Shown: piece after piece, positions 1 to 64,000 of the stretch | Numbering within the stretch: position 1 is the stretch's first letter | Layout of the letters: the number at the start of each line of letters is the position of its first letter | NCBI GenBank assembly: GCA_036564175.1 | Contig: DATCKZ010000012.1 | Location: forward strand, 18,373 to 82,372 | Direction: 5' to 3' | Length of the DNA: 64,000 nucleotides | Source of the DNA: Natronosporangium sp. | GTDB taxonomy: Bacteria > Actinomycetota > Actinomycetes > Mycobacteriales > Micromonosporaceae | Translations under genes and position numbers: made by a program | The notes under the pieces: generated by a model | Databases searched by the model: none | What the model was told of the DNA's origin: nothing | What the model saw: the letters and a program-made list of their open reading frames with translations, nothing else

Positions 1-1
1 C

Positions 2-40
2 CGGCTGATCGAGCTGCAGATGGAAGGAGCCGTGGGGTGA
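2..40 (+). CDS. sufB: Fe-S cluster assembly protein SufB, C-terminal end (partial)
   Basis: Frame 2 reads RLIELQMEGAVG-stop, the typical actinobacterial SufB C-terminus; GTGA overlap with sufD. Confidence 0.9.
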   Translation, partial: RLIELQMEGAVG

Positions 41-1257
41 CCCCGAACGTCGCGCAGGCCGTCGAGACGGTCGCCAGCCACCTGCACCCGGTGGGGTCGT
101 TCGAGGTCGAGGATCACCCGGTGCCGACCGGCCGGGAGGAGGTCTGGCGGTTCACCCCGATCCGCCGGCTCAACCCGCTGCTCACCGGTGGACCGTCGGA
201 CGGCCACCTGGCCTGGAAGTACGACCCGCCGGCCGGGGTGACCGTCCGCACGCTGTCCACCGAGGAGGCGATCCGGGCCGGCACCGCGACCCCGCTGGAC
301 CGGCCGGCCGCGCTCGCGGTGGCGCACGGCGGCGGGGCGGTCCTGATCGACATCGCCGCCGAGACCGTGCTGGCCGAGCCGCTGACCATCCAGCTGACCG
401 GCGAGGACCCGGAGCGGATCGTCTGGGGTCACCTGCTGCTGCGGGTCGGCCCGTACGCGAAGGCGGCGGTGGTGTTCGAGCACACCGGCGCCGCCCGCTA
501 CGCCTCGTCGCTGTCGGTGCAGGTCGGCGAGGGTGCCCAGCTCGACCTGGTCTCGCTGCAGCTGTGGGACGACACCACCCTGCACACCGGACAGATCAGC
601 TCCCGGGTCGGCCGGGACGCCCGGCTCCGGTCGTTCCAGGCCAGCCTCGGCGGGGACGTGGTCCGGCTGGTGGAGACCGCCGAGTTCGAGGGGCCCGGCG
701 CCGAGGTGGAGCTGACCGGGGTCTACTTCGTCTCCGGGCGACCGGAAGCCGCCGCCGGGCAGTCGGCCGCCTCCGGGCAGCCGGCCCCGGCCGCCGCCCG
801 CCGGCCGGCCGGCGGCCAGCACATCGAGCACCGGCTGTTCATCGACCACAACGCCCCGGAGACCCGTAGCCAGGTGGACTACCGGGGCGCGCTGCAGGGG
901 GCCGGGGCGCACTCGGTGTGGGTTGGCGACGTGCTGATCCGGAAGGTGGCCGAGGGGATCGACACCTACGAGAGCAACCGGAACCTGGTGCTCACCGACG
1001 GCTGCCGGGCCGACTCGGTGCCGAACCTGGAGATCGAGACTGGCGAGATCCGGGGGGCCGGCCACGCCTCGGCGACCGGCCGGTTCGACGACGAGCAGGT
1101 GTTCTACCTGATGTCCCGGGGGATCCCGGAGCTGGAGGCGCGCAAGCTGGTGGTCCGGGGGTTCTTCGCCGAGCTGCTCGGGCGAGTGCCGGTGGAGCCG
1201 GTCCGGGACCGGCTGGGCGACGCGATCGAGGCCCGGTTGACGGAGGCGGGCGCCTGA
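37..1257 (+). CDS. sufD: Fe-S cluster assembly protein SufD
   Basis: PTGREEVWRFTP, ADSVPNLEIETGEI..AGHASATGRFDDEQVFYLMSRGI motifs; position in suf operon. Confidence 0.95.
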   Translation: MTPNVAQAVETVASHLHPVGSFEVEDHPVPTGREEVWRFTPIRRLNPLLTGGPSDGHLAWKYDPPAGVTVRTLSTEEAIRAGTATPLDRPAALAVAHGGGAVLIDIAAETVLAEPLTIQLTGEDPERIVWGHLLLRVGPYAKAAVVFEHTGAARYASSLSVQVGEGAQLDLVSLQLWDDTTLHTGQISSRVGRDARLRSFQASLGGDVVRLVETAEFEGPGAEVELTGVYFVSGRPEAAAGQSAASGQPAPAAARRPAGGQHIEHRLFIDHNAPETRSQVDYRGALQGAGAHSVWVGDVLIRKVAEGIDTYESNRNLVLTDGCRADSVPNLEIETGEIRGAGHASATGRFDDEQVFYLMSRGIPELEARKLVVRGFFAELLGRVPVEPVRDRLGDAIEARLTEAGA

Positions 1258-1577
1258 TGATCCGGGTCTGCTCCACTGAGGACGTCCCGAAGGGCACCGC
1301 GATCAGCGCCGACATCGACGGCCTCCAGATCGCGATCGTGCACGCCGAGGACGACAACTTCTACGCCATCTACGACGAGTGCTCGCACGAGGCGATCGCG
1401 CTGTCCGAAGGGGAGATCGACGGCTGCACGGTGGAGTGCTGGCTGCACGGTTCCCGGTTCGACCTGCGCACCGGTGAGCCGACCGGCCTGCCGGCCACCC
1501 AACCCGTACCGGTCTATCCCGTCGAGGTCCACGACGGCGACATCTACGTAACTATCGACAATGGAGAGCGTCAGTGA
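1257..1577 (+). CDS. Rieske-type [2Fe-2S] ferredoxin
   Basis: ATG at 1257 overlaps the sufD stop; CSH...CWLH Rieske ligands. The ORF-track start at 918 is an over-extension. Confidence 0.93.
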   Translation: MIRVCSTEDVPKGTAISADIDGLQIAIVHAEDDNFYAIYDECSHEAIALSEGEIDGCTVECWLHGSRFDLRTGEPTGLPATQPVPVYPVEVHDGDIYVTIDNGERQ

Positions 1578-2347
1578 GTGTGCTGGAGATCCGTGACCTG
1601 CACGTGTCGGTGCGGCTGCCCGAGGGCGAGGCCCACCCGATCCTGTCGGGTGTCGACCTGACCGTCAAGGCGGGCGAGACCCACGCCATCATGGGGCCGA
1701 ACGGCTCGGGTAGGTCCACACTGGCCTACTCGGTCGCCGGCCACCCGAAGTACGAAGTGACCGGCGGCTCGGTGACCCTCGACGGGCAGGACGTGCTGTC
1801 GATGTCGGTCGACGAGCGGGCCCGGGCCGGGCTGTTCCTGGCCATGCAGTACCCGGTCGAGGTGCCCGGGGTGAGCGTGGCCAACTTCCTGCGGACCGCC
1901 AAGACCGCGATCGACGGCGAGGCGCCGAAGCTGCGCACCTGGGGGAACGAGCTCAAGTCGGCGATGGAGCGGCTCGGGATGGACCCGGCGTTCGCGCAGC
2001 GCAACGTCAACGAGGGGTTCTCCGGCGGCGAGAAGAAGCGGCACGAGATCGTACAGCTGGAGCTGCTCAAGCCCGCGATCGCGATCCTCGACGAGACCGA
2101 CTCCGGGCTGGACATCGACGCGCTGAAGGTGGTCAGCCAGGGGATCAACCGGGTCCGGGAGACCGGCCAGACCGGGGTACTGCTGATCACCCACTACACC
2201 CGGATCCTGCGGTACGTGAAGCCGGACTTCGTGCACGTCTTCGTCGGCGGCCGGATCGTCGAGGAGGGCGGCCCGGAGCTGGCCGAACGGCTCGAGAACG
2301 AGGGCTACGAGCGCTACCTCGCCGGCGCCGACCCGGCCGCGGCCTAG
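1574..2347 (+). CDS. sufC: Fe-S cluster assembly ATPase SufC
   Basis: FLAMQYPVEVPGV, NEGFSGGEKKR, ILDETDSGLDIDAL; Walker A reads GPNGSGRST (Lys replaced by Arg). Confidence 0.95.
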   Translation: MSVLEIRDLHVSVRLPEGEAHPILSGVDLTVKAGETHAIMGPNGSGRSTLAYSVAGHPKYEVTGGSVTLDGQDVLSMSVDERARAGLFLAMQYPVEVPGVSVANFLRTAKTAIDGEAPKLRTWGNELKSAMERLGMDPAFAQRNVNEGFSGGEKKRHEIVQLELLKPAIAILDETDSGLDIDALKVVSQGINRVRETGQTGVLLITHYTRILRYVKPDFVHVFVGGRIVEEGGPELAERLENEGYERYLAGADPAAA

Positions 2348-2355
2348 GAGGGACC

Positions 2356-3630
2356 ATGACCACCACCGCTCCGGCGCTCGACGTCGAGGCGATCCGCGCC
2401 GACTTCCCGATCCTGGCCCGGCAGGTGAACGGGCACCCGCTGGTCTACCTCGACTCCGGTGCCACCTCCCAGAAGCCGCGACCGGTGCTGGACGCGCTGG
2501 CCGAGCACTACGCCCGCCACAACGCCAACGTCGCCCGGTCCGTGCACACGGTCGGTACCGAGGCGACCGAGGCGTACGAGGGGGCGCGGGCGAAGGTCGC
2601 GGCGTTCATCGGCGCCGGCAGCCCGGACGAGGTGGTGTTCACCAAGAACGTCACCGAGGCGATCAACCTGGTGGCGTACGCGTTCCTGGCGACCACGACC
2701 GGTGGCGGTGATCCCCGGTTCCGGCTCGGCCCCGGCGACCGGATCGTGGTCTCCGAAATGGAGCACCACTCCAACCTCGTACCCTGGCAGCTGCTCTGCG
2801 AGCGGACCGGCGCGACCCTGCGCTGGTTCGGGGTGACCGACGACGGTTACCTCGACCTGTCCAACCTGGATGAGCTGATCGACGAGCGGACCAAGCTGGT
2901 CTCGCTCGCCCACGTCTCGAACGTGCTCGGCACGATCAACGAGTCCCGGCTGCCGCAGATCGTGGCGCGGGCCCGGCAGGTCGGCGCGCTGGTGATGCTC
3001 GACAGCGCCCAGGCGGTGCCGAAGCTGCCGGTCGACGTCGGCGCGCTGGGGGTGGACTTCATCGGGTTCACCGGCCACAAGATGTGCGGTCCGACCGGGA
3101 TCGGCGTGCTGTGGGGGAGAAGCGAGCTGCTGGCGGCGATGCCACCGTTCCTCGGCGGCGGCTCGATGATCGAGACGGTGGACATGACCGGCTCCACCTA
3201 CCTGCCGGCGCCGGCGAAGTTCGAGGCGGGTACGCCGCCGATCGCCGAGGCGATCGGGCTCGGCGCCGCGGTTGACTACCTGTCCAGGATCGGCATGCCC
3301 GCGATCCACGCCTACGAGCAGCGGCTCACCGGGTACGCGCTGGCGGCGCTGGCGACCGTCCCGGGGCTGCGGGTGTACGGCCCGACCAACCCGGCCGACC
3401 GGGGCGGGCTGGTCTCGTTCGACCTGCCCGGGATCCACCCGCACGACGTCGGCCAGGTGCTCGACTCGCTCGGGGTCGAAGTGCGGGTCGGCCACCACTG
3501 CGCCCGGCCGCTCTGCGTGCGGTTCGGGGTGGCCGCGCTCACCCGGGCGTCGTTCTACCTGTACAACACCGAGGCCGAGGTGGATGCGCTGGTCCAGGGA
3601 CTAACCCAGGTGCGGAAGGTGTTCGACTGA
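2356..3630 (+). CDS. sufS: Cysteine desulfurase SufS
   Basis: YLDSGATSQKP, FTGHKMCGPTG (PLP Lys), RVGHHCA (catalytic Cys); AGGAGG RBS. Confidence 0.96.
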   Translation: MTTTAPALDVEAIRADFPILARQVNGHPLVYLDSGATSQKPRPVLDALAEHYARHNANVARSVHTVGTEATEAYEGARAKVAAFIGAGSPDEVVFTKNVTEAINLVAYAFLATTTGGGDPRFRLGPGDRIVVSEMEHHSNLVPWQLLCERTGATLRWFGVTDDGYLDLSNLDELIDERTKLVSLAHVSNVLGTINESRLPQIVARARQVGALVMLDSAQAVPKLPVDVGALGVDFIGFTGHKMCGPTGIGVLWGRSELLAAMPPFLGGGSMIETVDMTGSTYLPAPAKFEAGTPPIAEAIGLGAAVDYLSRIGMPAIHAYEQRLTGYALAALATVPGLRVYGPTNPADRGGLVSFDLPGIHPHDVGQVLDSLGVEVRVGHHCARPLCVRFGVAALTRASFYLYNTEAEVDALVQGLTQVRKVFD

Positions 3631-3632
3631 CC

Positions 3633-4094
3633 ATGCAGCTCGATGAGCTCTACCAGGAGATCATCCTGGACCACTGGAAGCACCCGCGCGGCCGCGGCCT
3701 GCGGGAGCCGTACGGCGCCGAGTCCCGGCAGGTCAACCCGACCTGCGGGGATGAGGTGACGCTGCGGGTACGGCTGGCCGGCGACACGGTCGCCGATGTG
3801 TCGTACGAAGGACTGGGCTGCTCGATCAGCCAGGCCTCCGCGAGCGTGCTCTACGAGCTCCTGCACGGCAAGCCGCTGGCCGAGGCGATGTCGGTGCACC
3901 AGAGCTTCACCGAGCTGATGGGCTCGCGCGGCCAACTCGAGCCGGACGAGGAGCTGCTCGGGGACGGGATCGCGTTCGCCGGAGTGGCCAAGTACCCGGC
4001 CCGGGTCAAGTGTGCGCTGCTGCCGTGGATGGCGTTCAAGGACGCGGCCGGCCGGGCGGCTACCGTGGAGGACGATGGAGGTGCATCAGCATGA
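3633..4094 (+). CDS. sufU: SUF system sulfur-transfer/scaffold protein SufU
   Basis: LYQEIILDH, NPTCGD, GCSISQAS, RVKCALL. Confidence 0.95.
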   Translation: MQLDELYQEIILDHWKHPRGRGLREPYGAESRQVNPTCGDEVTLRVRLAGDTVADVSYEGLGCSISQASASVLYELLHGKPLAEAMSVHQSFTELMGSRGQLEPDEELLGDGIAFAGVAKYPARVKCALLPWMAFKDAAGRAATVEDDGGASA

Positions 4095-4432
4095 GTGAGA
4101 CCACCGCGAAGGCGTCGGTGGCCGACGTCGAAGAGGCGCTGAAGGACGTCGTCGACCCCGAGCTCGGCATCAACGTGGTCGACCTCGGCCTGGTCTACGG
4201 CATCCACGTCGACGATGACAACGTGGCGACCATCGATATGACGCTGACCTCGGCGGCCTGCCCGTTGACCGACGTGATCGAGGACCAGACCCGCGGCGCG
4301 CTGCTGACCGGCCCGGGCGGTGGGATCGTCTCCGACTTCCGGATCAACTGGGTGTGGATGCCGCCATGGGGTCCGGACAAGATCACCGACGAAGGTCGCG
4401 AGCAGCTGCGCGCGCTCGGCTTCAACGTCTGA
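4091..4432 (+). CDS. sufT: DUF59/SufT metal-sulfur cluster assembly factor
   Basis: VVDPELGINVVDLGLVY, MTLTSAACP, PPW; ATGA coupling to sufU. Confidence 0.92.
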   Translation: MSETTAKASVADVEEALKDVVDPELGINVVDLGLVYGIHVDDDNVATIDMTLTSAACPLTDVIEDQTRGALLTGPGGGIVSDFRINWVWMPPWGPDKITDEGREQLRALGFNV

Positions 4433-4438
4433 ACCGGC

Positions 4439-5227
4439 GTGCCGCTACCGCCCCCGCGGGCGCTGCTGCTCGACTTCGGCGGCGTGATCGCTGACGGCCC
4501 GATCGACCCCGACTGGGACCTGGTGGTGGTCGAGACGATCGCCGAGGTGCTCGCCGCGGCCGGAGCACCACCGCTGCCGCCGGAGCGGATCCGGGCCTCG
4601 CTCGCCGCCGAGCGCACCGAGTCGGAGCGGTTCTGGCTCGCCGAGGCGCCGACCCAGCCGGACCACGCCTCGTTCTGGGGCGAGCTGGTCGCCGGGGACT
4701 GGCCGGCGCCGGCCCGGGCGGCCGTGATCGCGCAGGCGCCCGCCCTGTCGTACCGATACATGGACGCCTGGCTGCGCGACTGGCAGCCGCGCCCCGGCAT
4801 GCCCGAACTGCTCGCCGACGCCGAGGCGCACGGGTTGCCGGTGGCGATCGTCAGCAACACCCTGTGCGGTGAGCCGCATCGCCAGTTCCTCGACCGGGTC
4901 GGGCTCACCGGCCGGTTCGCCGTCCAGCTCTACAGCGACGAGCACGGGATCCGGAAGCCGAACCCGGCCTTCGCCAGGCGAGCGGTGACCGCGCTCGGCG
5001 TACCTGCGGAAGCCTGCTGGTTCGTGGGCGACACGCTCAGCCGGGACATCCTGGTGGCAAGGCGGGCCGGGCTGGGCGCTGCGATCCTGATGCGGTCGCT
5101 GCGGGCGGAGCCGGATCCGGGGCTGGCCGCGGTGGTCCAGCCGGACGCGGTCGTCGCCGACCCGGTGGAGCTGCACGCCTTGCTCAAAGTCCACCGGGTC
5201 GACAGCCCGGTCGCCGACAGCCGGTGA
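4439..5227 (+). CDS. HAD-superfamily hydrolase
   Basis: LLDFGGVI, IVSN, RKP, FVGDT..RD motifs. Confidence 0.85.
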   Translation: MPLPPPRALLLDFGGVIADGPIDPDWDLVVVETIAEVLAAAGAPPLPPERIRASLAAERTESERFWLAEAPTQPDHASFWGELVAGDWPAPARAAVIAQAPALSYRYMDAWLRDWQPRPGMPELLADAEAHGLPVAIVSNTLCGEPHRQFLDRVGLTGRFAVQLYSDEHGIRKPNPAFARRAVTALGVPAEACWFVGDTLSRDILVARRAGLGAAILMRSLRAEPDPGLAAVVQPDAVVADPVELHALLKVHRVDSPVADSR

Positions 5228-5233
5228 GCCAGG

Positions 5234-5524
5234 CTACCGGTTCGGGGCGTCGGCCCTCGCGCGCCGGCGCAGCAGCAGCGCCACCGAGATGGTGGTGAGG
5301 CCGACCAGGATCGCGACCGTGTTCGGGACGACGATCGCCAGGTCCGATCTGGCCATGCCGTAGGCGATCCAGAGCGCGAACCCCGGCAGCAGCACCGCGA
5401 AGAAGGCGATCGAGACGTCCTCCGACGACTTCCGACGCCACATCTGCCGGATCTGCAGGAGCGGGGAAACCGCCATCAGCAGGCCCCAGCAGGCGGCAGC
5501 GATCCCCAGCACGGTGACAGTCAT
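5234..5524 (-). CDS. SemiSWEET/PQ-loop family transporter
   Basis: Three hydrophobic helices; SPLLQI..RKSSEDVS, LWIAYG, PN motifs. Confidence 0.8.
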   Translation of the reverse strand: MTVTVLGIAAACWGLLMAVSPLLQIRQMWRRKSSEDVSIAFFAVLLPGFALWIAYGMARSDLAIVVPNTVAILVGLTTISVALLLRRRARADAPNR

Positions 5525-5678
5525 GAGCAACCTCGCTCGCGGGTAAGGCGCTCGGGCGGGCGGGCCGCGTCTATCGCGAGGCGCACCGGGTGGGAGGAGT
5601 GGCCGCTGGCCGGCGATAGGGAGCGCAAACGCGACCGATCCCCATGGTACTGCGCCCGGAGCTGCACAGATCTCTCTC

Positions 5679-5737
5679 CGCGATCATGGAGTTTTCGCCG
5701 ACCCGCCGCGCGACCCGCCGAATGCCCATGATCGCGC
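5679..5737. repeat. REP-like palindromic element (GATCATGGAGTT...CCATGATC family)
   Basis: CGCGATCATGG / CCATGATCGCG terminal inverted repeats; related copies at 17684 and 32350. Confidence 0.7.
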
Positions 5738-5817
5738 GGGAGGGGCGCGGGAAGGGGCGGGTGTGATTACGTCGTGTTGCGCTCCGGTAGCCCTGTGTAT
5801 ATAGCATGATATGCCCC

Positions 5818-7002
5818 ATGCGTACGAAATGCGTGATCGCGGCTGCCGGGGCGGTGGCGCTGCTGCTGGCCGGGTGCGGGGGCGAGTCCGACGAGGCGAG
5901 CCGGCCAGCCGGCGGTGAGCAACAGCCGCCGGCCGAGACACCGGTGAGTGAGCGCCCGACCATCCTGACCGTGGCCGCCGCCGGCGACCTGCTGGTCCAC
6001 GAGCAGCTCACCGAGCAAGCGGCCGAGGACGCCGCCGCGAGCGGCCAGCCGGGCCACGACTTCAGCCAGGTGCTGGCCGGGATCGCGCCGGTGGTGGAGG
6101 CGGCCGACCTGGCGATCTGCCATTTGGAGCAGCCGCTCGCCGAGCCGTCCGGGCCGTTTACCGGCTGGCCTCTGTTCAGCGCCCCACCGCAGCTGGCCGA
6201 CGCGGCCGCCGCGGCCGGCTTCGACACCTGCTCCACCGCCTCCAACCACTCGCTGGACACCGAGTTCGCCGGCATTGTCCGGACCCTGGACAACCTGGAC
6301 CGGGTCGGGATCGCCCACCACGGCACCGCCCGCGACGAGTACGAGGCGCAGACCCCGAACATCGTGGACGTCCGAGGCGTGCCGGTCGCGCAGCTGTCGT
6401 ACACCACCAGCTTCAACGGCCTGCAGCTGCCGGAGGACAAGCCGTGGGCGGCGAACGCGCTGGACCCGCAGCGGATCCTGGCCGACGCCCAGCAGGCCCG
6501 GGAAGCCGGCGCGGAGATCGTCATCCTGTCGCTGCACTGGGGCACCGAGTACCAGGTGGACCCGGACCCGGACCAGCTGGCGCTCGCCGAGCAGCTGCTC
6601 GCCAGCCCGGACGTCGACCTGATCGTCGGCCACCACGTGCACGTGGTGCAGCCGTTCGAGAAGATCGGCGACGAGTGGGTCGCCTACGGCATGGGCAACT
6701 TGACCGCCCGGTTCCCGGACGGCTCGCCGGAGAACACCCAGGATGCGGTCGTACCGACGTTCACGTTCCAGGAGGTCCAACCCGGACAGTGGCGGGTGGT
6801 CGAGGTGTCGGCGGTGGCGACCTGGATGGAGTACTACCCGCAGGCCCGGGTGGTGAACCTGCCGGCGGCGCTCAGCGACCGCAACCTGCCCGACGACCAG
6901 CGCGACCGCTACCAGGCCGCGTTCGACCGGATCACCGAGTACGTCGACCAGCGCGGGGCGCTCGACGACGGGCTCACGCTGGTGCAGCCGGTCGACCACT
7001 GA
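5818..7002 (+). CDS. CapA-family (metallophosphatase-fold) lipoprotein
   Basis: Lipobox LLAGC; AAGDLL, ASNHSLD, SLHWGTEY, GHHVHV, YGMGN motifs. Confidence 0.88.
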   Translation: MRTKCVIAAAGAVALLLAGCGGESDEASRPAGGEQQPPAETPVSERPTILTVAAAGDLLVHEQLTEQAAEDAAASGQPGHDFSQVLAGIAPVVEAADLAICHLEQPLAEPSGPFTGWPLFSAPPQLADAAAAAGFDTCSTASNHSLDTEFAGIVRTLDNLDRVGIAHHGTARDEYEAQTPNIVDVRGVPVAQLSYTTSFNGLQLPEDKPWAANALDPQRILADAQQAREAGAEIVILSLHWGTEYQVDPDPDQLALAEQLLASPDVDLIVGHHVHVVQPFEKIGDEWVAYGMGNLTARFPDGSPENTQDAVVPTFTFQEVQPGQWRVVEVSAVATWMEYYPQARVVNLPAALSDRNLPDDQRDRYQAAFDRITEYVDQRGALDDGLTLVQPVDH

Positions 7003-7015
7003 CCCGCTCAGGCCG

Positions 7016-7780
7016 ATGGCCGGCTGGTTCTCGCAGCGCATCGTCGAAACCGGTCGGCTGCCGCTGTTCTGCTTCTTCGCCGGGATGCTGGTCGGGTTCG
7101 GGTTCATCCGGTTCTCGGTCCGGATGATCCGGGCGAACGTGCGCTGGTGGCCCGGGAACGTCACGCCGGGCGGGCTGCACGTCCACCACGTCGTGTTCGG
7201 TGTCGTGTTCATGATCCTGTCCGGGATCGCGATCCTCGCGATCCCGGACGAGCTGGTCGGCTGGCGGGCGATCGCGGCAACCTGGTTCGGGGTCGGCACC
7301 GCGCTGGTGCTCGACGAGTTCGCACTGATCCTGCACCTCGAGGATGTGTACTGGACCGAGCAGGGTCGGACCTCGATCGACGCGCTGTTCGCGGTGGTGG
7401 CGGTCACCGGGCTGCTCCTGCTCGGGGTGCACCCGTTCCTGGTCGAGGATTTCCAGCCGGTGGTCAACGGTGAGCCGGCGGCCTGGTGGTGGGCGATCCC
7501 GCCGTTGCTGCTGTCGCTCGGGTTCGCCGCCATCACCGTCCTGAAGGGGAAGATCTGGACCGGCCTGCTCGGGTTCTTCCTACCGCTGCTGCTGATCGTC
7601 GGCGCGATCCGGCTGGCCCGGCCGGCCTCTCCGTGGGCGCGTTGGCGGTACCGGCCGGGTCGCCGGCGCGGCGCCGAGAAGCTGGCCCGGGCCCGGCGCC
7701 GGGAGTTCCGGTTGCGGACCCCGGTGGTCCGCGCCAAGGATTGGTTCCAGGACCTGATCGCCGGCTCCCCCGACCGGTGA
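7016..7780 (+). CDS. Conserved actinobacterial integral membrane protein
   Basis: Multiple TM helices; GLHVHHVVFG and LVLDEFALILHLEDVYW motifs; GC3-rich codon usage. Confidence 0.8.
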   Translation: MAGWFSQRIVETGRLPLFCFFAGMLVGFGFIRFSVRMIRANVRWWPGNVTPGGLHVHHVVFGVVFMILSGIAILAIPDELVGWRAIAATWFGVGTALVLDEFALILHLEDVYWTEQGRTSIDALFAVVAVTGLLLLGVHPFLVEDFQPVVNGEPAAWWWAIPPLLLSLGFAAITVLKGKIWTGLLGFFLPLLLIVGAIRLARPASPWARWRYRPGRRRGAEKLARARRREFRLRTPVVRAKDWFQDLIAGSPDR

Positions 7781-7914
7781 GCTGGACCGGTGAGCTGGAC
7801 CGATTGTCTCGACCGGTGAGAAGGGTCGATCACCGCGGCCGATGATCCGGGCCGGTAGCCTCGGCATTCTAGACTTGCTCGTCATCGGTGGCGGAGGGGC
7901 GAGGGGGGCTTGCT

Positions 7915-10245
7915 GTGCCGGGACAGGTGACCGCGGCCGCACTCGGCCTGACCACGGCGGAGGTTGCGCAGCGGACCGCGGCCGGCCAGGTGAACACCGC
8001 GCCGGCTCGGGACACCCGGACGATCGGCCAGATCCTGCGGGCGAACCTGCTCACCCGGTTCAACGCGCTGATCGGCGCGCTCGCCGTGCTGATCCTGATC
8101 TTCGGCCACCCGGTGGACGCGCTGTTCGCCTGGGTGATCGTCTTCAACAGCGGGATCGGGGTGGTCCAGGAGATCCGCGCGAAGCGGACGCTGGACCGGC
8201 TGGCGGTGCTGGCCCGGGCGCCGGTCCGGGTCCGCCGGGACGGTCGGGAGCTGTCGATCCCGCCCGAGGACGTGGTGCTCGGTGACCTGATCCTGCTCGC
8301 GCCGGGTGACAAGATCCCGGTCGACGGCGAGGTGGCGATCGCCGAGGAGCTGGAGATCGACGAGTCGCTGCTCACCGGCGAGTCCGACCCGGTCGTCAAG
8401 GAGCCGGGGGAGCAGGTGCTGTCCGGCAGCTTCGTGGTCGCCGGCGCCGGTGCGTTCACCGCCACGAAGGTCGGCGCCGACGCGTACGCCGCCAAGCTGG
8501 TCGCCGAGGTGAGCGCGTTCAGCCTCGCCCAATCCGAGCTCTACCAGGGCATCAACCGGTTCCTGAAGTACCTCACCTGGATCATCGCGCCGGTCGGCGC
8601 GGTCCTGGTGGCCCGGCAGCTCACCAGCGACCAGTCGTTCCCGGACGCGGTGGTGAGCAGTGTCGCCGGGGTGGTGCCGATGATCCCGGAGGGGCTGGTG
8701 CTGATGACCAGCGTCGCCTTCGCGGTCGGGGTGATCCGGCTGGGCCGGCGCCGCTGCCTGGTGCAGGAGCTGCCGGCGGTGGAGATCCTCGCCCGGGTGG
8801 ACACGCTCTGCCTGGACAAGACCGGCACGCTCACCGAGCCGGGGATGGTCCTGCAGGAGATCGAGTACGCGGACGGCGCGCCGGACGGGGTGGCCGGGGT
8901 GCTCGCCGCGATGGTCGCCGCCGACCCGAACCCGAACCAGACCATGCAGGCGATCGGGGCCGGGCTGCCGCCCCCGCCGGACCTGTCGGTGACCGAGACG
9001 ATCCCGTTCTCGTCGGCCCGGAAGTACTCCGGGGTCGCGTTCGCGTCGGCCGGCAGCTGGCTGCTCGGCGCCGCCGACGTGCTGCTCGCGCCGGGCGACC
9101 CGATCCGGGCCCGGGCCGAGGCGCTCGCCGCCGACGGGCTGCGGGTGCTGGCGCTGGTGCAGGTGCCGTCGCTGGCGAGCGAGCAGCGGCGGGCGGTGGC
9201 GCTGGTGGTGCTGGCGCAGAAACTGCGCGCGGCCGCCGCCGACACACTGCGCTGGTTCGCCGAGCAAGACGTCGACGCGAAGGTGATCTCCGGGGACAAC
9301 GCGGTGGCGGTCGGCGCGATCGCCCGGCAGCTCGGGCTGGCCGGGGCGGACCGGCCGGTGGACGCCCGGCAGCTGCCGGACGACCCGGCGCCGCTGGCCG
9401 AGGCGCTGGAGCGGCACAGCGTGTTCGGCCGGGTCACCCCGCACCAGAAGCGCTCGTTCGTCGGTGCCCTGCAATCCCGCGGTCACCTGGTCGCGATGAC
9501 CGGGGACGGGGTCAACGACGTGCTCGCGCTCAAGGACGCCGACCTGGGGATCGCGATGGGCTCGGGCAGCGGCGCCAGCCGGGCGGTGGCGAAGGTGGTG
9601 CTGCTCGACGACGACTTCACGGTGCTGCCGGCGGTGCTCGGGGAGGGGCGCCGGGTGCTGGCGAACATCGAGCGGGTGGCGAACCTGTTCCTCACCAAGA
9701 CCGTCTACTCGCTGGTGCTCGGGTTGTCGATCGCGATCGCCGGGCTGCCGTTCCTGATGCTGCCCAGGCACGGCACGCTCATCAACGCGGTGACGATCGG
9801 GATCCCGGCGTTCTTCCTGGCCCTCGCACCGTCCAACGAGCGGGCCCGGGGCGGGTTCGTGCCGCGGGTGCTGCGGTTCGCGATCCCGGCCGGGATCATC
9901 TGCGCGCTCGCCAGTTTCACCGCCTACCTGATCGCCCGGAGCCGGCCCGAGCTGGACACCACCGGCCAGCGGTCGGTCGCGACGATCACGCTGTTCCTGG
10001 TGGCGTTCTTCGTGCTGGTGCTGATCGCCCGGCCGCTGGCGCTCTGGAAGCTCGGCCTGCTGGCCGCGATGGCGACCGGGTTCGGGCTGGTGCTGGCGGT
10101 GCCGGCGGCCCGGGAGGTGGCGAGCCTGCAGGTGCCGGAGCCGTCGCTGGCGGCGGTGATCATCGCGCTCGCGGCCGGCGCCGCGGTGCTGCTGGTGGTG
10201 GTGCGGTCGCTGCTGGCCCGGTGGCTGCCCAGCCGGGACCGCTGA
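7915..10245 (+). CDS. Cation-translocating P-type ATPase (CtpE-like)
   Basis: TGES, IPEGL, DKTGT, SGDN, TGDGVND; GAGGGGG RBS before GTG 7915. Confidence 0.92.
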   Translation: MPGQVTAAALGLTTAEVAQRTAAGQVNTAPARDTRTIGQILRANLLTRFNALIGALAVLILIFGHPVDALFAWVIVFNSGIGVVQEIRAKRTLDRLAVLARAPVRVRRDGRELSIPPEDVVLGDLILLAPGDKIPVDGEVAIAEELEIDESLLTGESDPVVKEPGEQVLSGSFVVAGAGAFTATKVGADAYAAKLVAEVSAFSLAQSELYQGINRFLKYLTWIIAPVGAVLVARQLTSDQSFPDAVVSSVAGVVPMIPEGLVLMTSVAFAVGVIRLGRRRCLVQELPAVEILARVDTLCLDKTGTLTEPGMVLQEIEYADGAPDGVAGVLAAMVAADPNPNQTMQAIGAGLPPPPDLSVTETIPFSSARKYSGVAFASAGSWLLGAADVLLAPGDPIRARAEALAADGLRVLALVQVPSLASEQRRAVALVVLAQKLRAAAADTLRWFAEQDVDAKVISGDNAVAVGAIARQLGLAGADRPVDARQLPDDPAPLAEALERHSVFGRVTPHQKRSFVGALQSRGHLVAMTGDGVNDVLALKDADLGIAMGSGSGASRAVAKVVLLDDDFTVLPAVLGEGRRVLANIERVANLFLTKTVYSLVLGLSIAIAGLPFLMLPRHGTLINAVTIGIPAFFLALAPSNERARGGFVPRVLRFAIPAGIICALASFTAYLIARSRPELDTTGQRSVATITLFLVAFFVLVLIARPLALWKLGLLAAMATGFGLVLAVPAAREVASLQVPEPSLAAVIIALAAGAAVLLVVVRSLLARWLPSRDR

Positions 10246-10253
10246 CCGAGGTC

Positions 10254-10958
10254 CTAACCGAGGTTCTTCAGCGCTTCCCGGACCGACAGGGGCGCCAGCC
10301 GTGGTTGCTGGGAGGCCACGAACGCCCGGACCGCCGCCGGGTCGGTCTTCGCGTACTCCCGCAACGCCCAGCCGATCGCCTTGCGTACGAAGAAGTCCGG
10401 ATGCCCGGCCTGCACCGCGCAGTAGCGGAACAACCGGGCGGCGTCGGTCGCCTCCTTGAACGTGAGCTGGTGCAGGATGGCAGTGCGGACCAGCCACCGG
10501 TCCTCGTCGGTGAGCCACGCGTCGGTGGTCGCGACCAGCTTCGGGTGCATCGCCACCAGCGGCCCCACCAGGTGCGCCGCGAGTGCGTCCACAGTGTCCC
10601 ACCAGGCCTTCGTGACCAGCAGGTACCGGGCGGTCTCGATGAAGTCCGGGCCGCACAGCCGGGCGTGCCGGCGCAGCCAGCCGCACGCGAAGTACTGGTA
10701 CTCCCGTTCCGGCCGTTGCCAGCAGGCCAGCGCCACCGCCGCCAGATCCGGCTCGGTCGGCCGGGCCAGCCCGGCCAGCACGGTCCGGGTGAGCGCCTTC
10801 TGGGTCGGGCTCGGAATGCCGAGGAATGGGAACTGGTTGCGCATGTACGCGGCCATCGGAACGGCGCGCTCCGGGTCCCGGGCACCCTCGTAGGCGCGGG
10901 TGAGCCGGTCCATGATCTCCTCGGCCAGCGGCGTGGATGTCGGCTCGGGCTGCGGCAT
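10254..10958 (-). CDS. DNA alkylation repair protein (AlkD-like HEAT-repeat glycosylase)
   Basis: MAAYMRNQFPFLG, EREYQY, WWDTVD, FFVRKAIGWALREYAK. Confidence 0.88.
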   Translation of the reverse strand: MPQPEPTSTPLAEEIMDRLTRAYEGARDPERAVPMAAYMRNQFPFLGIPSPTQKALTRTVLAGLARPTEPDLAAVALACWQRPEREYQYFACGWLRRHARLCGPDFIETARYLLVTKAWWDTVDALAAHLVGPLVAMHPKLVATTDAWLTDEDRWLVRTAILHQLTFKEATDAARLFRYCAVQAGHPDFFVRKAIGWALREYAKTDPAAVRAFVASQQPRLAPLSVREALKNLG

Positions 10959-10999
10959 GCTGCGATCATGCCACCATGACCGCCGGTAGCGTGTCGGGC

Positions 11000-11671
11000 A
11001 TGAGCAGGTCACGACCGGTGGCCGGGGGCGGCCGGTGGGTGGAGGTGGACCCGGACCGGCTCGCCCGGTGGTTGGCCGGCTTCCGGGACCGGCACGGCGA
11101 GCTCGACGCGGCACCGGCCGACGGCGTGCTGGTGGTGACCGCCGCGGACGGGACGGTTGCCCGGCTGCACCCGCCGCCCGGGGCGCCCGCGGTCGATGGC
11201 CGGCCAGTCGATATCGGCGGGTCTGAGCTCGACCGGTTCATCGCCGCCGCCCGGGCGCCGCGCCGGCTCGGTCTGCTGCTGGCCCGCAAGGGCGCCGCCG
11301 CGGTCGGGGTCGCCGACGGCGGCAGGCTCACAACCTCCAAAGTTGACTCCTGGTACGTGCAGGGCCGGACCGCCGCCGGTGGCCAGTCGCAGCAACGGTT
11401 CGCGCGCCGGCGGGCCAACCAGGCCAGCGCCGCCGCCGGCAAGGCGGCCGACATCGTGGCCCGGCTGCTGCTGCCGGCCGCCAGCGAGCTGGCGGCGGTG
11501 GTCACCGGCGGCGACCGGCCAACCGTCGAGCAGATCCTCGCCGACCCGCGGCTCGCCCCGGTGCGGGCGCTGCGCAGCGACCGCCACCTGCCGGTGCCGA
11601 CCCCGAACCTGGCGGTGCTGCGGGACGCGGTCGCGGCCGCCCGGGCGGTCGGGATCCACCTGGCCGAGTAG
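11000..11671 (+). CDS. acVLRF1 (Vms1/eRF1-like) peptidyl-tRNA hydrolase family protein
   Basis: YVQGRTAAGGQSQQRFARRRANQ and VTGGDR motifs; alternative start at 10976. Confidence 0.85.
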   Translation: MSRSRPVAGGGRWVEVDPDRLARWLAGFRDRHGELDAAPADGVLVVTAADGTVARLHPPPGAPAVDGRPVDIGGSELDRFIAAARAPRRLGLLLARKGAAAVGVADGGRLTTSKVDSWYVQGRTAAGGQSQQRFARRRANQASAAAGKAADIVARLLLPAASELAAVVTGGDRPTVEQILADPRLAPVRALRSDRHLPVPTPNLAVLRDAVAAARAVGIHLAE

Positions 11672-11708
11672 CCGTCAGTGGCTGAGTAGCCCGAGGTGGC
11701 CGTAGCCG

Positions 11709-12677
11709 TCAGCCGGCGGCGAAGGTGTCGCACCGGCGCGGGTCGCCGGTGGAATAGCCGGTCTGGAACCACTGCTGTCGCTGGGCCGAGCTGCCGTGGG
11801 TGAACGCCTCCGGGTTGACCTCGCCGGTGGTCCGCTGCTGGATCGCGTCGTCGCCGACCGCCGCGGCCGCCTGCAGCGCCTCCGCGATGGCCTGCTCGGT
11901 GACCGCCTCGAACAGCGGCTGGCCGCGCTGGTCGCGGGTGTCCGCCGCGCCGTTCGCCCAACTGCCGGCCAGACAGTCGGCTTGCAGCTCCATCAACACC
12001 GAGTACTGGTTGGCGTTGCCGGGGTCGCGCTGCTGCGCCCGCCGGACCTGGCTCTCGATCCCGAGCAGCGTCTGCACGTGGTGCCCGTACTCGTGGGCCA
12101 GCACGTACGCCTGGGCGAACTCGCCGTTGGCACCGAATCGCCGGGCCAGCTCGTCGTAGAACGTCAGGTCCAGGTAGACGTGCCGGTCGCCGGGGCAGTA
12201 GAACGGGCCGGCGCCGGAGCTGGCGAACCCGCAGGCGGTGTCGACCGACTCGGAGAAGTAGCGGGTGGTGGTCGGCTGGTACGGGGCGCCGAAGTACTCG
12301 GGCAGCGCGGTCTGCCAGTAGGCCTGGATCGAGTTGACGTAGAGCAGGTTGCGGCAGGCCGGGTCGTCGAACCGGTCCTGGTTCTCCACCGCGCACGCCT
12401 CAGCCAGGCTGCCGCCCGACTCGGACGGCTGGTCGCCCAGCCCGCCCAGGTCGTCGACGCCGGGCAGCACCCCGGTCGCGCTGCCGCCGAACAGTAGCCC
12501 GAGCAGGACCAGCACCGCCAGCCCGATCAGCCCGCCCTTGCCGCCCGGCAGCGGCAGCCCGGTGCCGCCACCGCGCCCGGTCGGCAGCGGGAAGCCGAGC
12601 CGGCCACCCCGGCCGCGCCGGTCGCGCAGGTCCTCGACCTGGCCGGGGTCGAGGTTGGCATCCTCGTTCAGCGACAT
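11709..12677 (-). CDS. Neutral zinc metallopeptidase (YpfJ-like)
   Basis: GPFYCP, AHEYGHHVQ, ELQADC.AG, FTHGSS.QR; N-terminal TM anchor. Confidence 0.9.
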   Translation of the reverse strand: MSLNEDANLDPGQVEDLRDRRGRGGRLGFPLPTGRGGGTGLPLPGGKGGLIGLAVLVLLGLLFGGSATGVLPGVDDLGGLGDQPSESGGSLAEACAVENQDRFDDPACRNLLYVNSIQAYWQTALPEYFGAPYQPTTTRYFSESVDTACGFASSGAGPFYCPGDRHVYLDLTFYDELARRFGANGEFAQAYVLAHEYGHHVQTLLGIESQVRRAQQRDPGNANQYSVLMELQADCLAGSWANGAADTRDQRGQPLFEAVTEQAIAEALQAAAAVGDDAIQQRTTGEVNPEAFTHGSSAQRQQWFQTGYSTGDPRRCDTFAAG

Positions 12678-12788
12678 CGGGCACTCCCATCTTGATCCAG
12701 ATCATACGGCCTGGTTTGTCCGGTATATCAAGAAGCTGCTGGTTCGCCGGCCCGGCTGGAAACCGGTGGCGCCGGCTGGGCCGCCAGC

Positions 12789-12921
12789 TACACTTGCCCC
12801 CGTGCATCGCTGCGAAGGCTGACCCGCCCCGCACCGACCGGGACCCGTTCGAACGAGCCGGCCGGTGCTTCAGCTTGCCCCGGACCACAGCCTTCGAAAC
12901 CCAGGAAGCGAGCACGAAGCG
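12789..12921 (+). promoter_or_regulatory. Putative promoter and structured leader with a 6-codon uORF upstream of ABC-F
   Basis: TACACT at 12789-12794; GTG CAT CGC TGC GAA GGC TGA at 12802-12822; CGAAGGCTG complementary to CAGCCTTCG (12888-12896). Confidence 0.5.
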
Positions 12922-14511
<1,590 letters not shown>

Positions 14512-14741
14512 CCTGGCCGGTCGGCGAAAGTGGCACTGGGGCAAGTAGACCTGGCCGGAAACGGCCGGCACGATAACGACCAACTGTGCGCAGAACGGCG
14601 GTCTAGTTTCTGACAAAGGCTCGCGTGTCCCCTGGCGCAGTCATGCCGTTTGCCGCATGATCGTCGTAGGTGTTCCAATAGAGGGGACTGCTCCCGCACA
14701 TCGACCGAAATCGCACTGTCTGGGACGTGAGGGAAAGAGAC

Positions 14742-14972
14742 ATGACAGCCACCGGCACCACCAGCCCGGAGAAGGGTCGCCGGATCGTCGGCGCTGAGCG
14801 ACAGACGCTCGCGAAGGACCTCGTCAAGCGCTACACCGAAGGAGAGAGCATCCGCGCGCTCGCATCCTCGACAGGCCGCTCGTATGGGTTTGTCCATCGG
14901 GTGTTGACGGAGTCCGGCGTGCAGCTTCGGCAGCGTGGCGGCGCTCGCCGTCGCAAGAAGACGGCCACCTGA
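14742..14972 (+). CDS. Small helix-turn-helix DNA-binding protein (Rv1473A-like)
   Basis: YTEGESIRALASSTGRSYGFVHRVLTESGVQLRQRGG; GAGGGAAAG RBS. Confidence 0.88.
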   Translation: MTATGTTSPEKGRRIVGAERQTLAKDLVKRYTEGESIRALASSTGRSYGFVHRVLTESGVQLRQRGGARRRKKTAT

Positions 14973-14991
14973 CACACCCGTCTTCGTAAGC

Positions 14992-15741
14992 GTGAAGCCG
15001 TCCGGGGTAAGGCTCGATCGCAGCGGGCCGGTGGCAACAGTGACGTTGTGCCGGCCCGAAGTTCTCAATGCACAGACCCCACAGATGTGGGATGCGCTGC
15101 GAGAGATTTCCCGCCAGCTGACCGGCGAGGTCCGGGTGGTGGTGGTACGGGGTGAGGGGCGCGCCTTTTCGGCCGGGCTCGATCGGTCGATCGCGGGGGA
15201 GCTGGTCGCCCAGCTGACGCGGCTGCCGGCCGAGGACGCGCTCGCCCGGATCGCCACCGCCCAGGAAGCCTTCAGCTGGCTCCGGCGACCGAACCTGGTC
15301 ACCATCGCCGGGGTGCAGGGGCACGCGATCGGTGCCGGGCTGCAGTTGGCGCTCGCCTGCGATCTGCGGGTGCTCGCCGACGACGCGCAGCTGGCGATGG
15401 CCGAGGTGACCCTCGGGATGGTGCCCGACCTGGGTGGCACCAAGCGGCTGGTGGAGCTGGTCGGGTACGGCCGGGCGCTGGAGCTGTGCCTGACCGCCCG
15501 CCGGGTCGACGCCGCCGAGGCGGCCCGGATCGGGCTGGCGAACCTGGTCGTGCCCGCTGCCGAGCTGGACGCGGCGATCGCCGACCTGACCGCCGCCGTG
15601 CTCGCCGCTGACCGCGACGCGGCGATCGAGGTCAAGGCGCTGCTCGCCGGTGCCGCCGGCCGGTCGTATCCGGAGCAGCAGCGGGCCGAGCGGGAGGCGC
15701 AGCTGCGCCGGTTTCGTGACCTGGCCGGCCTGGGGGAGTAA
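14992..15741 (+). CDS. Enoyl-CoA hydratase/isomerase family protein
   Basis: AFSAGLD, GHAIGAGLQLALACDLR, E..LGMVPDLGG; start codon uncertain. Confidence 0.88.
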   Translation: MKPSGVRLDRSGPVATVTLCRPEVLNAQTPQMWDALREISRQLTGEVRVVVVRGEGRAFSAGLDRSIAGELVAQLTRLPAEDALARIATAQEAFSWLRRPNLVTIAGVQGHAIGAGLQLALACDLRVLADDAQLAMAEVTLGMVPDLGGTKRLVELVGYGRALELCLTARRVDAAEAARIGLANLVVPAAELDAAIADLTAAVLAADRDAAIEVKALLAGAAGRSYPEQQRAEREAQLRRFRDLAGLGE

Positions 15742-15782
15742 CCGCCCCACCTGTTGATGTTGCATCCATCGGAGGTGGGTCA

Positions 15783-17726
15783 GTGGTCCAATCGATGGGC
15801 GGCAGCATGACCGGCGGCGGCTGGGGCACGCTGCGGGCGCTGCGCCGGCAGGACGAGGTCGAAGCGCACCAGATGCGCCCGGGTACCGCCCGGCGGGTGT
15901 TGGCGTTCGCCCGGCCGTACCGGGCCGACATCGCGGTGTTCCTGCTGGCGGTGGTGCTGGCGGCCGGGATCGGGGTGGCCACCCCGGTGATCGCCGGTCG
16001 GGTGGTCGACGTCATCTCCGCCGGTGGCCCGTCAGCCGGCCGGACTGTGATTTTGCTCGCATCGGCGTTCGCCGGCCTCGCCATCGTCGACGCGCTGCTG
16101 CAGCTGGCCCAGCGGTGGTACTCGGCCCGGATCGGCGAGGGCATCATCCTCGATCTGCGCTCCGGCGTCTACGACCACGTGCAGCGGATGCCGCTGCAGT
16201 TCTTCACCCGGACCCAGACCGGGGCGCTGGTGAGCCGGCTCAACAACGACGTGCTCGGCGCCCAGCGCGCGTTCACCAGCACCCTGTCCGGCGTGGTCAG
16301 CAACATCATCCAGCTGCTGCTCACCGCCGGCGTCATGTTCGCGCTGTCCTGGCAGATCACCGCGCTGTCGCTACTGCTGCTGCCGGCGTTCATCCTGCCC
16401 GCCCGCCGGGTCGGCCGGAAGCTGGCCGAGATCACGCGCGAGTCGTACGTGCTCGACGCGAAGATGAACGCCACCATGACCGAGCGGTTCGGGGTCGGCG
16501 GGGCGCTGCTGGTGAAGCTGTTCGGCCGCCCAGAGGAGGAGTACGACCGGTTCCGGGACCGGGCCGCCCGGGTCCGGGACATCGGGATCCGGCAGGCGAT
16601 GTACGCCCGGACGTTCTTCGTCGCGATGCTGCTGGTGGCGCTGCTGGCGCAGGCGCTGACGTACGGGCTGGGCGGCTGGTTCGCGGTGCACGGGCAGCTC
16701 TCGGCCGGCACCGTGGTGACGCTGGCGCTGCTGCTCACCCGGCTCTACGGCCCGCTCACCGAATTGGCGAACGTCCGGGTGGACGTGATGAGCGCGCTGG
16801 TCTCGTTCGACCGGGTCTTCGAGGTGCTGGACCTGGCCCCCGCGATCGCCGAGAAGCCGGACGCGGTGCCGCTGCCCGGCGGGCCCGGCCGGGTGGAGTT
16901 CCGGGACGTGCACTTCCGCTACCCGTCGGCGGCGGAGGTCTCGCTCGCCTCGCTGGAGGACGTGGCGGTGCTCGACCGGAAGGTCTCCGAGCCGGTGCTG
17001 CGCGGGGTGTCGTTCGTGGCCGAGCCGGGCCAGCTGGTGGCGCTGGTCGGCCCGTCGGGCGCCGGCAAGACCACCGCCTCGATGCTGGTGCCGCGGATCT
17101 ACGACCCGACCGCCGGCGCGGTGCTGATCGACGGCATCGACCTGCGCGACGCCACTCTCGACTCGATCCGGGACGCGGTCGGAGTGGTCACACAGGACGC
17201 TCACCTGTTCCACGAGTCGTTGGCCGAGAACCTGCGGTACGCCAAGCCGGACGCCACCGACCAGGAGCTCTGGCGGGCTTTGGAGCAAGCGCAGATCGCG
17301 GAGCTGGTCCGCTCGCTCCCGGATGGACTGGACACAGTGGTCGGCGAGCGGGGCTACCGGTTCTCTGGCGGCGAGAAGCAGCGGATCGCGATCGCCCGGT
17401 TGCTGCTGAAGGCACCGTCCATCGTGATCCTCGACGAGGCGACCGCGCACCTGGACTCGGAGTCCGAGGCGGCGGTGCAGCAGGCGCTCGCCACCGCGCT
17501 CACCGGCCGGACCGCGATCGTGATCGCGCACCGGCTCTCGACGGTCCGCAACGCCGACCAGATCCTGGTGCTCGACCAGGGCCGGATCGTGGAGCGGGGC
17601 CGGCACGAGGAGCTGGTCGCCGCCGGCGGGCTCTACGCCGAGCTCTACCGGACCCAGTTCGCGGTCGCCACCCCTTCCCCGTCGATCCAGGAGTTGTTCA
17701 CGCCCGATTTCGATAAATCGGGCTGA
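15783..17726 (+). CDS. ABC exporter, fused permease and ATPase
   Basis: N-terminal TM domain; GPSGAGKTT, FSGGEKQR, ILDEATAHLD, IAHRLST. Confidence 0.93.
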   Translation: MVQSMGGSMTGGGWGTLRALRRQDEVEAHQMRPGTARRVLAFARPYRADIAVFLLAVVLAAGIGVATPVIAGRVVDVISAGGPSAGRTVILLASAFAGLAIVDALLQLAQRWYSARIGEGIILDLRSGVYDHVQRMPLQFFTRTQTGALVSRLNNDVLGAQRAFTSTLSGVVSNIIQLLLTAGVMFALSWQITALSLLLLPAFILPARRVGRKLAEITRESYVLDAKMNATMTERFGVGGALLVKLFGRPEEEYDRFRDRAARVRDIGIRQAMYARTFFVAMLLVALLAQALTYGLGGWFAVHGQLSAGTVVTLALLLTRLYGPLTELANVRVDVMSALVSFDRVFEVLDLAPAIAEKPDAVPLPGGPGRVEFRDVHFRYPSAAEVSLASLEDVAVLDRKVSEPVLRGVSFVAEPGQLVALVGPSGAGKTTASMLVPRIYDPTAGAVLIDGIDLRDATLDSIRDAVGVVTQDAHLFHESLAENLRYAKPDATDQELWRALEQAQIAELVRSLPDGLDTVVGERGYRFSGGEKQRIAIARLLLKAPSIVILDEATAHLDSESEAAVQQALATALTGRTAIVIAHRLSTVRNADQILVLDQGRIVERGRHEELVAAGGLYAELYRTQFAVATPSPSIQELFTPDFDKSG

Positions 17727-17740
17727 ACAACTCCTAGATC
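17684..17740. repeat. REP-like long hairpin overlapping the ABC exporter stop; probable bidirectional terminator
   Basis: GATCCAGGAGTTGTTCA-C-GCCCGATTT-CGAT-AAATCGGGC-TGAACAACTCCTAGATC, between convergent genes. Confidence 0.75.
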
Positions 17741-17759
17741 CACGCGATCTATCCCGGGG

Positions 17760-18779
17760 TCAGAGCCAGCCGCGCCGGGCGGCGTACAGGCCGGCCTGGA
17801 ACCGGGTGTCGGCGCCGAGCGCGGCCATCAGCGAGGCGATCCTTCGCCGGGTGGTCCGGTAGCTCCAGCCCAGGTGCCGGGCGATCGCCTGGTCCGGCAT
17901 GCCGCTGGCGAGCAGCGCCAGCAGCCGCCGGTCGTCCGGGGTCGGCCCGCGCTCCGGGTCGGCCTCGTCCGGCAGGTGCGGCTCGGTCGGCGACAGCGGG
18001 GTGGCCTGCTCCCAGAGCCGGTCGAACACGTACAGCAGCACGTCCAGCAGCGAGCACGGGTGCACCACGATCGCGCCGGCGACGTCCCGCTGGTCGAGCG
18101 AGTGCGGGACGAACGCCAGCCTGCGGTCGAAAGTGGCGAGCTTGAGCGGCAGCTCGGTGGTGACCCGGGCCTGCTCGCCGGCCCGGACGTAGCGCAGGAT
18201 CGCCTCGATCGCGCCGGGGGAGCGGAGCAGCGCCCGCCGGTCGTAGATCGCCTTGCAGACCACCCCGCGGGCGAGGATCTCGAACTCCAGGTCGTTGGTG
18301 CCCGGGCCGGCCCGGCCGGCGTACGGCGGGGTGTCGAGCACCTGGATCTCGGTGGTTGCCGACCGCTGCAGCTGGTCGAACCGGTGCAACACCGCGTCCG
18401 ACCCGGTGACCACCTCGAACACCTCCGCCCGGGCGCTGCGCCGGCCGGCCCGGTAGTCCTCCATCCACTGCTGCGCGGTGGTCCGGACCCGGCCGAGCGC
18501 GGCCTCGCGGTCGAGGATCAGCGCGGCCAGCCCCACGTCCGGAGCGGCCGGCAGATACCGGGCGACCGCGTCCGGGGTCCGGCTGACCAGTCCGAGCCGC
18601 TCCAGGTTGGCGATCGCCCGGCGGACCCGGGCCTGGCTCAAATCGAGCCGTTCGGCGAGCTCGCTGGTGTCGCTGCTGGGGGCGCGCAGCAGCGCCCGGT
18701 AGACGCGCTCGGCGACCGGGTCGATGCCGAGCGGAGCCAGCGCTTGCTCGGGTGGTTGGCCAGTTGTGTCCACGGCCAT
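17760..18779 (-). CDS. TrmB-N / LuxR-type HTH transcriptional regulator
   Basis: N-terminal wHTH (AERVYRALL...LERLGLV), LPLKL central domain, C-terminal LASGMPDQAIARHLGWSYRTTRRRI..TRFQAG. Confidence 0.87.
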   Translation of the reverse strand: MAVDTTGQPPEQALAPLGIDPVAERVYRALLRAPSSDTSELAERLDLSQARVRRAIANLERLGLVSRTPDAVARYLPAAPDVGLAALILDREAALGRVRTTAQQWMEDYRAGRRSARAEVFEVVTGSDAVLHRFDQLQRSATTEIQVLDTPPYAGRAGPGTNDLEFEILARGVVCKAIYDRRALLRSPGAIEAILRYVRAGEQARVTTELPLKLATFDRRLAFVPHSLDQRDVAGAIVVHPCSLLDVLLYVFDRLWEQATPLSPTEPHLPDEADPERGPTPDDRRLLALLASGMPDQAIARHLGWSYRTTRRRIASLMAALGADTRFQAGLYAARRGWL

Positions 18780-18875
18780 AGCTGTCCACCTTAATGGCTG
18801 GACAGGTCGGGCGATCACCCCGGACCCTTAACCCGACACGTCGGGCGGGGGCCGTGCTGTGGAGGTAGTTCCCCC

Positions 18876-21800
18876 ATGCGGTTGTTTGCCGGATCCCCCC
18901 GCATCCGCCGGTTCTTCGCCATCATCGCCGCGCTCGGCTCTACCGGGTCGCTGGCTGCCGCCGCCCCGCCGCTCGCCGAGCGGCTGGCACCGCCGGTCGA
19001 GGTGGCGCAGCCGAGCCCCGAGCCCTGGCAGGACGAGGTCGCGCCGGCGGTGCTGCAGGAGCTGGCGGTCGAGGGTGAGGCGGACTTCTTCGTCGACTTC
19101 GGCGCGCGGGCCGACCTCAGCGGCGCCAAGGAGATCACTGACTGGCAGGCCCGCGGCGACTACGTGGTCGAGCGGCTGCAGGCGACCGCCGAGGCGAGCC
19201 AGCGGCAGACGATCGAGCTGCTGGAGCAGGCCGGCGTGCGGTATCGCCCGTTCTGGATCGTGAACACGATCCTGGTCGAGGACGGTACCGAGCAGCTGGC
19301 CGAGCGGCTCGCCACCCAGCCGGCGGTGACCGGGCTGAGCGAGGTGGGCGAGTACGAAGTGCCGGAGCTGCTCCCGGCCGAGCAGGAGGTCGCCGCCGAG
19401 CAGGTCGAGTGGGGGATCGCCGCGATCCGCGCCGACCAGGCCTGGGACCGGTTCGGCGTCCGCGGCGACGGGATCGTCATCGGCAGCATCGACACCGGGG
19501 TCCAGTACAACCACCCGGACCTGGTCGACCGGTACCGCGGCAACACCGGCGACGGCTTCGACCACAACTACAACTGGTACGACCCGTCGTCGATCTGCCC
19601 GACCGACGAGCCGTGTGACAACCAGGGCCACGGCACTCACACGACCGGCACGATGGTCGGCGGGTCGGCCAGCGGGTTCGGGATCGGGGTGGCACCGGAA
19701 GCGCAGTGGATCGCCGCGAAGGGCTGCGAGGCAGTCGGCCAGGTCGGCTGCACGGTGGACGCGCTGCTGGCATCCGGCGAGTGGATGCTGGCCCCGACCG
19801 ACCTGGCGGGCGAGAACCCGCGGACCGACCTGCGGCCGCACATCATCAACAACTCCTGGGGTGCCCACAACGGGTCGTTCGTGGACACCTACTACGACCA
19901 CATCATCAGCGCCTGGAACGCGGCCGGGATCTTCACGGTCTTCTCCGCCGGCAACGACGGCGCCCGGGGCTGCAACACCATCGCCTCGCCGGCCGACTCG
20001 CCGCACGCCTATGCGGTCGGGGCACACGACATCGACAACACCATCGCCGAGTTCTCCAGCCGCGGCCCGAGCGCCGGGGTGGACGTCCGGCCGAACATCG
20101 CCGCGCCCGGGGTGGCGATCCGCTCCAGCATCCCGGGCGGGTACGGGCTGGGCAACGGCACCTCGATGGCCGCCCCGCACGTGGCCGGCACGGTCGCGCT
20201 GATGTGGTCGGCCGCCCCGTCGCTGGTCGGCGACGTCGCCGGCACCCGGGAGCTGCTCGACCAGACCGCGGTCGACACCGAGGACCTGAGCTGCGGCGGC
20301 ACCGCGGCCCGCAACAACGTGTTCGGCGAGGGCCGGCTGGACGCACACGCGGCGGTGCTCGCCTCGCCGATCGGCCCGACCGGGGTGCTCACCGGGGTGG
20401 TGACCGACGCCGACACCGGTGCGCCGGTGCCGAACGCCACCGTCGAGGCGACCGGCCCGGACTACCGGCGGCGCACCAGCACCGACGCGGACGGCCGGTA
20501 CGAGATCAGCTTGGTGGCCGGCGAGTACCAGCTGACCGCGGTCGCCTACGGGTACGAGCAGGCCACCGTCACCGGGGTCATCGTCACCGAGGGCGAGACC
20601 ACCACGTCGGACATCCCGGTGGTGGCGTTGCCGTCGGTGACGGTCAGCGGGACGGTCACCGACGGCTCCGGGCACGGCTGGCCGCTGTACGCCGGGATCA
20701 CGATCGCCGGTTACCCGCACGGCACCATCTACACCGACCCGACCACCGGCCGGTACCAGGTGACTCTGCCGGCCGACACCACCTACCACCTCACTGTCAC
20801 CTCCCACTACGACGGGTACGACCGGCTCAGCACCGAGCTGGTGGTCGGGGACTCCGATCTGGTGGCCGACCTGGCGCTGACCGCGAGCACCGACGAGTGC
20901 CTGGCGCCCGGGTACCGGTCCGCGCACCTCGGTCTCTACGAGGCCTTCGACACCGGGGAGCCGCCGGCCGGCTGGACGCTGGAGACGACCGTCGGCGACG
21001 GCTGGCAGTTCAACGACCCGGGCCAGCGGACCAACCTGACCGGTGGCGAGGGCCGGTTCGCCAGCATCGACAGCGCCCACGGCGCCCTCTTCGAGGACGG
21101 CCTGCTCATCAGCGGACCGGTCGACCTGACCGATGCCGCCGACCCGCTGCTCAGCTTCCGGAGCGACGTGCTGCTGACCCGCGGCGTCGCCGAAGTGGAC
21201 ATCTCGATCGACGGCGGCGAGTCCTGGGACAACGTGTGGCGGCAGACCAGCCTCCGGCGTGGCCCGCGGCTGGAGCAGGTGTCGCTGCCGGCGGCGGCCG
21301 GCAAACCGGATGTGCGGGTGCGCTTCCACTACCGCAACGACGTCTCCTACAACGGGTGGTGGCAGGTCGACGAGGTGCTGCTCGGGGAACGCAGCTGCGC
21401 GCCGGTGCCGGGCGGGCTGGTGATCGGCCGGGTCACCGACGACCGGACCGGCGAGCCGGTGATCGGCGCCACGGTCGCCAGCGTGAGCCAGCCGGAGCTG
21501 CGGACGACCACCGTGGACACCCCGGATGACCGGGCGCTCGGGGGTGGCTTCTACTGGCTGTTCTCCCCGGCCACCGGCGAGCAGGAGCTGACCGCCGAGC
21601 ACGTGGTCGGGCAGTACGCCGCCGGCAGCGCCACGGCCAACGTGGTCGGCAGCGGGGTGGCCCGGGCCGACTTCGCGCTCAGCACCGGCGAGCTGGCGGT
21701 CAGCACCCGGACTATCGAGGCGAACCCGGAGCTGGGCCAGCGGCAGGTCACCACGGTGACGCTCACCAACGTCGGCACCGCCCCGGCCAAGTACCAGCTG

Positions 21801-24629
21801 ACCGAGCGCAACGACGAGTTCGCGCTACGGCCGGCGCAGCGGGAGCTGCTGGCGCAGCCGGGCGCGCCGCTGCAGCTGCTGCCGGTGGCCGGCGAGGATG
21901 CCGAGGCCTCGTCAGAATCGACCGGCGACCCCGCGGCCTCCCCGGACCCGACCGAAGTGGACTGGATCCAGCTGCACGACGCGCGCTGGGAGACGGAAAA
22001 CACGCTCGGCGCGGTGCATGACGGCAAGCTCTACGTGATCGGCGGCAGCAGCGGCACGCTACAGCGCAACCTGGTCTACGACATCGCCGAGGACCGGTGG
22101 GACATGACCAGCTTCATGCCGGTCCGGAACCTGCCGGCCGGTGACTTCCTCGGCGATCTGCTCTATGTGGTCGGTGGCTACGGGCCCAGTGGGGTCGGTG
22201 CGATGGCGACCAACCTGGTCTACGACCCGGCCACCGACAGCTGGTCGACCGCCGCCGACGCACCGTACCCGGTCGCGGTGGCCGGCCACGCGGTCCTCGA
22301 CGGCAAGCTCTACGTGATCGCCGGGCGCACCGGTGCGGACGGGGAGACCGCGCTCGCGTCGGTGGCGGTCTACGACCCGGTGACCGACTCCTGGTCGCGG
22401 GCGGCGGACTACCCGGAGCCGGCCGCCGGAATGTCCTGCGGCACGATCGACGGCCTGATCTACTGCGCAGGTGGCCGGGACGCCAACCACCGGCCGATGA
22501 ACCGGGCCTACGTCTACCACCCGGCGTCCGACAGCTGGCACCGGATCGCGGACCTCCCGCTCACCGCGGTCGGCAACGGGTACGCCGCGGCCAACGGCCT
22601 GCTGCTGATCTCCGGTGGGGTGTTCGGGGGCTACCGCACCAACATGGGGTTCTACTACGACCCGACCACCGGTGACTGGGGGGAGCTGCCGAACTCGCTG
22701 TTCCCGGTGGAGCGGATGGCCAGCGCCTGCGGTTTCTACAAGGTCGGCGGCTACCTAAACCCGGCGGTCGGCGACGTGCCGTGGCTCGAGCAGCTGCCCG
22801 GCTTCGACCAGTGCGACACCACCGGCGGCGACCAGCTGCCCTGGCTGTCCAGCTCGTCGACGACCGGGACGCTCGCGCCTGGCGAGTCGGTCGAAATCAC
22901 CGTCACGTTCGACGCCACCATCCCGGAGGTGAGCCAACCCGGCGACTACACAGGTTGGCTGACGGTGCTGGAGGACACCCCGTTCGCGGTCGAGCCGCTG
23001 CGGGTGACGATGGCGGCCACCCCGCCACCGTCGTGGGCGAGCATCACCGGCACCGTGACCGGGCTGGACCGGTGCGACACCGTGGGCCCGGCCGCCGAGG
23101 GCTCGCCGCTGGCCGGCGCGGTGGTGCGGATCCACGACGTCCGCTACCAGGCCGAGGTACGCACCGACGAGGCGGGCCGGTTCACGTACTGGCTGGACAC
23201 CTACCGGCAGGGCAACCGGCCGCTGCCACCGCTGGACGTGACCGCCTCGCTCGACGGGTGGGTCGCGGACACCGGCCGGGTGCTGGTCCGGCCCGGCAGC
23301 ACCGCGACCGCTGACTTCACGCTGCTCCGGCACGAGCCGTGCGCCACCGCCGACCCGGCGGAACTCTCGCTGACCGTGCCGGCCGGCGTGACCCGACCGG
23401 TGCACCTCACGCTCGGGAACACCAACGGCACGGCGGCGTACGACTACCAGCTGGCCACGGCGCCGCACCGGCTCGACCCGGTGCCGGCGGGTCCGACCAG
23501 CCTCGCCGCGCCAGAGTGGACCGACGGGGCGGCGGTGCCGCGGGGGGTGCGGCAGTACGCGCACGCGCAGTGCCCGACCGACCCGGACCACGGCTACGTG
23601 TTCGGTGGCCTCGACCCCGGCTTCCCGGAGGCGACCTTCGAGAGCTGGCGGTATGACGCGGTCGCCGACGAGTGGGAGCACCTGCCGGACGTGCCCGGCC
23701 CGGTCGTGAACGGGGTGGCGGTCTGCGAGGCCGGCAAGATCCACGTGCTCGGCGGTGCGGACACCGACGCCGTGCCATCCGACCGGCACTACGTCTACGA
23801 CATCGCCCGGAACGAGTGGAGCGAGGCGGCCCCGCTGCCGACCGCGCGTGCCGAGGCGGCTGCCGCGGTCTGGAACGGCACCATCTACCTGGCCGGCGGC
23901 ACGATCACCGGGGACTGGTACGAGGTGACCGACCGGGTGGACGCGTACGACATCGCGACCGACACCTGGCGGCCGGCCGCTTCGATGCCGGTGGCGCTCA
24001 GGTCGCCCGGCTTCATCCAGGTCGGACCCGAGCTGTACCTGGCCGGCGGGCTGGACCGGCGTACCACCGAGCAGGTCTTCGACGTGGTGCAGGTGCTGGA
24101 CCTCGACACCGGTAGCTGGCGGCTCGGCCCGCCGCTGGCGGAGCCGCGCTCCCACGTCGCGATGGCCGCCACCGACGCGGCGATCTACGCGATCGGCGGC
24201 AACCGGCAGGACCAGTTCGGCCTGATGCAGACCGCGACCGTGCAGCGGCTGCCGCACGGCGGCACCGCCTGGGAGCTGGGCACGGTGCCGGACCTGCCGG
24301 TGCTCCGAGCGTACGGCGCCGCCGGGTTCTGCAGCCACGGCCGGGCCGGCGGGGAGATCTGGTCGATCGGTGGCACCCACGGTCTGGAGCGGACGCTCTA
24401 CTACCCACTCGCTGGCGAGCGGTGCGCCACGCTCAACGCGGACGTCCCGTGGCTGGGGCTGCCCGCCCCGACCGGCACGGTGGCGGCTGGCAAGTCCACC
24501 CGGATCACCCTGACCGTCGACACCACCGGCCTGTCGGCGGGTGACGAGGTCAGCGCCACGCTGCTGGTCCTCACCTCCGACCCCGGGGCCCCGGAGCTGC
24601 GGGTCCCGGTGACCGTGCGAGTGCGGTGA
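18876..24629 (+). CDS. Secreted S8 (subtilisin/bacillopeptidase F-like) serine protease with carboxypeptidase-regulatory-like domains and two kelch-repeat regions
   Basis: Signal peptide; triad IDTG, HGTHTTG, GTSMAAPHVAG; repeated LYVIGG/YDP.TDSW kelch motifs. Confidence 0.9.
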   Translation: MRLFAGSPRIRRFFAIIAALGSTGSLAAAAPPLAERLAPPVEVAQPSPEPWQDEVAPAVLQELAVEGEADFFVDFGARADLSGAKEITDWQARGDYVVERLQATAEASQRQTIELLEQAGVRYRPFWIVNTILVEDGTEQLAERLATQPAVTGLSEVGEYEVPELLPAEQEVAAEQVEWGIAAIRADQAWDRFGVRGDGIVIGSIDTGVQYNHPDLVDRYRGNTGDGFDHNYNWYDPSSICPTDEPCDNQGHGTHTTGTMVGGSASGFGIGVAPEAQWIAAKGCEAVGQVGCTVDALLASGEWMLAPTDLAGENPRTDLRPHIINNSWGAHNGSFVDTYYDHIISAWNAAGIFTVFSAGNDGARGCNTIASPADSPHAYAVGAHDIDNTIAEFSSRGPSAGVDVRPNIAAPGVAIRSSIPGGYGLGNGTSMAAPHVAGTVALMWSAAPSLVGDVAGTRELLDQTAVDTEDLSCGGTAARNNVFGEGRLDAHAAVLASPIGPTGVLTGVVTDADTGAPVPNATVEATGPDYRRRTSTDADGRYEISLVAGEYQLTAVAYGYEQATVTGVIVTEGETTTSDIPVVALPSVTVSGTVTDGSGHGWPLYAGITIAGYPHGTIYTDPTTGRYQVTLPADTTYHLTVTSHYDGYDRLSTELVVGDSDLVADLALTASTDECLAPGYRSAHLGLYEAFDTGEPPAGWTLETTVGDGWQFNDPGQRTNLTGGEGRFASIDSAHGALFEDGLLISGPVDLTDAADPLLSFRSDVLLTRGVAEVDISIDGGESWDNVWRQTSLRRGPRLEQVSLPAAAGKPDVRVRFHYRNDVSYNGWWQVDEVLLGERSCAPVPGGLVIGRVTDDRTGEPVIGATVASVSQPELRTTTVDTPDDRALGGGFYWLFSPATGEQELTAEHVVGQYAAGSATANVVGSGVARADFALSTGELAVSTRTIEANPELGQRQVTTVTLTNVGTAPAKYQLTERNDEFALRPAQRELLAQPGAPLQLLPVAGEDAEASSESTGDPAASPDPTEVDWIQLHDARWETENTLGAVHDGKLYVIGGSSGTLQRNLVYDIAEDRWDMTSFMPVRNLPAGDFLGDLLYVVGGYGPSGVGAMATNLVYDPATDSWSTAADAPYPVAVAGHAVLDGKLYVIAGRTGADGETALASVAVYDPVTDSWSRAADYPEPAAGMSCGTIDGLIYCAGGRDANHRPMNRAYVYHPASDSWHRIADLPLTAVGNGYAAANGLLLISGGVFGGYRTNMGFYYDPTTGDWGELPNSLFPVERMASACGFYKVGGYLNPAVGDVPWLEQLPGFDQCDTTGGDQLPWLSSSSTTGTLAPGESVEITVTFDATIPEVSQPGDYTGWLTVLEDTPFAVEPLRVTMAATPPPSWASITGTVTGLDRCDTVGPAAEGSPLAGAVVRIHDVRYQAEVRTDEAGRFTYWLDTYRQGNRPLPPLDVTASLDGWVADTGRVLVRPGSTATADFTLLRHEPCATADPAELSLTVPAGVTRPVHLTLGNTNGTAAYDYQLATAPHRLDPVPAGPTSLAAPEWTDGAAVPRGVRQYAHAQCPTDPDHGYVFGGLDPGFPEATFESWRYDAVADEWEHLPDVPGPVVNGVAVCEAGKIHVLGGADTDAVPSDRHYVYDIARNEWSEAAPLPTARAEAAAAVWNGTIYLAGGTITGDWYEVTDRVDAYDIATDTWRPAASMPVALRSPGFIQVGPELYLAGGLDRRTTEQVFDVVQVLDLDTGSWRLGPPLAEPRSHVAMAATDAAIYAIGGNRQDQFGLMQTATVQRLPHGGTAWELGTVPDLPVLRAYGAAGFCSHGRAGGEIWSIGGTHGLERTLYYPLAGERCATLNADVPWLGLPAPTGTVAAGKSTRITLTVDTTGLSAGDEVSATLLVLTSDPGAPELRVPVTVRVR

Positions 24630-24633
24630 AGCC

Positions 24634-24680
24634 GCCGGCTGGCTACGTCGCAGAGGCTGGCTGCGACGTAGCCAGCCGGC
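24634..24680. terminator. Bidirectional intrinsic terminator-like hairpin
   Basis: Perfect 20-bp stem GCCGGCTGGCTACGTCGCAG / CTGCGACGTAGCCAGCCGGC with 7-nt loop, between convergent genes. Confidence 0.8.
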
Positions 24681-24716
24681 AGCAATCCGCCGGCGCGACC
24701 GGCGGGCCGGCCGGCC

Positions 24717-25478
24717 CTACAGGCCGCGCAACGCCCCGCCGTCCACCGGCACCGTGATGCCGGTCAGGTAGCTGGCCGCCGGGGACAGCAGGAACGCGGC
24801 GACCCGGCCGAACTCCGCCGGGTCACCGAGTCGACCCATCGGAATCGCGGCCTCCGCCGCCGCCTGCGCGGCGGCCGGGTCGCCGCTGGCCGCGAACAGC
24901 TCCCGGTTCCGGTCGGTGAGGATCCGGCCCGGCAGCAGGCTCACCACCCGGACGCCGCGCGGCGCGTACTCGTCGGCGAGGTCTTTGGCCGCCCCGGCCA
25001 GCCCCGGCCGTAGCCCGTTCGACAAGCCCAGCCCGGGGACCGGCCCGCGGACCGAAGTCGACAGCACCAGCCCGATCGCCCCGCCCTCGGGCAGCGCCGA
25101 CGCCACCGTCCGGGCCGTCCGCACCGTACCGAGGAAAATCGTCTCGAACGACTGCCGCCACTGCTCATCGGTGGCCTTCGCGACGCTCCCCGGCGGCGGC
25201 CCGCCGACTGAGATCAGCGCCCCGTCCAGCCGGCCGAACGTGGTCGTGGCGGTGTCGATCAGCCGCTGGGGCGTGTCGGGGTCGGTCAGGTCGGCGGTGA
25301 CCCCGACCGCGGTGCCGTCCCCGCCCAGCGCGGCCGCGGCGGCGGTCACCCGGTCCGCGTCCCGAGCCGAGATCACCACCCGGGCGCCGTCGGCGACCAG
25401 CGCCTCGGCGGTCGCGTACCCCAGCCCGCGGGAGGCCCCGGTCAGTACGTACACCCGATCGTTGAGCCCAAGGTCCAT
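24717..25478 (-). CDS. SDR family oxidoreductase
   Basis: TGASRGLG Rossmann motif, GGPPPG, SNGLR (atypical SDR without YxxxK), PVDGG. Confidence 0.9.
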   Translation of the reverse strand: MDLGLNDRVYVLTGASRGLGYATAEALVADGARVVISARDADRVTAAAAALGGDGTAVGVTADLTDPDTPQRLIDTATTTFGRLDGALISVGGPPPGSVAKATDEQWRQSFETIFLGTVRTARTVASALPEGGAIGLVLSTSVRGPVPGLGLSNGLRPGLAGAAKDLADEYAPRGVRVVSLLPGRILTDRNRELFAASGDPAAAQAAAEAAIPMGRLGDPAEFGRVAAFLLSPAASYLTGITVPVDGGALRGL

Positions 25479-25513
25479 GACTGGTCATCCTGCCATCCCC
25501 AGCCGAGGCATGC

Positions 25514-25545
25514 TTGACTTCGAGTGCACTCAAAGGGGAAGGCTT
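25514..25545 (+). promoter_or_regulatory. MerR-type promoter/operator
   Basis: TTGACT -35 followed by the dyad CTTCGAGTGCACTCAAAG (25518-25535) in an elongated spacer before AAGGCT, directly upstream of the MerR gene. Confidence 0.7.
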
Positions 25546-25551
25546 GAGGCC

Positions 25552-25941
25552 ATGACGCAGCTGTTGGAACGGGACACCCTCAGCGTCGGCGAGGCGGCCG
25601 CCCGGGTGGGGCTGAGCACCCACACCCTCCGCTGGTATGAGCAGGAAGGGCTGGTCGCGCCGGTCGGGCGGGACAGCGCCGGCCGCCGCCGCTACACCGA
25701 GGCGGACCTGGGTTGGCTGGACCTGCTGACCAAGCTCCGGCGCACCGGCATGCCGGTCCGGGACATGCGGCGGTACGCCGAGCTGGCCCGGCAGGGTGAC
25801 CACACCCTCCCGGAGCGGCTGCGCCTGTTCCGCGAGCACCGGGAGCGGGTGCTGTCCCGGATCGCCGAGCTGCAGGCCGACCTGGACGTGCTCGACTACA
25901 AGATCGATCTGTACACGAAGATGGTGGCCGAGCAGGGCTGA
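25552..25941 (+). CDS. MerR family transcriptional regulator
   Basis: SVGEAAARVGLSTHTLRWYEQEGL, RDSAGRRRY, LRRTGMP. Confidence 0.92.
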   Translation: MTQLLERDTLSVGEAAARVGLSTHTLRWYEQEGLVAPVGRDSAGRRRYTEADLGWLDLLTKLRRTGMPVRDMRRYAELARQGDHTLPERLRLFREHRERVLSRIAELQADLDVLDYKIDLYTKMVAEQG

Positions 25942-25969
25942 GCCGGCCTCCTAGGCGTTGGCCGGTGCG

Positions 25970-26551
25970 CTACGAGTTGGCCGGCCGGCGGACCGCCGCT
26001 TCCACCAGGTCCAGCACCGGGCCGAGATGGTCGGCCGGCCTGCCCATCGCCAGGTGGAGCACCAGCCCGTCGTAGGCCAGCTCCAGGAACTGCGCGAGCA
26101 CGTCGAGCGGGACGTCGTCGCGCAGTACGCCCGCCTCCCGCTGCCGGGTGAGCCGCTCCCGGGTCGCCGCCGCGATCGCCTCCGCGCGCGCCGCCCACCG
26201 GCTGGCGAACGCCGGGTCGGTGCGCAGCCGCCGGGACACCTCCAGTTGGGTGCCGAGCCAGCCGGCGGTCTCCGGGGAGGCGGCCCGGGCCAGCAGGTCC
26301 CACATCACCTGCACCAGCCCGTGCCGGGCGACCGTCTCCACCATCGCCGCGGCGTCGTCCTCGGCCACCGCCAGGAACAGCGACTCCTTGTCCCGGAAGT
26401 GGTGGAAGATGGCCCCCCGGGACAGCCCGGTCTCCTGCTCGAGCCGGCGGACGGTGGCCCCTTCGTACCCGTACCGGGCGAAGCAGGCGCGGGCGCCGGC
26501 GAGGATCTCCCGGCGCCGGGCATCGAGCTGGTCCTGGCTCACCCTGGGCAC
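25970..26551 (-). CDS. acnR: TetR family regulator, AcnR/Rv1474c-like aconitase repressor
   Basis: MPRVS..L.ARRREIL.GAR.CFA..GY..ATVRRLE..GLSRGAIFHHFRDK, closely resembling Rv1474c (from recall); near acn; shared operator. Confidence 0.8.
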   Translation of the reverse strand: MPRVSQDQLDARRREILAGARACFARYGYEGATVRRLEQETGLSRGAIFHHFRDKESLFLAVAEDDAAAMVETVARHGLVQVMWDLLARAASPETAGWLGTQLEVSRRLRTDPAFASRWAARAEAIAAATRERLTRQREAGVLRDDVPLDVLAQFLELAYDGLVLHLAMGRPADHLGPVLDLVEAAVRRPANS

Positions 26552-26576
26552 GGCTCGATCGTGGCAGGTACGGCGA

Positions 26577-26610
26577 GGGGATGCAATCCGTACGTACGGA
26601 TTGCATCCCC
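26577..26610. promoter_or_regulatory. Perfect 34-bp palindrome: putative AcnR operator overlapping the acnR -35 box, possibly also a terminator
   Basis: GGGGATGCAATCCGTAC|GTACGGATTGCATCCCC; minus-strand TTGCAT-N17-CACGAT 6 nt before the GTG start. Confidence 0.7.
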
Positions 26611-26641
26611 CTCGCGTGCCGTCCGGTTTGCGCCCGATGGG

Positions 26642-27130
26642 CTAGTTGGTGCTCGCCACGATGTTCAGGATGCAGCAGAGGCAGATGATCAGGACCAAGG
26701 CGACGGTCAGGCCGATCATGAGCCCGGCACCCTTGTACTTCTGCGGCGGGGCACCCAGCGAGCCGCTCGAGAACACCCACAGCGGGGTCTTGTACTCCAG
26801 CTCCACCGTCTGCCCCGGCTGGACCGGCACCGCCAGGTCGGCCGGGCCGACCTTGGGCGGGAGGAAGTACGGCACGTGGATGTGGAGATGGTGCTGGCCG
26901 GGCTGTACCGGGATCACGTTGCGTCCCCAGACCGCCGGCACCTCGTGGCCGTTCAGGAAGATCTTCGGCTTGATGAGAAAGAAGATCCAGGCCAGCCACA
27001 GGAACTTGGTGGTCACCGCGATCGCGGTCTGCCCACCACCGCCCTGGGCCCCGGGCGGCGGCGCGGGCTGCTGGGGGTATTGCGGATGACCCGGTTGCTG
27101 GGGGTATTGCTGCTGATACGGCCCGGTCAT
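26642..27130 (-). CDS. Hypothetical membrane protein with Pro/Gln-rich N-terminus
   Basis: AGGAGG upstream of MTGPYQQQYPQQPG; two hydrophobic segments, Cys-rich C-terminal TM. Confidence 0.75.
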   Translation of the reverse strand: MTGPYQQQYPQQPGHPQYPQQPAPPPGAQGGGGQTAIAVTTKFLWLAWIFFLIKPKIFLNGHEVPAVWGRNVIPVQPGQHHLHIHVPYFLPPKVGPADLAVPVQPGQTVELEYKTPLWVFSSGSLGAPPQKYKGAGLMIGLTVALVLIICLCCILNIVASTN

Positions 27131-27216
27131 GCAGGTTCCTCCTAGGGGTGGTTGCGAAAACAACTGTGCAGTATGCCCGGTTGGTGCAACCCGACCGGGC
27201 CGGGGGGTGACCCGGG

Positions 27217-28857
27217 TTACTCCTGGCAGGCGGAGCGGGGGAGGCCGGGTACCTCGACCGGCGACCGGCCCGGTGCCTGGGCCGCACCGGTCAGCACCGC
27301 GGCGAGCGCCCGCATCGACAGCCGGCTGGACGAGTAGGTCGCCACCAGCGCCGGCGAGCGGGATTCGGCCAGCAGGTGGGGCGTGTCCATGGCCACCGTC
27401 ACCGCGGCGTCCTCCCGGAGGTCGCCCGGCCCGTCGCCGTACCCGACCAGGTGGACCACCGTGTCGCCGGAGTGGCTCACCGGCACCCCGGCCTCGGCCA
27501 GCGCCTCGGTCAGCCAGTCCCGGGCCTGGTCGCGGCCGCTGGCGGCGGTGACCGTGACCGGCCCATCGACCAGCGGGCCGGTGCACGTACCACGCAGCAG
27601 CGTCACCGCCCCGGCGGCGAGCGGAGCGACCGCCTGCCGGTGACCGTCACTGTCCAGGATGGACAGGTCCTGGGCCGGGTCCGCGGTCGGGGCGGCGAGC
27701 CGCCGCTTGAGTTCCAGCACCCGGGTGGCCGCCTCCCGGAGCCGCTCCCGGGGCAGGGTGCCGTCGCGGACCGCGGTGAGCAGCCCGTCGTACGCGGCGG
27801 CCAGATCGGGCGGCATCAGCAGCAGGTCGGCGCCGGCCAGCAGCGCCCGGACCGCCGCCTCGCCGGGTGGCCAGCGCTGGGCCGGCGCCATGTTTAGCGC
27901 GTCGGTGACCGTGACCCCCCGGAAGCCGAGCTGCTCGCGGAGCAGGCCGGTCAGCACCGGGTGCGAGAAGCTCGCCGGCAGGCCCGGATCGAGCTGCTGG
28001 ATGTCCAGGTGGCCGGCCATCACCAGCCAGGCGCCGGCGTCGATGCCGGCGGTGAACGGGGGCAGGTCGGCCTCGGCGAGCGGGTGCGCGGCGGGCACCA
28101 CCGGCAGCTCCGAGTGGCTGTCCAGCTCGGTGTTGCCGTGCCCCGGGAAGTGCTTCAGGGTCGCCGCGACCCCGGCGCCCTGCAGGCCGCGCACCACCGC
28201 CGCGACCTGGGCGGCGGCGAGCGCCGGGTCCGACCCGTAGGAGCGGCTGCCGATGATCCCGCCACCGCCGCCGCTCAGCACGTCGGCGACCGGGGCGAAA
28301 TCCACGTTCACGCCGAGCGCGGCGAGCTCGGTGCCGGCCACCCGCCAGGCCGCCTCGGTGAGCGCCGGGTCGCCGGCCGCGGCGGACGCCATCGCGCTCG
28401 GCAGCCCGGTCACCCCGTCGGTCAGCCGCGCCACCACCCCGTACTCCTGGTCGATGCCGACCAGCAGCTGCCCGCCGGCGGCGGATCGCAGCCCGTCGGT
28501 GAAGGTACGCAGCTGGGCCGGATCGGTGACGTTCCGGTCGAACAGGATCACCCCGCCGACCCGGTACCGCTCGACCAGCTCGGCCGGGGTGCTGACGCCC
28601 GCGTACTGCTGGTTCGCCGCCGCGTCGTCGGCCGACACCTCGGTGGCGTGGGTGCCGTAGACGTGCGGCATCAGCACCTGGCCGACCAGCTCGGCATCGG
28701 AGAGCGAACCGGCGAGCTCAGCGGCCGACGGGGCCATGGTGGGGGAGCGGCGGGCGGCCGAGGCCGGGCCGAGCCCGGTCACGAGCAGCGCCAGCATCGC
28801 CAGCAGGGCGGGGACGAGGATGTGGGTACGCCGCGGGGAGGTCGGCACCTGCGCCAT
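27217..28857 (-). CDS. Secreted GH3 beta-N-acetylhexosaminidase (NagZ-like)
   Basis: Signal peptide; IDQEYG, FAPVADV, KHFPGHG...DSH, VTDALNM. Confidence 0.88.
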   Translation of the reverse strand: MAQVPTSPRRTHILVPALLAMLALLVTGLGPASAARRSPTMAPSAAELAGSLSDAELVGQVLMPHVYGTHATEVSADDAAANQQYAGVSTPAELVERYRVGGVILFDRNVTDPAQLRTFTDGLRSAAGGQLLVGIDQEYGVVARLTDGVTGLPSAMASAAAGDPALTEAAWRVAGTELAALGVNVDFAPVADVLSGGGGGIIGSRSYGSDPALAAAQVAAVVRGLQGAGVAATLKHFPGHGNTELDSHSELPVVPAAHPLAEADLPPFTAGIDAGAWLVMAGHLDIQQLDPGLPASFSHPVLTGLLREQLGFRGVTVTDALNMAPAQRWPPGEAAVRALLAGADLLLMPPDLAAAYDGLLTAVRDGTLPRERLREAATRVLELKRRLAAPTADPAQDLSILDSDGHRQAVAPLAAGAVTLLRGTCTGPLVDGPVTVTAASGRDQARDWLTEALAEAGVPVSHSGDTVVHLVGYGDGPGDLREDAAVTVAMDTPHLLAESRSPALVATYSSSRLSMRALAAVLTGAAQAPGRSPVEVPGLPRSACQE

Positions 28858-28904
28858 TCCACCAGCCGCCGGCCCGCCGCGCAAATCCGGGTGCGGTAAA
28901 TCCG

Positions 28905-29069
28905 TTGACCGGCGGGCGCGGCGCTGTCATCCTCCCCACACAGTCAGCGTCATCAGGCGTGCCCGCGGGTGGTCCCGCCGGCCGAGCGGAATGGGGTGAG
29001 GTCACCGATGACTGTGCCTGCCCGGTGCCTTCGCCTGCCCTCATTCCGATCGACCAAAAGGGACTTACG
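28905..29069 (+). promoter_or_regulatory. Sigma-70-type promoter and about 130-nt structured 5' leader of the SAM decarboxylase gene
   Basis: TTGACC-N17-CATCCT (28905-28933); complementary segments 28939-46/29009-16, 28949-54/29007-12 and 28987-96/29039-48. Confidence 0.55.
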
Positions 29070-29468
29070 TTGTCTGATTACGATGGAACGGACATGTGCT
29101 CCTACGCCATCGACGTATGGCTGGAGGACACCTCTCTGCTGACCGACCCGGCGAGGCTGCTCAGGTTGCTGCGCGACGCCGCGGCGGTGGGGCACGCGGT
29201 GGTGCTGGGCGAGGCCCATCACCAGTTCCCGAACGGCGCGGTCACCGCGATGCTGGTGCTGTCGCAGTCGCACCTCAGCGTCCACACCTGGCCCGAGTAC
29301 GGGTCGGCCAACTTCGACCTGCTGACCTGTGGCCGGCTCAGCGGCGAGTCGATGGTGCGGCACCTGACCGGCGCGCTGCGGCCGATCAGCTGGCAGCTCA
29401 GCCGGGTCAGCCGGGCGGTCCGGGATCCGGTGACCGCCGTCCGGGAGCCGGTGCCCGGCGTCCGCTGA
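29070..29468 (+). CDS. speD: Pyruvoyl-dependent S-adenosylmethionine decarboxylase family proenzyme (SpeD/SpeH-like)
   Basis: HQFPNGAVTAMLVLSQSHLSVHTWPE...DLLTCG; AAAGGGA RBS before TTG 29070 (alternative ATG 29094). Confidence 0.82.
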   Translation: MSDYDGTDMCSYAIDVWLEDTSLLTDPARLLRLLRDAAAVGHAVVLGEAHHQFPNGAVTAMLVLSQSHLSVHTWPEYGSANFDLLTCGRLSGESMVRHLTGALRPISWQLSRVSRAVRDPVTAVREPVPGVR

Positions 29469-30792
29469 CGAACCGGCACAGGCTGCCGATGGTTCGCAGG
29501 CAGTCCAGCGCCAGGTCTTCGGCGGCGACGTCGACCCCGAGCCGGTCGCGGATCGCCGCCAGCAACCGGGCGCCGGCGAGCGAGCCGAGCGGCAGTGGTC
29601 CGTGGAGCAGGTCGGTGGTCGCCGGCAACCGGTCGACCACCGACCGCTCCACCCCGAGCGCCTCGGCGAGCAGCTCCCGGACCACCGCATCCACTGACTC
29701 CGCTTCCGGCTCCGCGGCCGCCGATTGCTTCGGCGCGGTGATCGTGAGCCATGGTGGCGGGGCGGGTGGGTCGGCGGCCAGCCGGCGGGCGAGCACGCCC
29801 GGGTCCGCGGTGGCCTCGAACCCGACCTGCCGCAGCAGCACCCGCAGCTCCAGGTTCGCCTGTTGCGGGCGTACGTCCATCAGCAGGCGCGCGGCGCCGC
29901 TAGCCCGCGCCTGCGCCAGAATCCAGTGCAGGAAGGCGGTGGGTACGCCGCGGCCGATCGCCCGGCAGGAGACCGTGAACAGGTGCAGCCTGGGGTCGGC
30001 AGCGCCCGGCCGAGGGTCGGCGGCGCGCTCGAGCAGCGCGGCGCCGATCAGCCCGTAGTCGCCGAACCGGTCGGTGAGCCTGGCCGCCGCTACCAGCCAG
30101 CCCGGATCCGCCACCAGCTCGGCGAGCCGGTGCCGGGGCCAGCCGGCGCCGGTCGAATTGAAGCGGTGGGTACGGGCGACCAGCTCGGCCAGCCGATCCA
30201 GATCGGCGACGGTCGCCGGGGCGACGGTGAGCCGGATCCGGCAACCCCGCAGGAACGCGGCCCGGTCGCCGGCGAACCCCGCCTCGGCCGCCCGGCGCTG
30301 CTGCTCCTGCCGGTACCGGGTGACCCGGCGCCGGCCGTCTTCGGTGACCACCGGCGGGTTGAACCGGGGCGTGTCGAGCTGGGCGTAGAGCTGGTCCGGT
30401 GCGAGCACGAGCACCTCCGGCAGCAGCGCGGCGACCTCTGCCCGCTCGAACGGGTCGTCGTCGACGAACGCGATCGCCGCCGGCGCGATGCCGAGCTCGG
30501 CGGCGATCCGGCGCAGCGCCTCGCTCTTGTGCCCCCAGCCGAGCTGGCCGGCGACGAACCGGTCGCGCAGCGCCGGGTCACGGTCGAGCAGCCCGCCGAC
30601 CGACGGGTCGGTGCGGCTGGCGACGCTGTTGACGATGCCACGTGCTTCGAGTCGCTCGATCGCGGCCAGTGCCGCCGGGAACGGCCGCGGTTGCTGGCCG
30701 GCCGGCAGCTCCACCGCGACCTCCGGCCAGAGCGTGCCGTCGAGGTCCCAAACCACGCACTTCACCGGGGCGGTCACCGGGTCAGCCGGCAT
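29407..30792 (-). CDS. FkbH-like HAD-IIIC glyceryl transferase fused to a C-terminal acyl carrier protein domain
   Basis: VKCVVWDLDGTLW, WGHKS, AFVDDDPFERAEV, RTHRFNSTG, DRFGDYGLIG, VSCRAIGRG; C-terminal ACP-like helices around LGSL..ARLLAAIRDRLGVDV...LRTIGSL. Confidence 0.82.
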   Translation of the reverse strand: MPADPVTAPVKCVVWDLDGTLWPEVAVELPAGQQPRPFPAALAAIERLEARGIVNSVASRTDPSVGGLLDRDPALRDRFVAGQLGWGHKSEALRRIAAELGIAPAAIAFVDDDPFERAEVAALLPEVLVLAPDQLYAQLDTPRFNPPVVTEDGRRRVTRYRQEQQRRAAEAGFAGDRAAFLRGCRIRLTVAPATVADLDRLAELVARTHRFNSTGAGWPRHRLAELVADPGWLVAAARLTDRFGDYGLIGAALLERAADPRPGAADPRLHLFTVSCRAIGRGVPTAFLHWILAQARASGAARLLMDVRPQQANLELRVLLRQVGFEATADPGVLARRLAADPPAPPPWLTITAPKQSAAAEPEAESVDAVVRELLAEALGVERSVVDRLPATTDLLHGPLPLGSLAGARLLAAIRDRLGVDVAAEDLALDCLRTIGSLCRFVSGRRAPAPGRRSPDPGPPG

Positions 30793-31258
30793 CGGCCCGC
30801 CACTTCATGGTCAGAAACGCCGGCGCGAACCCGTACTTCCGGTACAGCGTCCGCATCGCCAGATTGTCCACATGCACCCGCCCGACCACCTCCGTGACCT
30901 GCTGCGCCCGGGCGTACCCAAGGGCGTGCTCGAGCAGCGCCTCGGCGGTGCCGGCCGGCGCGTCCGGCGCCACCGCCAGCGACCGGAAGTTGGCGTACCG
31001 AGCGCCGGTGAGGAAGTTCGTGTTGATCGCCAGCCAGAGCCAGCCGGTGACCGGCCCGGTGCTGTTGTCGCGGTCGGTGACGAACATGCCGGCCCGGTCC
31101 CGCTCCAGCGCCTTCGCCAGCTTCCGCTGGTGGACGGCCGGGTCGGTGACCGCGTCCTCGCCGAACGACACCTCCGCGATCGTGACCTCGAAGGCCGCGA
31201 GCGCCGGCAGGTCCCGCGGCTCGGCCAACCGGACCACCGGTCCCGGCCGCTGCGTCAT
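30782..31258 (-). CDS. GNAT-fold N-acyltransferase
   Basis: VRLAEPRDL, GWLWL, LAVAP, VHVDNLAMRTLYRKYGF; coupled to both neighbours by short overlaps. Confidence 0.8.
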   Translation of the reverse strand: MTQRPGPVVRLAEPRDLPALAAFEVTIAEVSFGEDAVTDPAVHQRKLAKALERDRAGMFVTDRDNSTGPVTGWLWLAINTNFLTGARYANFRSLAVAPDAPAGTAEALLEHALGYARAQQVTEVVGRVHVDNLAMRTLYRKYGFAPAFLTMKWRADAG

Positions 31259-32310
31259 CGCCGGCCAACCCGCGACTGCGCGGTATAGAGCGGGCCGGCG
31301 TAGTGGCCGGGCACCGCGCTCGCCGTCACGGTCGTCGTGACCAGCCAGGACAGGTGGCTCACGCCGCCGAGCACGCCGCTTCCTTCGTACTCGTTGAAAT
31401 TGCGGTAGCTGGCCTGCACGGCGAGCCCGATCTCGGCGACCGCCCGCTGGACGGCGAGCGTGTCATCCGGACCCTTCGGGCCGAACGAGAACGCGATCGG
31501 CCGGCCCGGGCCGGGCAGCAGCCCTTCGACCACCCGGGACAAGAACAGCCGCGCTCCGGCCACCGTGTACGGCGGGTCGGTCATCGCGGTCTGGAACCGG
31601 CCGCGCAGCCGGTCCGGCAGTGGATCGCGCAGGTCGTGCCGGCACCGGTCAACCTGGACCCCGGGGTTGCCGAGCTCGGCCTGCGCCTCGCCGATGAACC
31701 CGAGCAGGTCGGCCGAGATCTCGACCACCGCGAGCCGGCGGACCAGCGGCTGGCCGAGTGCCTGGCTCGCCGCCAGCAGGCTGAGCGACATCAGGTCGTC
31801 GTCGCCCACGATCAGCATCGACTCGGCCGGCAGGAGGTCGAGCTTGAGCAGCAGGGCGATCCGGCGCAGCTTGGTCGCGATCGTGCAGTGTGACTGGTCG
31901 AGCGCGAGGTCGGCGGCGGGCACCCGGGCCTGCAACGCGGCGAGCCGGTCGGCGACCGCTCGGAGCGGTTCCGGGATGGCGAGCCCGCCGCCGTCGCAGC
32001 CGGGGCAACGCAGGTCGAGCGCGGGGTCCGGCCCGAGCAGTGCGAGCCCTCGCTCGGTGAGCCGGGACGGCCGGTCCCGGGTGACCAGGCCGCGCCGGCG
32101 CAGCTCATTCGTGACCGCAGCGACCACCGGGACCGGGATGCCGGTCTGCCGGCTCACCTGCCGGGTCGGCGCGGGGGAGAGCCGGCGGATCGCGGACAGC
32201 ACTCGGTGCACGCCGGGCGCGCCTTCCTGCAGACCCACCGCCGCGGCAACGGACTCCAACACCGACTCGTGCATGCTGGCGGTCAATCTACGCCGCCCGG
32301 CCGCCGTCAC
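31255..32310 (-). CDS. BpsA/DUF43-like bis-aminopropyl-spermidine synthase (branched-chain polyamine synthase) family protein
   Basis: N-terminal wHTH, CPGCDGGG, LDQSHCT...RR, VGDDDLMSL, HDLRDPLP, TDPPYT..G..LFLSR, FNEY; alternative start ATG 32274 (TAGATT 10 nt upstream). Confidence 0.82.
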   Translation of the reverse strand: MTAAGRRRLTASMHESVLESVAAAVGLQEGAPGVHRVLSAIRRLSPAPTRQVSRQTGIPVPVVAAVTNELRRRGLVTRDRPSRLTERGLALLGPDPALDLRCPGCDGGGLAIPEPLRAVADRLAALQARVPAADLALDQSHCTIATKLRRIALLLKLDLLPAESMLIVGDDDLMSLSLLAASQALGQPLVRRLAVVEISADLLGFIGEAQAELGNPGVQVDRCRHDLRDPLPDRLRGRFQTAMTDPPYTVAGARLFLSRVVEGLLPGPGRPIAFSFGPKGPDDTLAVQRAVAEIGLAVQASYRNFNEYEGSGVLGGVSHLSWLVTTTVTASAVPGHYAGPLYTAQSRVGRR

Positions 32311-32349
32311 GCTCCGGGTTTCGGGCCGCCTACCCCCGCATCTGGGCGC

Positions 32350-32405
32350 CGATCATGGAGTTTCGCGCGACTGGCCGGGCGACCCGCGCGACAACTCCAT
32401 GATCG
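32350..32405. repeat. REP-like palindromic element downstream of acn
   Basis: CGATCATGGAGTT...AACTCCATGATCG 13-bp inverted repeats plus inner TCGCGCG/CGCGCGA. Confidence 0.75.
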
Positions 32406-32415
32406 ACGCGAGAAA

Positions 32416-35199
<2,784 letters not shown>

Positions 35200-35299
35200 G
35201 TCATACCCCCTTGTGCCGCTGCGATCGTGTCTGACCAAGTCTTCCGTACCCAGTGAGTGCCCGTTCCATTAGGCGGGGCTTACCCGAACCGGGCTTATC

Positions 35300-35331
35300 C
35301 AAACCGTACGTCCGTCTTGTTAAACAGTCAA
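35300..35331 (-). promoter_or_regulatory. acn promoter with overlapping putative AcnR operator
   Basis: Minus strand TTGACT-N17-TACGGT; CAAACCGTACGTCCGTCTTG matches 16/20 positions of the acnR palindrome core. Confidence 0.7.
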
Positions 35332-35506
35332 GCGGGGTCCGCGGCCGGGTAGGTCCGCGGTCACGAGGACCGGCAGTCAAGCGGGGTTCGCTGCCGGCTC
35401 GGCCCCGGAGGTTTACGGAGGTTCATATCCGGCGGGCCGGCCGGACGATGCTAGTGTCCGGTGCCGTGGGTCTCGTGATCGCCGCCGCCGCTCGGATGCT
35501 GCTCGC

Positions 35507-36535
35507 ATGACCGAGCTCGCATTCGCGGTCATGGTGGCGGTGGCGTCGTCGGCCTGCTACGCGGTCGGCGCCGTGGTCCAGGAGCGGCTCGCGGTCCGGG
35601 TGCCGTTGCGCCGTGCCGGCCTCCTGCTCGCCAGCCGGGGCTGGTGGCTCGCGGTCGGGCTGGCCGGCTTCGGCACGGTGCTGCACGTGGTGTCGCTGCG
35701 GTACGGACCGCTCAGCCTGATCCAGCCGCTCGGGGCGCTCACCCTGGTGCTGGCGCTGCCGGTCGGGGCGGCGCTGGTCGGCCGGCCGGTGACCGCGGTC
35801 CAGTGGCGCGGCGCCGGGATGACCACCGCCGGACTGGCGGTGCTGCTGGTGCTGACCGCCCCGGTCGCCCGGGTCGGCACCCTGTCCACCGGCCAGACCG
35901 TGCTGGTGACCGGCGTGACCGGGATCGTGATGCTGGGGCTGGTGATCGGCGCGATCCTGGCCCGCCGGGTGGTGGTGCCCCGGAGCCTGTTGTTCGCGGT
36001 GGCCGCCGGGCTCGCGTTCGGGGTCGGTTCGGCGATCACCCAGACGGTCGCGGTCCGGTTCACCACCGACGGGATCGCCGGGCTGCTGACCCCGGGCACC
36101 CCGGCGGTGGTCGGGTTCGCGATCGGCGGGTTCATGCTGGCGCAGGCCGGCTACCGGGGCGCCGGGCTGGGGGCGCCGCTGGCGATCCTGACCCTGGTCA
36201 ACCCGGCCGCCGCCTCGCTGATCGGGTTCACGATGCTCGGCGAGCGCTACGCCGGGGGAGTGCCCGGGGTAGCGCTCGCCGGCATCGCCGCGGTCATCTC
36301 CGCCTGGGGGGTGGCGCTGCTGGTGCAGCCACCCGCGAAGGTCTCGGCCAGCCGCGCCGCGGCCGGCCGAGCCTCGGCCGGTCGCGGCGCAGCTGGCCAG
36401 CGGTCAGGACCGGCCGGCGCCGGCGCCCGCGCCGACCGGCTCCGGTTCCTCGACCGGCCGGTCGCCAAGCGCGGTCCGGAGCTTGTCACCCTCGACGTCC
36501 ACGTTGGGCACGATCCGATCGAGCCAGCGCGGTAG
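35507..36535 (+). CDS. DMT (EamA-like/NIPA) family membrane transporter
   Basis: CYAVGAVVQE, LHVVSLRYGPLSLIQPLGALTLV, NP..A..IG..MLGE; about 9 TM helices; low-complexity tail. Confidence 0.8.
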   Translation: MTELAFAVMVAVASSACYAVGAVVQERLAVRVPLRRAGLLLASRGWWLAVGLAGFGTVLHVVSLRYGPLSLIQPLGALTLVLALPVGAALVGRPVTAVQWRGAGMTTAGLAVLLVLTAPVARVGTLSTGQTVLVTGVTGIVMLGLVIGAILARRVVVPRSLLFAVAAGLAFGVGSAITQTVAVRFTTDGIAGLLTPGTPAVVGFAIGGFMLAQAGYRGAGLGAPLAILTLVNPAAASLIGFTMLGERYAGGVPGVALAGIAAVISAWGVALLVQPPAKVSASRAAAGRASAGRGAAGQRSGPAGAGARADRLRFLDRPVAKRGPELVTLDVHVGHDPIEPAR

Positions 36536-38629
36536 CCACCAGGCCCGGCGCTTGAGCAGCGCCAGCACCGCCGGCACCAGGGTCATCCGGACCACGAACG
36601 CGTCCAGCGCGATCGCGATCGACAGCGCCAGCGCGACCTGGATGATGAAGTCCTCGCCGGAGAGCATGAACCCGGCGAACACGCTGATCATGATGATCGC
36701 GGCGGCCGTGACCACCCGGGAGCCGTGCTGGAAGCCGGTGACGATCGCCGGGATCGGCGGCTTGCCGTGTACGTACTCCTCCCGCATCCGGGTCACCAGG
36801 AACACCTGGTAGTCCATGGCGAGCCCGAACACCACCCCGATCAGGAAGATCGGCAGGAAGCTGATGATCATGTGGCTCTGCTCGAACGGCAGGTAGTCGG
36901 TCAGCCAGCCCCACTGGAAGACCGCCACCACCGCGCCGAACGTGGCCCCCACCGTGAGCAGGAACCCGAGCGCCGCCTTCAGCGGCACCAGGATCGACCG
37001 GAACACCAGGATCAGCAGCACGAACGACAGACCCACCACCAGGCTCAGGTAGGGCAGCAGCGCCCCGGCCAGCCGCTCGTTGAAGTCCGCGACGATCGCG
37101 GTGTTGCCGCTGACGTACACCTGCGCCCCGGTTGCCGCCTCGATCCCTTCGACCCGCTCCCGGATCGCGTCCACGAGGTCCTCGGTGGCCGCGCTGTTCG
37201 GGGCCTCGACCGGGGTGACCATCACCAGCCCGGTGTCACCGGCCTGGTTGAACTGCGCCTCCGGCTGGACGAACGCGACGTTGTCCAGCCCCTGCACCGC
37301 CTGGACCAGCTGCTGACCGGCGGCCTGCGGGTCGGCGCCGCTGCCGGCACCGTCGATGATCACCATCAGCGGCCCGTTGAAGCCGGCCCCGAACCCCTCG
37401 GCGATCAGGTCGTACGCCTTGCGCTGGGTGGTGTCCTCCGGCATCGAGCCCTCGTCCGGCAAGCCCAGCCGCATCGAGGTCACCGGGATCGCCAGCGCCA
37501 GCATCGCCAGTCCGACCACGGCCAGCACGGTCGCCGGCCGGCGGGTGACCATCCGCACCCACCGGGTGCCAAGGCTCGGCCGGCCGTTGGCGTCATCGGC
37601 CTCCGGGTCGCGAGCCCGCAGGCCCGGAATCCGGCCACCCAGGATCCGCTTGCCGGCAAACCCGCACATCGCCGGCAGCATGGTCAGCGCGATCAGCACC
37701 GACATCGCCACCGCGAGCGCGGCCGCCAGCCCCATCTCGGTGAGGATCGGGATGTTGGCGACGAACATCCCGGTAAGCGCGATCATCACGGTCAGGCCGG
37801 CGAACACCACCGCCGATCCGGCCGTGCCGAGGGCTCGGCCCATCGCCTCCTCGCGCTCGCGGCCGCGACTCAGCTCGTGCCGGTACCTGGAGACGATGAA
37901 CAGCGAGTAGTCGATCGCCAGCGCCAGCCCGAGCATCATCGCCAGGGTCGGGGTGAAGCTGTTGAGGTCCATGACCGCGGTCGCGGCGGAGATCGCCGAA
38001 ATCGTGATGCCGATCCCGATGATCGCGTTCAGCAGCGGCAGGCCGGCCGCGACGAACGAGCCGAACGTGATGATCAGTACGATTGCGGCGACCGCCAGCC
38101 CGATCAGCTCGGCGGATCCCTGCTCGAACTCCTCAACCAGCGCGTCGCCGGCCATCTCCACGGTCAGCCCGGCGTCGCGGGCACCGGTCACCGCTTCGTC
38201 GAGTTCTTCGTTCGCGGCCGGCAACGCGACCCCGAACCGAACCTCGGCGAACCCGATCCGGCCGTCCGGTGAGACCGTGCCGGCCTGGAACGGATCGGAG
38301 ACGTTCACCACGTCCGGCACCTGGCCGAGTTCGGTGAGGGTTTCGGCGATCGCGGCCTGGTTCTCCGGGTCGTTGAGGGTTTCCCCGGCCGGCGCCGCGA
38401 ACACCACTCGAGCCGACGCGCCATCGCCGCCCGCCTCTGGGAACCGTTCGTTGAGCAGCTCCAACGCCTCAACGGACTCCATGCCGGGGATCTCGAACGA
38501 GTCAACGGTCCCCTCAGCGAGCCGGTAGGAGGCGAACCCCGTCAGCACCAACAGCCCCAACCAGATCGCGAGCACCGTCTTGCGCCGGCGGAACGCCAGC
38601 CTGCCAAGCCGGTAGAGGAAGGTGGACAC
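36404..38629 (-). CDS. MMPL/RND family transporter
   Basis: FLYRLGRLAFRRR, GLALAIDYSLFIVSRYR, FGLAMDYQVFLVTRMRE, WWLPRWL; GGGAG RBS before GTG 38629. Confidence 0.93.
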   Translation of the reverse strand: MSTFLYRLGRLAFRRRKTVLAIWLGLLVLTGFASYRLAEGTVDSFEIPGMESVEALELLNERFPEAGGDGASARVVFAAPAGETLNDPENQAAIAETLTELGQVPDVVNVSDPFQAGTVSPDGRIGFAEVRFGVALPAANEELDEAVTGARDAGLTVEMAGDALVEEFEQGSAELIGLAVAAIVLIITFGSFVAAGLPLLNAIIGIGITISAISAATAVMDLNSFTPTLAMMLGLALAIDYSLFIVSRYRHELSRGREREEAMGRALGTAGSAVVFAGLTVMIALTGMFVANIPILTEMGLAAALAVAMSVLIALTMLPAMCGFAGKRILGGRIPGLRARDPEADDANGRPSLGTRWVRMVTRRPATVLAVVGLAMLALAIPVTSMRLGLPDEGSMPEDTTQRKAYDLIAEGFGAGFNGPLMVIIDGAGSGADPQAAGQQLVQAVQGLDNVAFVQPEAQFNQAGDTGLVMVTPVEAPNSAATEDLVDAIRERVEGIEAATGAQVYVSGNTAIVADFNERLAGALLPYLSLVVGLSFVLLILVFRSILVPLKAALGFLLTVGATFGAVVAVFQWGWLTDYLPFEQSHMIISFLPIFLIGVVFGLAMDYQVFLVTRMREEYVHGKPPIPAIVTGFQHGSRVVTAAAIIMISVFAGFMLSGEDFIIQVALALSIAIALDAFVVRMTLVPAVLALLKRRAWWLPRWLDRIVPNVDVEGDKLRTALGDRPVEEPEPVGAGAGAGRS

Positions 38630-38782
38630 CAGGAAACTCCCGTCAAGCTGTAATTTCCGGACAATCGTACGGCTGCCGGGTCTCCGGCGACCGTCGCTTG
38701 CAGACAATGTGTTGCGCACCACCGGTGTACCCGGCTGGGGCTGTGAGTTGACTGAGAAATTGACGGCCTATGCTGGTCGGCG

Positions 38783-39886
38783 ATGAGCACCGCCGGTGAG
38801 CTGGCCTCCCACCTGCCCGACATCGCGCAGCAACGACTGCGCAACCAGCGGCTAACCGGCGCACGGTTGCCGGGCATCACCGAGGTGGTCGGCTGGTTCG
38901 GCGCGGTGCAGTCGCAAGAGTACGCGGTGGCGAAGTGGTCGGTCGGCGAGCGCGCCACTGGTTCGACCGATGCCGCGTTGGACCGGGCGCTCGCGGACGG
39001 CACCATCATCCGTACCCACGTGCCGCGCGGCACCTGGCACTTCATCAACGCGGAAGACGTCCGCTGGCTGATCGAGCTGACCGGGCCCCGGGTGCACACC
39101 CGGATGGCGACCTACTACCGGCAGCAAGGGTTGGACAGTGTGGCGTTCGACAAATGTCACAGGCTGCTCGTTGACCTGCTCAGCGGCGGCAACCAGCTCA
39201 CCCGCAAGGAGCTCGCCACCGCCATCATCGAGGCGGGGATCGCCGCCGACAACTTCACCGTCGGTTTCCTTCTCATTCACGCGGAGTTGGAGCAGGTCGT
39301 CTGTAGTGGAGGGTTGAAGGGCAAGCAGCGGACGTACGCGCTGTTCGACGAGCGGGTGCCGCCGGCGCCACCGCGGGACCGGGACGAGGCGCTCGCTGAC
39401 CTGGTCCGGCGCTACTTCACCAGCCACGGTCCGGCCACCCGGGCCGACTTCCAGTGGTGGTCCGGCTTGGTCGCGGCTGACGCCAAGCGCGGCCTGGCGC
39501 TGGTCGGGGCCGACCTGGTTGCCACCGAAGTGGACGGCCAGCAGTACTGGTCGGCGCCGGGCGAGCCGCCTGGTCGACCCGAGCCGTCACCGACCGTCCA
39601 CTTGCTGCAGGCGTTCGACGAGTACCTGGTCGCGTACACCGGGCGGCGTAAGGCGTTCGACCTCGCCGGATTGGCTAGCGTCCGGGACCCGATGCTGCAC
39701 GTGGTCATCGTGGACGGGCAGTTCGCCGGGGGCTGGCGGCGGACCCTCACCGCAGACGCCATGACCATCGAGGTACGGCCGGCGCGGCCGTTCGAGCCGG
39801 CGGAGCAAGCCGCACTCGCCGCCGCGGTCGACGAGTACGCGGCGTTCGTCGGTGTCCCGGCCACCCTGGTGGTGCCGGATGCGTGA
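38783..39886 (+). CDS. AlkZ/YcaQ (HTH_42) family DNA glycosylase (interstrand-crosslink repair type)
   Basis: AVQSQE (QxQ motif), THVPRGTWH, YFTSHGPAT..DF.WWSG, LLQAFDEYLVAY. Confidence 0.85.
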   Translation: MSTAGELASHLPDIAQQRLRNQRLTGARLPGITEVVGWFGAVQSQEYAVAKWSVGERATGSTDAALDRALADGTIIRTHVPRGTWHFINAEDVRWLIELTGPRVHTRMATYYRQQGLDSVAFDKCHRLLVDLLSGGNQLTRKELATAIIEAGIAADNFTVGFLLIHAELEQVVCSGGLKGKQRTYALFDERVPPAPPRDRDEALADLVRRYFTSHGPATRADFQWWSGLVAADAKRGLALVGADLVATEVDGQQYWSAPGEPPGRPEPSPTVHLLQAFDEYLVAYTGRRKAFDLAGLASVRDPMLHVVIVDGQFAGGWRRTLTADAMTIEVRPARPFEPAEQAALAAAVDEYAAFVGVPATLVVPDA

Positions 39887-40466
39887 CCTGCCGATCACCG
39901 GCTTCCTGGACCAGCTCGCCGCCCGGGTGCCGGCGCCCGGCGGTGGCGCCACCGCGGCGCTGCACGCCGCGCAGGCGGCGGCGTTGCTCGGCATGGTCGC
40001 CCGGTACAGCGACGGTCCAAAGTACACCGAGCACGCGGCGACGATCGACCGGATCCGCGACGAAGCCGACGCGATCCGCGAGCAGGCAGTGGCGCTGATC
40101 GAGGCCGACGTCGAGGCGTTCGGCGAGGTGGCCGCGGCCTACCGGCTGCCGAAGCAGACCGACCAGCAGCGGGCGGACCGGTCCGCCGCGCTCGCGGCGG
40201 CGACCGCCCGGGCGGCCGAGCCGCCGGCGGCCGTGCTCACCGCCGCCGGCCGGCTGGTCGAGCTCGCCGAGCAGCTGCTGCCGGTCGGCAACCCGAACGT
40301 GGTCACCGACGTGGCCGCCGCGGCCGAGGCCGCCCGCGCGGCCGCCACCACCGCCCGGCTCAACCTCGAGGTCAACCGGGCCAGCGTCCAGGACGGTGAG
40401 GTCGAGGCGGTGATCGCCCGGGCCGACCGGGTCACCGCCGCGGTCCGGGCGACCATCGCGGGATGA
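39879..40466 (+). CDS. Cyclodeaminase/cyclohydrolase family protein (FTCD_C, FchA-like)
   Basis: FLDQLAARVPAPGGG, GMVARYS, D..AF..V..AYRLP, GNPNVVTD. Confidence 0.88.
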   Translation: MRDLPITGFLDQLAARVPAPGGGATAALHAAQAAALLGMVARYSDGPKYTEHAATIDRIRDEADAIREQAVALIEADVEAFGEVAAAYRLPKQTDQQRADRSAALAAATARAAEPPAAVLTAAGRLVELAEQLLPVGNPNVVTDVAAAAEAARAAATTARLNLEVNRASVQDGEVEAVIARADRVTAAVRATIAG

Positions 40467-41326
40467 GTCACGGCATGACCATCCCGTCGGTGCTCACCGG
40501 TCGCGAGCTGGCGGCCGCGATCCGGACCGAGGTCGCCGAGGCGGCGGCCGAGCTCACCGCCGCCGGCCGGCAGCCGCGGTTGGCGGTGGTCACCGCCACC
40601 GCCGACGAGGCCAGCGCCTGGTATGTCCGGTCGATCGCGACCGCGGCCGGGAAGGTCGGGATCGCCTGCGATGTGATCGACCTGGGGCCGGCCGCGGCCC
40701 GGGAAGCGATCAGCGCCGAGCTGACCCGGCTCAGCGCCGACCGGCAGGTCGCCGGGATCATCCTGCAGACCCCGCTACCGGGTGGGATCTCGCCGGCCGA
40801 GCTTGCCGGCGCGATCACGGTCGGCAAGGACGTCGACGGGGCCAACCCGCACTCGCTGGGCCGGCTGGTGGCCGGCTTGCCGGCGTTCGCGCCGGCGACC
40901 GCCGAGGCGGTGATCGCCCTGCTGGAGCACTACCGGGTGCCGCTGGCCGGCCGCCGGGCGGTGGTGGTCGGGCGCTCCACTGTGGTCGGCAAGCCGGTCG
41001 CGCAGCTGCTGCTGCAGCGGCACGCCACGGTGACGATCTGCCACTCCCGGACCAGCGACCTGGGGCAGGTGACCGCCACCGCCGAGGTCCTGGTGGTCGC
41101 GGCCGGCCGGGCCGGGCTGATCGGCCCCGGGCAGGTGCGGCCCGGCGCGGTGGTGATCGACGTCGGCGCCAACCCGACCGATGCCGGCGGGCTAGCCGGT
41201 GACGTCGACCCGGCGGTGGCGGAGGTTGCCGCAGCACTTACGCCGGTGCCCGGCGGGGTCGGTCCGGTGACCACCGCGCTGCTGCTGCGCCATACCGTGG
41301 CGGCGGCACGCGAAGCCGCCGGCTAG
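40463..41326 (+). CDS. folD: Bifunctional methylene-THF dehydrogenase / methenyl-THF cyclohydrolase FolD
   Basis: KDVDG, VVGRSTVVGKP, TVTICHSRT, VIDVG, TPVPGGVGPVT. Confidence 0.93.
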   Translation: MSHGMTIPSVLTGRELAAAIRTEVAEAAAELTAAGRQPRLAVVTATADEASAWYVRSIATAAGKVGIACDVIDLGPAAAREAISAELTRLSADRQVAGIILQTPLPGGISPAELAGAITVGKDVDGANPHSLGRLVAGLPAFAPATAEAVIALLEHYRVPLAGRRAVVVGRSTVVGKPVAQLLLQRHATVTICHSRTSDLGQVTATAEVLVVAAGRAGLIGPGQVRPGAVVIDVGANPTDAGGLAGDVDPAVAEVAAALTPVPGGVGPVTTALLLRHTVAAAREAAG

Positions 41327-41409
41327 CGCGGCGGCGGCCTGGCGAAGCTGCCGGCGAGCGCGGCTGTCCGCCGAGCGCAGCAGCCGGCGGCTGATCCGGT
41401 GGCGGGTGG

Positions 41410-41781
41410 CTAGCTCCGCTTGGCCAGCAGGTCCGCGAGCACCCGGGCCTGGCTGAGGTCGACCTCCCGGGTGGCGGTGAGCAGGGTCAGCCGGCCCCGC
41501 TCGCGGGCGAGCGCGCGCAGCTCGGCGAGCGCCTCGGTGGCGCCGCGCAGCTCGGCCTCGTATCGCCGCCGGAACTCCTCGAACTTGGCCGGGTCGTGCC
41601 CGTACCACTTCCGCAGCTCGGTGCTGGGTGCCACGTCCTTGCGCCAAGCGTCCAGCCGGGCGGCGTCCTTGGTCAGCCCGCGCGGCCACACCCGGTCCAC
41701 CAGCACCCGCACACCGTCGTCGCCGGGCTCGTCGTACACCCGGCGGACCCGTACCTCAAGCTCGCCCCGGCGCGCTGGCAT
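41410..41781 (-). CDS. DUF488 family protein
   Basis: RRVYD..DDGVRVLVDRVWPRG, VAPSTELRKWYGH, F..RY..EL. Confidence 0.87.
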   Translation of the reverse strand: MPARRGELEVRVRRVYDEPGDDGVRVLVDRVWPRGLTKDAARLDAWRKDVAPSTELRKWYGHDPAKFEEFRRRYEAELRGATEALAELRALARERGRLTLLTATREVDLSQARVLADLLAKRS

Positions 41782-41907
41782 CACGGCCAGTCTATCGCCC
41801 GAGCCAGGCCGTCGCCGGGCCGCGATCGTGAAAACGTCGACGTCACCAGGGTCGCCGGGTGGGTGGCTGCCCCGGGCTGCGATCGACCCGGCCGGTGGGG
41901 CAAGATC

Positions 41908-42651
41908 ATGCGCGTGCTGAAGGCGGTCCTCTTTGATCTGGACGGCACCCTTGTGGACAACGTTTCACTATGGCGGGAAGCGTTGTCCGCACTCATGGTG
42001 GCGCGGCAGGGACATCCGGTAGCCGGCGCGGTCGATGGCCTGCGCGGAACCAGTGTGGCCGAAGCGGTGGCGACCGTGGGGCGTCGGCTGGGCTGGCCGG
42101 CGAGCCGCGCCACTATGGATGAACACTGGGTGGTGAACTGGGTTCGCGATCGTTACCACGCCGGTGTGCCGTGGCGGGAAGGCGCCCATGAGCTGGTCGC
42201 CGCGGCGCGCGCCCGGGGCCTGAAGACCGCGCTGGTCACCGCCAGCAGCCGGGAGCTGGTCGAGGCGGTCCGCAAAGACCGGCACTGTCCCGACTTCGAC
42301 GAACTGGTGACCGGCGACGACGTGACAGCGACCAAGCCGGCGCCGGAGCCATACCGGACGGCGGCGGAGTGGCTCGAATGCGAACCGGAGCACTGCCTGG
42401 CGGTGGAGGACTCACCGGTCGGCGTCGCCAGCGCGCTGAGCGCCGGGTGCTTCGTAATCGCCGTCGGTCCGGATGCCCTGACCGCGGAGACCGCCGGCGC
42501 GGACCCCGCCCGGCTGCGGTGCGTCGAGACCTTGGCCGAGATCCGGCTGGACGAGATCCAGTTGCCCGAGGTCGCGTTACCCGGGATCCGGCCGGACCGG
42601 CTCCTCGGTGCGCCGATCATGGCTCGTGCGGCGACGACCGGGGTAGACTGA
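41908..42651 (+). CDS. HAD family phosphatase (beta-PGM/CbbY-like)
   Basis: LFDLDGTLVD, LVTAS, KPAPEPY, VEDSPVGV. Confidence 0.87.
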   Translation: MRVLKAVLFDLDGTLVDNVSLWREALSALMVARQGHPVAGAVDGLRGTSVAEAVATVGRRLGWPASRATMDEHWVVNWVRDRYHAGVPWREGAHELVAAARARGLKTALVTASSRELVEAVRKDRHCPDFDELVTGDDVTATKPAPEPYRTAAEWLECEPEHCLAVEDSPVGVASALSAGCFVIAVGPDALTAETAGADPARLRCVETLAEIRLDEIQLPEVALPGIRPDRLLGAPIMARAATTGVD

Positions 42652-42674
42652 AATCCCCATCATAAGGCGATCGA

Positions 42675-43598
42675 ATGGCGCATTCCCCACTCAATGACGC
42701 GGTGGCTGCCTTCGCCGCCGAACTGACCCGCTGGCGGGTGGAACGAGGGCTGACGAAGAAGCAATTAGCCCGCCTGATGGGATTCGACCCGTCGTACGTC
42801 AGCCACATCGAGGGAAAGCGCCACCGGCCCACAGAGGACTTCGCCCGCCGGGCCGAGCGGGTGCTGCGGTCGGACAACGCGATCTGGCGACAGTTCGTCA
42901 GGTACGACTACCTGCGGCGCAGATCGGCGGCCACCGGTGGCCATGACACCGAGCCGCTGGCTCAGCCGCACGAGGCCACGGTCGAGATCGAAGAGGAGGT
43001 CACCACCCTCTCCTACCGGCAAGGTTGGTATCACTGCTCGGTCGTCCACCAGCTCATCAACCGCGGCTCCACGCCGGTGACACGGCATATCGTGCAAGTC
43101 GACCAGGCCCTTTCCGACTGGGACGAGCTGCAATTTCACGCTACATTGGGAACCGATCGGCCGGAGGTCATCAAATGGCAGCCGCCGCGCAGCCGTGCGG
43201 CGTACGACGAGGTGTTGCTGCTATTTGAAAGCGCCGATCTGCAATTGCCGCTGTACCCCGACCAGCGCACGACCGCCGCTTATCAGTACCGGGTGCGGGA
43301 GGACCGGCTCGGCAGCTCTTTCGAGCGGGACGTCCGGACCTCGACCTGGCGGCTCCGGGTACAGCTGGAGTTCCCCGCCGAGTTGGCGCCGGCGGTCTGG
43401 GGTTACCAGACCTCGCTCGCGACCGAGTCGGAACTGCCGGCGCCGGAGCGCACAACCGCGCCGGGCCGGACCGGGTTCGAGTGGCGGATCGAGCACCCAA
43501 TGCTGCTCACGCATTTCCGGTTCGGCTGGGCGTTCCACCTGCCACCCGGCGACGGTCCCGGCGCTGATCCCAGCGGTCAGCGATCCGCCGAAGGATAG
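42675..43598 (+). CDS. XRE-family HTH regulator with uncharacterised beta-rich C-terminal domain
   Basis: WRVERGLTKKQLARLMGFDPSYVSHIEGKRHRPT HTH. Confidence 0.8.
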   Translation: MAHSPLNDAVAAFAAELTRWRVERGLTKKQLARLMGFDPSYVSHIEGKRHRPTEDFARRAERVLRSDNAIWRQFVRYDYLRRRSAATGGHDTEPLAQPHEATVEIEEEVTTLSYRQGWYHCSVVHQLINRGSTPVTRHIVQVDQALSDWDELQFHATLGTDRPEVIKWQPPRSRAAYDEVLLLFESADLQLPLYPDQRTTAAYQYRVREDRLGSSFERDVRTSTWRLRVQLEFPAELAPAVWGYQTSLATESELPAPERTTAPGRTGFEWRIEHPMLLTHFRFGWAFHLPPGDGPGADPSGQRSAEG

Positions 43599-45253
43599 TC
43601 GGGGGTCCACATGAGCCCGTCGATGATCGACGGCAGGTCCGGGTCCGGCCCCAGCTTGGCCACCCCGCTGCGGACCGCCTCGGTCGCCACCGCGATCGCG
43701 ATCGCCCGGGACACCCGCCGTAGGTCGGCCAGGCGCGGGTAGAGCGCGCCGTCGGCGAGCCGGTTCGCCGGGACCAACCCGGCGAGCGTCTCCGCCGCCA
43801 CCAGGAACATCTCGTCGGTGACCTCGGTCGCGCCGGACGCGATCACCCCGAGCCCGACCCCCGGGAAGATGAAGACGTTGTTCGCCTGCCCGACCAGCCG
43901 AGTCCGGCCGCCGGACTCGACCGGCGGGAACGGGCTGCCGGTCGCCACCAGCGCCCGGCCGTCGCTCCAGGCCAGGACCTCGGCCGGGGTCGCCTCGGCG
44001 TTGGCGGTCGGGTTGGACAGCGGCAGCACGATCGGCACCGGCGTGTGCGCGGCCATCGCCCGGATCGCCGACTCGGTGAACACCCCCGGCTGGCCGCTGG
44101 TGCCGATCAGGATGGTCGGCCGGACCCGCCGGATCACGCTCGCCAGGTCGCGGTGCTCGCCCGGCTCGAACCCGTACCCGGCCAGCTCGGTCGGGCTCAG
44201 CGCGAACCGCCGCTTGTCCTCGTCGACCCGGTCCCGCCCCTCGTAAATGAGCCCCCCCGAGTCGAGCATCACCAGCGCCCGCCGCCGGTCGGCCGCGGCC
44301 GCGCCTTCCTGGCGCATCACCGCGTCGACCAGCCCGGCGATCCCGGTCCCGGCCGCCCCGGCGCCGACCAGCACCAGCCGCTGCGCGGACATCGGTTCCC
44401 GCCGGGCCCGCAGCGCGGCGAGGATCCCGGCCACCGCCACCGCGGCCGTGCCCTGGATGTCATCGTTGAAGCTCGCGATCCGCTTCCGGTAGCGGTGCAG
44501 CACCCGGATCGCGTTGTGCTGCTTGAAGTCCTCCCACTGCAGCAGCACCCCGGGCCAGACCTGCCGGACCGCCTCGACGAACGCCTCGATGAACGCGTCA
44601 TAGGCGGCGCCGCGCAGTCGCCGCTTCGGGTAGCCGAGGTAGTACGGGTCGGCGAGCAGCTCTTCGTTGTCGGTGCCGCAGTCCAGCGAAACCGGCAGGG
44701 TGGTGCCCGGCTGGATGCCGGCCCCGACCGCGTAGAGCGCGAGCTTGCCGATCGGTATCCCGATGCCGCCCGCGCCCAGATCCCCGAGCCCGAGGATCCG
44801 TTCGTTGTCGGTGGCGACGATCAGCCGTACCTCGGCCTGGCCGGTGTTGCGCAGCAACTGCGGGATCCGGCCGACATCGTCCGGCGTGATCCAGAGCCCG
44901 CGCGGCCGGCGCACGATGTGGCTGAACCGCTGGCACGCCTCGCCGACGGTCGGGGTGTAGACGATCGGGGCGAGCTCCTCCAGGTGGTCGAGCAGCAACC
45001 TGTGAAACAGGGTCTCGTTCCGGTCCTGCAGCGCCGCCAACCCGATGTACTTCTCCAGGTTGTCCGGCTTGCGGCGCAGCCGCGCCAGCTCCAGCGCCAC
45101 CTGCTGCTCGATGGTCGCGGTCCGCCACGGCAGCAGTCCGCGCAGCCCCAGCGCCTCCCGCTCCGCTTCCGTGAACGCCGCATCCTTGTTGTACTGAGGA
45201 TTCGCCAGCACGCCGGCGCCGCGCAGCTGGTGACCCGTCTCGACTCCACCCAC
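43577..45253 (-). CDS. maeA: NAD-dependent malic enzyme (SfcA/MaeA type)
   Basis: PIVYTPTVGEAC, ERILGLGDLG, QWEDF, FNDDIQGT, GAGAAG, PLSNPT, QANN..IFPG. Confidence 0.93.
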   Translation of the reverse strand: MGGVETGHQLRGAGVLANPQYNKDAAFTEAEREALGLRGLLPWRTATIEQQVALELARLRRKPDNLEKYIGLAALQDRNETLFHRLLLDHLEELAPIVYTPTVGEACQRFSHIVRRPRGLWITPDDVGRIPQLLRNTGQAEVRLIVATDNERILGLGDLGAGGIGIPIGKLALYAVGAGIQPGTTLPVSLDCGTDNEELLADPYYLGYPKRRLRGAAYDAFIEAFVEAVRQVWPGVLLQWEDFKQHNAIRVLHRYRKRIASFNDDIQGTAAVAVAGILAALRARREPMSAQRLVLVGAGAAGTGIAGLVDAVMRQEGAAAADRRRALVMLDSGGLIYEGRDRVDEDKRRFALSPTELAGYGFEPGEHRDLASVIRRVRPTILIGTSGQPGVFTESAIRAMAAHTPVPIVLPLSNPTANAEATPAEVLAWSDGRALVATGSPFPPVESGGRTRLVGQANNVFIFPGVGLGVIASGATEVTDEMFLVAAETLAGLVPANRLADGALYPRLADLRRVSRAIAIAVATEAVRSGVAKLGPDPDLPSIIDGLMWTPDYPSADR

Positions 45254-45303
45254 GTGCTGACTCTAGACCGGTGGTGGGGCCGGGGTCGGCGGTGGTGCGT
45301 GTC

Positions 45304-45346
45304 CGATCATCGGCTGTGCGATCATCGGCTGTGCGATCATCGGCTG
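45304..45346. repeat. Tandem repeat, 15-bp period, about 3 copies (CGATCATCGGCTGTG)
   Basis: Directly visible immediately before the ATG at 45347. Confidence 0.9.
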
Positions 45347-45997
45347 ATGCGTATCGCCCCGGACGGCAGCCCGGTTGAGCTCTACCGCCGGCTACCGGAG
45401 CGGCTCGACGACGCCGCGCTGATCCACGACCTGCTGCCCGCCAGTGCCTCCATTCTGGACCTCGGCTGCGGGACCGGCCGGCTCGCCGAGCCGCTGGCCC
45501 GGCTCGGTCACCCGGTGACCGGCGTGGACAACGAGCCCGAGATGCTCGCCGAGCTCCGGCTCGCCACCGGCGTCCACGCCGACATCGTGTCCCTCGACCT
45601 CGGTCAGCAGTTCGACGCCGTGCTGCTGATGAGCCATTTCGTGGACACCGCGGACGACGAACTCGTCTACGGCACACTCAGGACGGTCCGCCGCCACCTG
45701 CGCGACGGCGGGCTCGCGGTGGTGGAGCGGCACCCGCCCGGCTGGGTGGCGACCGCCACCGAGTCCGACCGGGAGGTGAACGGCGTGCGGCTGATCCTCA
45801 CCGACCTCGAGCGCGCCGGCGACGTGCTGACCGCCACGATCCGGTACGAGTTCGACGGGCTGAGCGCCGAGCAACGGTTCTCCGTGCGCGACCTCGACGA
45901 CGACCGGCTACGTGCGCTCGCCGGTGAGGTCGGGCTCCGGGTCGAGCGGTCGCTCAACCCGACCGCCACGCTGGTCGCGCTCCGGCCGGCGGACTAG
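45347..45997 (+). CDS. Class I SAM-dependent methyltransferase
   Basis: ILDLGCGTGR, VTGVD...ML, FDAV; PDGSPVELY N-terminus. Confidence 0.87.
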   Translation: MRIAPDGSPVELYRRLPERLDDAALIHDLLPASASILDLGCGTGRLAEPLARLGHPVTGVDNEPEMLAELRLATGVHADIVSLDLGQQFDAVLLMSHFVDTADDELVYGTLRTVRRHLRDGGLAVVERHPPGWVATATESDREVNGVRLILTDLERAGDVLTATIRYEFDGLSAEQRFSVRDLDDDRLRALAGEVGLRVERSLNPTATLVALRPAD

Positions 45998-46027
45998 TCC
46001 CGGTTGAGCTAGCGGACCGATCGGTCA

Positions 46028-46134
46028 CCGGGAGAACGATTCGCCGGGAGAACGAGTCGCCGGGAGACCGTGCTATCGGCAGGAACCGGTTACTGGGAGA
46101 ACCGGTACTGGGAGAACCGGTTACTGGGAGAACC
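46028..46134. repeat. Direct-repeat array, about 16-bp period, GGGAGAAC core (7 units)
   Basis: Cores at 46030, 46046, 46062, (46079), 46095, 46110 and 46126. Confidence 0.85.
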
Positions 46135-46151
46135 AACCGCGCTCGCGATAC

Positions 46152-46670
46152 GTGACTGTAGACGTGGGCAGTTCCCGTCACGCCACGCCGCCCCGGATCG
46201 TCGGCCGGGTGCGCGTCGAGGAGCCCGGCCGGTCGCCGCTGGTGGTCGTGCTCGGGTCGGCCGGCCCGGGCCTGACCCGGGTGCATCGGGTGCTCGTCTC
46301 GGCCGGGGTACCGGTGGTTTTCGGCGAAGTCCGGACCGAGGCGGCCCGAACCCAGCTGATCGCCGACCACTGGGCCCGGTGGCAGCGCGGCCCGGTGCTC
46401 GCCGTCCTGGTCGACCCGGTCCCGGTCGACTGGTCGGTGCCGACCGCACTCGGCGCCCGTACCGTCGTGGTTCTCTCCGCCGACCCTGACCCCACCAGCC
46501 TGGCCGACCTTTTGCTGCGGGGCGCCTGCGCGGTTGTGCGCGGCGCGGAGGTCGACCAAGACCTGGCGCCGGTGCTGTCGCTGGTGGTGCGCGGCTACGT
46601 GGCGATGGACGCCGCCCGGATGGCCGACCTCACCGACGCGGCGGTGGTTCAGGTACCGTCGCACCAATGA
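46152..46670 (+). CDS. Hypothetical protein, possibly a degenerate receiver-like domain
   Basis: GC3-rich frame; ATGA coupling to the downstream hydrolase; VVVLS...LLRGACAVV...L..V.RG resembles the C-terminal half of a REC domain. Confidence 0.5.
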   Translation: MTVDVGSSRHATPPRIVGRVRVEEPGRSPLVVVLGSAGPGLTRVHRVLVSAGVPVVFGEVRTEAARTQLIADHWARWQRGPVLAVLVDPVPVDWSVPTALGARTVVVLSADPDPTSLADLLLRGACAVVRGAEVDQDLAPVLSLVVRGYVAMDAARMADLTDAAVVQVPSHQ

Positions 46671-47515
46671 CCATGGTCAACGTGAACGGCGTGGCGCTGT
46701 GCGTCGAGACGTCCGGCTCGCCCGCCGACCCGGCGATCCTGCTGATCGGCGGCGCTACCGCCTCGATGGACTGGTGGGAGGACGAGTTCTGCGACCGCCT
46801 CACCGGCCGATTCGTGATCCGCTACGACCACCGGGACACCGGGCAGTCGGTCAGCTATCCGGCCGGCGAGCCCGGGTACACCGGGACCGATCTGGTGCGG
46901 GACGCGGTGGGAGTGCTCGACGCGCTCGGCGTGCCCCGGGCCCACCTGGTCGGGGTCTCGATGGGCGGTGCGATCGCCCAGCAGATCGCGCTGGAGCACC
47001 CGGACCGGGTCGCGTCGCTCACGCTGATCGCCACCAGCCCGATCGCCCGTGGACCGGACGCACCCGAGCTACCGCCGCCGGCCGACCGGGTACGGGCGGC
47101 GTTCGCCGACCCGGCACCGCCGCCGGACTGGTCGGACCGGGCGGCGGCGATCGACGCCATCGTGGACGGTGAGCGGCCGTTCCGCGGTTCGCTGCCGCTG
47201 GACGAGCGGCGGCTGCGCGAGCTCGCCGGCCGGGTGGTCGACCGGACCGGCAACCTGGCCGCCGCCATGACCAACCATTGGCTGATGGCCGAGGGCGAGC
47301 CGGTCACCGCCACTGTGGCGGACATTGCGGTGCCGACGCTGGTGCTGCATGGCACCGAGGACCCGCTGTTCCCGTACCCGCACGGCGAGGCGCTGGCCAG
47401 CGAGATCCCCGACGCCCGGCTGATCCCGCTGGCGGGGATGGGCCACGAGGTGCCGCCGCCGGCCGTCTGGGGGACCGTGATCCCGGCCCTGCTCGCGCAC
47501 ACGGCGCCCAGCTGA
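46667..47515 (+). CDS. Alpha/beta fold hydrolase
   Basis: RYDHRDTGQS, GVSMGG nucleophile elbow, HGTEDP, GMGHE. Confidence 0.9.
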   Translation: MTMVNVNGVALCVETSGSPADPAILLIGGATASMDWWEDEFCDRLTGRFVIRYDHRDTGQSVSYPAGEPGYTGTDLVRDAVGVLDALGVPRAHLVGVSMGGAIAQQIALEHPDRVASLTLIATSPIARGPDAPELPPPADRVRAAFADPAPPPDWSDRAAAIDAIVDGERPFRGSLPLDERRLRELAGRVVDRTGNLAAAMTNHWLMAEGEPVTATVADIAVPTLVLHGTEDPLFPYPHGEALASEIPDARLIPLAGMGHEVPPPAVWGTVIPALLAHTAPS

Positions 47516-47516
47516 G

Positions 47517-48191
47517 CTACGCGAGGGACGGCGGCAGCACCGGGTGCCGCAGGCCCGGATGGTCCGGCGGGAGCGCGGCCCGCACCACCCACCAGGAGAC
47601 CGCCAGGCAGGCCGCGACCAACGGCCAGGTGAGCACGACCCGGGCGGTAGCCAGCGCCACCACCTGGTCGGCCATCCAGAGTGGCGTGAACACCGCCACC
47701 CGGATCGCGTACTGAAGCACCCAGACCCAGCTGCCGCGGCTGTACGCGCGCAGCAGTGCCGGATCCCGCCGCCACCGGGTCTTCTGCCCGAGCACCGCGC
47801 CGACCACCACCCCGAGTAGCGGCCACCGGATCGTGATGCTGACCAGCCAGGCCAACGCGCTGGCGAGGTTCGTGACCAGCTGGACCAGGAAGAAGTCGAC
47901 CGCCCGGCCGGTCCGGAGCACGATCAGCGCCGCGACTCCCACCATCAGCAGGCCGACCAACGCGGCCCGTGGCTTGGTGCCGCGGGCGAGCCGCCAGCCG
48001 GCGATCAGCGCGGCGGCGGCGATCGCGGCGATCGCGCCGATGGTGACCGACTCGCCGGCGGCGAGCCAGCCGATCACGAACGCCACCGGGGGGACGGTCG
48101 CGTCGATCGCGCCGCGCCGGCCACCGAGCAGCTTCGCCAGCGACTCCGGCGGGGGTACGCCGGTCTGCGACTGCAAGCGCTCACCTCCCAT
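47517..48191 (-). CDS. DUF3159 family membrane protein
   Basis: LLGGRRGAIDA..PP, RTGRA.DFF, RWPLLGVVVG, WRRDP. Confidence 0.8.
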   Translation of the reverse strand: MGGERLQSQTGVPPPESLAKLLGGRRGAIDATVPPVAFVIGWLAAGESVTIGAIAAIAAAALIAGWRLARGTKPRAALVGLLMVGVAALIVLRTGRAVDFFLVQLVTNLASALAWLVSITIRWPLLGVVVGAVLGQKTRWRRDPALLRAYSRGSWVWVLQYAIRVAVFTPLWMADQVVALATARVVLTWPLVAACLAVSWWVVRAALPPDHPGLRHPVLPPSLA

Positions 48192-48302
48192 CCGCCCGCC
48201 CCCGTACGGGATTGCTTGCGAGTAAGGCCAGCCTAACCCCCGGCGGCGAGTGTCCCGGTGGCGTGCGCCGGCAACCGTGGTGACCTGTGGCACGATCATG
48301 CG

Positions 48303-48716
48303 ATGGGCGGCTACTCCGGAACCCCGTTACCGGCCAAGCTCGGCATCAAGCCGGGCCACTTGGTCGCGCTGCTCGGCGCCCCGGACGGCTTCGACGCGAC
48401 GCTCGGCGAGCTGCCAGCCAGCGTCACCGTGCGTCGGGACCTGCGCGGCACCCGGCCGCTCGACGTGATCCTGCTGTTTACCGTCTGGCGGGCCGAGCTG
48501 GTGCGAGGGATCGAGCGAGCCCGGCCGCGGATGGCGGCGACCGCCGGGCTGTGGGTCGCCTGGCCGAAGCGGGCCGCCAAGCTGCCGACCGATCTCACCG
48601 AGGACGTCGTGCGCGAGGTGGCACTGCCGACCGGGCTGGTCGACAACAAGGTCTGCGCGATCGACCAAACCTGGTCGGGCCTGCGGCTGGTGATCCGCCG
48701 CGAGCTGCGGCGGTAG
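48303..48716 (+). CDS. DUF3052 family protein
   Basis: GYSGTPLPAKLGIK, LWVAWPK, GLVDNKVCAID..WSGL. Confidence 0.85.
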   Translation: MGGYSGTPLPAKLGIKPGHLVALLGAPDGFDATLGELPASVTVRRDLRGTRPLDVILLFTVWRAELVRGIERARPRMAATAGLWVAWPKRAAKLPTDLTEDVVREVALPTGLVDNKVCAIDQTWSGLRLVIRRELRR

Positions 48717-48733
48717 GCCCGTCGGTTTGCGGC

Positions 48734-49546
48734 TTAGCGCCAGTAGTAGTCCGGGCCGGCCCGGCGGCGGTAGACCGGGCGGCGCGGCTGGCGGGCCGAG
48801 ACCGGCAACGCCACCAGCATGCCGGCGATGAATCCCAGCACGTGCGCGAGATACGCGACTCCACCCGCGTCGGAGACCGCATAGCCGGCCGAGTAGAGCC
48901 ACTGCAGCGCGAACCACAGCCCCAGCACCAGCCAGGCGGGGAGCCGGAGCGGGATGAACAGCAGCACCGGCACCAGGCTCCACACCCTGGCTCGGGGGTA
49001 GAGCACCAGGTAGGCGCCGAGCACCCCCGACACCGCGCCGGAGGCGCCGACCAGCGGCACCGTCGAATCGGCGTTCGCCAGCGCGTAGCCGTACGTCGCG
49101 GCGTACCCGCACGCCAGGTAGAACAGCAGGTAGCGGAGCCGCCCGAAGCGGTCCTCGACGTTGTTGCCGAACACGAAGAGGAAGAGCATGTTGCCGAGCA
49201 GGTGCAGCCAGCCACCGTGCAGGAACATCGAGTAGAGCACCGACAGCGCCGGCAGCTTCCGGTAACTCGGCGCATCGATGACGCACCCGGGCCCGCGCGG
49301 GCCGACCCCGGCCTCGCCGGTCGCTACCTGCGGGAGCGGCTGGTTGCCGATCAGCTCGTCGGGGATCGCCGCGTACCGGTCGTAGAACGCCTGCTGCTCG
49401 CAGATCTGTGCCAGGCTGGCGCCCTCGATGCCGGTGCTCGAGACGGTCGGTGTCAGCAGGAACACGACCACGTTCGCGGCGATCAGCCCGTACGTGACCC
49501 ACGGGGTCCGGCGGACCGGGTTGACGTCGTGAAATGGCAGCACCAC
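48734..49546 (-). CDS. Rhomboid family intramembrane serine protease
   Basis: MFLHGGWLHLLGNM, GASGA, AHVLGF. Confidence 0.92.
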   Translation of the reverse strand: MVLPFHDVNPVRRTPWVTYGLIAANVVVFLLTPTVSSTGIEGASLAQICEQQAFYDRYAAIPDELIGNQPLPQVATGEAGVGPRGPGCVIDAPSYRKLPALSVLYSMFLHGGWLHLLGNMLFLFVFGNNVEDRFGRLRYLLFYLACGYAATYGYALANADSTVPLVGASGAVSGVLGAYLVLYPRARVWSLVPVLLFIPLRLPAWLVLGLWFALQWLYSAGYAVSDAGGVAYLAHVLGFIAGMLVALPVSARQPRRPVYRRRAGPDYYWR

Positions 49547-49649
49547 ATCATCAACTATCCGGGTCCGTGCCACCGATCCCCGGGCGCTTGTCGTGATTCC
49601 TCCGCTTTCCTCCGGATCAGGCGGGCCTATCCGCCGGTACGATCGCCAG

Positions 49650-50459
49650 ATGGCCTCGCGGGTGAGTGGGGTGCCGTCCGGCGACGACTTCGACGGCGGC
49701 GACGACTTCGACGGCGGTGACGACTTCGACGGCAGCGATCTTGACCGATCGGTGTGGATCCCGCACTACCTGCCGCAGTGGAGTTCGCGCGCCCAGAGCG
49801 CCGCAACCTACCAGGTCGCTGACTCGCAGCTGCGGCTGTCGATCCCGGTCGAGCAGGGCCGCTGGTGCCCGGACCAGCATGAGGAGCCGCTGCGGGTCTC
49901 GGCGATCCAGTCCGGGGTGTTCGCCGGTCCGGTCGGGAGTACGGTCGGCCAGCAGCCGTTCCGCGAAGGGCTGCGGGTACGCGAGGCGCAGCCGACCCAA
50001 TGGGGCTGGACGCCCACGTACGGGCTGATCGAGGTCCGGGCGCGGATGTCGCTGACCGGCCGCTCGATGGCGTCGGTGTGGCTGGTTGGCATCGAGGACC
50101 AGCCGCACCGCTCCGGCGAGATCTGCGTGTTCGAGGTGTTCGGCGACGCGATCGACGAGACCGGAGCCGCGGTCGGCATGGGCATCCACCCGTTCCGCGA
50201 CCCGGCCCTGCGCGACGACTTCGCCACCCCCCGGCTGCCGATCGACGTCACCAGCTTCCACACGTACGCCGCCGACTGGCGCCCCGGCCGGGTGGACTTC
50301 TACGTCGATGGGGAGCAGGTGCGCAGCGTCGGGCAGGCGCCGGACTATCCGATGCAGATGATGATCGGAGTCTTCGACTTCCCGGCCAAGCCGGGCGCGG
50401 CCGAGCACGCCGACCACGTGCCATGGCTGGCGGTCGATTCCGTACACTCCCGCCGGTGA
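49650..50459 (+). CDS. GH16-like (laminarinase-fold) protein
   Basis: YGLIEVRAR, GEICVFE, FHTYAADW, FYVDG; N-terminal (GDDFDG)x3. Confidence 0.75.
   Translation: MASRVSGVPSGDDFDGGDDFDGGDDFDGSDLDRSVWIPHYLPQWSSRAQSAATYQVADSQLRLSIPVEQGRWCPDQHEEPLRVSAIQSGVFAGPVGSTVGQQPFREGLRVREAQPTQWGWTPTYGLIEVRARMSLTGRSMASVWLVGIEDQPHRSGEICVFEVFGDAIDETGAAVGMGIHPFRDPALRDDFATPRLPIDVTSFHTYAADWRPGRVDFYVDGEQVRSVGQAPDYPMQMMIGVFDFPAKPGAAEHADHVPWLAVDSVHSRR
49680..49733. repeat. In-frame 18-bp tandem repeat x3 (GGYGACGACTTCGACGGC)
   Basis: Directly visible; encodes GDDFDG three times. Confidence 0.9.
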
Positions 50460-50466
50460 TGAGGAC

Positions 50467-51000
50467 ATGTCAGCGGGCCGGCGGCTGTTGATCGTCTGCG
50501 GCTTGGAGGGCGCGGGCAAATCGACGATCGTGCGCGCCCTGCTTCCGCACACGCCGAACGGCGCCCGGATCGACGGTGAGGACGTCGCCGGGATCAACCC
50601 GTGCCCGTTCGACGAACCGTTCTTCGACCTGCTCCGCCGCAACGTCGCCGGACTGGTCCGGAACTTCTGGGAGGCCGGCTACCGCAACGTGATTGCCGGC
50701 AGCTTCATCCGCAACGAGGACGACCTCCGGGCCTTCCAGGCGCTGATCCCGAAGCCGGCCGGCTTGCACGTGATCGAACTGCTGGTAGCCAAGCAAGTGC
50801 GCGACGTTCGGCGGGCTACCCGGGCGAAGCAGACCACGCAGGAATGGCGGGACCAGGTCGACCTCGTGGAACGGGATGCTCGGACGATCCGTGAGCCGAG
50901 CGGCGACTACCGCTACGTTGCGATCGACACCACGCAGCTCGACGTCCCGGCGACCGTCGACCGGATCCGGGCCGCGATCCCGGAGGTCTACGGAGCCTGA
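50467..51000 (+). CDS. P-loop nucleotide kinase / AAA_33-like protein
   Basis: GLEGAGKST Walker A, IDGED, C-terminal IDTT. Confidence 0.75.
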   Translation: MSAGRRLLIVCGLEGAGKSTIVRALLPHTPNGARIDGEDVAGINPCPFDEPFFDLLRRNVAGLVRNFWEAGYRNVIAGSFIRNEDDLRAFQALIPKPAGLHVIELLVAKQVRDVRRATRAKQTTQEWRDQVDLVERDARTIREPSGDYRYVAIDTTQLDVPATVDRIRAAIPEVYGA

Positions 51001-51241
51001 CCCGACCTGGTCCAGAAACTGGCGGGGCGCGTACCCGTCGCCGCGCCGCACGCCTCCCACTAGCGAGTGCACTGTAGATAGTTATTGGTCAGGACGGCGG
51101 CGCGCCCGAAGAGCTGGGCACCGCGGCTGCCGGCCACGCCCACCGAGCTGGCGCACGGGTTCAATGAGCTGGTCCGCGGCAGTTGAGCCAGGCCCACGTT
51201 TCGAAGACCCCGCCCGAACCCGGCCGGGTAGGCTCGGTGCG

Positions 51242-52081
51242 GTGAGCACCCCTCCCGGCCAGCTGCTCGCGGTCAGCGACCTGCACATCGGCCACAACGG
51301 CAACCGGCCGATCTTCGAGACGCTGGCACCGAACTCGCCGGCCGACTGGCTGATCGTCGCCGGGGACGTGGCCGAGCGGATGGCCGACATCGAGTGGGCG
51401 CTGACCCGGCTCCGGGAGCGGTTCGCGACCGTGATCTGGGCGCCCGGCAACCACGAGCTGTGGACCACCGATCGGGATCCGGTGCAGGCGCGCGGGGTGG
51501 CGCGCTACGAGCAGCTGGTGGCGATGTGCCGCCGGATCGGCGTACTCACCCCGGAGGACGAGTATCCGGTCTGGTCCGGCCCGGGCGGGCCGGTCCGGGT
51601 GGTGCCGATGTTCCTGCTGTACGACTACACGTTCCGGGTCGACGGCGCGACCAACAAGCAGGAGTCGCTGGCCCGCGCTTACCAGGCCGGCGTGGTCTGC
51701 ACCGACGAGCACTTCCTGCACCCGGACCCGTACCCGACCCGGGAGGAGTGGTGCCGGGCGCGGGTGGCGGACACCGAGCGCCGGCTCGCCGCTTGCGACC
51801 CGGACGTGCCGCTGGTCCTGGTCAACCACTGGCCGCTGGTGCGGGAGCCGACCCGGGTGCTGCGCTACCCGGAGTTCGCGCAGTGGTGCGGCACCGAGCT
51901 GACCGCCGACTGGCACACCCGGTTCCGCACCGCCGCCGTGGTCTACGGACACCTCCACATTCCACGGTCCACCGTGTATGACGGCGTACCGTTCCTGGAG
52001 GTGTCGCTGGGTTACCCGCGCGAGTGGCGCCGCTACGGCCTGCCGGATCCGCTGTTACGGCCGGTGCTGCGCACGAGCTGA
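51242..52081 (+). CDS. Metallophosphoesterase, PptH (Rv2795c)-like phosphopantetheinyl hydrolase
   Basis: SDLH, AGDV, PGNHELW, FLLYDYTF, CTDE, WCGT..TADWH, YGHLHIPR, SLGYPREW. Confidence 0.8.
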   Translation: MSTPPGQLLAVSDLHIGHNGNRPIFETLAPNSPADWLIVAGDVAERMADIEWALTRLRERFATVIWAPGNHELWTTDRDPVQARGVARYEQLVAMCRRIGVLTPEDEYPVWSGPGGPVRVVPMFLLYDYTFRVDGATNKQESLARAYQAGVVCTDEHFLHPDPYPTREEWCRARVADTERRLAACDPDVPLVLVNHWPLVREPTRVLRYPEFAQWCGTELTADWHTRFRTAAVVYGHLHIPRSTVYDGVPFLEVSLGYPREWRRYGLPDPLLRPVLRTS

Positions 52082-52088
52082 GATCCGG

Positions 52089-54545
52089 TCAGCCGCCGAT
52101 CGAGGCCTCCACCCGTACCACCGAACCAGCCGGCGCGGCCGGCACCTTGTTGCCTTCGATCCGCTCGCCGTCCACCACCACTTCGGTGACCCGGCCGGTG
52201 ACGCCGGCCGGCTTGCGGACCGTGATCTCGTAGGTGGCGCCCCGGAACTTCCGGGTAGCGGTGAAGCCTTCCCAGTTGGTGGGCAGCGCCGGATCGATGA
52301 TGAGCGCGTCGAAGTCCGGCCGGATCCCGAGGATCCACTGGGTGATCGCCACGAAGTTCCAGGCCGCGGTGCCGGTGAGCCAGGAGTTCTTCGCTTCGCC
52401 GTGGGTCGGCGCGTCCTTGCCGGCGATCATCTGTGCGTAGACGTACGGCTCGCAGCGGTGGGTCTCGCTGATCGCCTCCCGCGCCGACGGGTTGAGCAAC
52501 TTGTAGTAGTGGTACGCCTGGTCGGCCCGGCCGGCCAGCACCTCGGCGATCATCACCCACGGGTTGTTGTGGCAGAAGATCCCGGCGTTCTCCTTGTACC
52601 CCGGCGGGTAGGACGAGATCTCGCCGAGCTCGACGTGGTAGCGCCGGTACGGCGGCTGCTGCAGCACGATCCCGTGGTCGGTGGCGAGCCGCTCCTTGAC
52701 ACTGTCCAGCGCCCGGATCGCCGTACCGTCCTCGAGCCCGACGCCGGCCATCACGCACATGCCCTGCGGCTCGATGTAGATCTGGCCCTCGTCGTTCTCG
52801 CTGGACCCGACCGGGTTGCCGAAGTAGTCGTACGCCCGCCGGAACCAGGCGCCGTCCCAGCCGTGCTCGGCGATCGCCCCGGCCATCTTCTCGGCCGCGG
52901 TCCGGTAGGTCTCCGCCTCCTCGGCCAGCCCTCGGGTCTCGGCGATCCCGGCGAGCTCCTTGGCGGCGTGCACGAACAGCCCGGCGATGAACACCGACTC
53001 GGCCACCCCACCGGTCCGGTAGCCGACCGAGTCGCTCTGGAACGGTTCACCCGGTTCCTCGGAGAAGCAGTTGAGGTTGAGGCAGTCGTTCCAGTCGGCC
53101 CGACCGATCAGCGGCAGGCCGTGCGGACCGAGCCGGTCCAGCGTGTATCGCAGCGATCGCTGCAGGTGTTCGTAGAGCGGTTGCTCGGTCCCCTCGGTGT
53201 TGTCGTACGGCACCGGCTCGTCCAGGATGGAGACGTCACCGGTCTCCTTGAGGTAGGCCGAAACCCCCTCGATCAACCACAGTGGATCATCGTTGAAGCC
53301 GGATCCGATGTCGTTGTTGCCACGCTTGGTGAACGGCTGGTACTGGTGGTAGGCGCCGCCGGTCTCGAGCTGGGTGGCGGCGATGTCGAGGATCCGTTCG
53401 CGGGCCCGTTCCGGCACCATCTGAACGAACCCGAGCAGGTCCTGGTTGGAGTCGCGGAAGCCCATGCCGCGGCTGATGCCCGACTCGTAGAACGAGGTCG
53501 ACCGGCTCAGGTTGAAGGTCACCATGCACTGGTACGCGTTCCAGATGTTGACCATCCGGTCGGTGTCCTGGTCGGGCGTGCGCACCTGCACCGCGGACAG
53601 CAGCTCGTCCCAGTACTGCCGGAGCTTGGCGAACCCGTCGGCGACGGTCTCCGGCTGCAGCCACCGCTCGATCACCGGCCGCACCAGCGCCTTGTTGAGG
53701 GTCTGCGAGCCGGGCGGGTCGAACTTCGCCTCCCGCGGGTTCTCCGCATACCCGAGCACGAAGATGACCTCCCGGGTCTCGCCCGGCGCGAGCGCGAGCT
53801 TGATGTGGTGGCTGCCGTGCGGCGCCCAGCCGTGCGCGATCGAGTTGAACGACTCGCCCCGCTCCACCGCGGCCGGCCGGTCCCAGCCCCGGTACGCGCC
53901 GAGGAAGGTGTCCCGCTGGGTGTCGAACCCGATCACCGGCTCGGAGCAGGCGAAGAACGCGAAGTGGTTGCGGCGCTCCCGGTACTCCGACTTGTGGTAG
54001 ATCACGCCGTCGACCACCTCGACCTCACCGATCGAGAAGTTCCGCTGGAAGTTGGTGGAGTCGTCCTGCGCGTCCCAGAGGCAGAACTCGATCGACGAGA
54101 AGACCGACAGGTCGACGGCGGTGTCGCGGTGGTTGGTGACCCGTAGCCGCCAGACCTCCAGCGTCTCACCCAGTGGGACGAAGTAGAGCGTCTCGGCGCC
54201 GATCCCGGCGTAGCGCGAGGAGATTTTCGTGTACGAGAGGCCGTGCCGGCACTCGTACGACTCGAGATCGCGCTGGGTGGGCTGCCAGGACGGTGACCAG
54301 TACTCACCGGAGCCGTTGTCGCGCAAATACAGATAGCGTCCGCCAAAGTCGAACGGGGCGTTGTTGTGCCGGTACCGCGTGAGTCTGCGCAGCTTGGCAT
54401 CACGGTAGAACGAAAACCCGCCGGCGGTGTTGGAGATGATGCCGAAATACGCGTCGGTGCCCAGGTAATTGATCCACGGCAATGGCGTGTCCGGGCGTTC
54501 GATGACGTATTCCCGCTCCGCATCGCTGAAGTACCCGTAGCGCAC
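52089..54545 (-). CDS. GH94 glycoside phosphorylase, cellobiose phosphorylase-like
   Basis: RYGYF...EYVI..P.TP.PWINYLG, GRADWNDCLNL, GYKENAGIFCH, SWLTGTAAW; upstream CebR box. Confidence 0.9.
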   Translation of the reverse strand: MRYGYFSDAEREYVIERPDTPLPWINYLGTDAYFGIISNTAGGFSFYRDAKLRRLTRYRHNNAPFDFGGRYLYLRDNGSGEYWSPSWQPTQRDLESYECRHGLSYTKISSRYAGIGAETLYFVPLGETLEVWRLRVTNHRDTAVDLSVFSSIEFCLWDAQDDSTNFQRNFSIGEVEVVDGVIYHKSEYRERRNHFAFFACSEPVIGFDTQRDTFLGAYRGWDRPAAVERGESFNSIAHGWAPHGSHHIKLALAPGETREVIFVLGYAENPREAKFDPPGSQTLNKALVRPVIERWLQPETVADGFAKLRQYWDELLSAVQVRTPDQDTDRMVNIWNAYQCMVTFNLSRSTSFYESGISRGMGFRDSNQDLLGFVQMVPERARERILDIAATQLETGGAYHQYQPFTKRGNNDIGSGFNDDPLWLIEGVSAYLKETGDVSILDEPVPYDNTEGTEQPLYEHLQRSLRYTLDRLGPHGLPLIGRADWNDCLNLNCFSEEPGEPFQSDSVGYRTGGVAESVFIAGLFVHAAKELAGIAETRGLAEEAETYRTAAEKMAGAIAEHGWDGAWFRRAYDYFGNPVGSSENDEGQIYIEPQGMCVMAGVGLEDGTAIRALDSVKERLATDHGIVLQQPPYRRYHVELGEISSYPPGYKENAGIFCHNNPWVMIAEVLAGRADQAYHYYKLLNPSAREAISETHRCEPYVYAQMIAGKDAPTHGEAKNSWLTGTAAWNFVAITQWILGIRPDFDALIIDPALPTNWEGFTATRKFRGATYEITVRKPAGVTGRVTEVVVDGERIEGNKVPAAPAGSVVRVEASIGG

Positions 54546-54608
54546 TCTTACCCCTGCTTCCTGGTAGACGGACAGGCTAGCGGCGCTCGACGCCTGTGCC
54601 GCGGCGCA

Positions 54609-54654
54609 CGGGAGCGCTCCCATGAAGCGTCGCGCGCCAGCGCTGGTATGTCAA
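54609..54654 (-). promoter_or_regulatory. CebR/CelR cellobiose-responsive operator with promoter
   Basis: CGGGAGCGCTCCCA (13/14 to TGGGAGCGCTCCCA) at 54609-54622; minus-strand TTGACA at 54654-54649 with N17-GACGCT. Confidence 0.8.
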
Positions 54655-54839
54655 GCGGACGTTTGGTCACAAGCCGCGAATCACACCGACTGGGACTGGC
54701 CGGAAGCGGACAGCAACCGAACCGAGGCCGGAACCGGACCCATGCGACGACCCGAACGAAGCCCAATCCCGGATCGGTCAGCCAGCGCGAATTCACCACA
54801 TCGTGGGACACCCGATCGCCAGCTCTGGACCCATCGACG

Positions 54840-54878
54840 CGTCGGCCGGCAGCCGCCGAGGCTGGCCGCCGGCCGACG
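54840..54878. terminator. Hairpin downstream of the ABC permease
   Basis: CGTCGGCCGGC ... GCCGGCCGACG 11-bp arms. Confidence 0.55.
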
Positions 54879-54886
54879 TCGTGCGC

Positions 54887-54930
54887 GACCGGAAGCGGTG
54901 ACCGGAAGCAGTGACCGGAAGCGGCGACCG
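54887..54930. repeat. 13-bp tandem repeat (GACCGGAAGCRGY), about 3.4 copies
   Basis: GACCGGAAGC at 54887, 54900 and 54913; partial copy at 54926. Confidence 0.85.
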
Positions 54931-54941
54931 AGAAAGCGATC

Positions 54942-55733
54942 TCAGTTCACTTCGGACCGGAGCACCCGGAAGAACCCGACCACCAGCGGGAGCAGCACCC
55001 AGGCCGCCACGCTGGTGCCGAACTGTGCCCACTGCTCGCCGGTGAGGGTGTCACCGTTCAACATCGGCGCCATCGTGAGCGAGAAGTCCAGCCACTCCGC
55101 CGCGGTCTCGAGCGCGCTCACGAGTTGGGCGAGGATGCCCCAAGCCGTGGGCAGCGCGAAGTACGCGACGATCGCCAGCGGTGTGTTCAGCAGCGCCATG
55201 CCGAACGCCACCCCCATGGTCACGTTCACCAGCTGCGCGACCACGATGCCGCCGACCGCCGCGCCGCCGAGCTGCCAGCCGGCGTCGCCGCCAGTGCCGG
55301 CCGCGATCACGTTCGCCGCCGCGCCGATCACCAGGCTGGCGATGACCGACCCGAGCGCGGCCAGCCCGCCGGCCACGAGCTTGCCGATCAACACCCGGCT
55401 CCGCTCCGGCACCAGCGCGAACGTGGTCTGCGCGGTCCGCTGCGACCACTCGCTGGTGACCGTGAGGATCCCGAGCACCGGCAGCAGGATCCCGATCGGC
55501 AGCGCGCTGCCGAGGAAGAACGCCTCGAACGTCCGGAACTCCCGGTCGTTGAAGCCGAGCTGGATGGCGGCCATCCCGGCGCACGCCAGCACGATGATCG
55601 CCAGCAGCCAGCGGCCGGCCCGGGTGTCGACCAGCTTGCGTAGCTCCACCGCGGTCAACGTGGCCAGTGACGGCCGGGGGTCGGGTGCCCAGGCTTGCTC
55701 GGCGGTGGTGGGGGCTTCGACGGTCGCGGTCAT
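54942..55733 (-). CDS. ABC-2 type permease
   Basis: ELRKLVDTR, SEWSQRT..TF..VPER.RV..K; six TM helices. Confidence 0.88.
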   Translation of the reverse strand: MTATVEAPTTAEQAWAPDPRPSLATLTAVELRKLVDTRAGRWLLAIIVLACAGMAAIQLGFNDREFRTFEAFFLGSALPIGILLPVLGILTVTSEWSQRTAQTTFALVPERSRVLIGKLVAGGLAALGSVIASLVIGAAANVIAAGTGGDAGWQLGGAAVGGIVVAQLVNVTMGVAFGMALLNTPLAIVAYFALPTAWGILAQLVSALETAAEWLDFSLTMAPMLNGDTLTGEQWAQFGTSVAAWVLLPLVVGFFRVLRSEVN

Positions 55734-56644
55734 CGCACCGGCTCCTTCTCCGTACGTTCCTGGTCCTGGTGGTTGCTGGTGAGGGTGAGGAACATCTGCT
55801 CCAGCCCGCCGTCGTCGGCCGGGCGGAGCTCCAGCAGGACGATCCCGGTGCCGGCGACCGCCCGGCCGACCCGCTCCGGATCGGCCTGCACCAGCAGCGC
55901 GCCGTCGGCGGTGGGCGTGACCGGCAGACCGGCCTCGGTGATCGCCGCCCGCAGCGCCGCCGGGTCGAGCGCCCGCACCCGGGTGCCGCCACCGGCGAGC
56001 AGCTCGTGCTTGCTGCCCTGCGCGATGATCCTGCCGTTGCCGATCATGACCAGCCGGTCCGCGACCGCCTCCACCTCCCGCAGCAGGTGGGAGGAGAGCA
56101 GCACGGTGCCGCCCCGGTCGGCGAAGTCCCGCAGCAGCACCCGCATCCAGTAGATGCCTTCCGGGTCGAGCCCGTTGGCCGGCTCGTCCAGGATCAGCAC
56201 CTGCGGATCGCCGAGTAGCGCCTGCGCGATCCCGAGCCGCTGCCGCATCCCGAGCGAGTAGCCGCCGACCCGCTTCTTCGCCGCCGACGGCGGCAGGCCG
56301 ACCAGCTTCAGCAGCTCCTCGACCCGGCTGTTGGGCGCGCCGAGCAGCTGCGCGGACAGCTGCAGCGTCTCCCGGCCGGTCCGGCCCTTGTGCTGGGCGG
56401 AGGCGTCGAGCAGGACGCCGACCCGCCGGCCCGGGTTGCCGAGCCGGGCGTACGGGAGCCCGCCGATCGTGGCGTGACCCTCGTTGGGCGGGGTCAGTCC
56501 GCAGATCATCCGGAGCGTGGTGGACTTGCCGGCGCCGTTCGGACCGAGGAACCCGGTCACCGTGCCCGGCTCGCAGCGGAACGACACCCGGTCAACGGCG
56601 AGCTGCCGGCCGTACCGCTTGGTCAGCTGGTCAACAACGATCAT
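55730..56644 (-). CDS. ABC transporter ATP-binding protein
   Basis: MIVVDQLTKRYG, GPNGAGKST, YSLGMRQR, ILDEPANGLD, SSH; apparently leaderless (CACGCT 6 nt before ATG). Confidence 0.92.
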   Translation of the reverse strand: MIVVDQLTKRYGRQLAVDRVSFRCEPGTVTGFLGPNGAGKSTTLRMICGLTPPNEGHATIGGLPYARLGNPGRRVGVLLDASAQHKGRTGRETLQLSAQLLGAPNSRVEELLKLVGLPPSAAKKRVGGYSLGMRQRLGIAQALLGDPQVLILDEPANGLDPEGIYWMRVLLRDFADRGGTVLLSSHLLREVEAVADRLVMIGNGRIIAQGSKHELLAGGGTRVRALDPAALRAAITEAGLPVTPTADGALLVQADPERVGRAVAGTGIVLLELRPADDGGLEQMFLTLTSNHQDQERTEKEPVR

Positions 56645-56682
56645 GTAGCCAGCGTGCGGGCCGCGACCGGGGCACCGCTTCG

Positions 56683-56735
56683 GTCGAAGGTCGAGCTTTG
56701 CAGACCTTGGTCTACCCCTGCGGTTGACTTTGGTC
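56683..56735. promoter_or_regulatory. Putative response-regulator binding sites between the divergent ABC and two-component genes
   Basis: GACCTTGGTC (56703) and GACTTTGGTC (56726), plus an inverted GACCTTCGAC (56692-56683). Confidence 0.5.
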
Positions 56736-56773
56736 GGTATCGGACAAGCCGCCCGACCCGTACCATAGTGATC

Positions 56774-58009
56774 ATGGTCGAGCAGGTCAACCGGCAGTTC
56801 CTGCCGGCCGATCTCGCCCTCGACCCGGACGCCCCGGACGGCCGGCACCGGCGCTCGGTGCGCGACTGGGTGGTGGACATCACCGCGTTCCTGCTCTCGG
56901 CCGGCTGGGCGGCGCTGGTCACGCTGATCCTGGTGGCCGCGCCCGAGCCGGAGCTGCCGGCCGGGGTGGTGGCCGCCGACGTGGCGGCCGGCTGGCTCTG
57001 CACGCTCGCGCTCTGGCTGCGCCGGCGGTGGCCGGTGGGCTTGGCGCTGGCGTTCGTGGTCACCGGCCTGTTCTCGATGGCGGCGGGGATGGCCGTGACG
57101 ATCGCGGTGTTCACGGTCGCGGTGCACCGCCGCTACCAGGTGGCGATCACGGTCGGGGTGCTCTACGCGTCGACCGCGTTCCCGTTCTTCGCGTACCGCG
57201 AAAATCCGATGGCCCCCAACGACCCGTACCTGGTCTCGGTCGTCTTTTCGGTGCTGCTCGCGGCGGCGGTGGTCTGCTGGGGGATGTTCGTGCGGGCGCG
57301 CCGGCAGCTGGTGCTCTCGCTGCGGGACCGGGTCGCCCGCGCCGAGTCGGAGCAGCAGCTGCGCGCCGAGCAGGCCCGGCACCTGGAGCGGGAGCGGATC
57401 GCCCGGGAGATGCACGACCTGCTGGCGCACCGGATCTCGCTGGTGAGCATGCACGCTGGCGCGCTGGAGTTCCGGTCGGACGCGCCGCCGGAGGAGATCG
57501 CCAAGTCGGCCGCGGTGATCCGGGAGAGCGCCCACCAGGCGCTGGCGGAGCTGCGGGAGGTGATCGGTGTGCTGCGAGCCCCGGCCGGCGCGCCGACCCG
57601 GCCCCAGCCCACCCTCGCCGACCTGCCCACGCTGGTCGAGGAGTCGCGGCAGGCGGGGGTCCGGGTACGGCTGGCCGACCAGGTCACCGAGCCGGCGACG
57701 GTCCCGGCCGGGGTCGGCCGGACCGCGTACCGGATCGTGCAGGAGGCGCTCACCAACGCCCGCAAGCACGCCGCCGGCGCGACCGTAGAGGTACGGCTGG
57801 CCGGTGCGCCCGGCGACGGGCTGCGGGTGACGGTACGCAACGGCCGGCCGGTCGGCGCGGCGGTCCGCAACGGCGCCGAGGTCCCGGGCGCCGGGGCGGG
57901 GCTGGTCGGGTTGGCGGAGCGGGCCAGCCTCGCCGGTGGCCGGCTCAGCTACGGCCGGACCCCGGATCACGGATTCCAGGTCGACGCCTGGTTACCGTGG
58001 ACGGCATGA
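56774..58009 (+). CDS. Membrane sensor histidine kinase (HisKA_3/NarX-type)
   Basis: ERERIAREMHDLLAH, IVQEALTNARKH, GAGLVGLAER. Confidence 0.92.
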   Translation: MVEQVNRQFLPADLALDPDAPDGRHRRSVRDWVVDITAFLLSAGWAALVTLILVAAPEPELPAGVVAADVAAGWLCTLALWLRRRWPVGLALAFVVTGLFSMAAGMAVTIAVFTVAVHRRYQVAITVGVLYASTAFPFFAYRENPMAPNDPYLVSVVFSVLLAAAVVCWGMFVRARRQLVLSLRDRVARAESEQQLRAEQARHLERERIAREMHDLLAHRISLVSMHAGALEFRSDAPPEEIAKSAAVIRESAHQALAELREVIGVLRAPAGAPTRPQPTLADLPTLVEESRQAGVRVRLADQVTEPATVPAGVGRTAYRIVQEALTNARKHAAGATVEVRLAGAPGDGLRVTVRNGRPVGAAVRNGAEVPGAGAGLVGLAERASLAGGRLSYGRTPDHGFQVDAWLPWTA

Positions 58010-58722
58010 GCGGGGACCGCCCAGCCGGGGGCACGACCACCGACGACCACGTGGGTCAAACCGGCGAGATCCGGGTGCTGATCGTCGACGACGACCCGCT
58101 GGTCCGGGCCGGGCTGTCGTTCATGCTCGCCGGCACCGAGGACATCCGGATCGTCGGCGAGGCGAGCGACGGCGACGAGGTGATGGCCGCGGTCGAGACC
58201 CACCGGCCGGACGTGGTGCTGATGGACATCCGGATGCCGCGGGTGGACGGGCTGGCCGCCACCGAGCGGCTGCGGCGGGCCGGCGACACCCCGCAGATCA
58301 TCGTGCTGACCACGTTCGACGCCGACGAGTACGTGCTGCGGGCGCTGCGGGCCGGCGCCGACGGGTTCCTGCTCAAGGACACGCCCCCGCCGCAGATCGT
58401 GGCGGCGATCCGGCAGGCCGCGGCCGGCGAGGCGACCCTTTCGCCGGCGGTGACCCGGCGGCTGATCTCGTACGTGACCGCCAGCGAGCCGGCCGGCGAC
58501 TCGCGGCAGGACCGGGCGCGGGCGCTGCTGGACCGGCTCAGCGACCGGGAGCGGGAGGTGGCGGTGGCGATCGGGCAGGGAAAGTCGAACGCCGAGATCG
58601 CCGCCGAGCTGTACATGAGCGTCGGCACCGTGAAGGCGCACGTGTCCCGGCTGCTGACCAAGCTCGAGGTGGCCAACCGGGTACAGATCGCGCTGGTCGC
58701 CCACGACGCCGGGTTGGCCTGA
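58006..58722 (+). CDS. NarL/LuxR-family response regulator
   Basis: IVDDD, LMDIRMP, LTTF, FLLKD; LSDREREV...SNAEIA...TVKAHVSRLLTKL. Confidence 0.93.
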   Translation: MSGDRPAGGTTTDDHVGQTGEIRVLIVDDDPLVRAGLSFMLAGTEDIRIVGEASDGDEVMAAVETHRPDVVLMDIRMPRVDGLAATERLRRAGDTPQIIVLTTFDADEYVLRALRAGADGFLLKDTPPPQIVAAIRQAAAGEATLSPAVTRRLISYVTASEPAGDSRQDRARALLDRLSDREREVAVAIGQGKSNAEIAAELYMSVGTVKAHVSRLLTKLEVANRVQIALVAHDAGLA

Positions 58723-58848
58723 CGCCGGCCTGCCCAGCCGGTACGCCGGGCCACGCCGGCCCCGCTCGTTGGGGAACCCGGCCGCCGGGTCGGGAACCCG
58801 ACAGGGGCCCGGCGGTTCGATCGCGCTGCGTGATCGCGATAATGCGGT

Positions 58849-59700
58849 ATGCGGTTCGTCCAGCCGGCGACGTGGCCGGAGGCGCTGGCGATGAAGGCCG
58901 CCGACCCGGCGGCGCTGCCGATCGCCGGCGGCACGGACGTGATGGTCGCGCTGAACTTCGACCGCACCCGGCCGGCCGCCCTGCTGGACCTGACCCGGAT
59001 CCCGGAGCTGACCGAGTGGGGCAGCGACGGCGACCGGCTGCGGATCGGCGCCGGGGTCAGCTACCGGCGGATCATCGACGAGCTGGCCGGCCGGCTGCCG
59101 GGGCTGGCGACAGCCGCCCGGACCGTCGGCTCACCGCAGATCCGCAACCGGGGCACGATCGGCGGCAACCTGGGGACCGCCTCGCCGGCCGGGGACGCCC
59201 ATCCGCCGCTGCTCGCGACCGGCGCGCAGGTCGAGCTCGCCTCGGTCCGCGGGATCCGGCGGGTGCCGATCCGGGAGTTCTTCACCGGCCCCGGCCGCAG
59301 CGTGCTCGCCCCCGACGAGCTGATCAGCGCGGTGCTGGTGCCGCCGCGGGCCGGCCCGCAGCAGTTCGCGAAGGTCGGCACCCGGAACGCGATGGTGATC
59401 GCGGTCTGCTCGTTCGGGCTCGCGCTCGACCCGGTCGCCCGCCGGGTCGGCACCGGCATCGGCTCGGCGGCGCCAACCCCGATCCCGGCGGTTGAAGCCG
59501 AGCTGCTCGCCCCCGAGCTGCCCTGGGACCCGCCGGGAGCGCTGCCGGATCCGCTGGTGACCCGGTTCGGCGAGCTGGTCGCCGCGGCCGCCGCGCCGAT
59601 CGACGACATCCGGGGGACCGCCGGCTACCGGCGGCACGCGCTGTCGGTGCTGGCCCGCCGGACCTTGCGGTGGGCGTGGGAGGAGTACCGATGCGGGTGA
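58849..59700 (+). CDS. Xanthine dehydrogenase family FAD-binding subunit
   Basis: AGGTD, GSPQIRNRGTIGGN, ASPAGD, PIDDIRGTA.YR. Confidence 0.9.
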   Translation: MRFVQPATWPEALAMKAADPAALPIAGGTDVMVALNFDRTRPAALLDLTRIPELTEWGSDGDRLRIGAGVSYRRIIDELAGRLPGLATAARTVGSPQIRNRGTIGGNLGTASPAGDAHPPLLATGAQVELASVRGIRRVPIREFFTGPGRSVLAPDELISAVLVPPRAGPQQFAKVGTRNAMVIAVCSFGLALDPVARRVGTGIGSAAPTPIPAVEAELLAPELPWDPPGALPDPLVTRFGELVAAAAAPIDDIRGTAGYRRHALSVLARRTLRWAWEEYRCG

Positions 59701-59707
59701 GCCGCCG

Positions 59708-60181
59708 ATGCGAGTGAGCTTCGTGGTCAACGGCGAGCCGCGGCAGGCCGACGGGGTCTGGGAAGGCGAGAGCCTGCTGTTCGTGCTCCGGGAGCGGCTC
59801 GGCCTGCCGGGCAGCAAGAACGCCTGCGAGCAAGGCGAGTGTGGCTCATGTACGGTCTATCTGGACGGTGAGCCGGTCTGCGCCTGCCTGGTGGCGGCCG
59901 GCCAGGCGCAGGGCCGCGCGGTGGTCACCGTGGAAGGGCTCGCCGCCGGTGACCAGCTCCACCCGGTGCAGCGGGCGTTCCTGGACGCCGGCGCGGTCCA
60001 GTGTGGCTTCTGCACGCCCGGGTTGGTGGTGGCGGTGCACGACCTGCTCGCCCGCAACCCGCACCCGACCGACCCGGAGATCCGGGAGGCGCTCGCCGGC
60101 AACCTCTGCCGGTGCACCGGCTACCAGCAGATCATCGACGCGGTCCGGCTGGCCGCGGCGACCGGCGGCGAGCGGCGATGA
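59708..60181 (+). CDS. Xanthine dehydrogenase family (2Fe-2S)-binding subunit
   Basis: CEQGECGSC...C, QCGFCTPG, NLCRCTGY. Confidence 0.93.
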   Translation: MRVSFVVNGEPRQADGVWEGESLLFVLRERLGLPGSKNACEQGECGSCTVYLDGEPVCACLVAAGQAQGRAVVTVEGLAAGDQLHPVQRAFLDAGAVQCGFCTPGLVVAVHDLLARNPHPTDPEIREALAGNLCRCTGYQQIIDAVRLAAATGGERR

Positions 60182-62448
60182 GCGCGCCGACCCGCGACCG
60201 GGTGGCCGGGGGAGTCGGGCAGAGTCCACACCGGCCGGACGGGACGCTGAAGGTGAAGGGGGAGTTCGGGTTCTCCTCCGACCTGTGGGCCGACGACCTG
60301 CTGTGGGGCGCGACGTTGCGCAGCCCGCACCCGCGTGCCCGGATCGGCCGGATCGACCTCACCGGCGCGCTCGCGCTGCCCGGCGTGTACGCGGTGCTCA
60401 CCGCCGATGACGTGCCTGGCCACCGGTACTACGGCCTGGAGACCCCGGACCAGCCGGTGCTGGCCATCGACGAGGTCCGGTACCAAGGCGAGCCGGTGGC
60501 GATCGTCGCCGCCGACCACCCGGAGACCGCCCGGCGGGCCACCGGCCGGATCGCCGTCGAGTACGAACCGCTGCCGCCGGTCACCGACCCCGAGGCGGCG
60601 CTGGCGCCCGGTGCGCCGCTGGTGCACGAGCGCGGCAACCTGGTCCGGCAGGTCCGGATCCGGCGCGGTGACCCGGCCGTCCGGGCGGAGGTCGTGGTCA
60701 CCGGCGACTACCAGGTCGGGATGCAGGACCAGGCGTTCCTCGGCCCTGAGTCCGGGCTGGCGGTGCCGGCCGAGGACGGCGGGGTGGACCTGTTCATCGC
60801 CACCCAGTGGCTGCACGTCGACCAGGCACTGGTGGCGGCCTGCCTCGGCCTGCCGCCGGAGAAGGTTCGGCTGAGCCTGGCCGGGGTCGGCGGCGCGTTC
60901 GGCGCCCGCGAGGACCTCTCGATGCAGGTGCACGCCTGCCTGCTCGCGCTGCACACCGGCCGGCCGGTGAAGCTGGTGTACGGCCGGGAGGAGTCGTTCC
61001 TCGGCCACGTGCACCGGCACCCGGCGAAGCTGTCCTATGAGCACGGTGCCGACCGGGACGGCCGGCTGGTATATGTCCGGGCCCGGATCGTGCTCGACGG
61101 CGGCGCGTACGCCTCCACCTCGGCGGCGGTGGTCGCGAACGCGGTCACCCTCGGGGTCGGGCCCTATCAGGTGCCGAACGTGTCGATGGACGGGTACGCG
61201 GTCTACACCAACAACCCGCCGTGCGGGGCGATGCGCGGGTTCGGCGCGGTGCAGGCGTGCTTCGCGTATGAGTCGCAGCTGGACAAGCTGGCCGCGGCGG
61301 TCGGGCTGGACCCGGTGGAAGTCCGGCTCCGCAACGCGATGGCCACCGGTTCGACGATGCCGACCGGGCAGGTGGTGGCGGGGCCGGCGCCGGTCGCGGA
61401 GCTGCTGCGCCGGGTCCGCGACGCGCCGCCGGCCCCGCCGGCGGTGCAACCGCCGGGTGGCCCGGGCAACACCAGCCACGGCGAGGCAGTGGTGCGGGGG
61501 GTCGGCTACGGCGTCGGCATCAAGAACGTCGGGTTCTCCGAGGGGTCCGACGACTACGCCACCGCCCGGGTGCGGCTGGAGGTGATCGGCGGCGAGCCGG
61601 CGGTGCTGGTGCACACCGCCGCCGCCGAGGTCGGGCAGGGGCTGGTCACCGTCCAGGCCCAGATCGCCCGCACGGAGCTCGGGGTCGAGCGGGTCACGGT
61701 CGCCACCGCCGACACCTCGGTCGGCAGCGCCGGCTCCACGTCGGCCTCGCGGCAGACGTACCTCACCGGTGGCGCGGTCCGCGCCGCCTGCCAGGCGGTC
61801 CGGGCGGAGCTGCTGGCCCGGCTGCCCGGTGGGCTGCCGGCCGACCGGCTGGCTCTGGCCGGCGGCAAGGTGGTGAACGCCGCCGACACGGTCGTCGCCG
61901 ACCTCGCCGAGCTGATCGGCGACCGGCCGATCGAGCGTACCGTCCAATGGCGACACCGACCGACCTTTCCGATCGACCCGGATACCGGGCAGGGCGACGC
62001 CCACCTGCAGTACGCGTTCGCCGCGCACCGGGCCACCGTCGACGTCGACCTGGAGCTGGGGCTGGTCCGGGTGGTCGAGATCGCCACCGCGCAGGACGTC
62101 GGGAAGGCGATCAACCCGGTCGCGGTGCTCGGGCAGATCCACGGCGGCACCGCCCAGGGGCTCGGGCTGGCGCTGATGGAGGAGATCCGGGTGGTGGGCG
62201 GTGAGATCCGCAACCCGTCGTTCACCGACTACTTGATCCCGACCATCGCCGACCTGCCCCCGATGCACGTGGACGTGCTCGAGCTCGGGGACCCGTACGC
62301 CCCGTACGGGTTACGCGGCGTGGGCGAGCCACCGACCGTCTCCGCCACCCCGGCGATCGTGGCGGCGGTCCGGGCCGCCACCGGCCGGCCGCTGTCCCGA
62401 GTCCCGATCCGGCCGGAACACATCGCCCTGGCCGGCCCGGCGCCGTGA
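60178..62448 (+). CDS. pucD: Xanthine dehydrogenase family molybdopterin-binding subunit (PucD-like)
   Basis: QDQAFLGPE, GGAFGARE, AMRGFG, STSASR, GVGEP. Confidence 0.85.
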   Translation: MSAPTRDRVAGGVGQSPHRPDGTLKVKGEFGFSSDLWADDLLWGATLRSPHPRARIGRIDLTGALALPGVYAVLTADDVPGHRYYGLETPDQPVLAIDEVRYQGEPVAIVAADHPETARRATGRIAVEYEPLPPVTDPEAALAPGAPLVHERGNLVRQVRIRRGDPAVRAEVVVTGDYQVGMQDQAFLGPESGLAVPAEDGGVDLFIATQWLHVDQALVAACLGLPPEKVRLSLAGVGGAFGAREDLSMQVHACLLALHTGRPVKLVYGREESFLGHVHRHPAKLSYEHGADRDGRLVYVRARIVLDGGAYASTSAAVVANAVTLGVGPYQVPNVSMDGYAVYTNNPPCGAMRGFGAVQACFAYESQLDKLAAAVGLDPVEVRLRNAMATGSTMPTGQVVAGPAPVAELLRRVRDAPPAPPAVQPPGGPGNTSHGEAVVRGVGYGVGIKNVGFSEGSDDYATARVRLEVIGGEPAVLVHTAAAEVGQGLVTVQAQIARTELGVERVTVATADTSVGSAGSTSASRQTYLTGGAVRAACQAVRAELLARLPGGLPADRLALAGGKVVNAADTVVADLAELIGDRPIERTVQWRHRPTFPIDPDTGQGDAHLQYAFAAHRATVDVDLELGLVRVVEIATAQDVGKAINPVAVLGQIHGGTAQGLGLALMEEIRVVGGEIRNPSFTDYLIPTIADLPPMHVDVLELGDPYAPYGLRGVGEPPTVSATPAIVAAVRAATGRPLSRVPIRPEHIALAGPAP

Positions 62449-62508
62449 CCGGGGTCGCGATCCACGGCGTACCTGGGCGCGGTCGGCGGTGGCTGGTAGA
62501 ACTGCAGG

Positions 62509-64000
62509 GTGGATAGGGCAGCGGTACGGGAGCGGGCCGAGGCGGTGCTCCGCCAGCTGGCCGGCGACGGCGCCCGGCTGCGGGACGACCAGTGGCGGGC
62601 GATCGAGGCGCTGGCGGTCGACCGGCGGCGGGTGCTCTGCGTCCAGCGCACCGGCTGGGGTAAGTCGGCGGTGTACTTCATCGCCACCGCGCTGCTGCGC
62701 GCCGACCGGGCGACCGGCCCGACCGTGATCGTGTCGCCGCTGCTGGCGCTGATGCGCAACCAGGTGGCTGCCGCCGCCCGGGCCGGCATCCACGCCCGCA
62801 CCATCAACTCGGCCAACCAGGAGGAGTGGCACGAGATCACCAACGCGATCGAGGGCGGCGAGGTCGACGTACTGCTGATCTCGCCGGAACGCCTCAACAA
62901 CCCGGACTTCCGCGACACCATCCTGCCGAAGCTCGCCGCCACCACCGGGCTGCTGGTGGTCGACGAGGCGCACTGCGTCTCCGACTGGGGCCACGACTTC
63001 CGGCCCGACTACCGCCGGCTGCGCAGCTTCCTGGCCGGGCTGGCACCGCGCACGCCGGTGCTGGCGACCACCGCCACCGCCAACGCCCGGGTGGTCGCCG
63101 ACGTGGCCGAGCAGCTCGACCCGACCGGTGACGCGCTGGTGCTGCGCGGGCCGCTGGACCGGGAGTCGCTGCGGCTGGCGGTGGTCACACTGCCGAGCCC
63201 GGCGCACCGGCTGGCCTGGCTCGCCGACCACCTCGACCAGCTGCCGGGTTCCGGCATCATCTACACGCTGACCGTCGCCGCCGCGGCCGAGACCGCCACC
63301 TTCCTGCGGACCCGGGGGTTCGCGGTCGCCTCCTACTCCGGGCAGGACGAGGACGCCGACCGGCGGGCGGCCGAGCAGGACCTGCTGGACAACAAGCTCA
63401 AGGCGCTGGTCGCCACCTCGGCGCTGGGGATGGGCTTCGACAAGCCGGATCTCGGGTTCGTGGTGCACCTCGGTGCCCCGCCCTCGCCGATCGCCTACTA
63501 CCAGCAGGTGGGCCGGGCCGGCCGGGCGGTCGAGTCGGCCGACGTGCTGCTGCTGCCCGGCGTCGAGGACGCGGCGATCTGGCGCTACTTCGCCTCGCTG
63601 GCGTTCCCGCCGGAGGAGCAGGTGCGCACGGTGCTCGACGTGCTCGCCCGGGCCGACCGTCCGTTGTCGACGGCGGCCTTGGAGCCGATGGTGGACCTGC
63701 GCCGCAGCCGGCTCGAGCTGATGCTGAAAGTGCTCGATGTGGACGGTGCGGTCCGGCGGGTGCGGGGCGGCTGGGAGGCGACCGGCCAACCCTGGCACTA
63801 CGACCGGGAGCGGCACCGCCGGATCGCGCAGGCGCGCACCGCTGAGCAGCAGGCGATGCGGGACTACCAGCAGACCGGCGGCTGCCGGATGGAGTTCCTG
63901 CGGCGCTGCCTGGACGACCCGCACGCACAGCGGTGCGGCCGGTGTGACACCTGCACCGGCCAGCCGTTCCCGGCCGAAGTCTCGACCGAGGCGCTGGCGG
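62509..64000 (+). CDS. recQ: RecQ-family ATP-dependent DNA helicase (partial, runs off the window)
   Basis: Not in the ORF track; read manually from GTG 62509: QRTGWGKS, SPER, DEAHCVSDWGHDFRPDY, ATSALGMGFDK, QQVGRAGR, Zn-binding CR...CGRCD.C. Confidence 0.9.
   Translation, partial: MDRAAVRERAEAVLRQLAGDGARLRDDQWRAIEALAVDRRRVLCVQRTGWGKSAVYFIATALLRADRATGPTVIVSPLLALMRNQVAAAARAGIHARTINSANQEEWHEITNAIEGGEVDVLLISPERLNNPDFRDTILPKLAATTGLLVVDEAHCVSDWGHDFRPDYRRLRSFLAGLAPRTPVLATTATANARVVADVAEQLDPTGDALVLRGPLDRESLRLAVVTLPSPAHRLAWLADHLDQLPGSGIIYTLTVAAAAETATFLRTRGFAVASYSGQDEDADRRAAEQDLLDNKLKALVATSALGMGFDKPDLGFVVHLGAPPSPIAYYQQVGRAGRAVESADVLLLPGVEDAAIWRYFASLAFPPEEQVRTVLDVLARADRPLSTAALEPMVDLRRSRLELMLKVLDVDGAVRRVRGGWEATGQPWHYDRERHRRIAQARTAEQQAMRDYQQTGGCRMEFLRRCLDDPHAQRCGRCDTCTGQPFPAEVSTEALA

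Follow-up and report, generated by a model that had tools for sequence, protein, structure and literature searches.

Several described enzyme families resemble the products of the gene cassette reported here. BpsA (EC 2.5.1.128) is a ping-pong enzyme whose products are N4-aminopropylspermidine and N4-bis(aminopropyl)spermidine; the AdoMetDC family makes decarboxylated SAM (dcSAM), the FkbH family makes glyceryl-ACP, and LuxI, FeeM and OlsB are acyl-ACP-dependent amide synthases of the GNAT fold. GNATs that depend on acetyl-CoA have a CoA pyrophosphate loop, R/Q-x-x-G-x-G/A. According to PMC12979288, BpsA needs dcSAM, thermophiles are the reported source of branched polyamines, T. kodakarensis has one that is acetylated, and the acceptor-site residues of the T. 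kodakarensis enzyme (Tk-BpsA) are D225, E259, Y290 and Y316. Tetronate and methoxymalonyl-ACP glycerate operons, such as that with tetromadurin Mad7, Mad8 and Mad16, pair an FkbH with an ACP of its own, frequently have a PPTase as well, and use a FabH-like enzyme or dehydrogenases; PMC7489565 describes such FkbH/ACP systems from small-molecule pathways. Finally, (D/N)PP(Y/F/W) is given as the catalytic motif of adenine-N6 methyltransferases in PMC3814359.

The Natronosporangium locus

The window analysed here, 64,000 nucleotides of contig DATCKZ010000012.1 from Natronosporangium sp., contains a compact set of genes related to these families (Table 1). The original prediction had proposed four ORFs with BpsA, GNAT, FkbH, PP-binding and AdoMet_dc domains, and profile searches bear this out: the BpsA-like ORF matches BpsA_C PF01861 (E 8e-29; 101 bits against a cut-off of 27) and gives weak winged-helix matches, the GNAT ORF matches Acetyltransf_1 (E 5e-7), the FkbH-ACP ORF (29407–30792, minus strand) matches FkbH TIGR01686 at residues 10–327 (179.3 bits, cut-off 146.65) and PP-binding at residues 370–442 (31.3 bits, above 20.8), and the AdoMetDC ORF matches TIGR03330 (77.5 bits, cut-off 75.65). 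The overlaps that it claimed are all present in the sequence, namely an ATGA shared by the BpsA-like and GNAT genes, 11 nt between GNAT and FkbH-ACP, and 62 nt between the 3′ ends of FkbH-ACP and the convergent AdoMetDC gene, and its claim that the window lacks KS, C, A and FabH agrees with tblastn searches, in which queries for these four found no match in the window at E<=1e-3.

Table 1. Positions in the window of the genes and domains of the cassette.
Feature	Position	Strand	Family
BpsA-like predicted aminopropyltransferase, DPPY clade	31255..32310	-	PF01861
GNAT N-acyltransferase (158 aa), predicted glyceryl-ACP user	30782..31258	-	Acetyltransf_1
FkbH domain of the 461-aa FkbH-ACP fusion, predicted glycerate loader from 1,3-bisphosphoglycerate	29812..30792	-	
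ACP domain, same 461-aa ORF as FkbH (ORF stop at 29407)	29407..29709	-	
Class 1b pyruvoyl S-adenosylmethionine decarboxylase (AdoMetDC)	29070..29468	+	AdoMet_dc, TIGR03330

The start of the BpsA-like gene is probably not 32310 but a site near 32274 or 32262; a GC-frame caller picked 32274, and the database record of the protein has 335 aa. Contigs of other public DNA runs match the junction between the BpsA-like stop and the GNAT start (X3, 31014–31375) and the FkbH-ACP linker (X4, 29643–29790; X9, 29635–29809) with 0 differences each, and the short C-terminus of the BpsA-like protein and the FkbH-ACP fusion are therefore not assembly errors. Another contig of this genome carries a second FkbH-ACP, which is NRPS-linked. 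Short contig pieces of RNA run X20 also match, but they are a small share, may be DNA carry-over, and give no basis for expression; a sigma-70/terminator scan returned 0 sites, a result that is uninformative at 74% GC.

The catalytic motifs of the FkbH, ACP and AdoMetDC parts are intact. The FkbH domain has the HAD motif D16-x-D18-x-T20 and an S-C276-R motif with the conserved cysteine of the family, and both DxDxT and SCR are present in 60/60 sequences. Ser404 of the ACP lies in LGSLAG, and this serine is invariant in 45/45 ACPs. Residues S67, H72 and C87 of AdoMetDC align with S63, H68 and C83 of the T. maritima enzyme, the processing and catalytic residues of class 1b according to PMC10407285. 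HTWPE is present in the window AdoMetDC and in 74/75 AdoMetDCs, and its proline may be the diagnostic one that tells SAM from Arg/Orn specificity in Fig. 8 of that source.

Recurrence and linkage of the cassette

All five parts occur together in 53/80 BpsA-anchored loci from Actinomycetota, Chloroflexota and Bacillota, although many of these loci are close kin and counts across loci are not independent; our tree is a quick one, built without canonical BpsA rows. GNAT, FkbH and ACP behave as a block (in the 68 loci with room, 54 have all three, 13 none and 1 a part), and GNAT-anchored loci have BpsA in 57/63 cases and FkbH in 47/62. Of 30 canonical BpsA loci, none has the cassette GNAT within 1.5 kb. 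Gene order is fixed, the median overlap is −4 nt, and there are six kinds of fusion, which between them join every step: BpsA::GNAT, FkbH::ACP, ACP::AdoMetDC, BpsA::AdoMetDC, GNAT::ACP and GNAT::FkbH::ACP. Cluster records added neither taxonomy nor genomic context for these fusion proteins. The expectation that the set would recur in other genomes thus holds across several phyla, and this recurrence and fixed linkage mark the genes as a conserved stand-alone unit. A chance cluster or decaying remnant seems most improbable. The set is rare (the cassette GNAT is in 3/250 other Actinomycetes genomes sampled), the BpsA-like gene of one plasmid copy is broken, and the window BpsA-like protein lacks a zinc ribbon found in most homologs; but the order, overlaps, fusions and intact catalytic motifs all argue against this reading, and four other database proteins (P0006–P0009) have the same short C-terminus.

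The variation among loci is informative. A PPTase gene adjoins 22/80 loci, and in G000 a 186-bit PPTase homolog lies on another contig; where loci lack AdoMetDC, it was found elsewhere in the genome in 5/5 genomes tested. There are also loci with only AdoMetDC and BpsA, in genomes without the cassette GNAT, which suggests that aminopropylation does not depend on the glyceryl step. The cassette GNAT is likewise absent from five Bacillota genomes with lower-scoring BpsA-like genes, and a gut mobile-element variant has GNAT and BpsA::AdoMetDC at a locus without FkbH or ACP. We found no conserved neighbours beyond the five parts and PPTase, other common neighbours reflecting kin loci, and there is no acceptor, exporter or resistance gene in the cassette. 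A search of openly accessible papers, in their main texts, found no description of it.

A BpsA-like enzyme with a remodelled acceptor site

The whole clade to which the BpsA-like protein belongs matches PF01861 and carries the database name N4-bis(aminopropyl)spermidine synthase. The protein shares with BpsA (T. kodakarensis 5XNC, T. thermophilus 6J27) its fold and its winged helix-CxxC-Rossmann layout, with a basic N-terminal winged helix, CxxC, GDDD at 169–172, TDPPY at 244–248, and Y308. For a model of the homolog from locus L019, 5XNC is the closest structure (Z 29.8, rmsd 2.8 Å, 232 residues) and the rRNA m6A enzyme METTL5 belongs to the next family (Z 19.7). GDDD, which positions dcSAM, is kept in 84/84 clade members (here G169–D172), and the equivalents of Tk-BpsA D225 and Y290 are retained as D245 and Y308. 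We predict that the enzyme is an aminopropyltransferase.

The acceptor side differs. DPPY (here 245–248) is present in 83/84 and 118/120 clade members, where canonical BpsAs have DP(P/V)E in 30/30. The equivalent of E259, a glutamate in 30/30 canonical sequences, is lost, with no acid at 278–281 (PKGP). An 18-residue loop over the site with a conserved W-Y is missing (12 versus 30 residues), and its tyrosine we take to be Tk Y316, the PDB alignment ending at Tk 297. In a structural alignment that extends to Tk 349, the acidic C-terminal cluster (canonical consensus ELYxDxE) is replaced by PLYTADxR in the cassette enzymes and PLYTAQSR in the window. BpsA carries its aminopropyl ester on E339, D342, D343, E344 and E345; the corresponding DEE-type carrier cluster has at most one acid in 67/69 sequences and none in the window copy. 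At four positions that are acidic in 30/30 canonical BpsAs (P0001 columns 248, 278, 344 and 346), none of the residues most common in 17 cassette enzymes is acidic. The median net charge is +5 versus −1 in canonical BpsA for the winged helix, and +2 versus −3 for the lid. K279 was considered as a gained basic residue and rejected, as Tk-BpsA has an arginine in that column of a HMMER alignment. A C-terminal zinc ribbon is found in 107/120 homologs, but the window copy ends after LYT and lacks it, close relatives and several solo forms lack it too, and the ribbon is therefore dispensable; an Atlas feature search with it gave no usable match.

These differences bear on the original prediction that the product is a branched polyamine, in which the enzyme would make N4-aminopropylspermidine or its bis form from spermidine and the GNAT would N-glycerylate the product. 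In its favor, no other solved structure comes nearly as close as that of BpsA, the enzyme retains GDDD and the counterparts of D225 and Y290, and the acetylation of a branched polyamine in T. kodakarensis offers a parallel. Nonetheless, loss of E259, of the Y316 loop and of the acidic cluster to a neutral or basic segment weakens this part of the prediction. No spermidine synthase (SpeE) passes the family cut-off in 5/5 cassette genomes tested, G000 and G323 scoring only about 34 bits, although the cut-off is strict (only 4/9 ringing controls passed it) and G000 is 78.6% complete; PF01276 is present in 2/5. Further, named carriers include Streptomyces, Micromonospora and Nocardioides, whereas the organisms reported to make branched polyamines are thermophiles. 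We regard this reading as unlikely, and the acceptor is probably not spermidine.

The same features raise another candidate, an exocyclic base nitrogen of a nucleic acid (RNA or DNA) or a lysine or glutamine side chain of a protein, that would be aminopropylated and then capped with glycerate by the GNAT to give an undescribed N-(3-glyceramidopropyl) hypermodification. DPPY occupies the same fold position as the motif of amino-methyltransferases (METTL5, RlmJ, DNA m6A MTases), and PF10237 (N6-adenineMlase) is found in 12–16% of the members of two Atlas clusters of the DPPY clade. With its DPPY, basic lid and winged helix, open loop and, in most homologs, zinc ribbon, the remodelled site suits a nucleic acid or a protein no less well than a small molecule. 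Movement of the cassette between phyla without acceptor-supply genes would suit a universal target, and at one Clostridia-like locus the cassette immediately follows PqqD and three radical-SAM genes, a setting in which the acceptor might be a peptide. Against this, some copies lack the ribbon, canonical BpsA also has a winged helix, the new tyrosine may simply stand in for the lost Y316, and known FkbH/ACP systems serve small-molecule pathways. Aminopropyl rather than methyl transfer is indicated by GDDD and by the linkage to AdoMetDC, and the cassette showed neither a target-recognition domain nor a restriction partner. PADLOC gave no match to the four cassette proteins, an IMG/VR scan gave 59 pattern matches of which none is a relative, and the single match in phage records covers 70 residues of an unannotated 4.3-kb record. 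In our view a macromolecular acceptor is less likely than a small one, yet a substantial possibility.

The GNAT and its predicted donor

Motif A of the GNAT is FRSLAVAPDAPAGTAEALL, and the CoA pyrophosphate loop, which is seen in PDB alignments of GNATs, is absent. The loop is found in 0/58 parsed cassette GNATs (of 68) and in 1/56, compared with 8/12 and 4/6 unrelated GNAT matches. It is kept in canonical form in two BpsA::GNAT fusions (P0144, P0154) and 9/45 wider representatives, and in Bacillota members partly, as an R-G loop; the gut mobile-element GNAT also lacks the full loop, although its locus has no FkbH or ACP. The protein has a GNAT fold (model pLDDT 93.7, Z up to 18.0), with small N-acetyltransferases (Ard1/Naa10, DpA, YncA-like) as the matches listed. 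Among them the polyamine acetyltransferase DpA (8A9N; rmsd 2.5 Å, 139 residues) ties as the best, with Z 17.7 versus 18.0, but the search does not tell polyamine acetyltransferases apart from those of protein N-termini. LuxI, FeeM and OlsB are not among the matches listed, though the folds may still be alike, and an Atlas search returned generic GNAT clusters only.

The original prediction that the GNAT consumes glyceryl-ACP gains support from its joint gain and loss with FkbH and ACP, from the fusions, from the missing CoA loop, and weakly from co-folding, so that a glyceryl-ACP-dependent N-acyltransferase is likely. The co-fold of GNAT with ACP scored 0.38 against 0.00 for the best control, in runs with at least 94% contact agreement and partner pLDDT of at least 89; 116/157 solved and 2/215 mismatched pairs reached the mark, but those that did so at <=0.60 were just 18 of the solved pairs along with both mismatches. 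Like LuxI, FeeM and OlsB, the GNAT would form an amide from an ACP-borne acyl group, here glyceryl instead of a fatty acyl chain. Acetylation by DpA or in T. kodakarensis, the latter a precedent for acylating a BpsA product, uses acetyl-CoA, for which the cassette GNAT lacks the loop. In contrast to the tetronate operons, the conserved set has no FabH, dehydrogenase, KS or C, and the GNAT is its sole conserved candidate consumer.

The GNAT might instead be an ordinary acyl-CoA acetyltransferase for product control or self-protection, with glyceryl-ACP used by the BpsA-like enzyme, which would alkylate ACP-bound glycerate, or by a PKS/NRPS elsewhere. Some relatives do keep the CoA loop and the gut-element loci do without FkbH and ACP; NRPS and KS genes lie on other contigs of G000, and in two related loci (L114 and L198) the cassette directly follows PKS/NRPS genes. 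However, KS or C is found within 10 kb in only 2/80 loci (KS or FabH 1/80, C 1/80), and the assembly lines there have their own FkbH. The block inheritance, the GNAT::ACP fusions, the near-universal loss of the loop in cassette GNATs and the lack of ACP in solo BpsA loci also speak against it, and we think this alternative quite unlikely.

A candidate two-step tagging module

The explanation that we favor, with a probability somewhat short of even, is that the module furnishes a small amine other than spermidine with a 3-(glyceramido)propyl group. Its direct basis is which genes the cassette contains and how they are linked and fused, together with their intact catalytic motifs, the missing CoA loop of the GNAT and the remodelled BpsA acceptor site. 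AdoMetDC would supply dcSAM, as its family does, and the BpsA-like enzyme would move the aminopropyl group onto a small cellular amine, for example an amino acid or a diamine with one acyl group. FkbH is predicted, again from its family, to load glycerate onto the ACP, from which the GNAT would cap an amine of the aminopropylated molecule. Aminopropylation presumably comes first, both groups ending on one molecule, and the resulting conjugate, with its 3-(glyceramido)propyl group (+57 and +88 Da), would be charge-reduced and polyamine-like. The tie with DpA, the PKS/NRPS neighbours of L114 and L198 and the dispensable ribbon are points for a small-molecule acceptor; the lack of an acceptor, exporter or resistance gene, the gut variant and the CoA loop of some fusions are points against this explanation.

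The cassette points to an undescribed metabolite or modification. Among apparently non-thermophilic bacteria, hundreds of annotations as N4-bis(aminopropyl)spermidine synthase are probably mistaken, because the DPPY clade lacks residues that define this activity, and the cassette offers a small, self-contained handle on the role of a second class of BpsA-fold enzymes. Culturable strains of Streptomyces, Micromonospora, Nocardioides and Paenibacillus would allow direct tests. If the proposed tagging of a small amine is correct, it would be an undescribed variant of the FkbH/ACP glycerate module, in which a GNAT that has seemingly swapped CoA for a carrier protein puts glyceryl-ACP to a use other than PKS/NRPS chemistry. 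Should the acceptor be RNA, DNA or protein, the system would be categorically new, a mobile, multi-phylum modification that brings the carrier chemistry of natural products to a macromolecule.

Organization of the gene set

The four genes of the cassette lie where the original prediction placed them, with the ATGA, 11-nt and 62-nt overlaps that it described. Pfam and NCBIfam models match all four products, with BpsA_C in the BpsA-like ORF (E 8e-29), an FkbH match of 179.3 bits (cut-off 146.65) followed by a PP-binding domain at the C-terminus, and a class 1b AdoMetDC match of 77.5 (cut-off 75.65). Contigs from other public runs show zero differences where they span the junction of BpsA with GNAT and the linker that joins FkbH to ACP. 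The flanking genes are housekeeping genes (an aconitase upstream, a GH3 hydrolase downstream), the cassette's G+C does not contrast with its surroundings, and the nearest named homologs among the matches listed are actinobacterial. As also predicted, no C, A, KS or FabH sequence is present in the window. The source genome (G000; 4.6 Mb, 78.6% complete) encodes a second FkbH-ACP of 693 aa (TIGR01686, 290 bits), adjoining an unusual NRPS::transporter fusion, C-A-T-TE joined to an MFS domain, and a glycosyltransferase, with nitroreductase and YcaO genes in the vicinity.

Coordinates of the cassette genes and of other loci mentioned in the text
Location	Positions	Strand	Feature
Window	31255..32310	-	BpsA-like
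Window	30782..31258	-	GNAT
Window	29407..30792	-	FkbH-ACP fusion
Window	29070..29468	+	AdoMetDC
Window	37-4432	+	SUF-type Fe-S assembly operon (from sequence reading, no domain scan)
Window	18876-24629	+	1917-aa secreted subtilisin-like protease with carboxypeptidase-regulatory-like and Kelch-like repeats (from sequence reading, no domain scan)
L018 (G000:C97:36000-55999)	2823-12276 and 16454-19750		Second FkbH-ACP of G000 and neighbors
L011 (G015)	9205-13998	same as cassette	Genes 5' of cassette
L142	4251-8827		Gut mobile element
L179	1239-9364		PqqD/radical-SAM locus
L094	8575-12680		Solo BpsA-like with AdoMetDC
L198	G066:C20:66000-104000		PKS/NRPS-linked cassette

Recurrence of the cassette

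A GTDB profile scan returned at least 381 stretches encoding BpsA-like relatives. In the best 80 of these, scored with profiles derived from the loci themselves, GNAT is present in 64, FkbH in 61, ACP in 56, AdoMetDC in 71 and PPTase in 22; the set recurs, with all five core parts together in 53 of the 80. Several missing parts reflect contig ends, and where at least 4 kb of sequence follows (68 loci), GNAT, FkbH and ACP are all present in 54, all absent from 13, and in one the ACP alone is missing. The order BpsA-GNAT-FkbH-ACP is fixed (median spacing -4 nt), and the AdoMetDC gene varies in position and strand. Fusions include BpsA::GNAT, FkbH::ACP, ACP::AdoMetDC, GNAT::ACP and GNAT::FkbH::ACP, as well as BpsA::AdoMetDC in a gut element. 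A GNAT-anchored metagenome search (best 80 of 258 loci) recovered BpsA in 57 of the 63 loci that extend far enough upstream to hold it and FkbH in 47 of the 62 that extend far enough downstream; near-copies of a gut mobile element account for many of the loci without a partner. That the cassette is a remnant seems to us very improbable.

The cassette is rare, with a full-length match in 3 of 60 relatives and its GNAT in 3 of 250 other Actinomycetes genomes. In a quick, midpoint-rooted tree, in which close-kin rows are not independent, full cassettes fall in clades of Actinomycetota, Chloroflexota and Bacillota, and solo forms are interspersed among these (5 changes). The gut element (L142 and near-copies L121-L140, likely Bacteroidota) carries AbiEi/AbiEii followed directly by the cassette GNAT, with an AraC regulator and the BpsA::AdoMetDC fusion on the opposite strand and no FkbH or ACP within the locus. 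A Microbulbifer plasmid has the gene set with a broken BpsA-like gene and Tn3 alongside. The BpsA::GNAT cassettes that in many Streptomyces adjoin chaplin-like and tyrosinase-like genes (L020-L030, L032, L040, L092) are probably a single ancestral insertion. Carriers of the cassette include Streptomyces canus NA07887 and Micromonospora sp. CPCC 206060, and a form with just AdoMetDC and the BpsA-like gene occurs in Gaiellales. At L011, a fatty-acid desaturase, a flavin oxidoreductase, a Cys/Met PLP enzyme, a second ACP and an unknown gene precede the cassette.

The proposed aminopropyl arm

The structure closest to the model of one homolog (L019) is Tk-BpsA, the T. kodakarensis branched-chain polyamine synthase (Z 29.8), with METTL5 second (19.7). 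A review (PMC12979288) gives as BpsA features the GDDD motif, residues D225, E259, Y290 and Y316, and an acidic carrier cluster at the C-terminus. When 17 cassette-clade sequences are compared with 30 canonical Bacillota BpsAs (the best 30 of 41 matches), GDDD, D245 and Y308 are common to both; position 248 is a tyrosine in the cassette clade (DPPY, 17/17) and a glutamate in the canonical set (30/30), and the canonical E278, D344 and E346 (each 30/30) are not among the commonest cassette-clade residues. The clade also lacks an 18-residue loop of canonical BpsA, and its charges are +2 versus -3 for the lid (median) and +5 versus -1 for the winged helix. Judged by these residue, loop and charge comparisons, the enzyme probably retains use of decarboxylated SAM (dcSAM), fails two defining BpsA features, and has a site that looks unsuited to a polycation. 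With the site so remodelled, the branched glyceryl-polyamine originally predicted is an unlikely product. In all five cassette genomes tested SpeE stays below the cut-off, at about 34 bits in G000 and G323; longer SpeE-like proteins (125-133 bits) in three of the five make spermidine possible there.

Equivalents of S63, H68 and C83 (sites from PMC10407285) are retained in the cassette AdoMetDC, and HTWPE is present in 74 of 75; homologs of this type can be arginine or ornithine decarboxylases, according to that paper. All five tested genomes whose cassette locus lacks AdoMetDC encode one elsewhere.

Other BpsA-like genes differ in setting. A separate actinobacterial PF01861 clade (L014-L017, from G057, G051, G042 and G050; 470-570 aa) carries GDHD where the cassette clade has GDDD, shows DPPY, and is extended by a long segment at the C-terminus, with no AdoMetDC, GNAT or FkbH apparent among the called genes of these loci. 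Solo DPPY-type genes ending immediately past IYT (L242, L244, L245) are flanked by a ribonucleotide-reductase-like gene on one side and a whiA-gap-pgk-like operon on the other. In one Chloroflexia genome (L094) the interval from a dnaA-like to an rlmN-like gene holds a solo BpsA-like gene and AdoMetDC, with an overlap into the rlmN-like gene (neighbors of all these loci named by reading, no scan).

The proposed glyceryl arm

DxDxT and SCR motifs are present in all 60 full-length cassette FkbHs, the ACP serine is invariant (45/45), and G000 encodes an Sfp-type PPTase (186 bits on the cassette-PPTase profile). The GNAT model (pLDDT 93.7) has a standard N-acyltransferase fold, with Ard1, DpA and others tied at Z 17-18. 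The CoA loop, R/Q-x-x-G-x-G/A, is found in none of 58 parsed genome cassette GNATs (10 of 68 did not parse) and in one of 56 distinct metagenome ones; among unrelated GNAT matches read by eye it is present in 8 of 12 and 4 of 6. LuxI, FeeM and OlsB are acyl-ACP users. Co-folding of GNAT with ACP gives weak support (0.38, best control 0.00; at least 94% of contacts agree between runs, partner pLDDT at least 89): 116 of 157 solved pairs and 2 of 215 mismatched pairs attain the mark, and scores that do so yet stay at or below 0.60 come from just 18 solved pairs and both mismatched ones. Retention of the loop in 9 of 45 wider representatives, including the BpsA::GNAT fusions P0144 and P0154, and of a partial R-G loop in Bacillota counts against ACP dependence and for an ordinary acetyl-CoA enzyme, a reading we consider quite improbable. 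Weighing this against the FkbH and ACP motifs, the lost loop and the co-fold together, we think it likely that the GNAT draws its acyl group from the ACP, and this part of the glyceryl-polyamine proposal is supported.

Proposed pathway and its acceptor

The course that we favor, tentatively, combines both arms on one molecule: a small amine of general metabolism that is not a polycation would receive the aminopropyl group of dcSAM, FkbH would load glycerate onto holo-ACP, and the GNAT would form a glyceramide on the molecule that takes the aminopropyl group. We infer that aminopropyl transfer comes first, because GDDD is retained and AdoMetDC+BpsA-only loci occur in genomes without the cassette GNAT (best GNAT-profile score 38 bits, versus 184-225 for members); the reverse order, with a diamine acylated first, is possible.

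The main rival, which we rate as less probable, is a macromolecular acceptor, which would suit the basic surfaces and open site of the DPPY-clade enzyme and a cassette devoid of supply genes. HemK-like and PF10237 enzymes have protein side chains as substrates. DPPY is also the catalytic motif of adenine-N6 methyltransferases, as stated in PMC3814359. However, the zinc ribbon, at the C-terminal side in 107 of 120 homologs, is absent from the window copy and thus dispensable, and phage and defence searches gave nothing beyond one 70-residue hit in a phage record, both of which count against such an acceptor.

Besides the small amine of the favored course, larger scaffolds may be tailored, as suggested by PKS/NRPS-linked cassettes (L114, L198) and a low-GC locus (L179). 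A KS or C domain occurs no farther than 10 kb from the cassette in 2 of the best 80 of at least 381 loci. At L114, L197 and L198 a hybrid PKS/NRPS with a terminal C-FkbH-T is followed immediately by the cassette, with a dimethylformamidase-beta-like gene; L096 is a second, solo BpsA-like gene in the genome of a PKS/NRPS-linked cassette. At L179, PqqD and three radical-SAM genes run directly into BpsA-GNAT-FkbH-ACP-AdoMetDC, with a fourth radical-SAM gene after, and the cassette possibly tailors a RiPP.

In the literature outside subscription papers and supplements, we found no described pathway with this gene set, in keeping with the original prediction, and no report of BpsA with FkbH, of an FkbH/glyceryl-ACP/GNAT amide set, or joining branched-chain polyamine, BpsA and Streptomyces; the accessible part of PMC11107197 does not mention BpsA. 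The cassette is a real, conserved and undescribed pathway assembled from known folds, and represents the FkbH/ACP glycerate module in a new form; were its acceptor a macromolecule, it would be categorically new.
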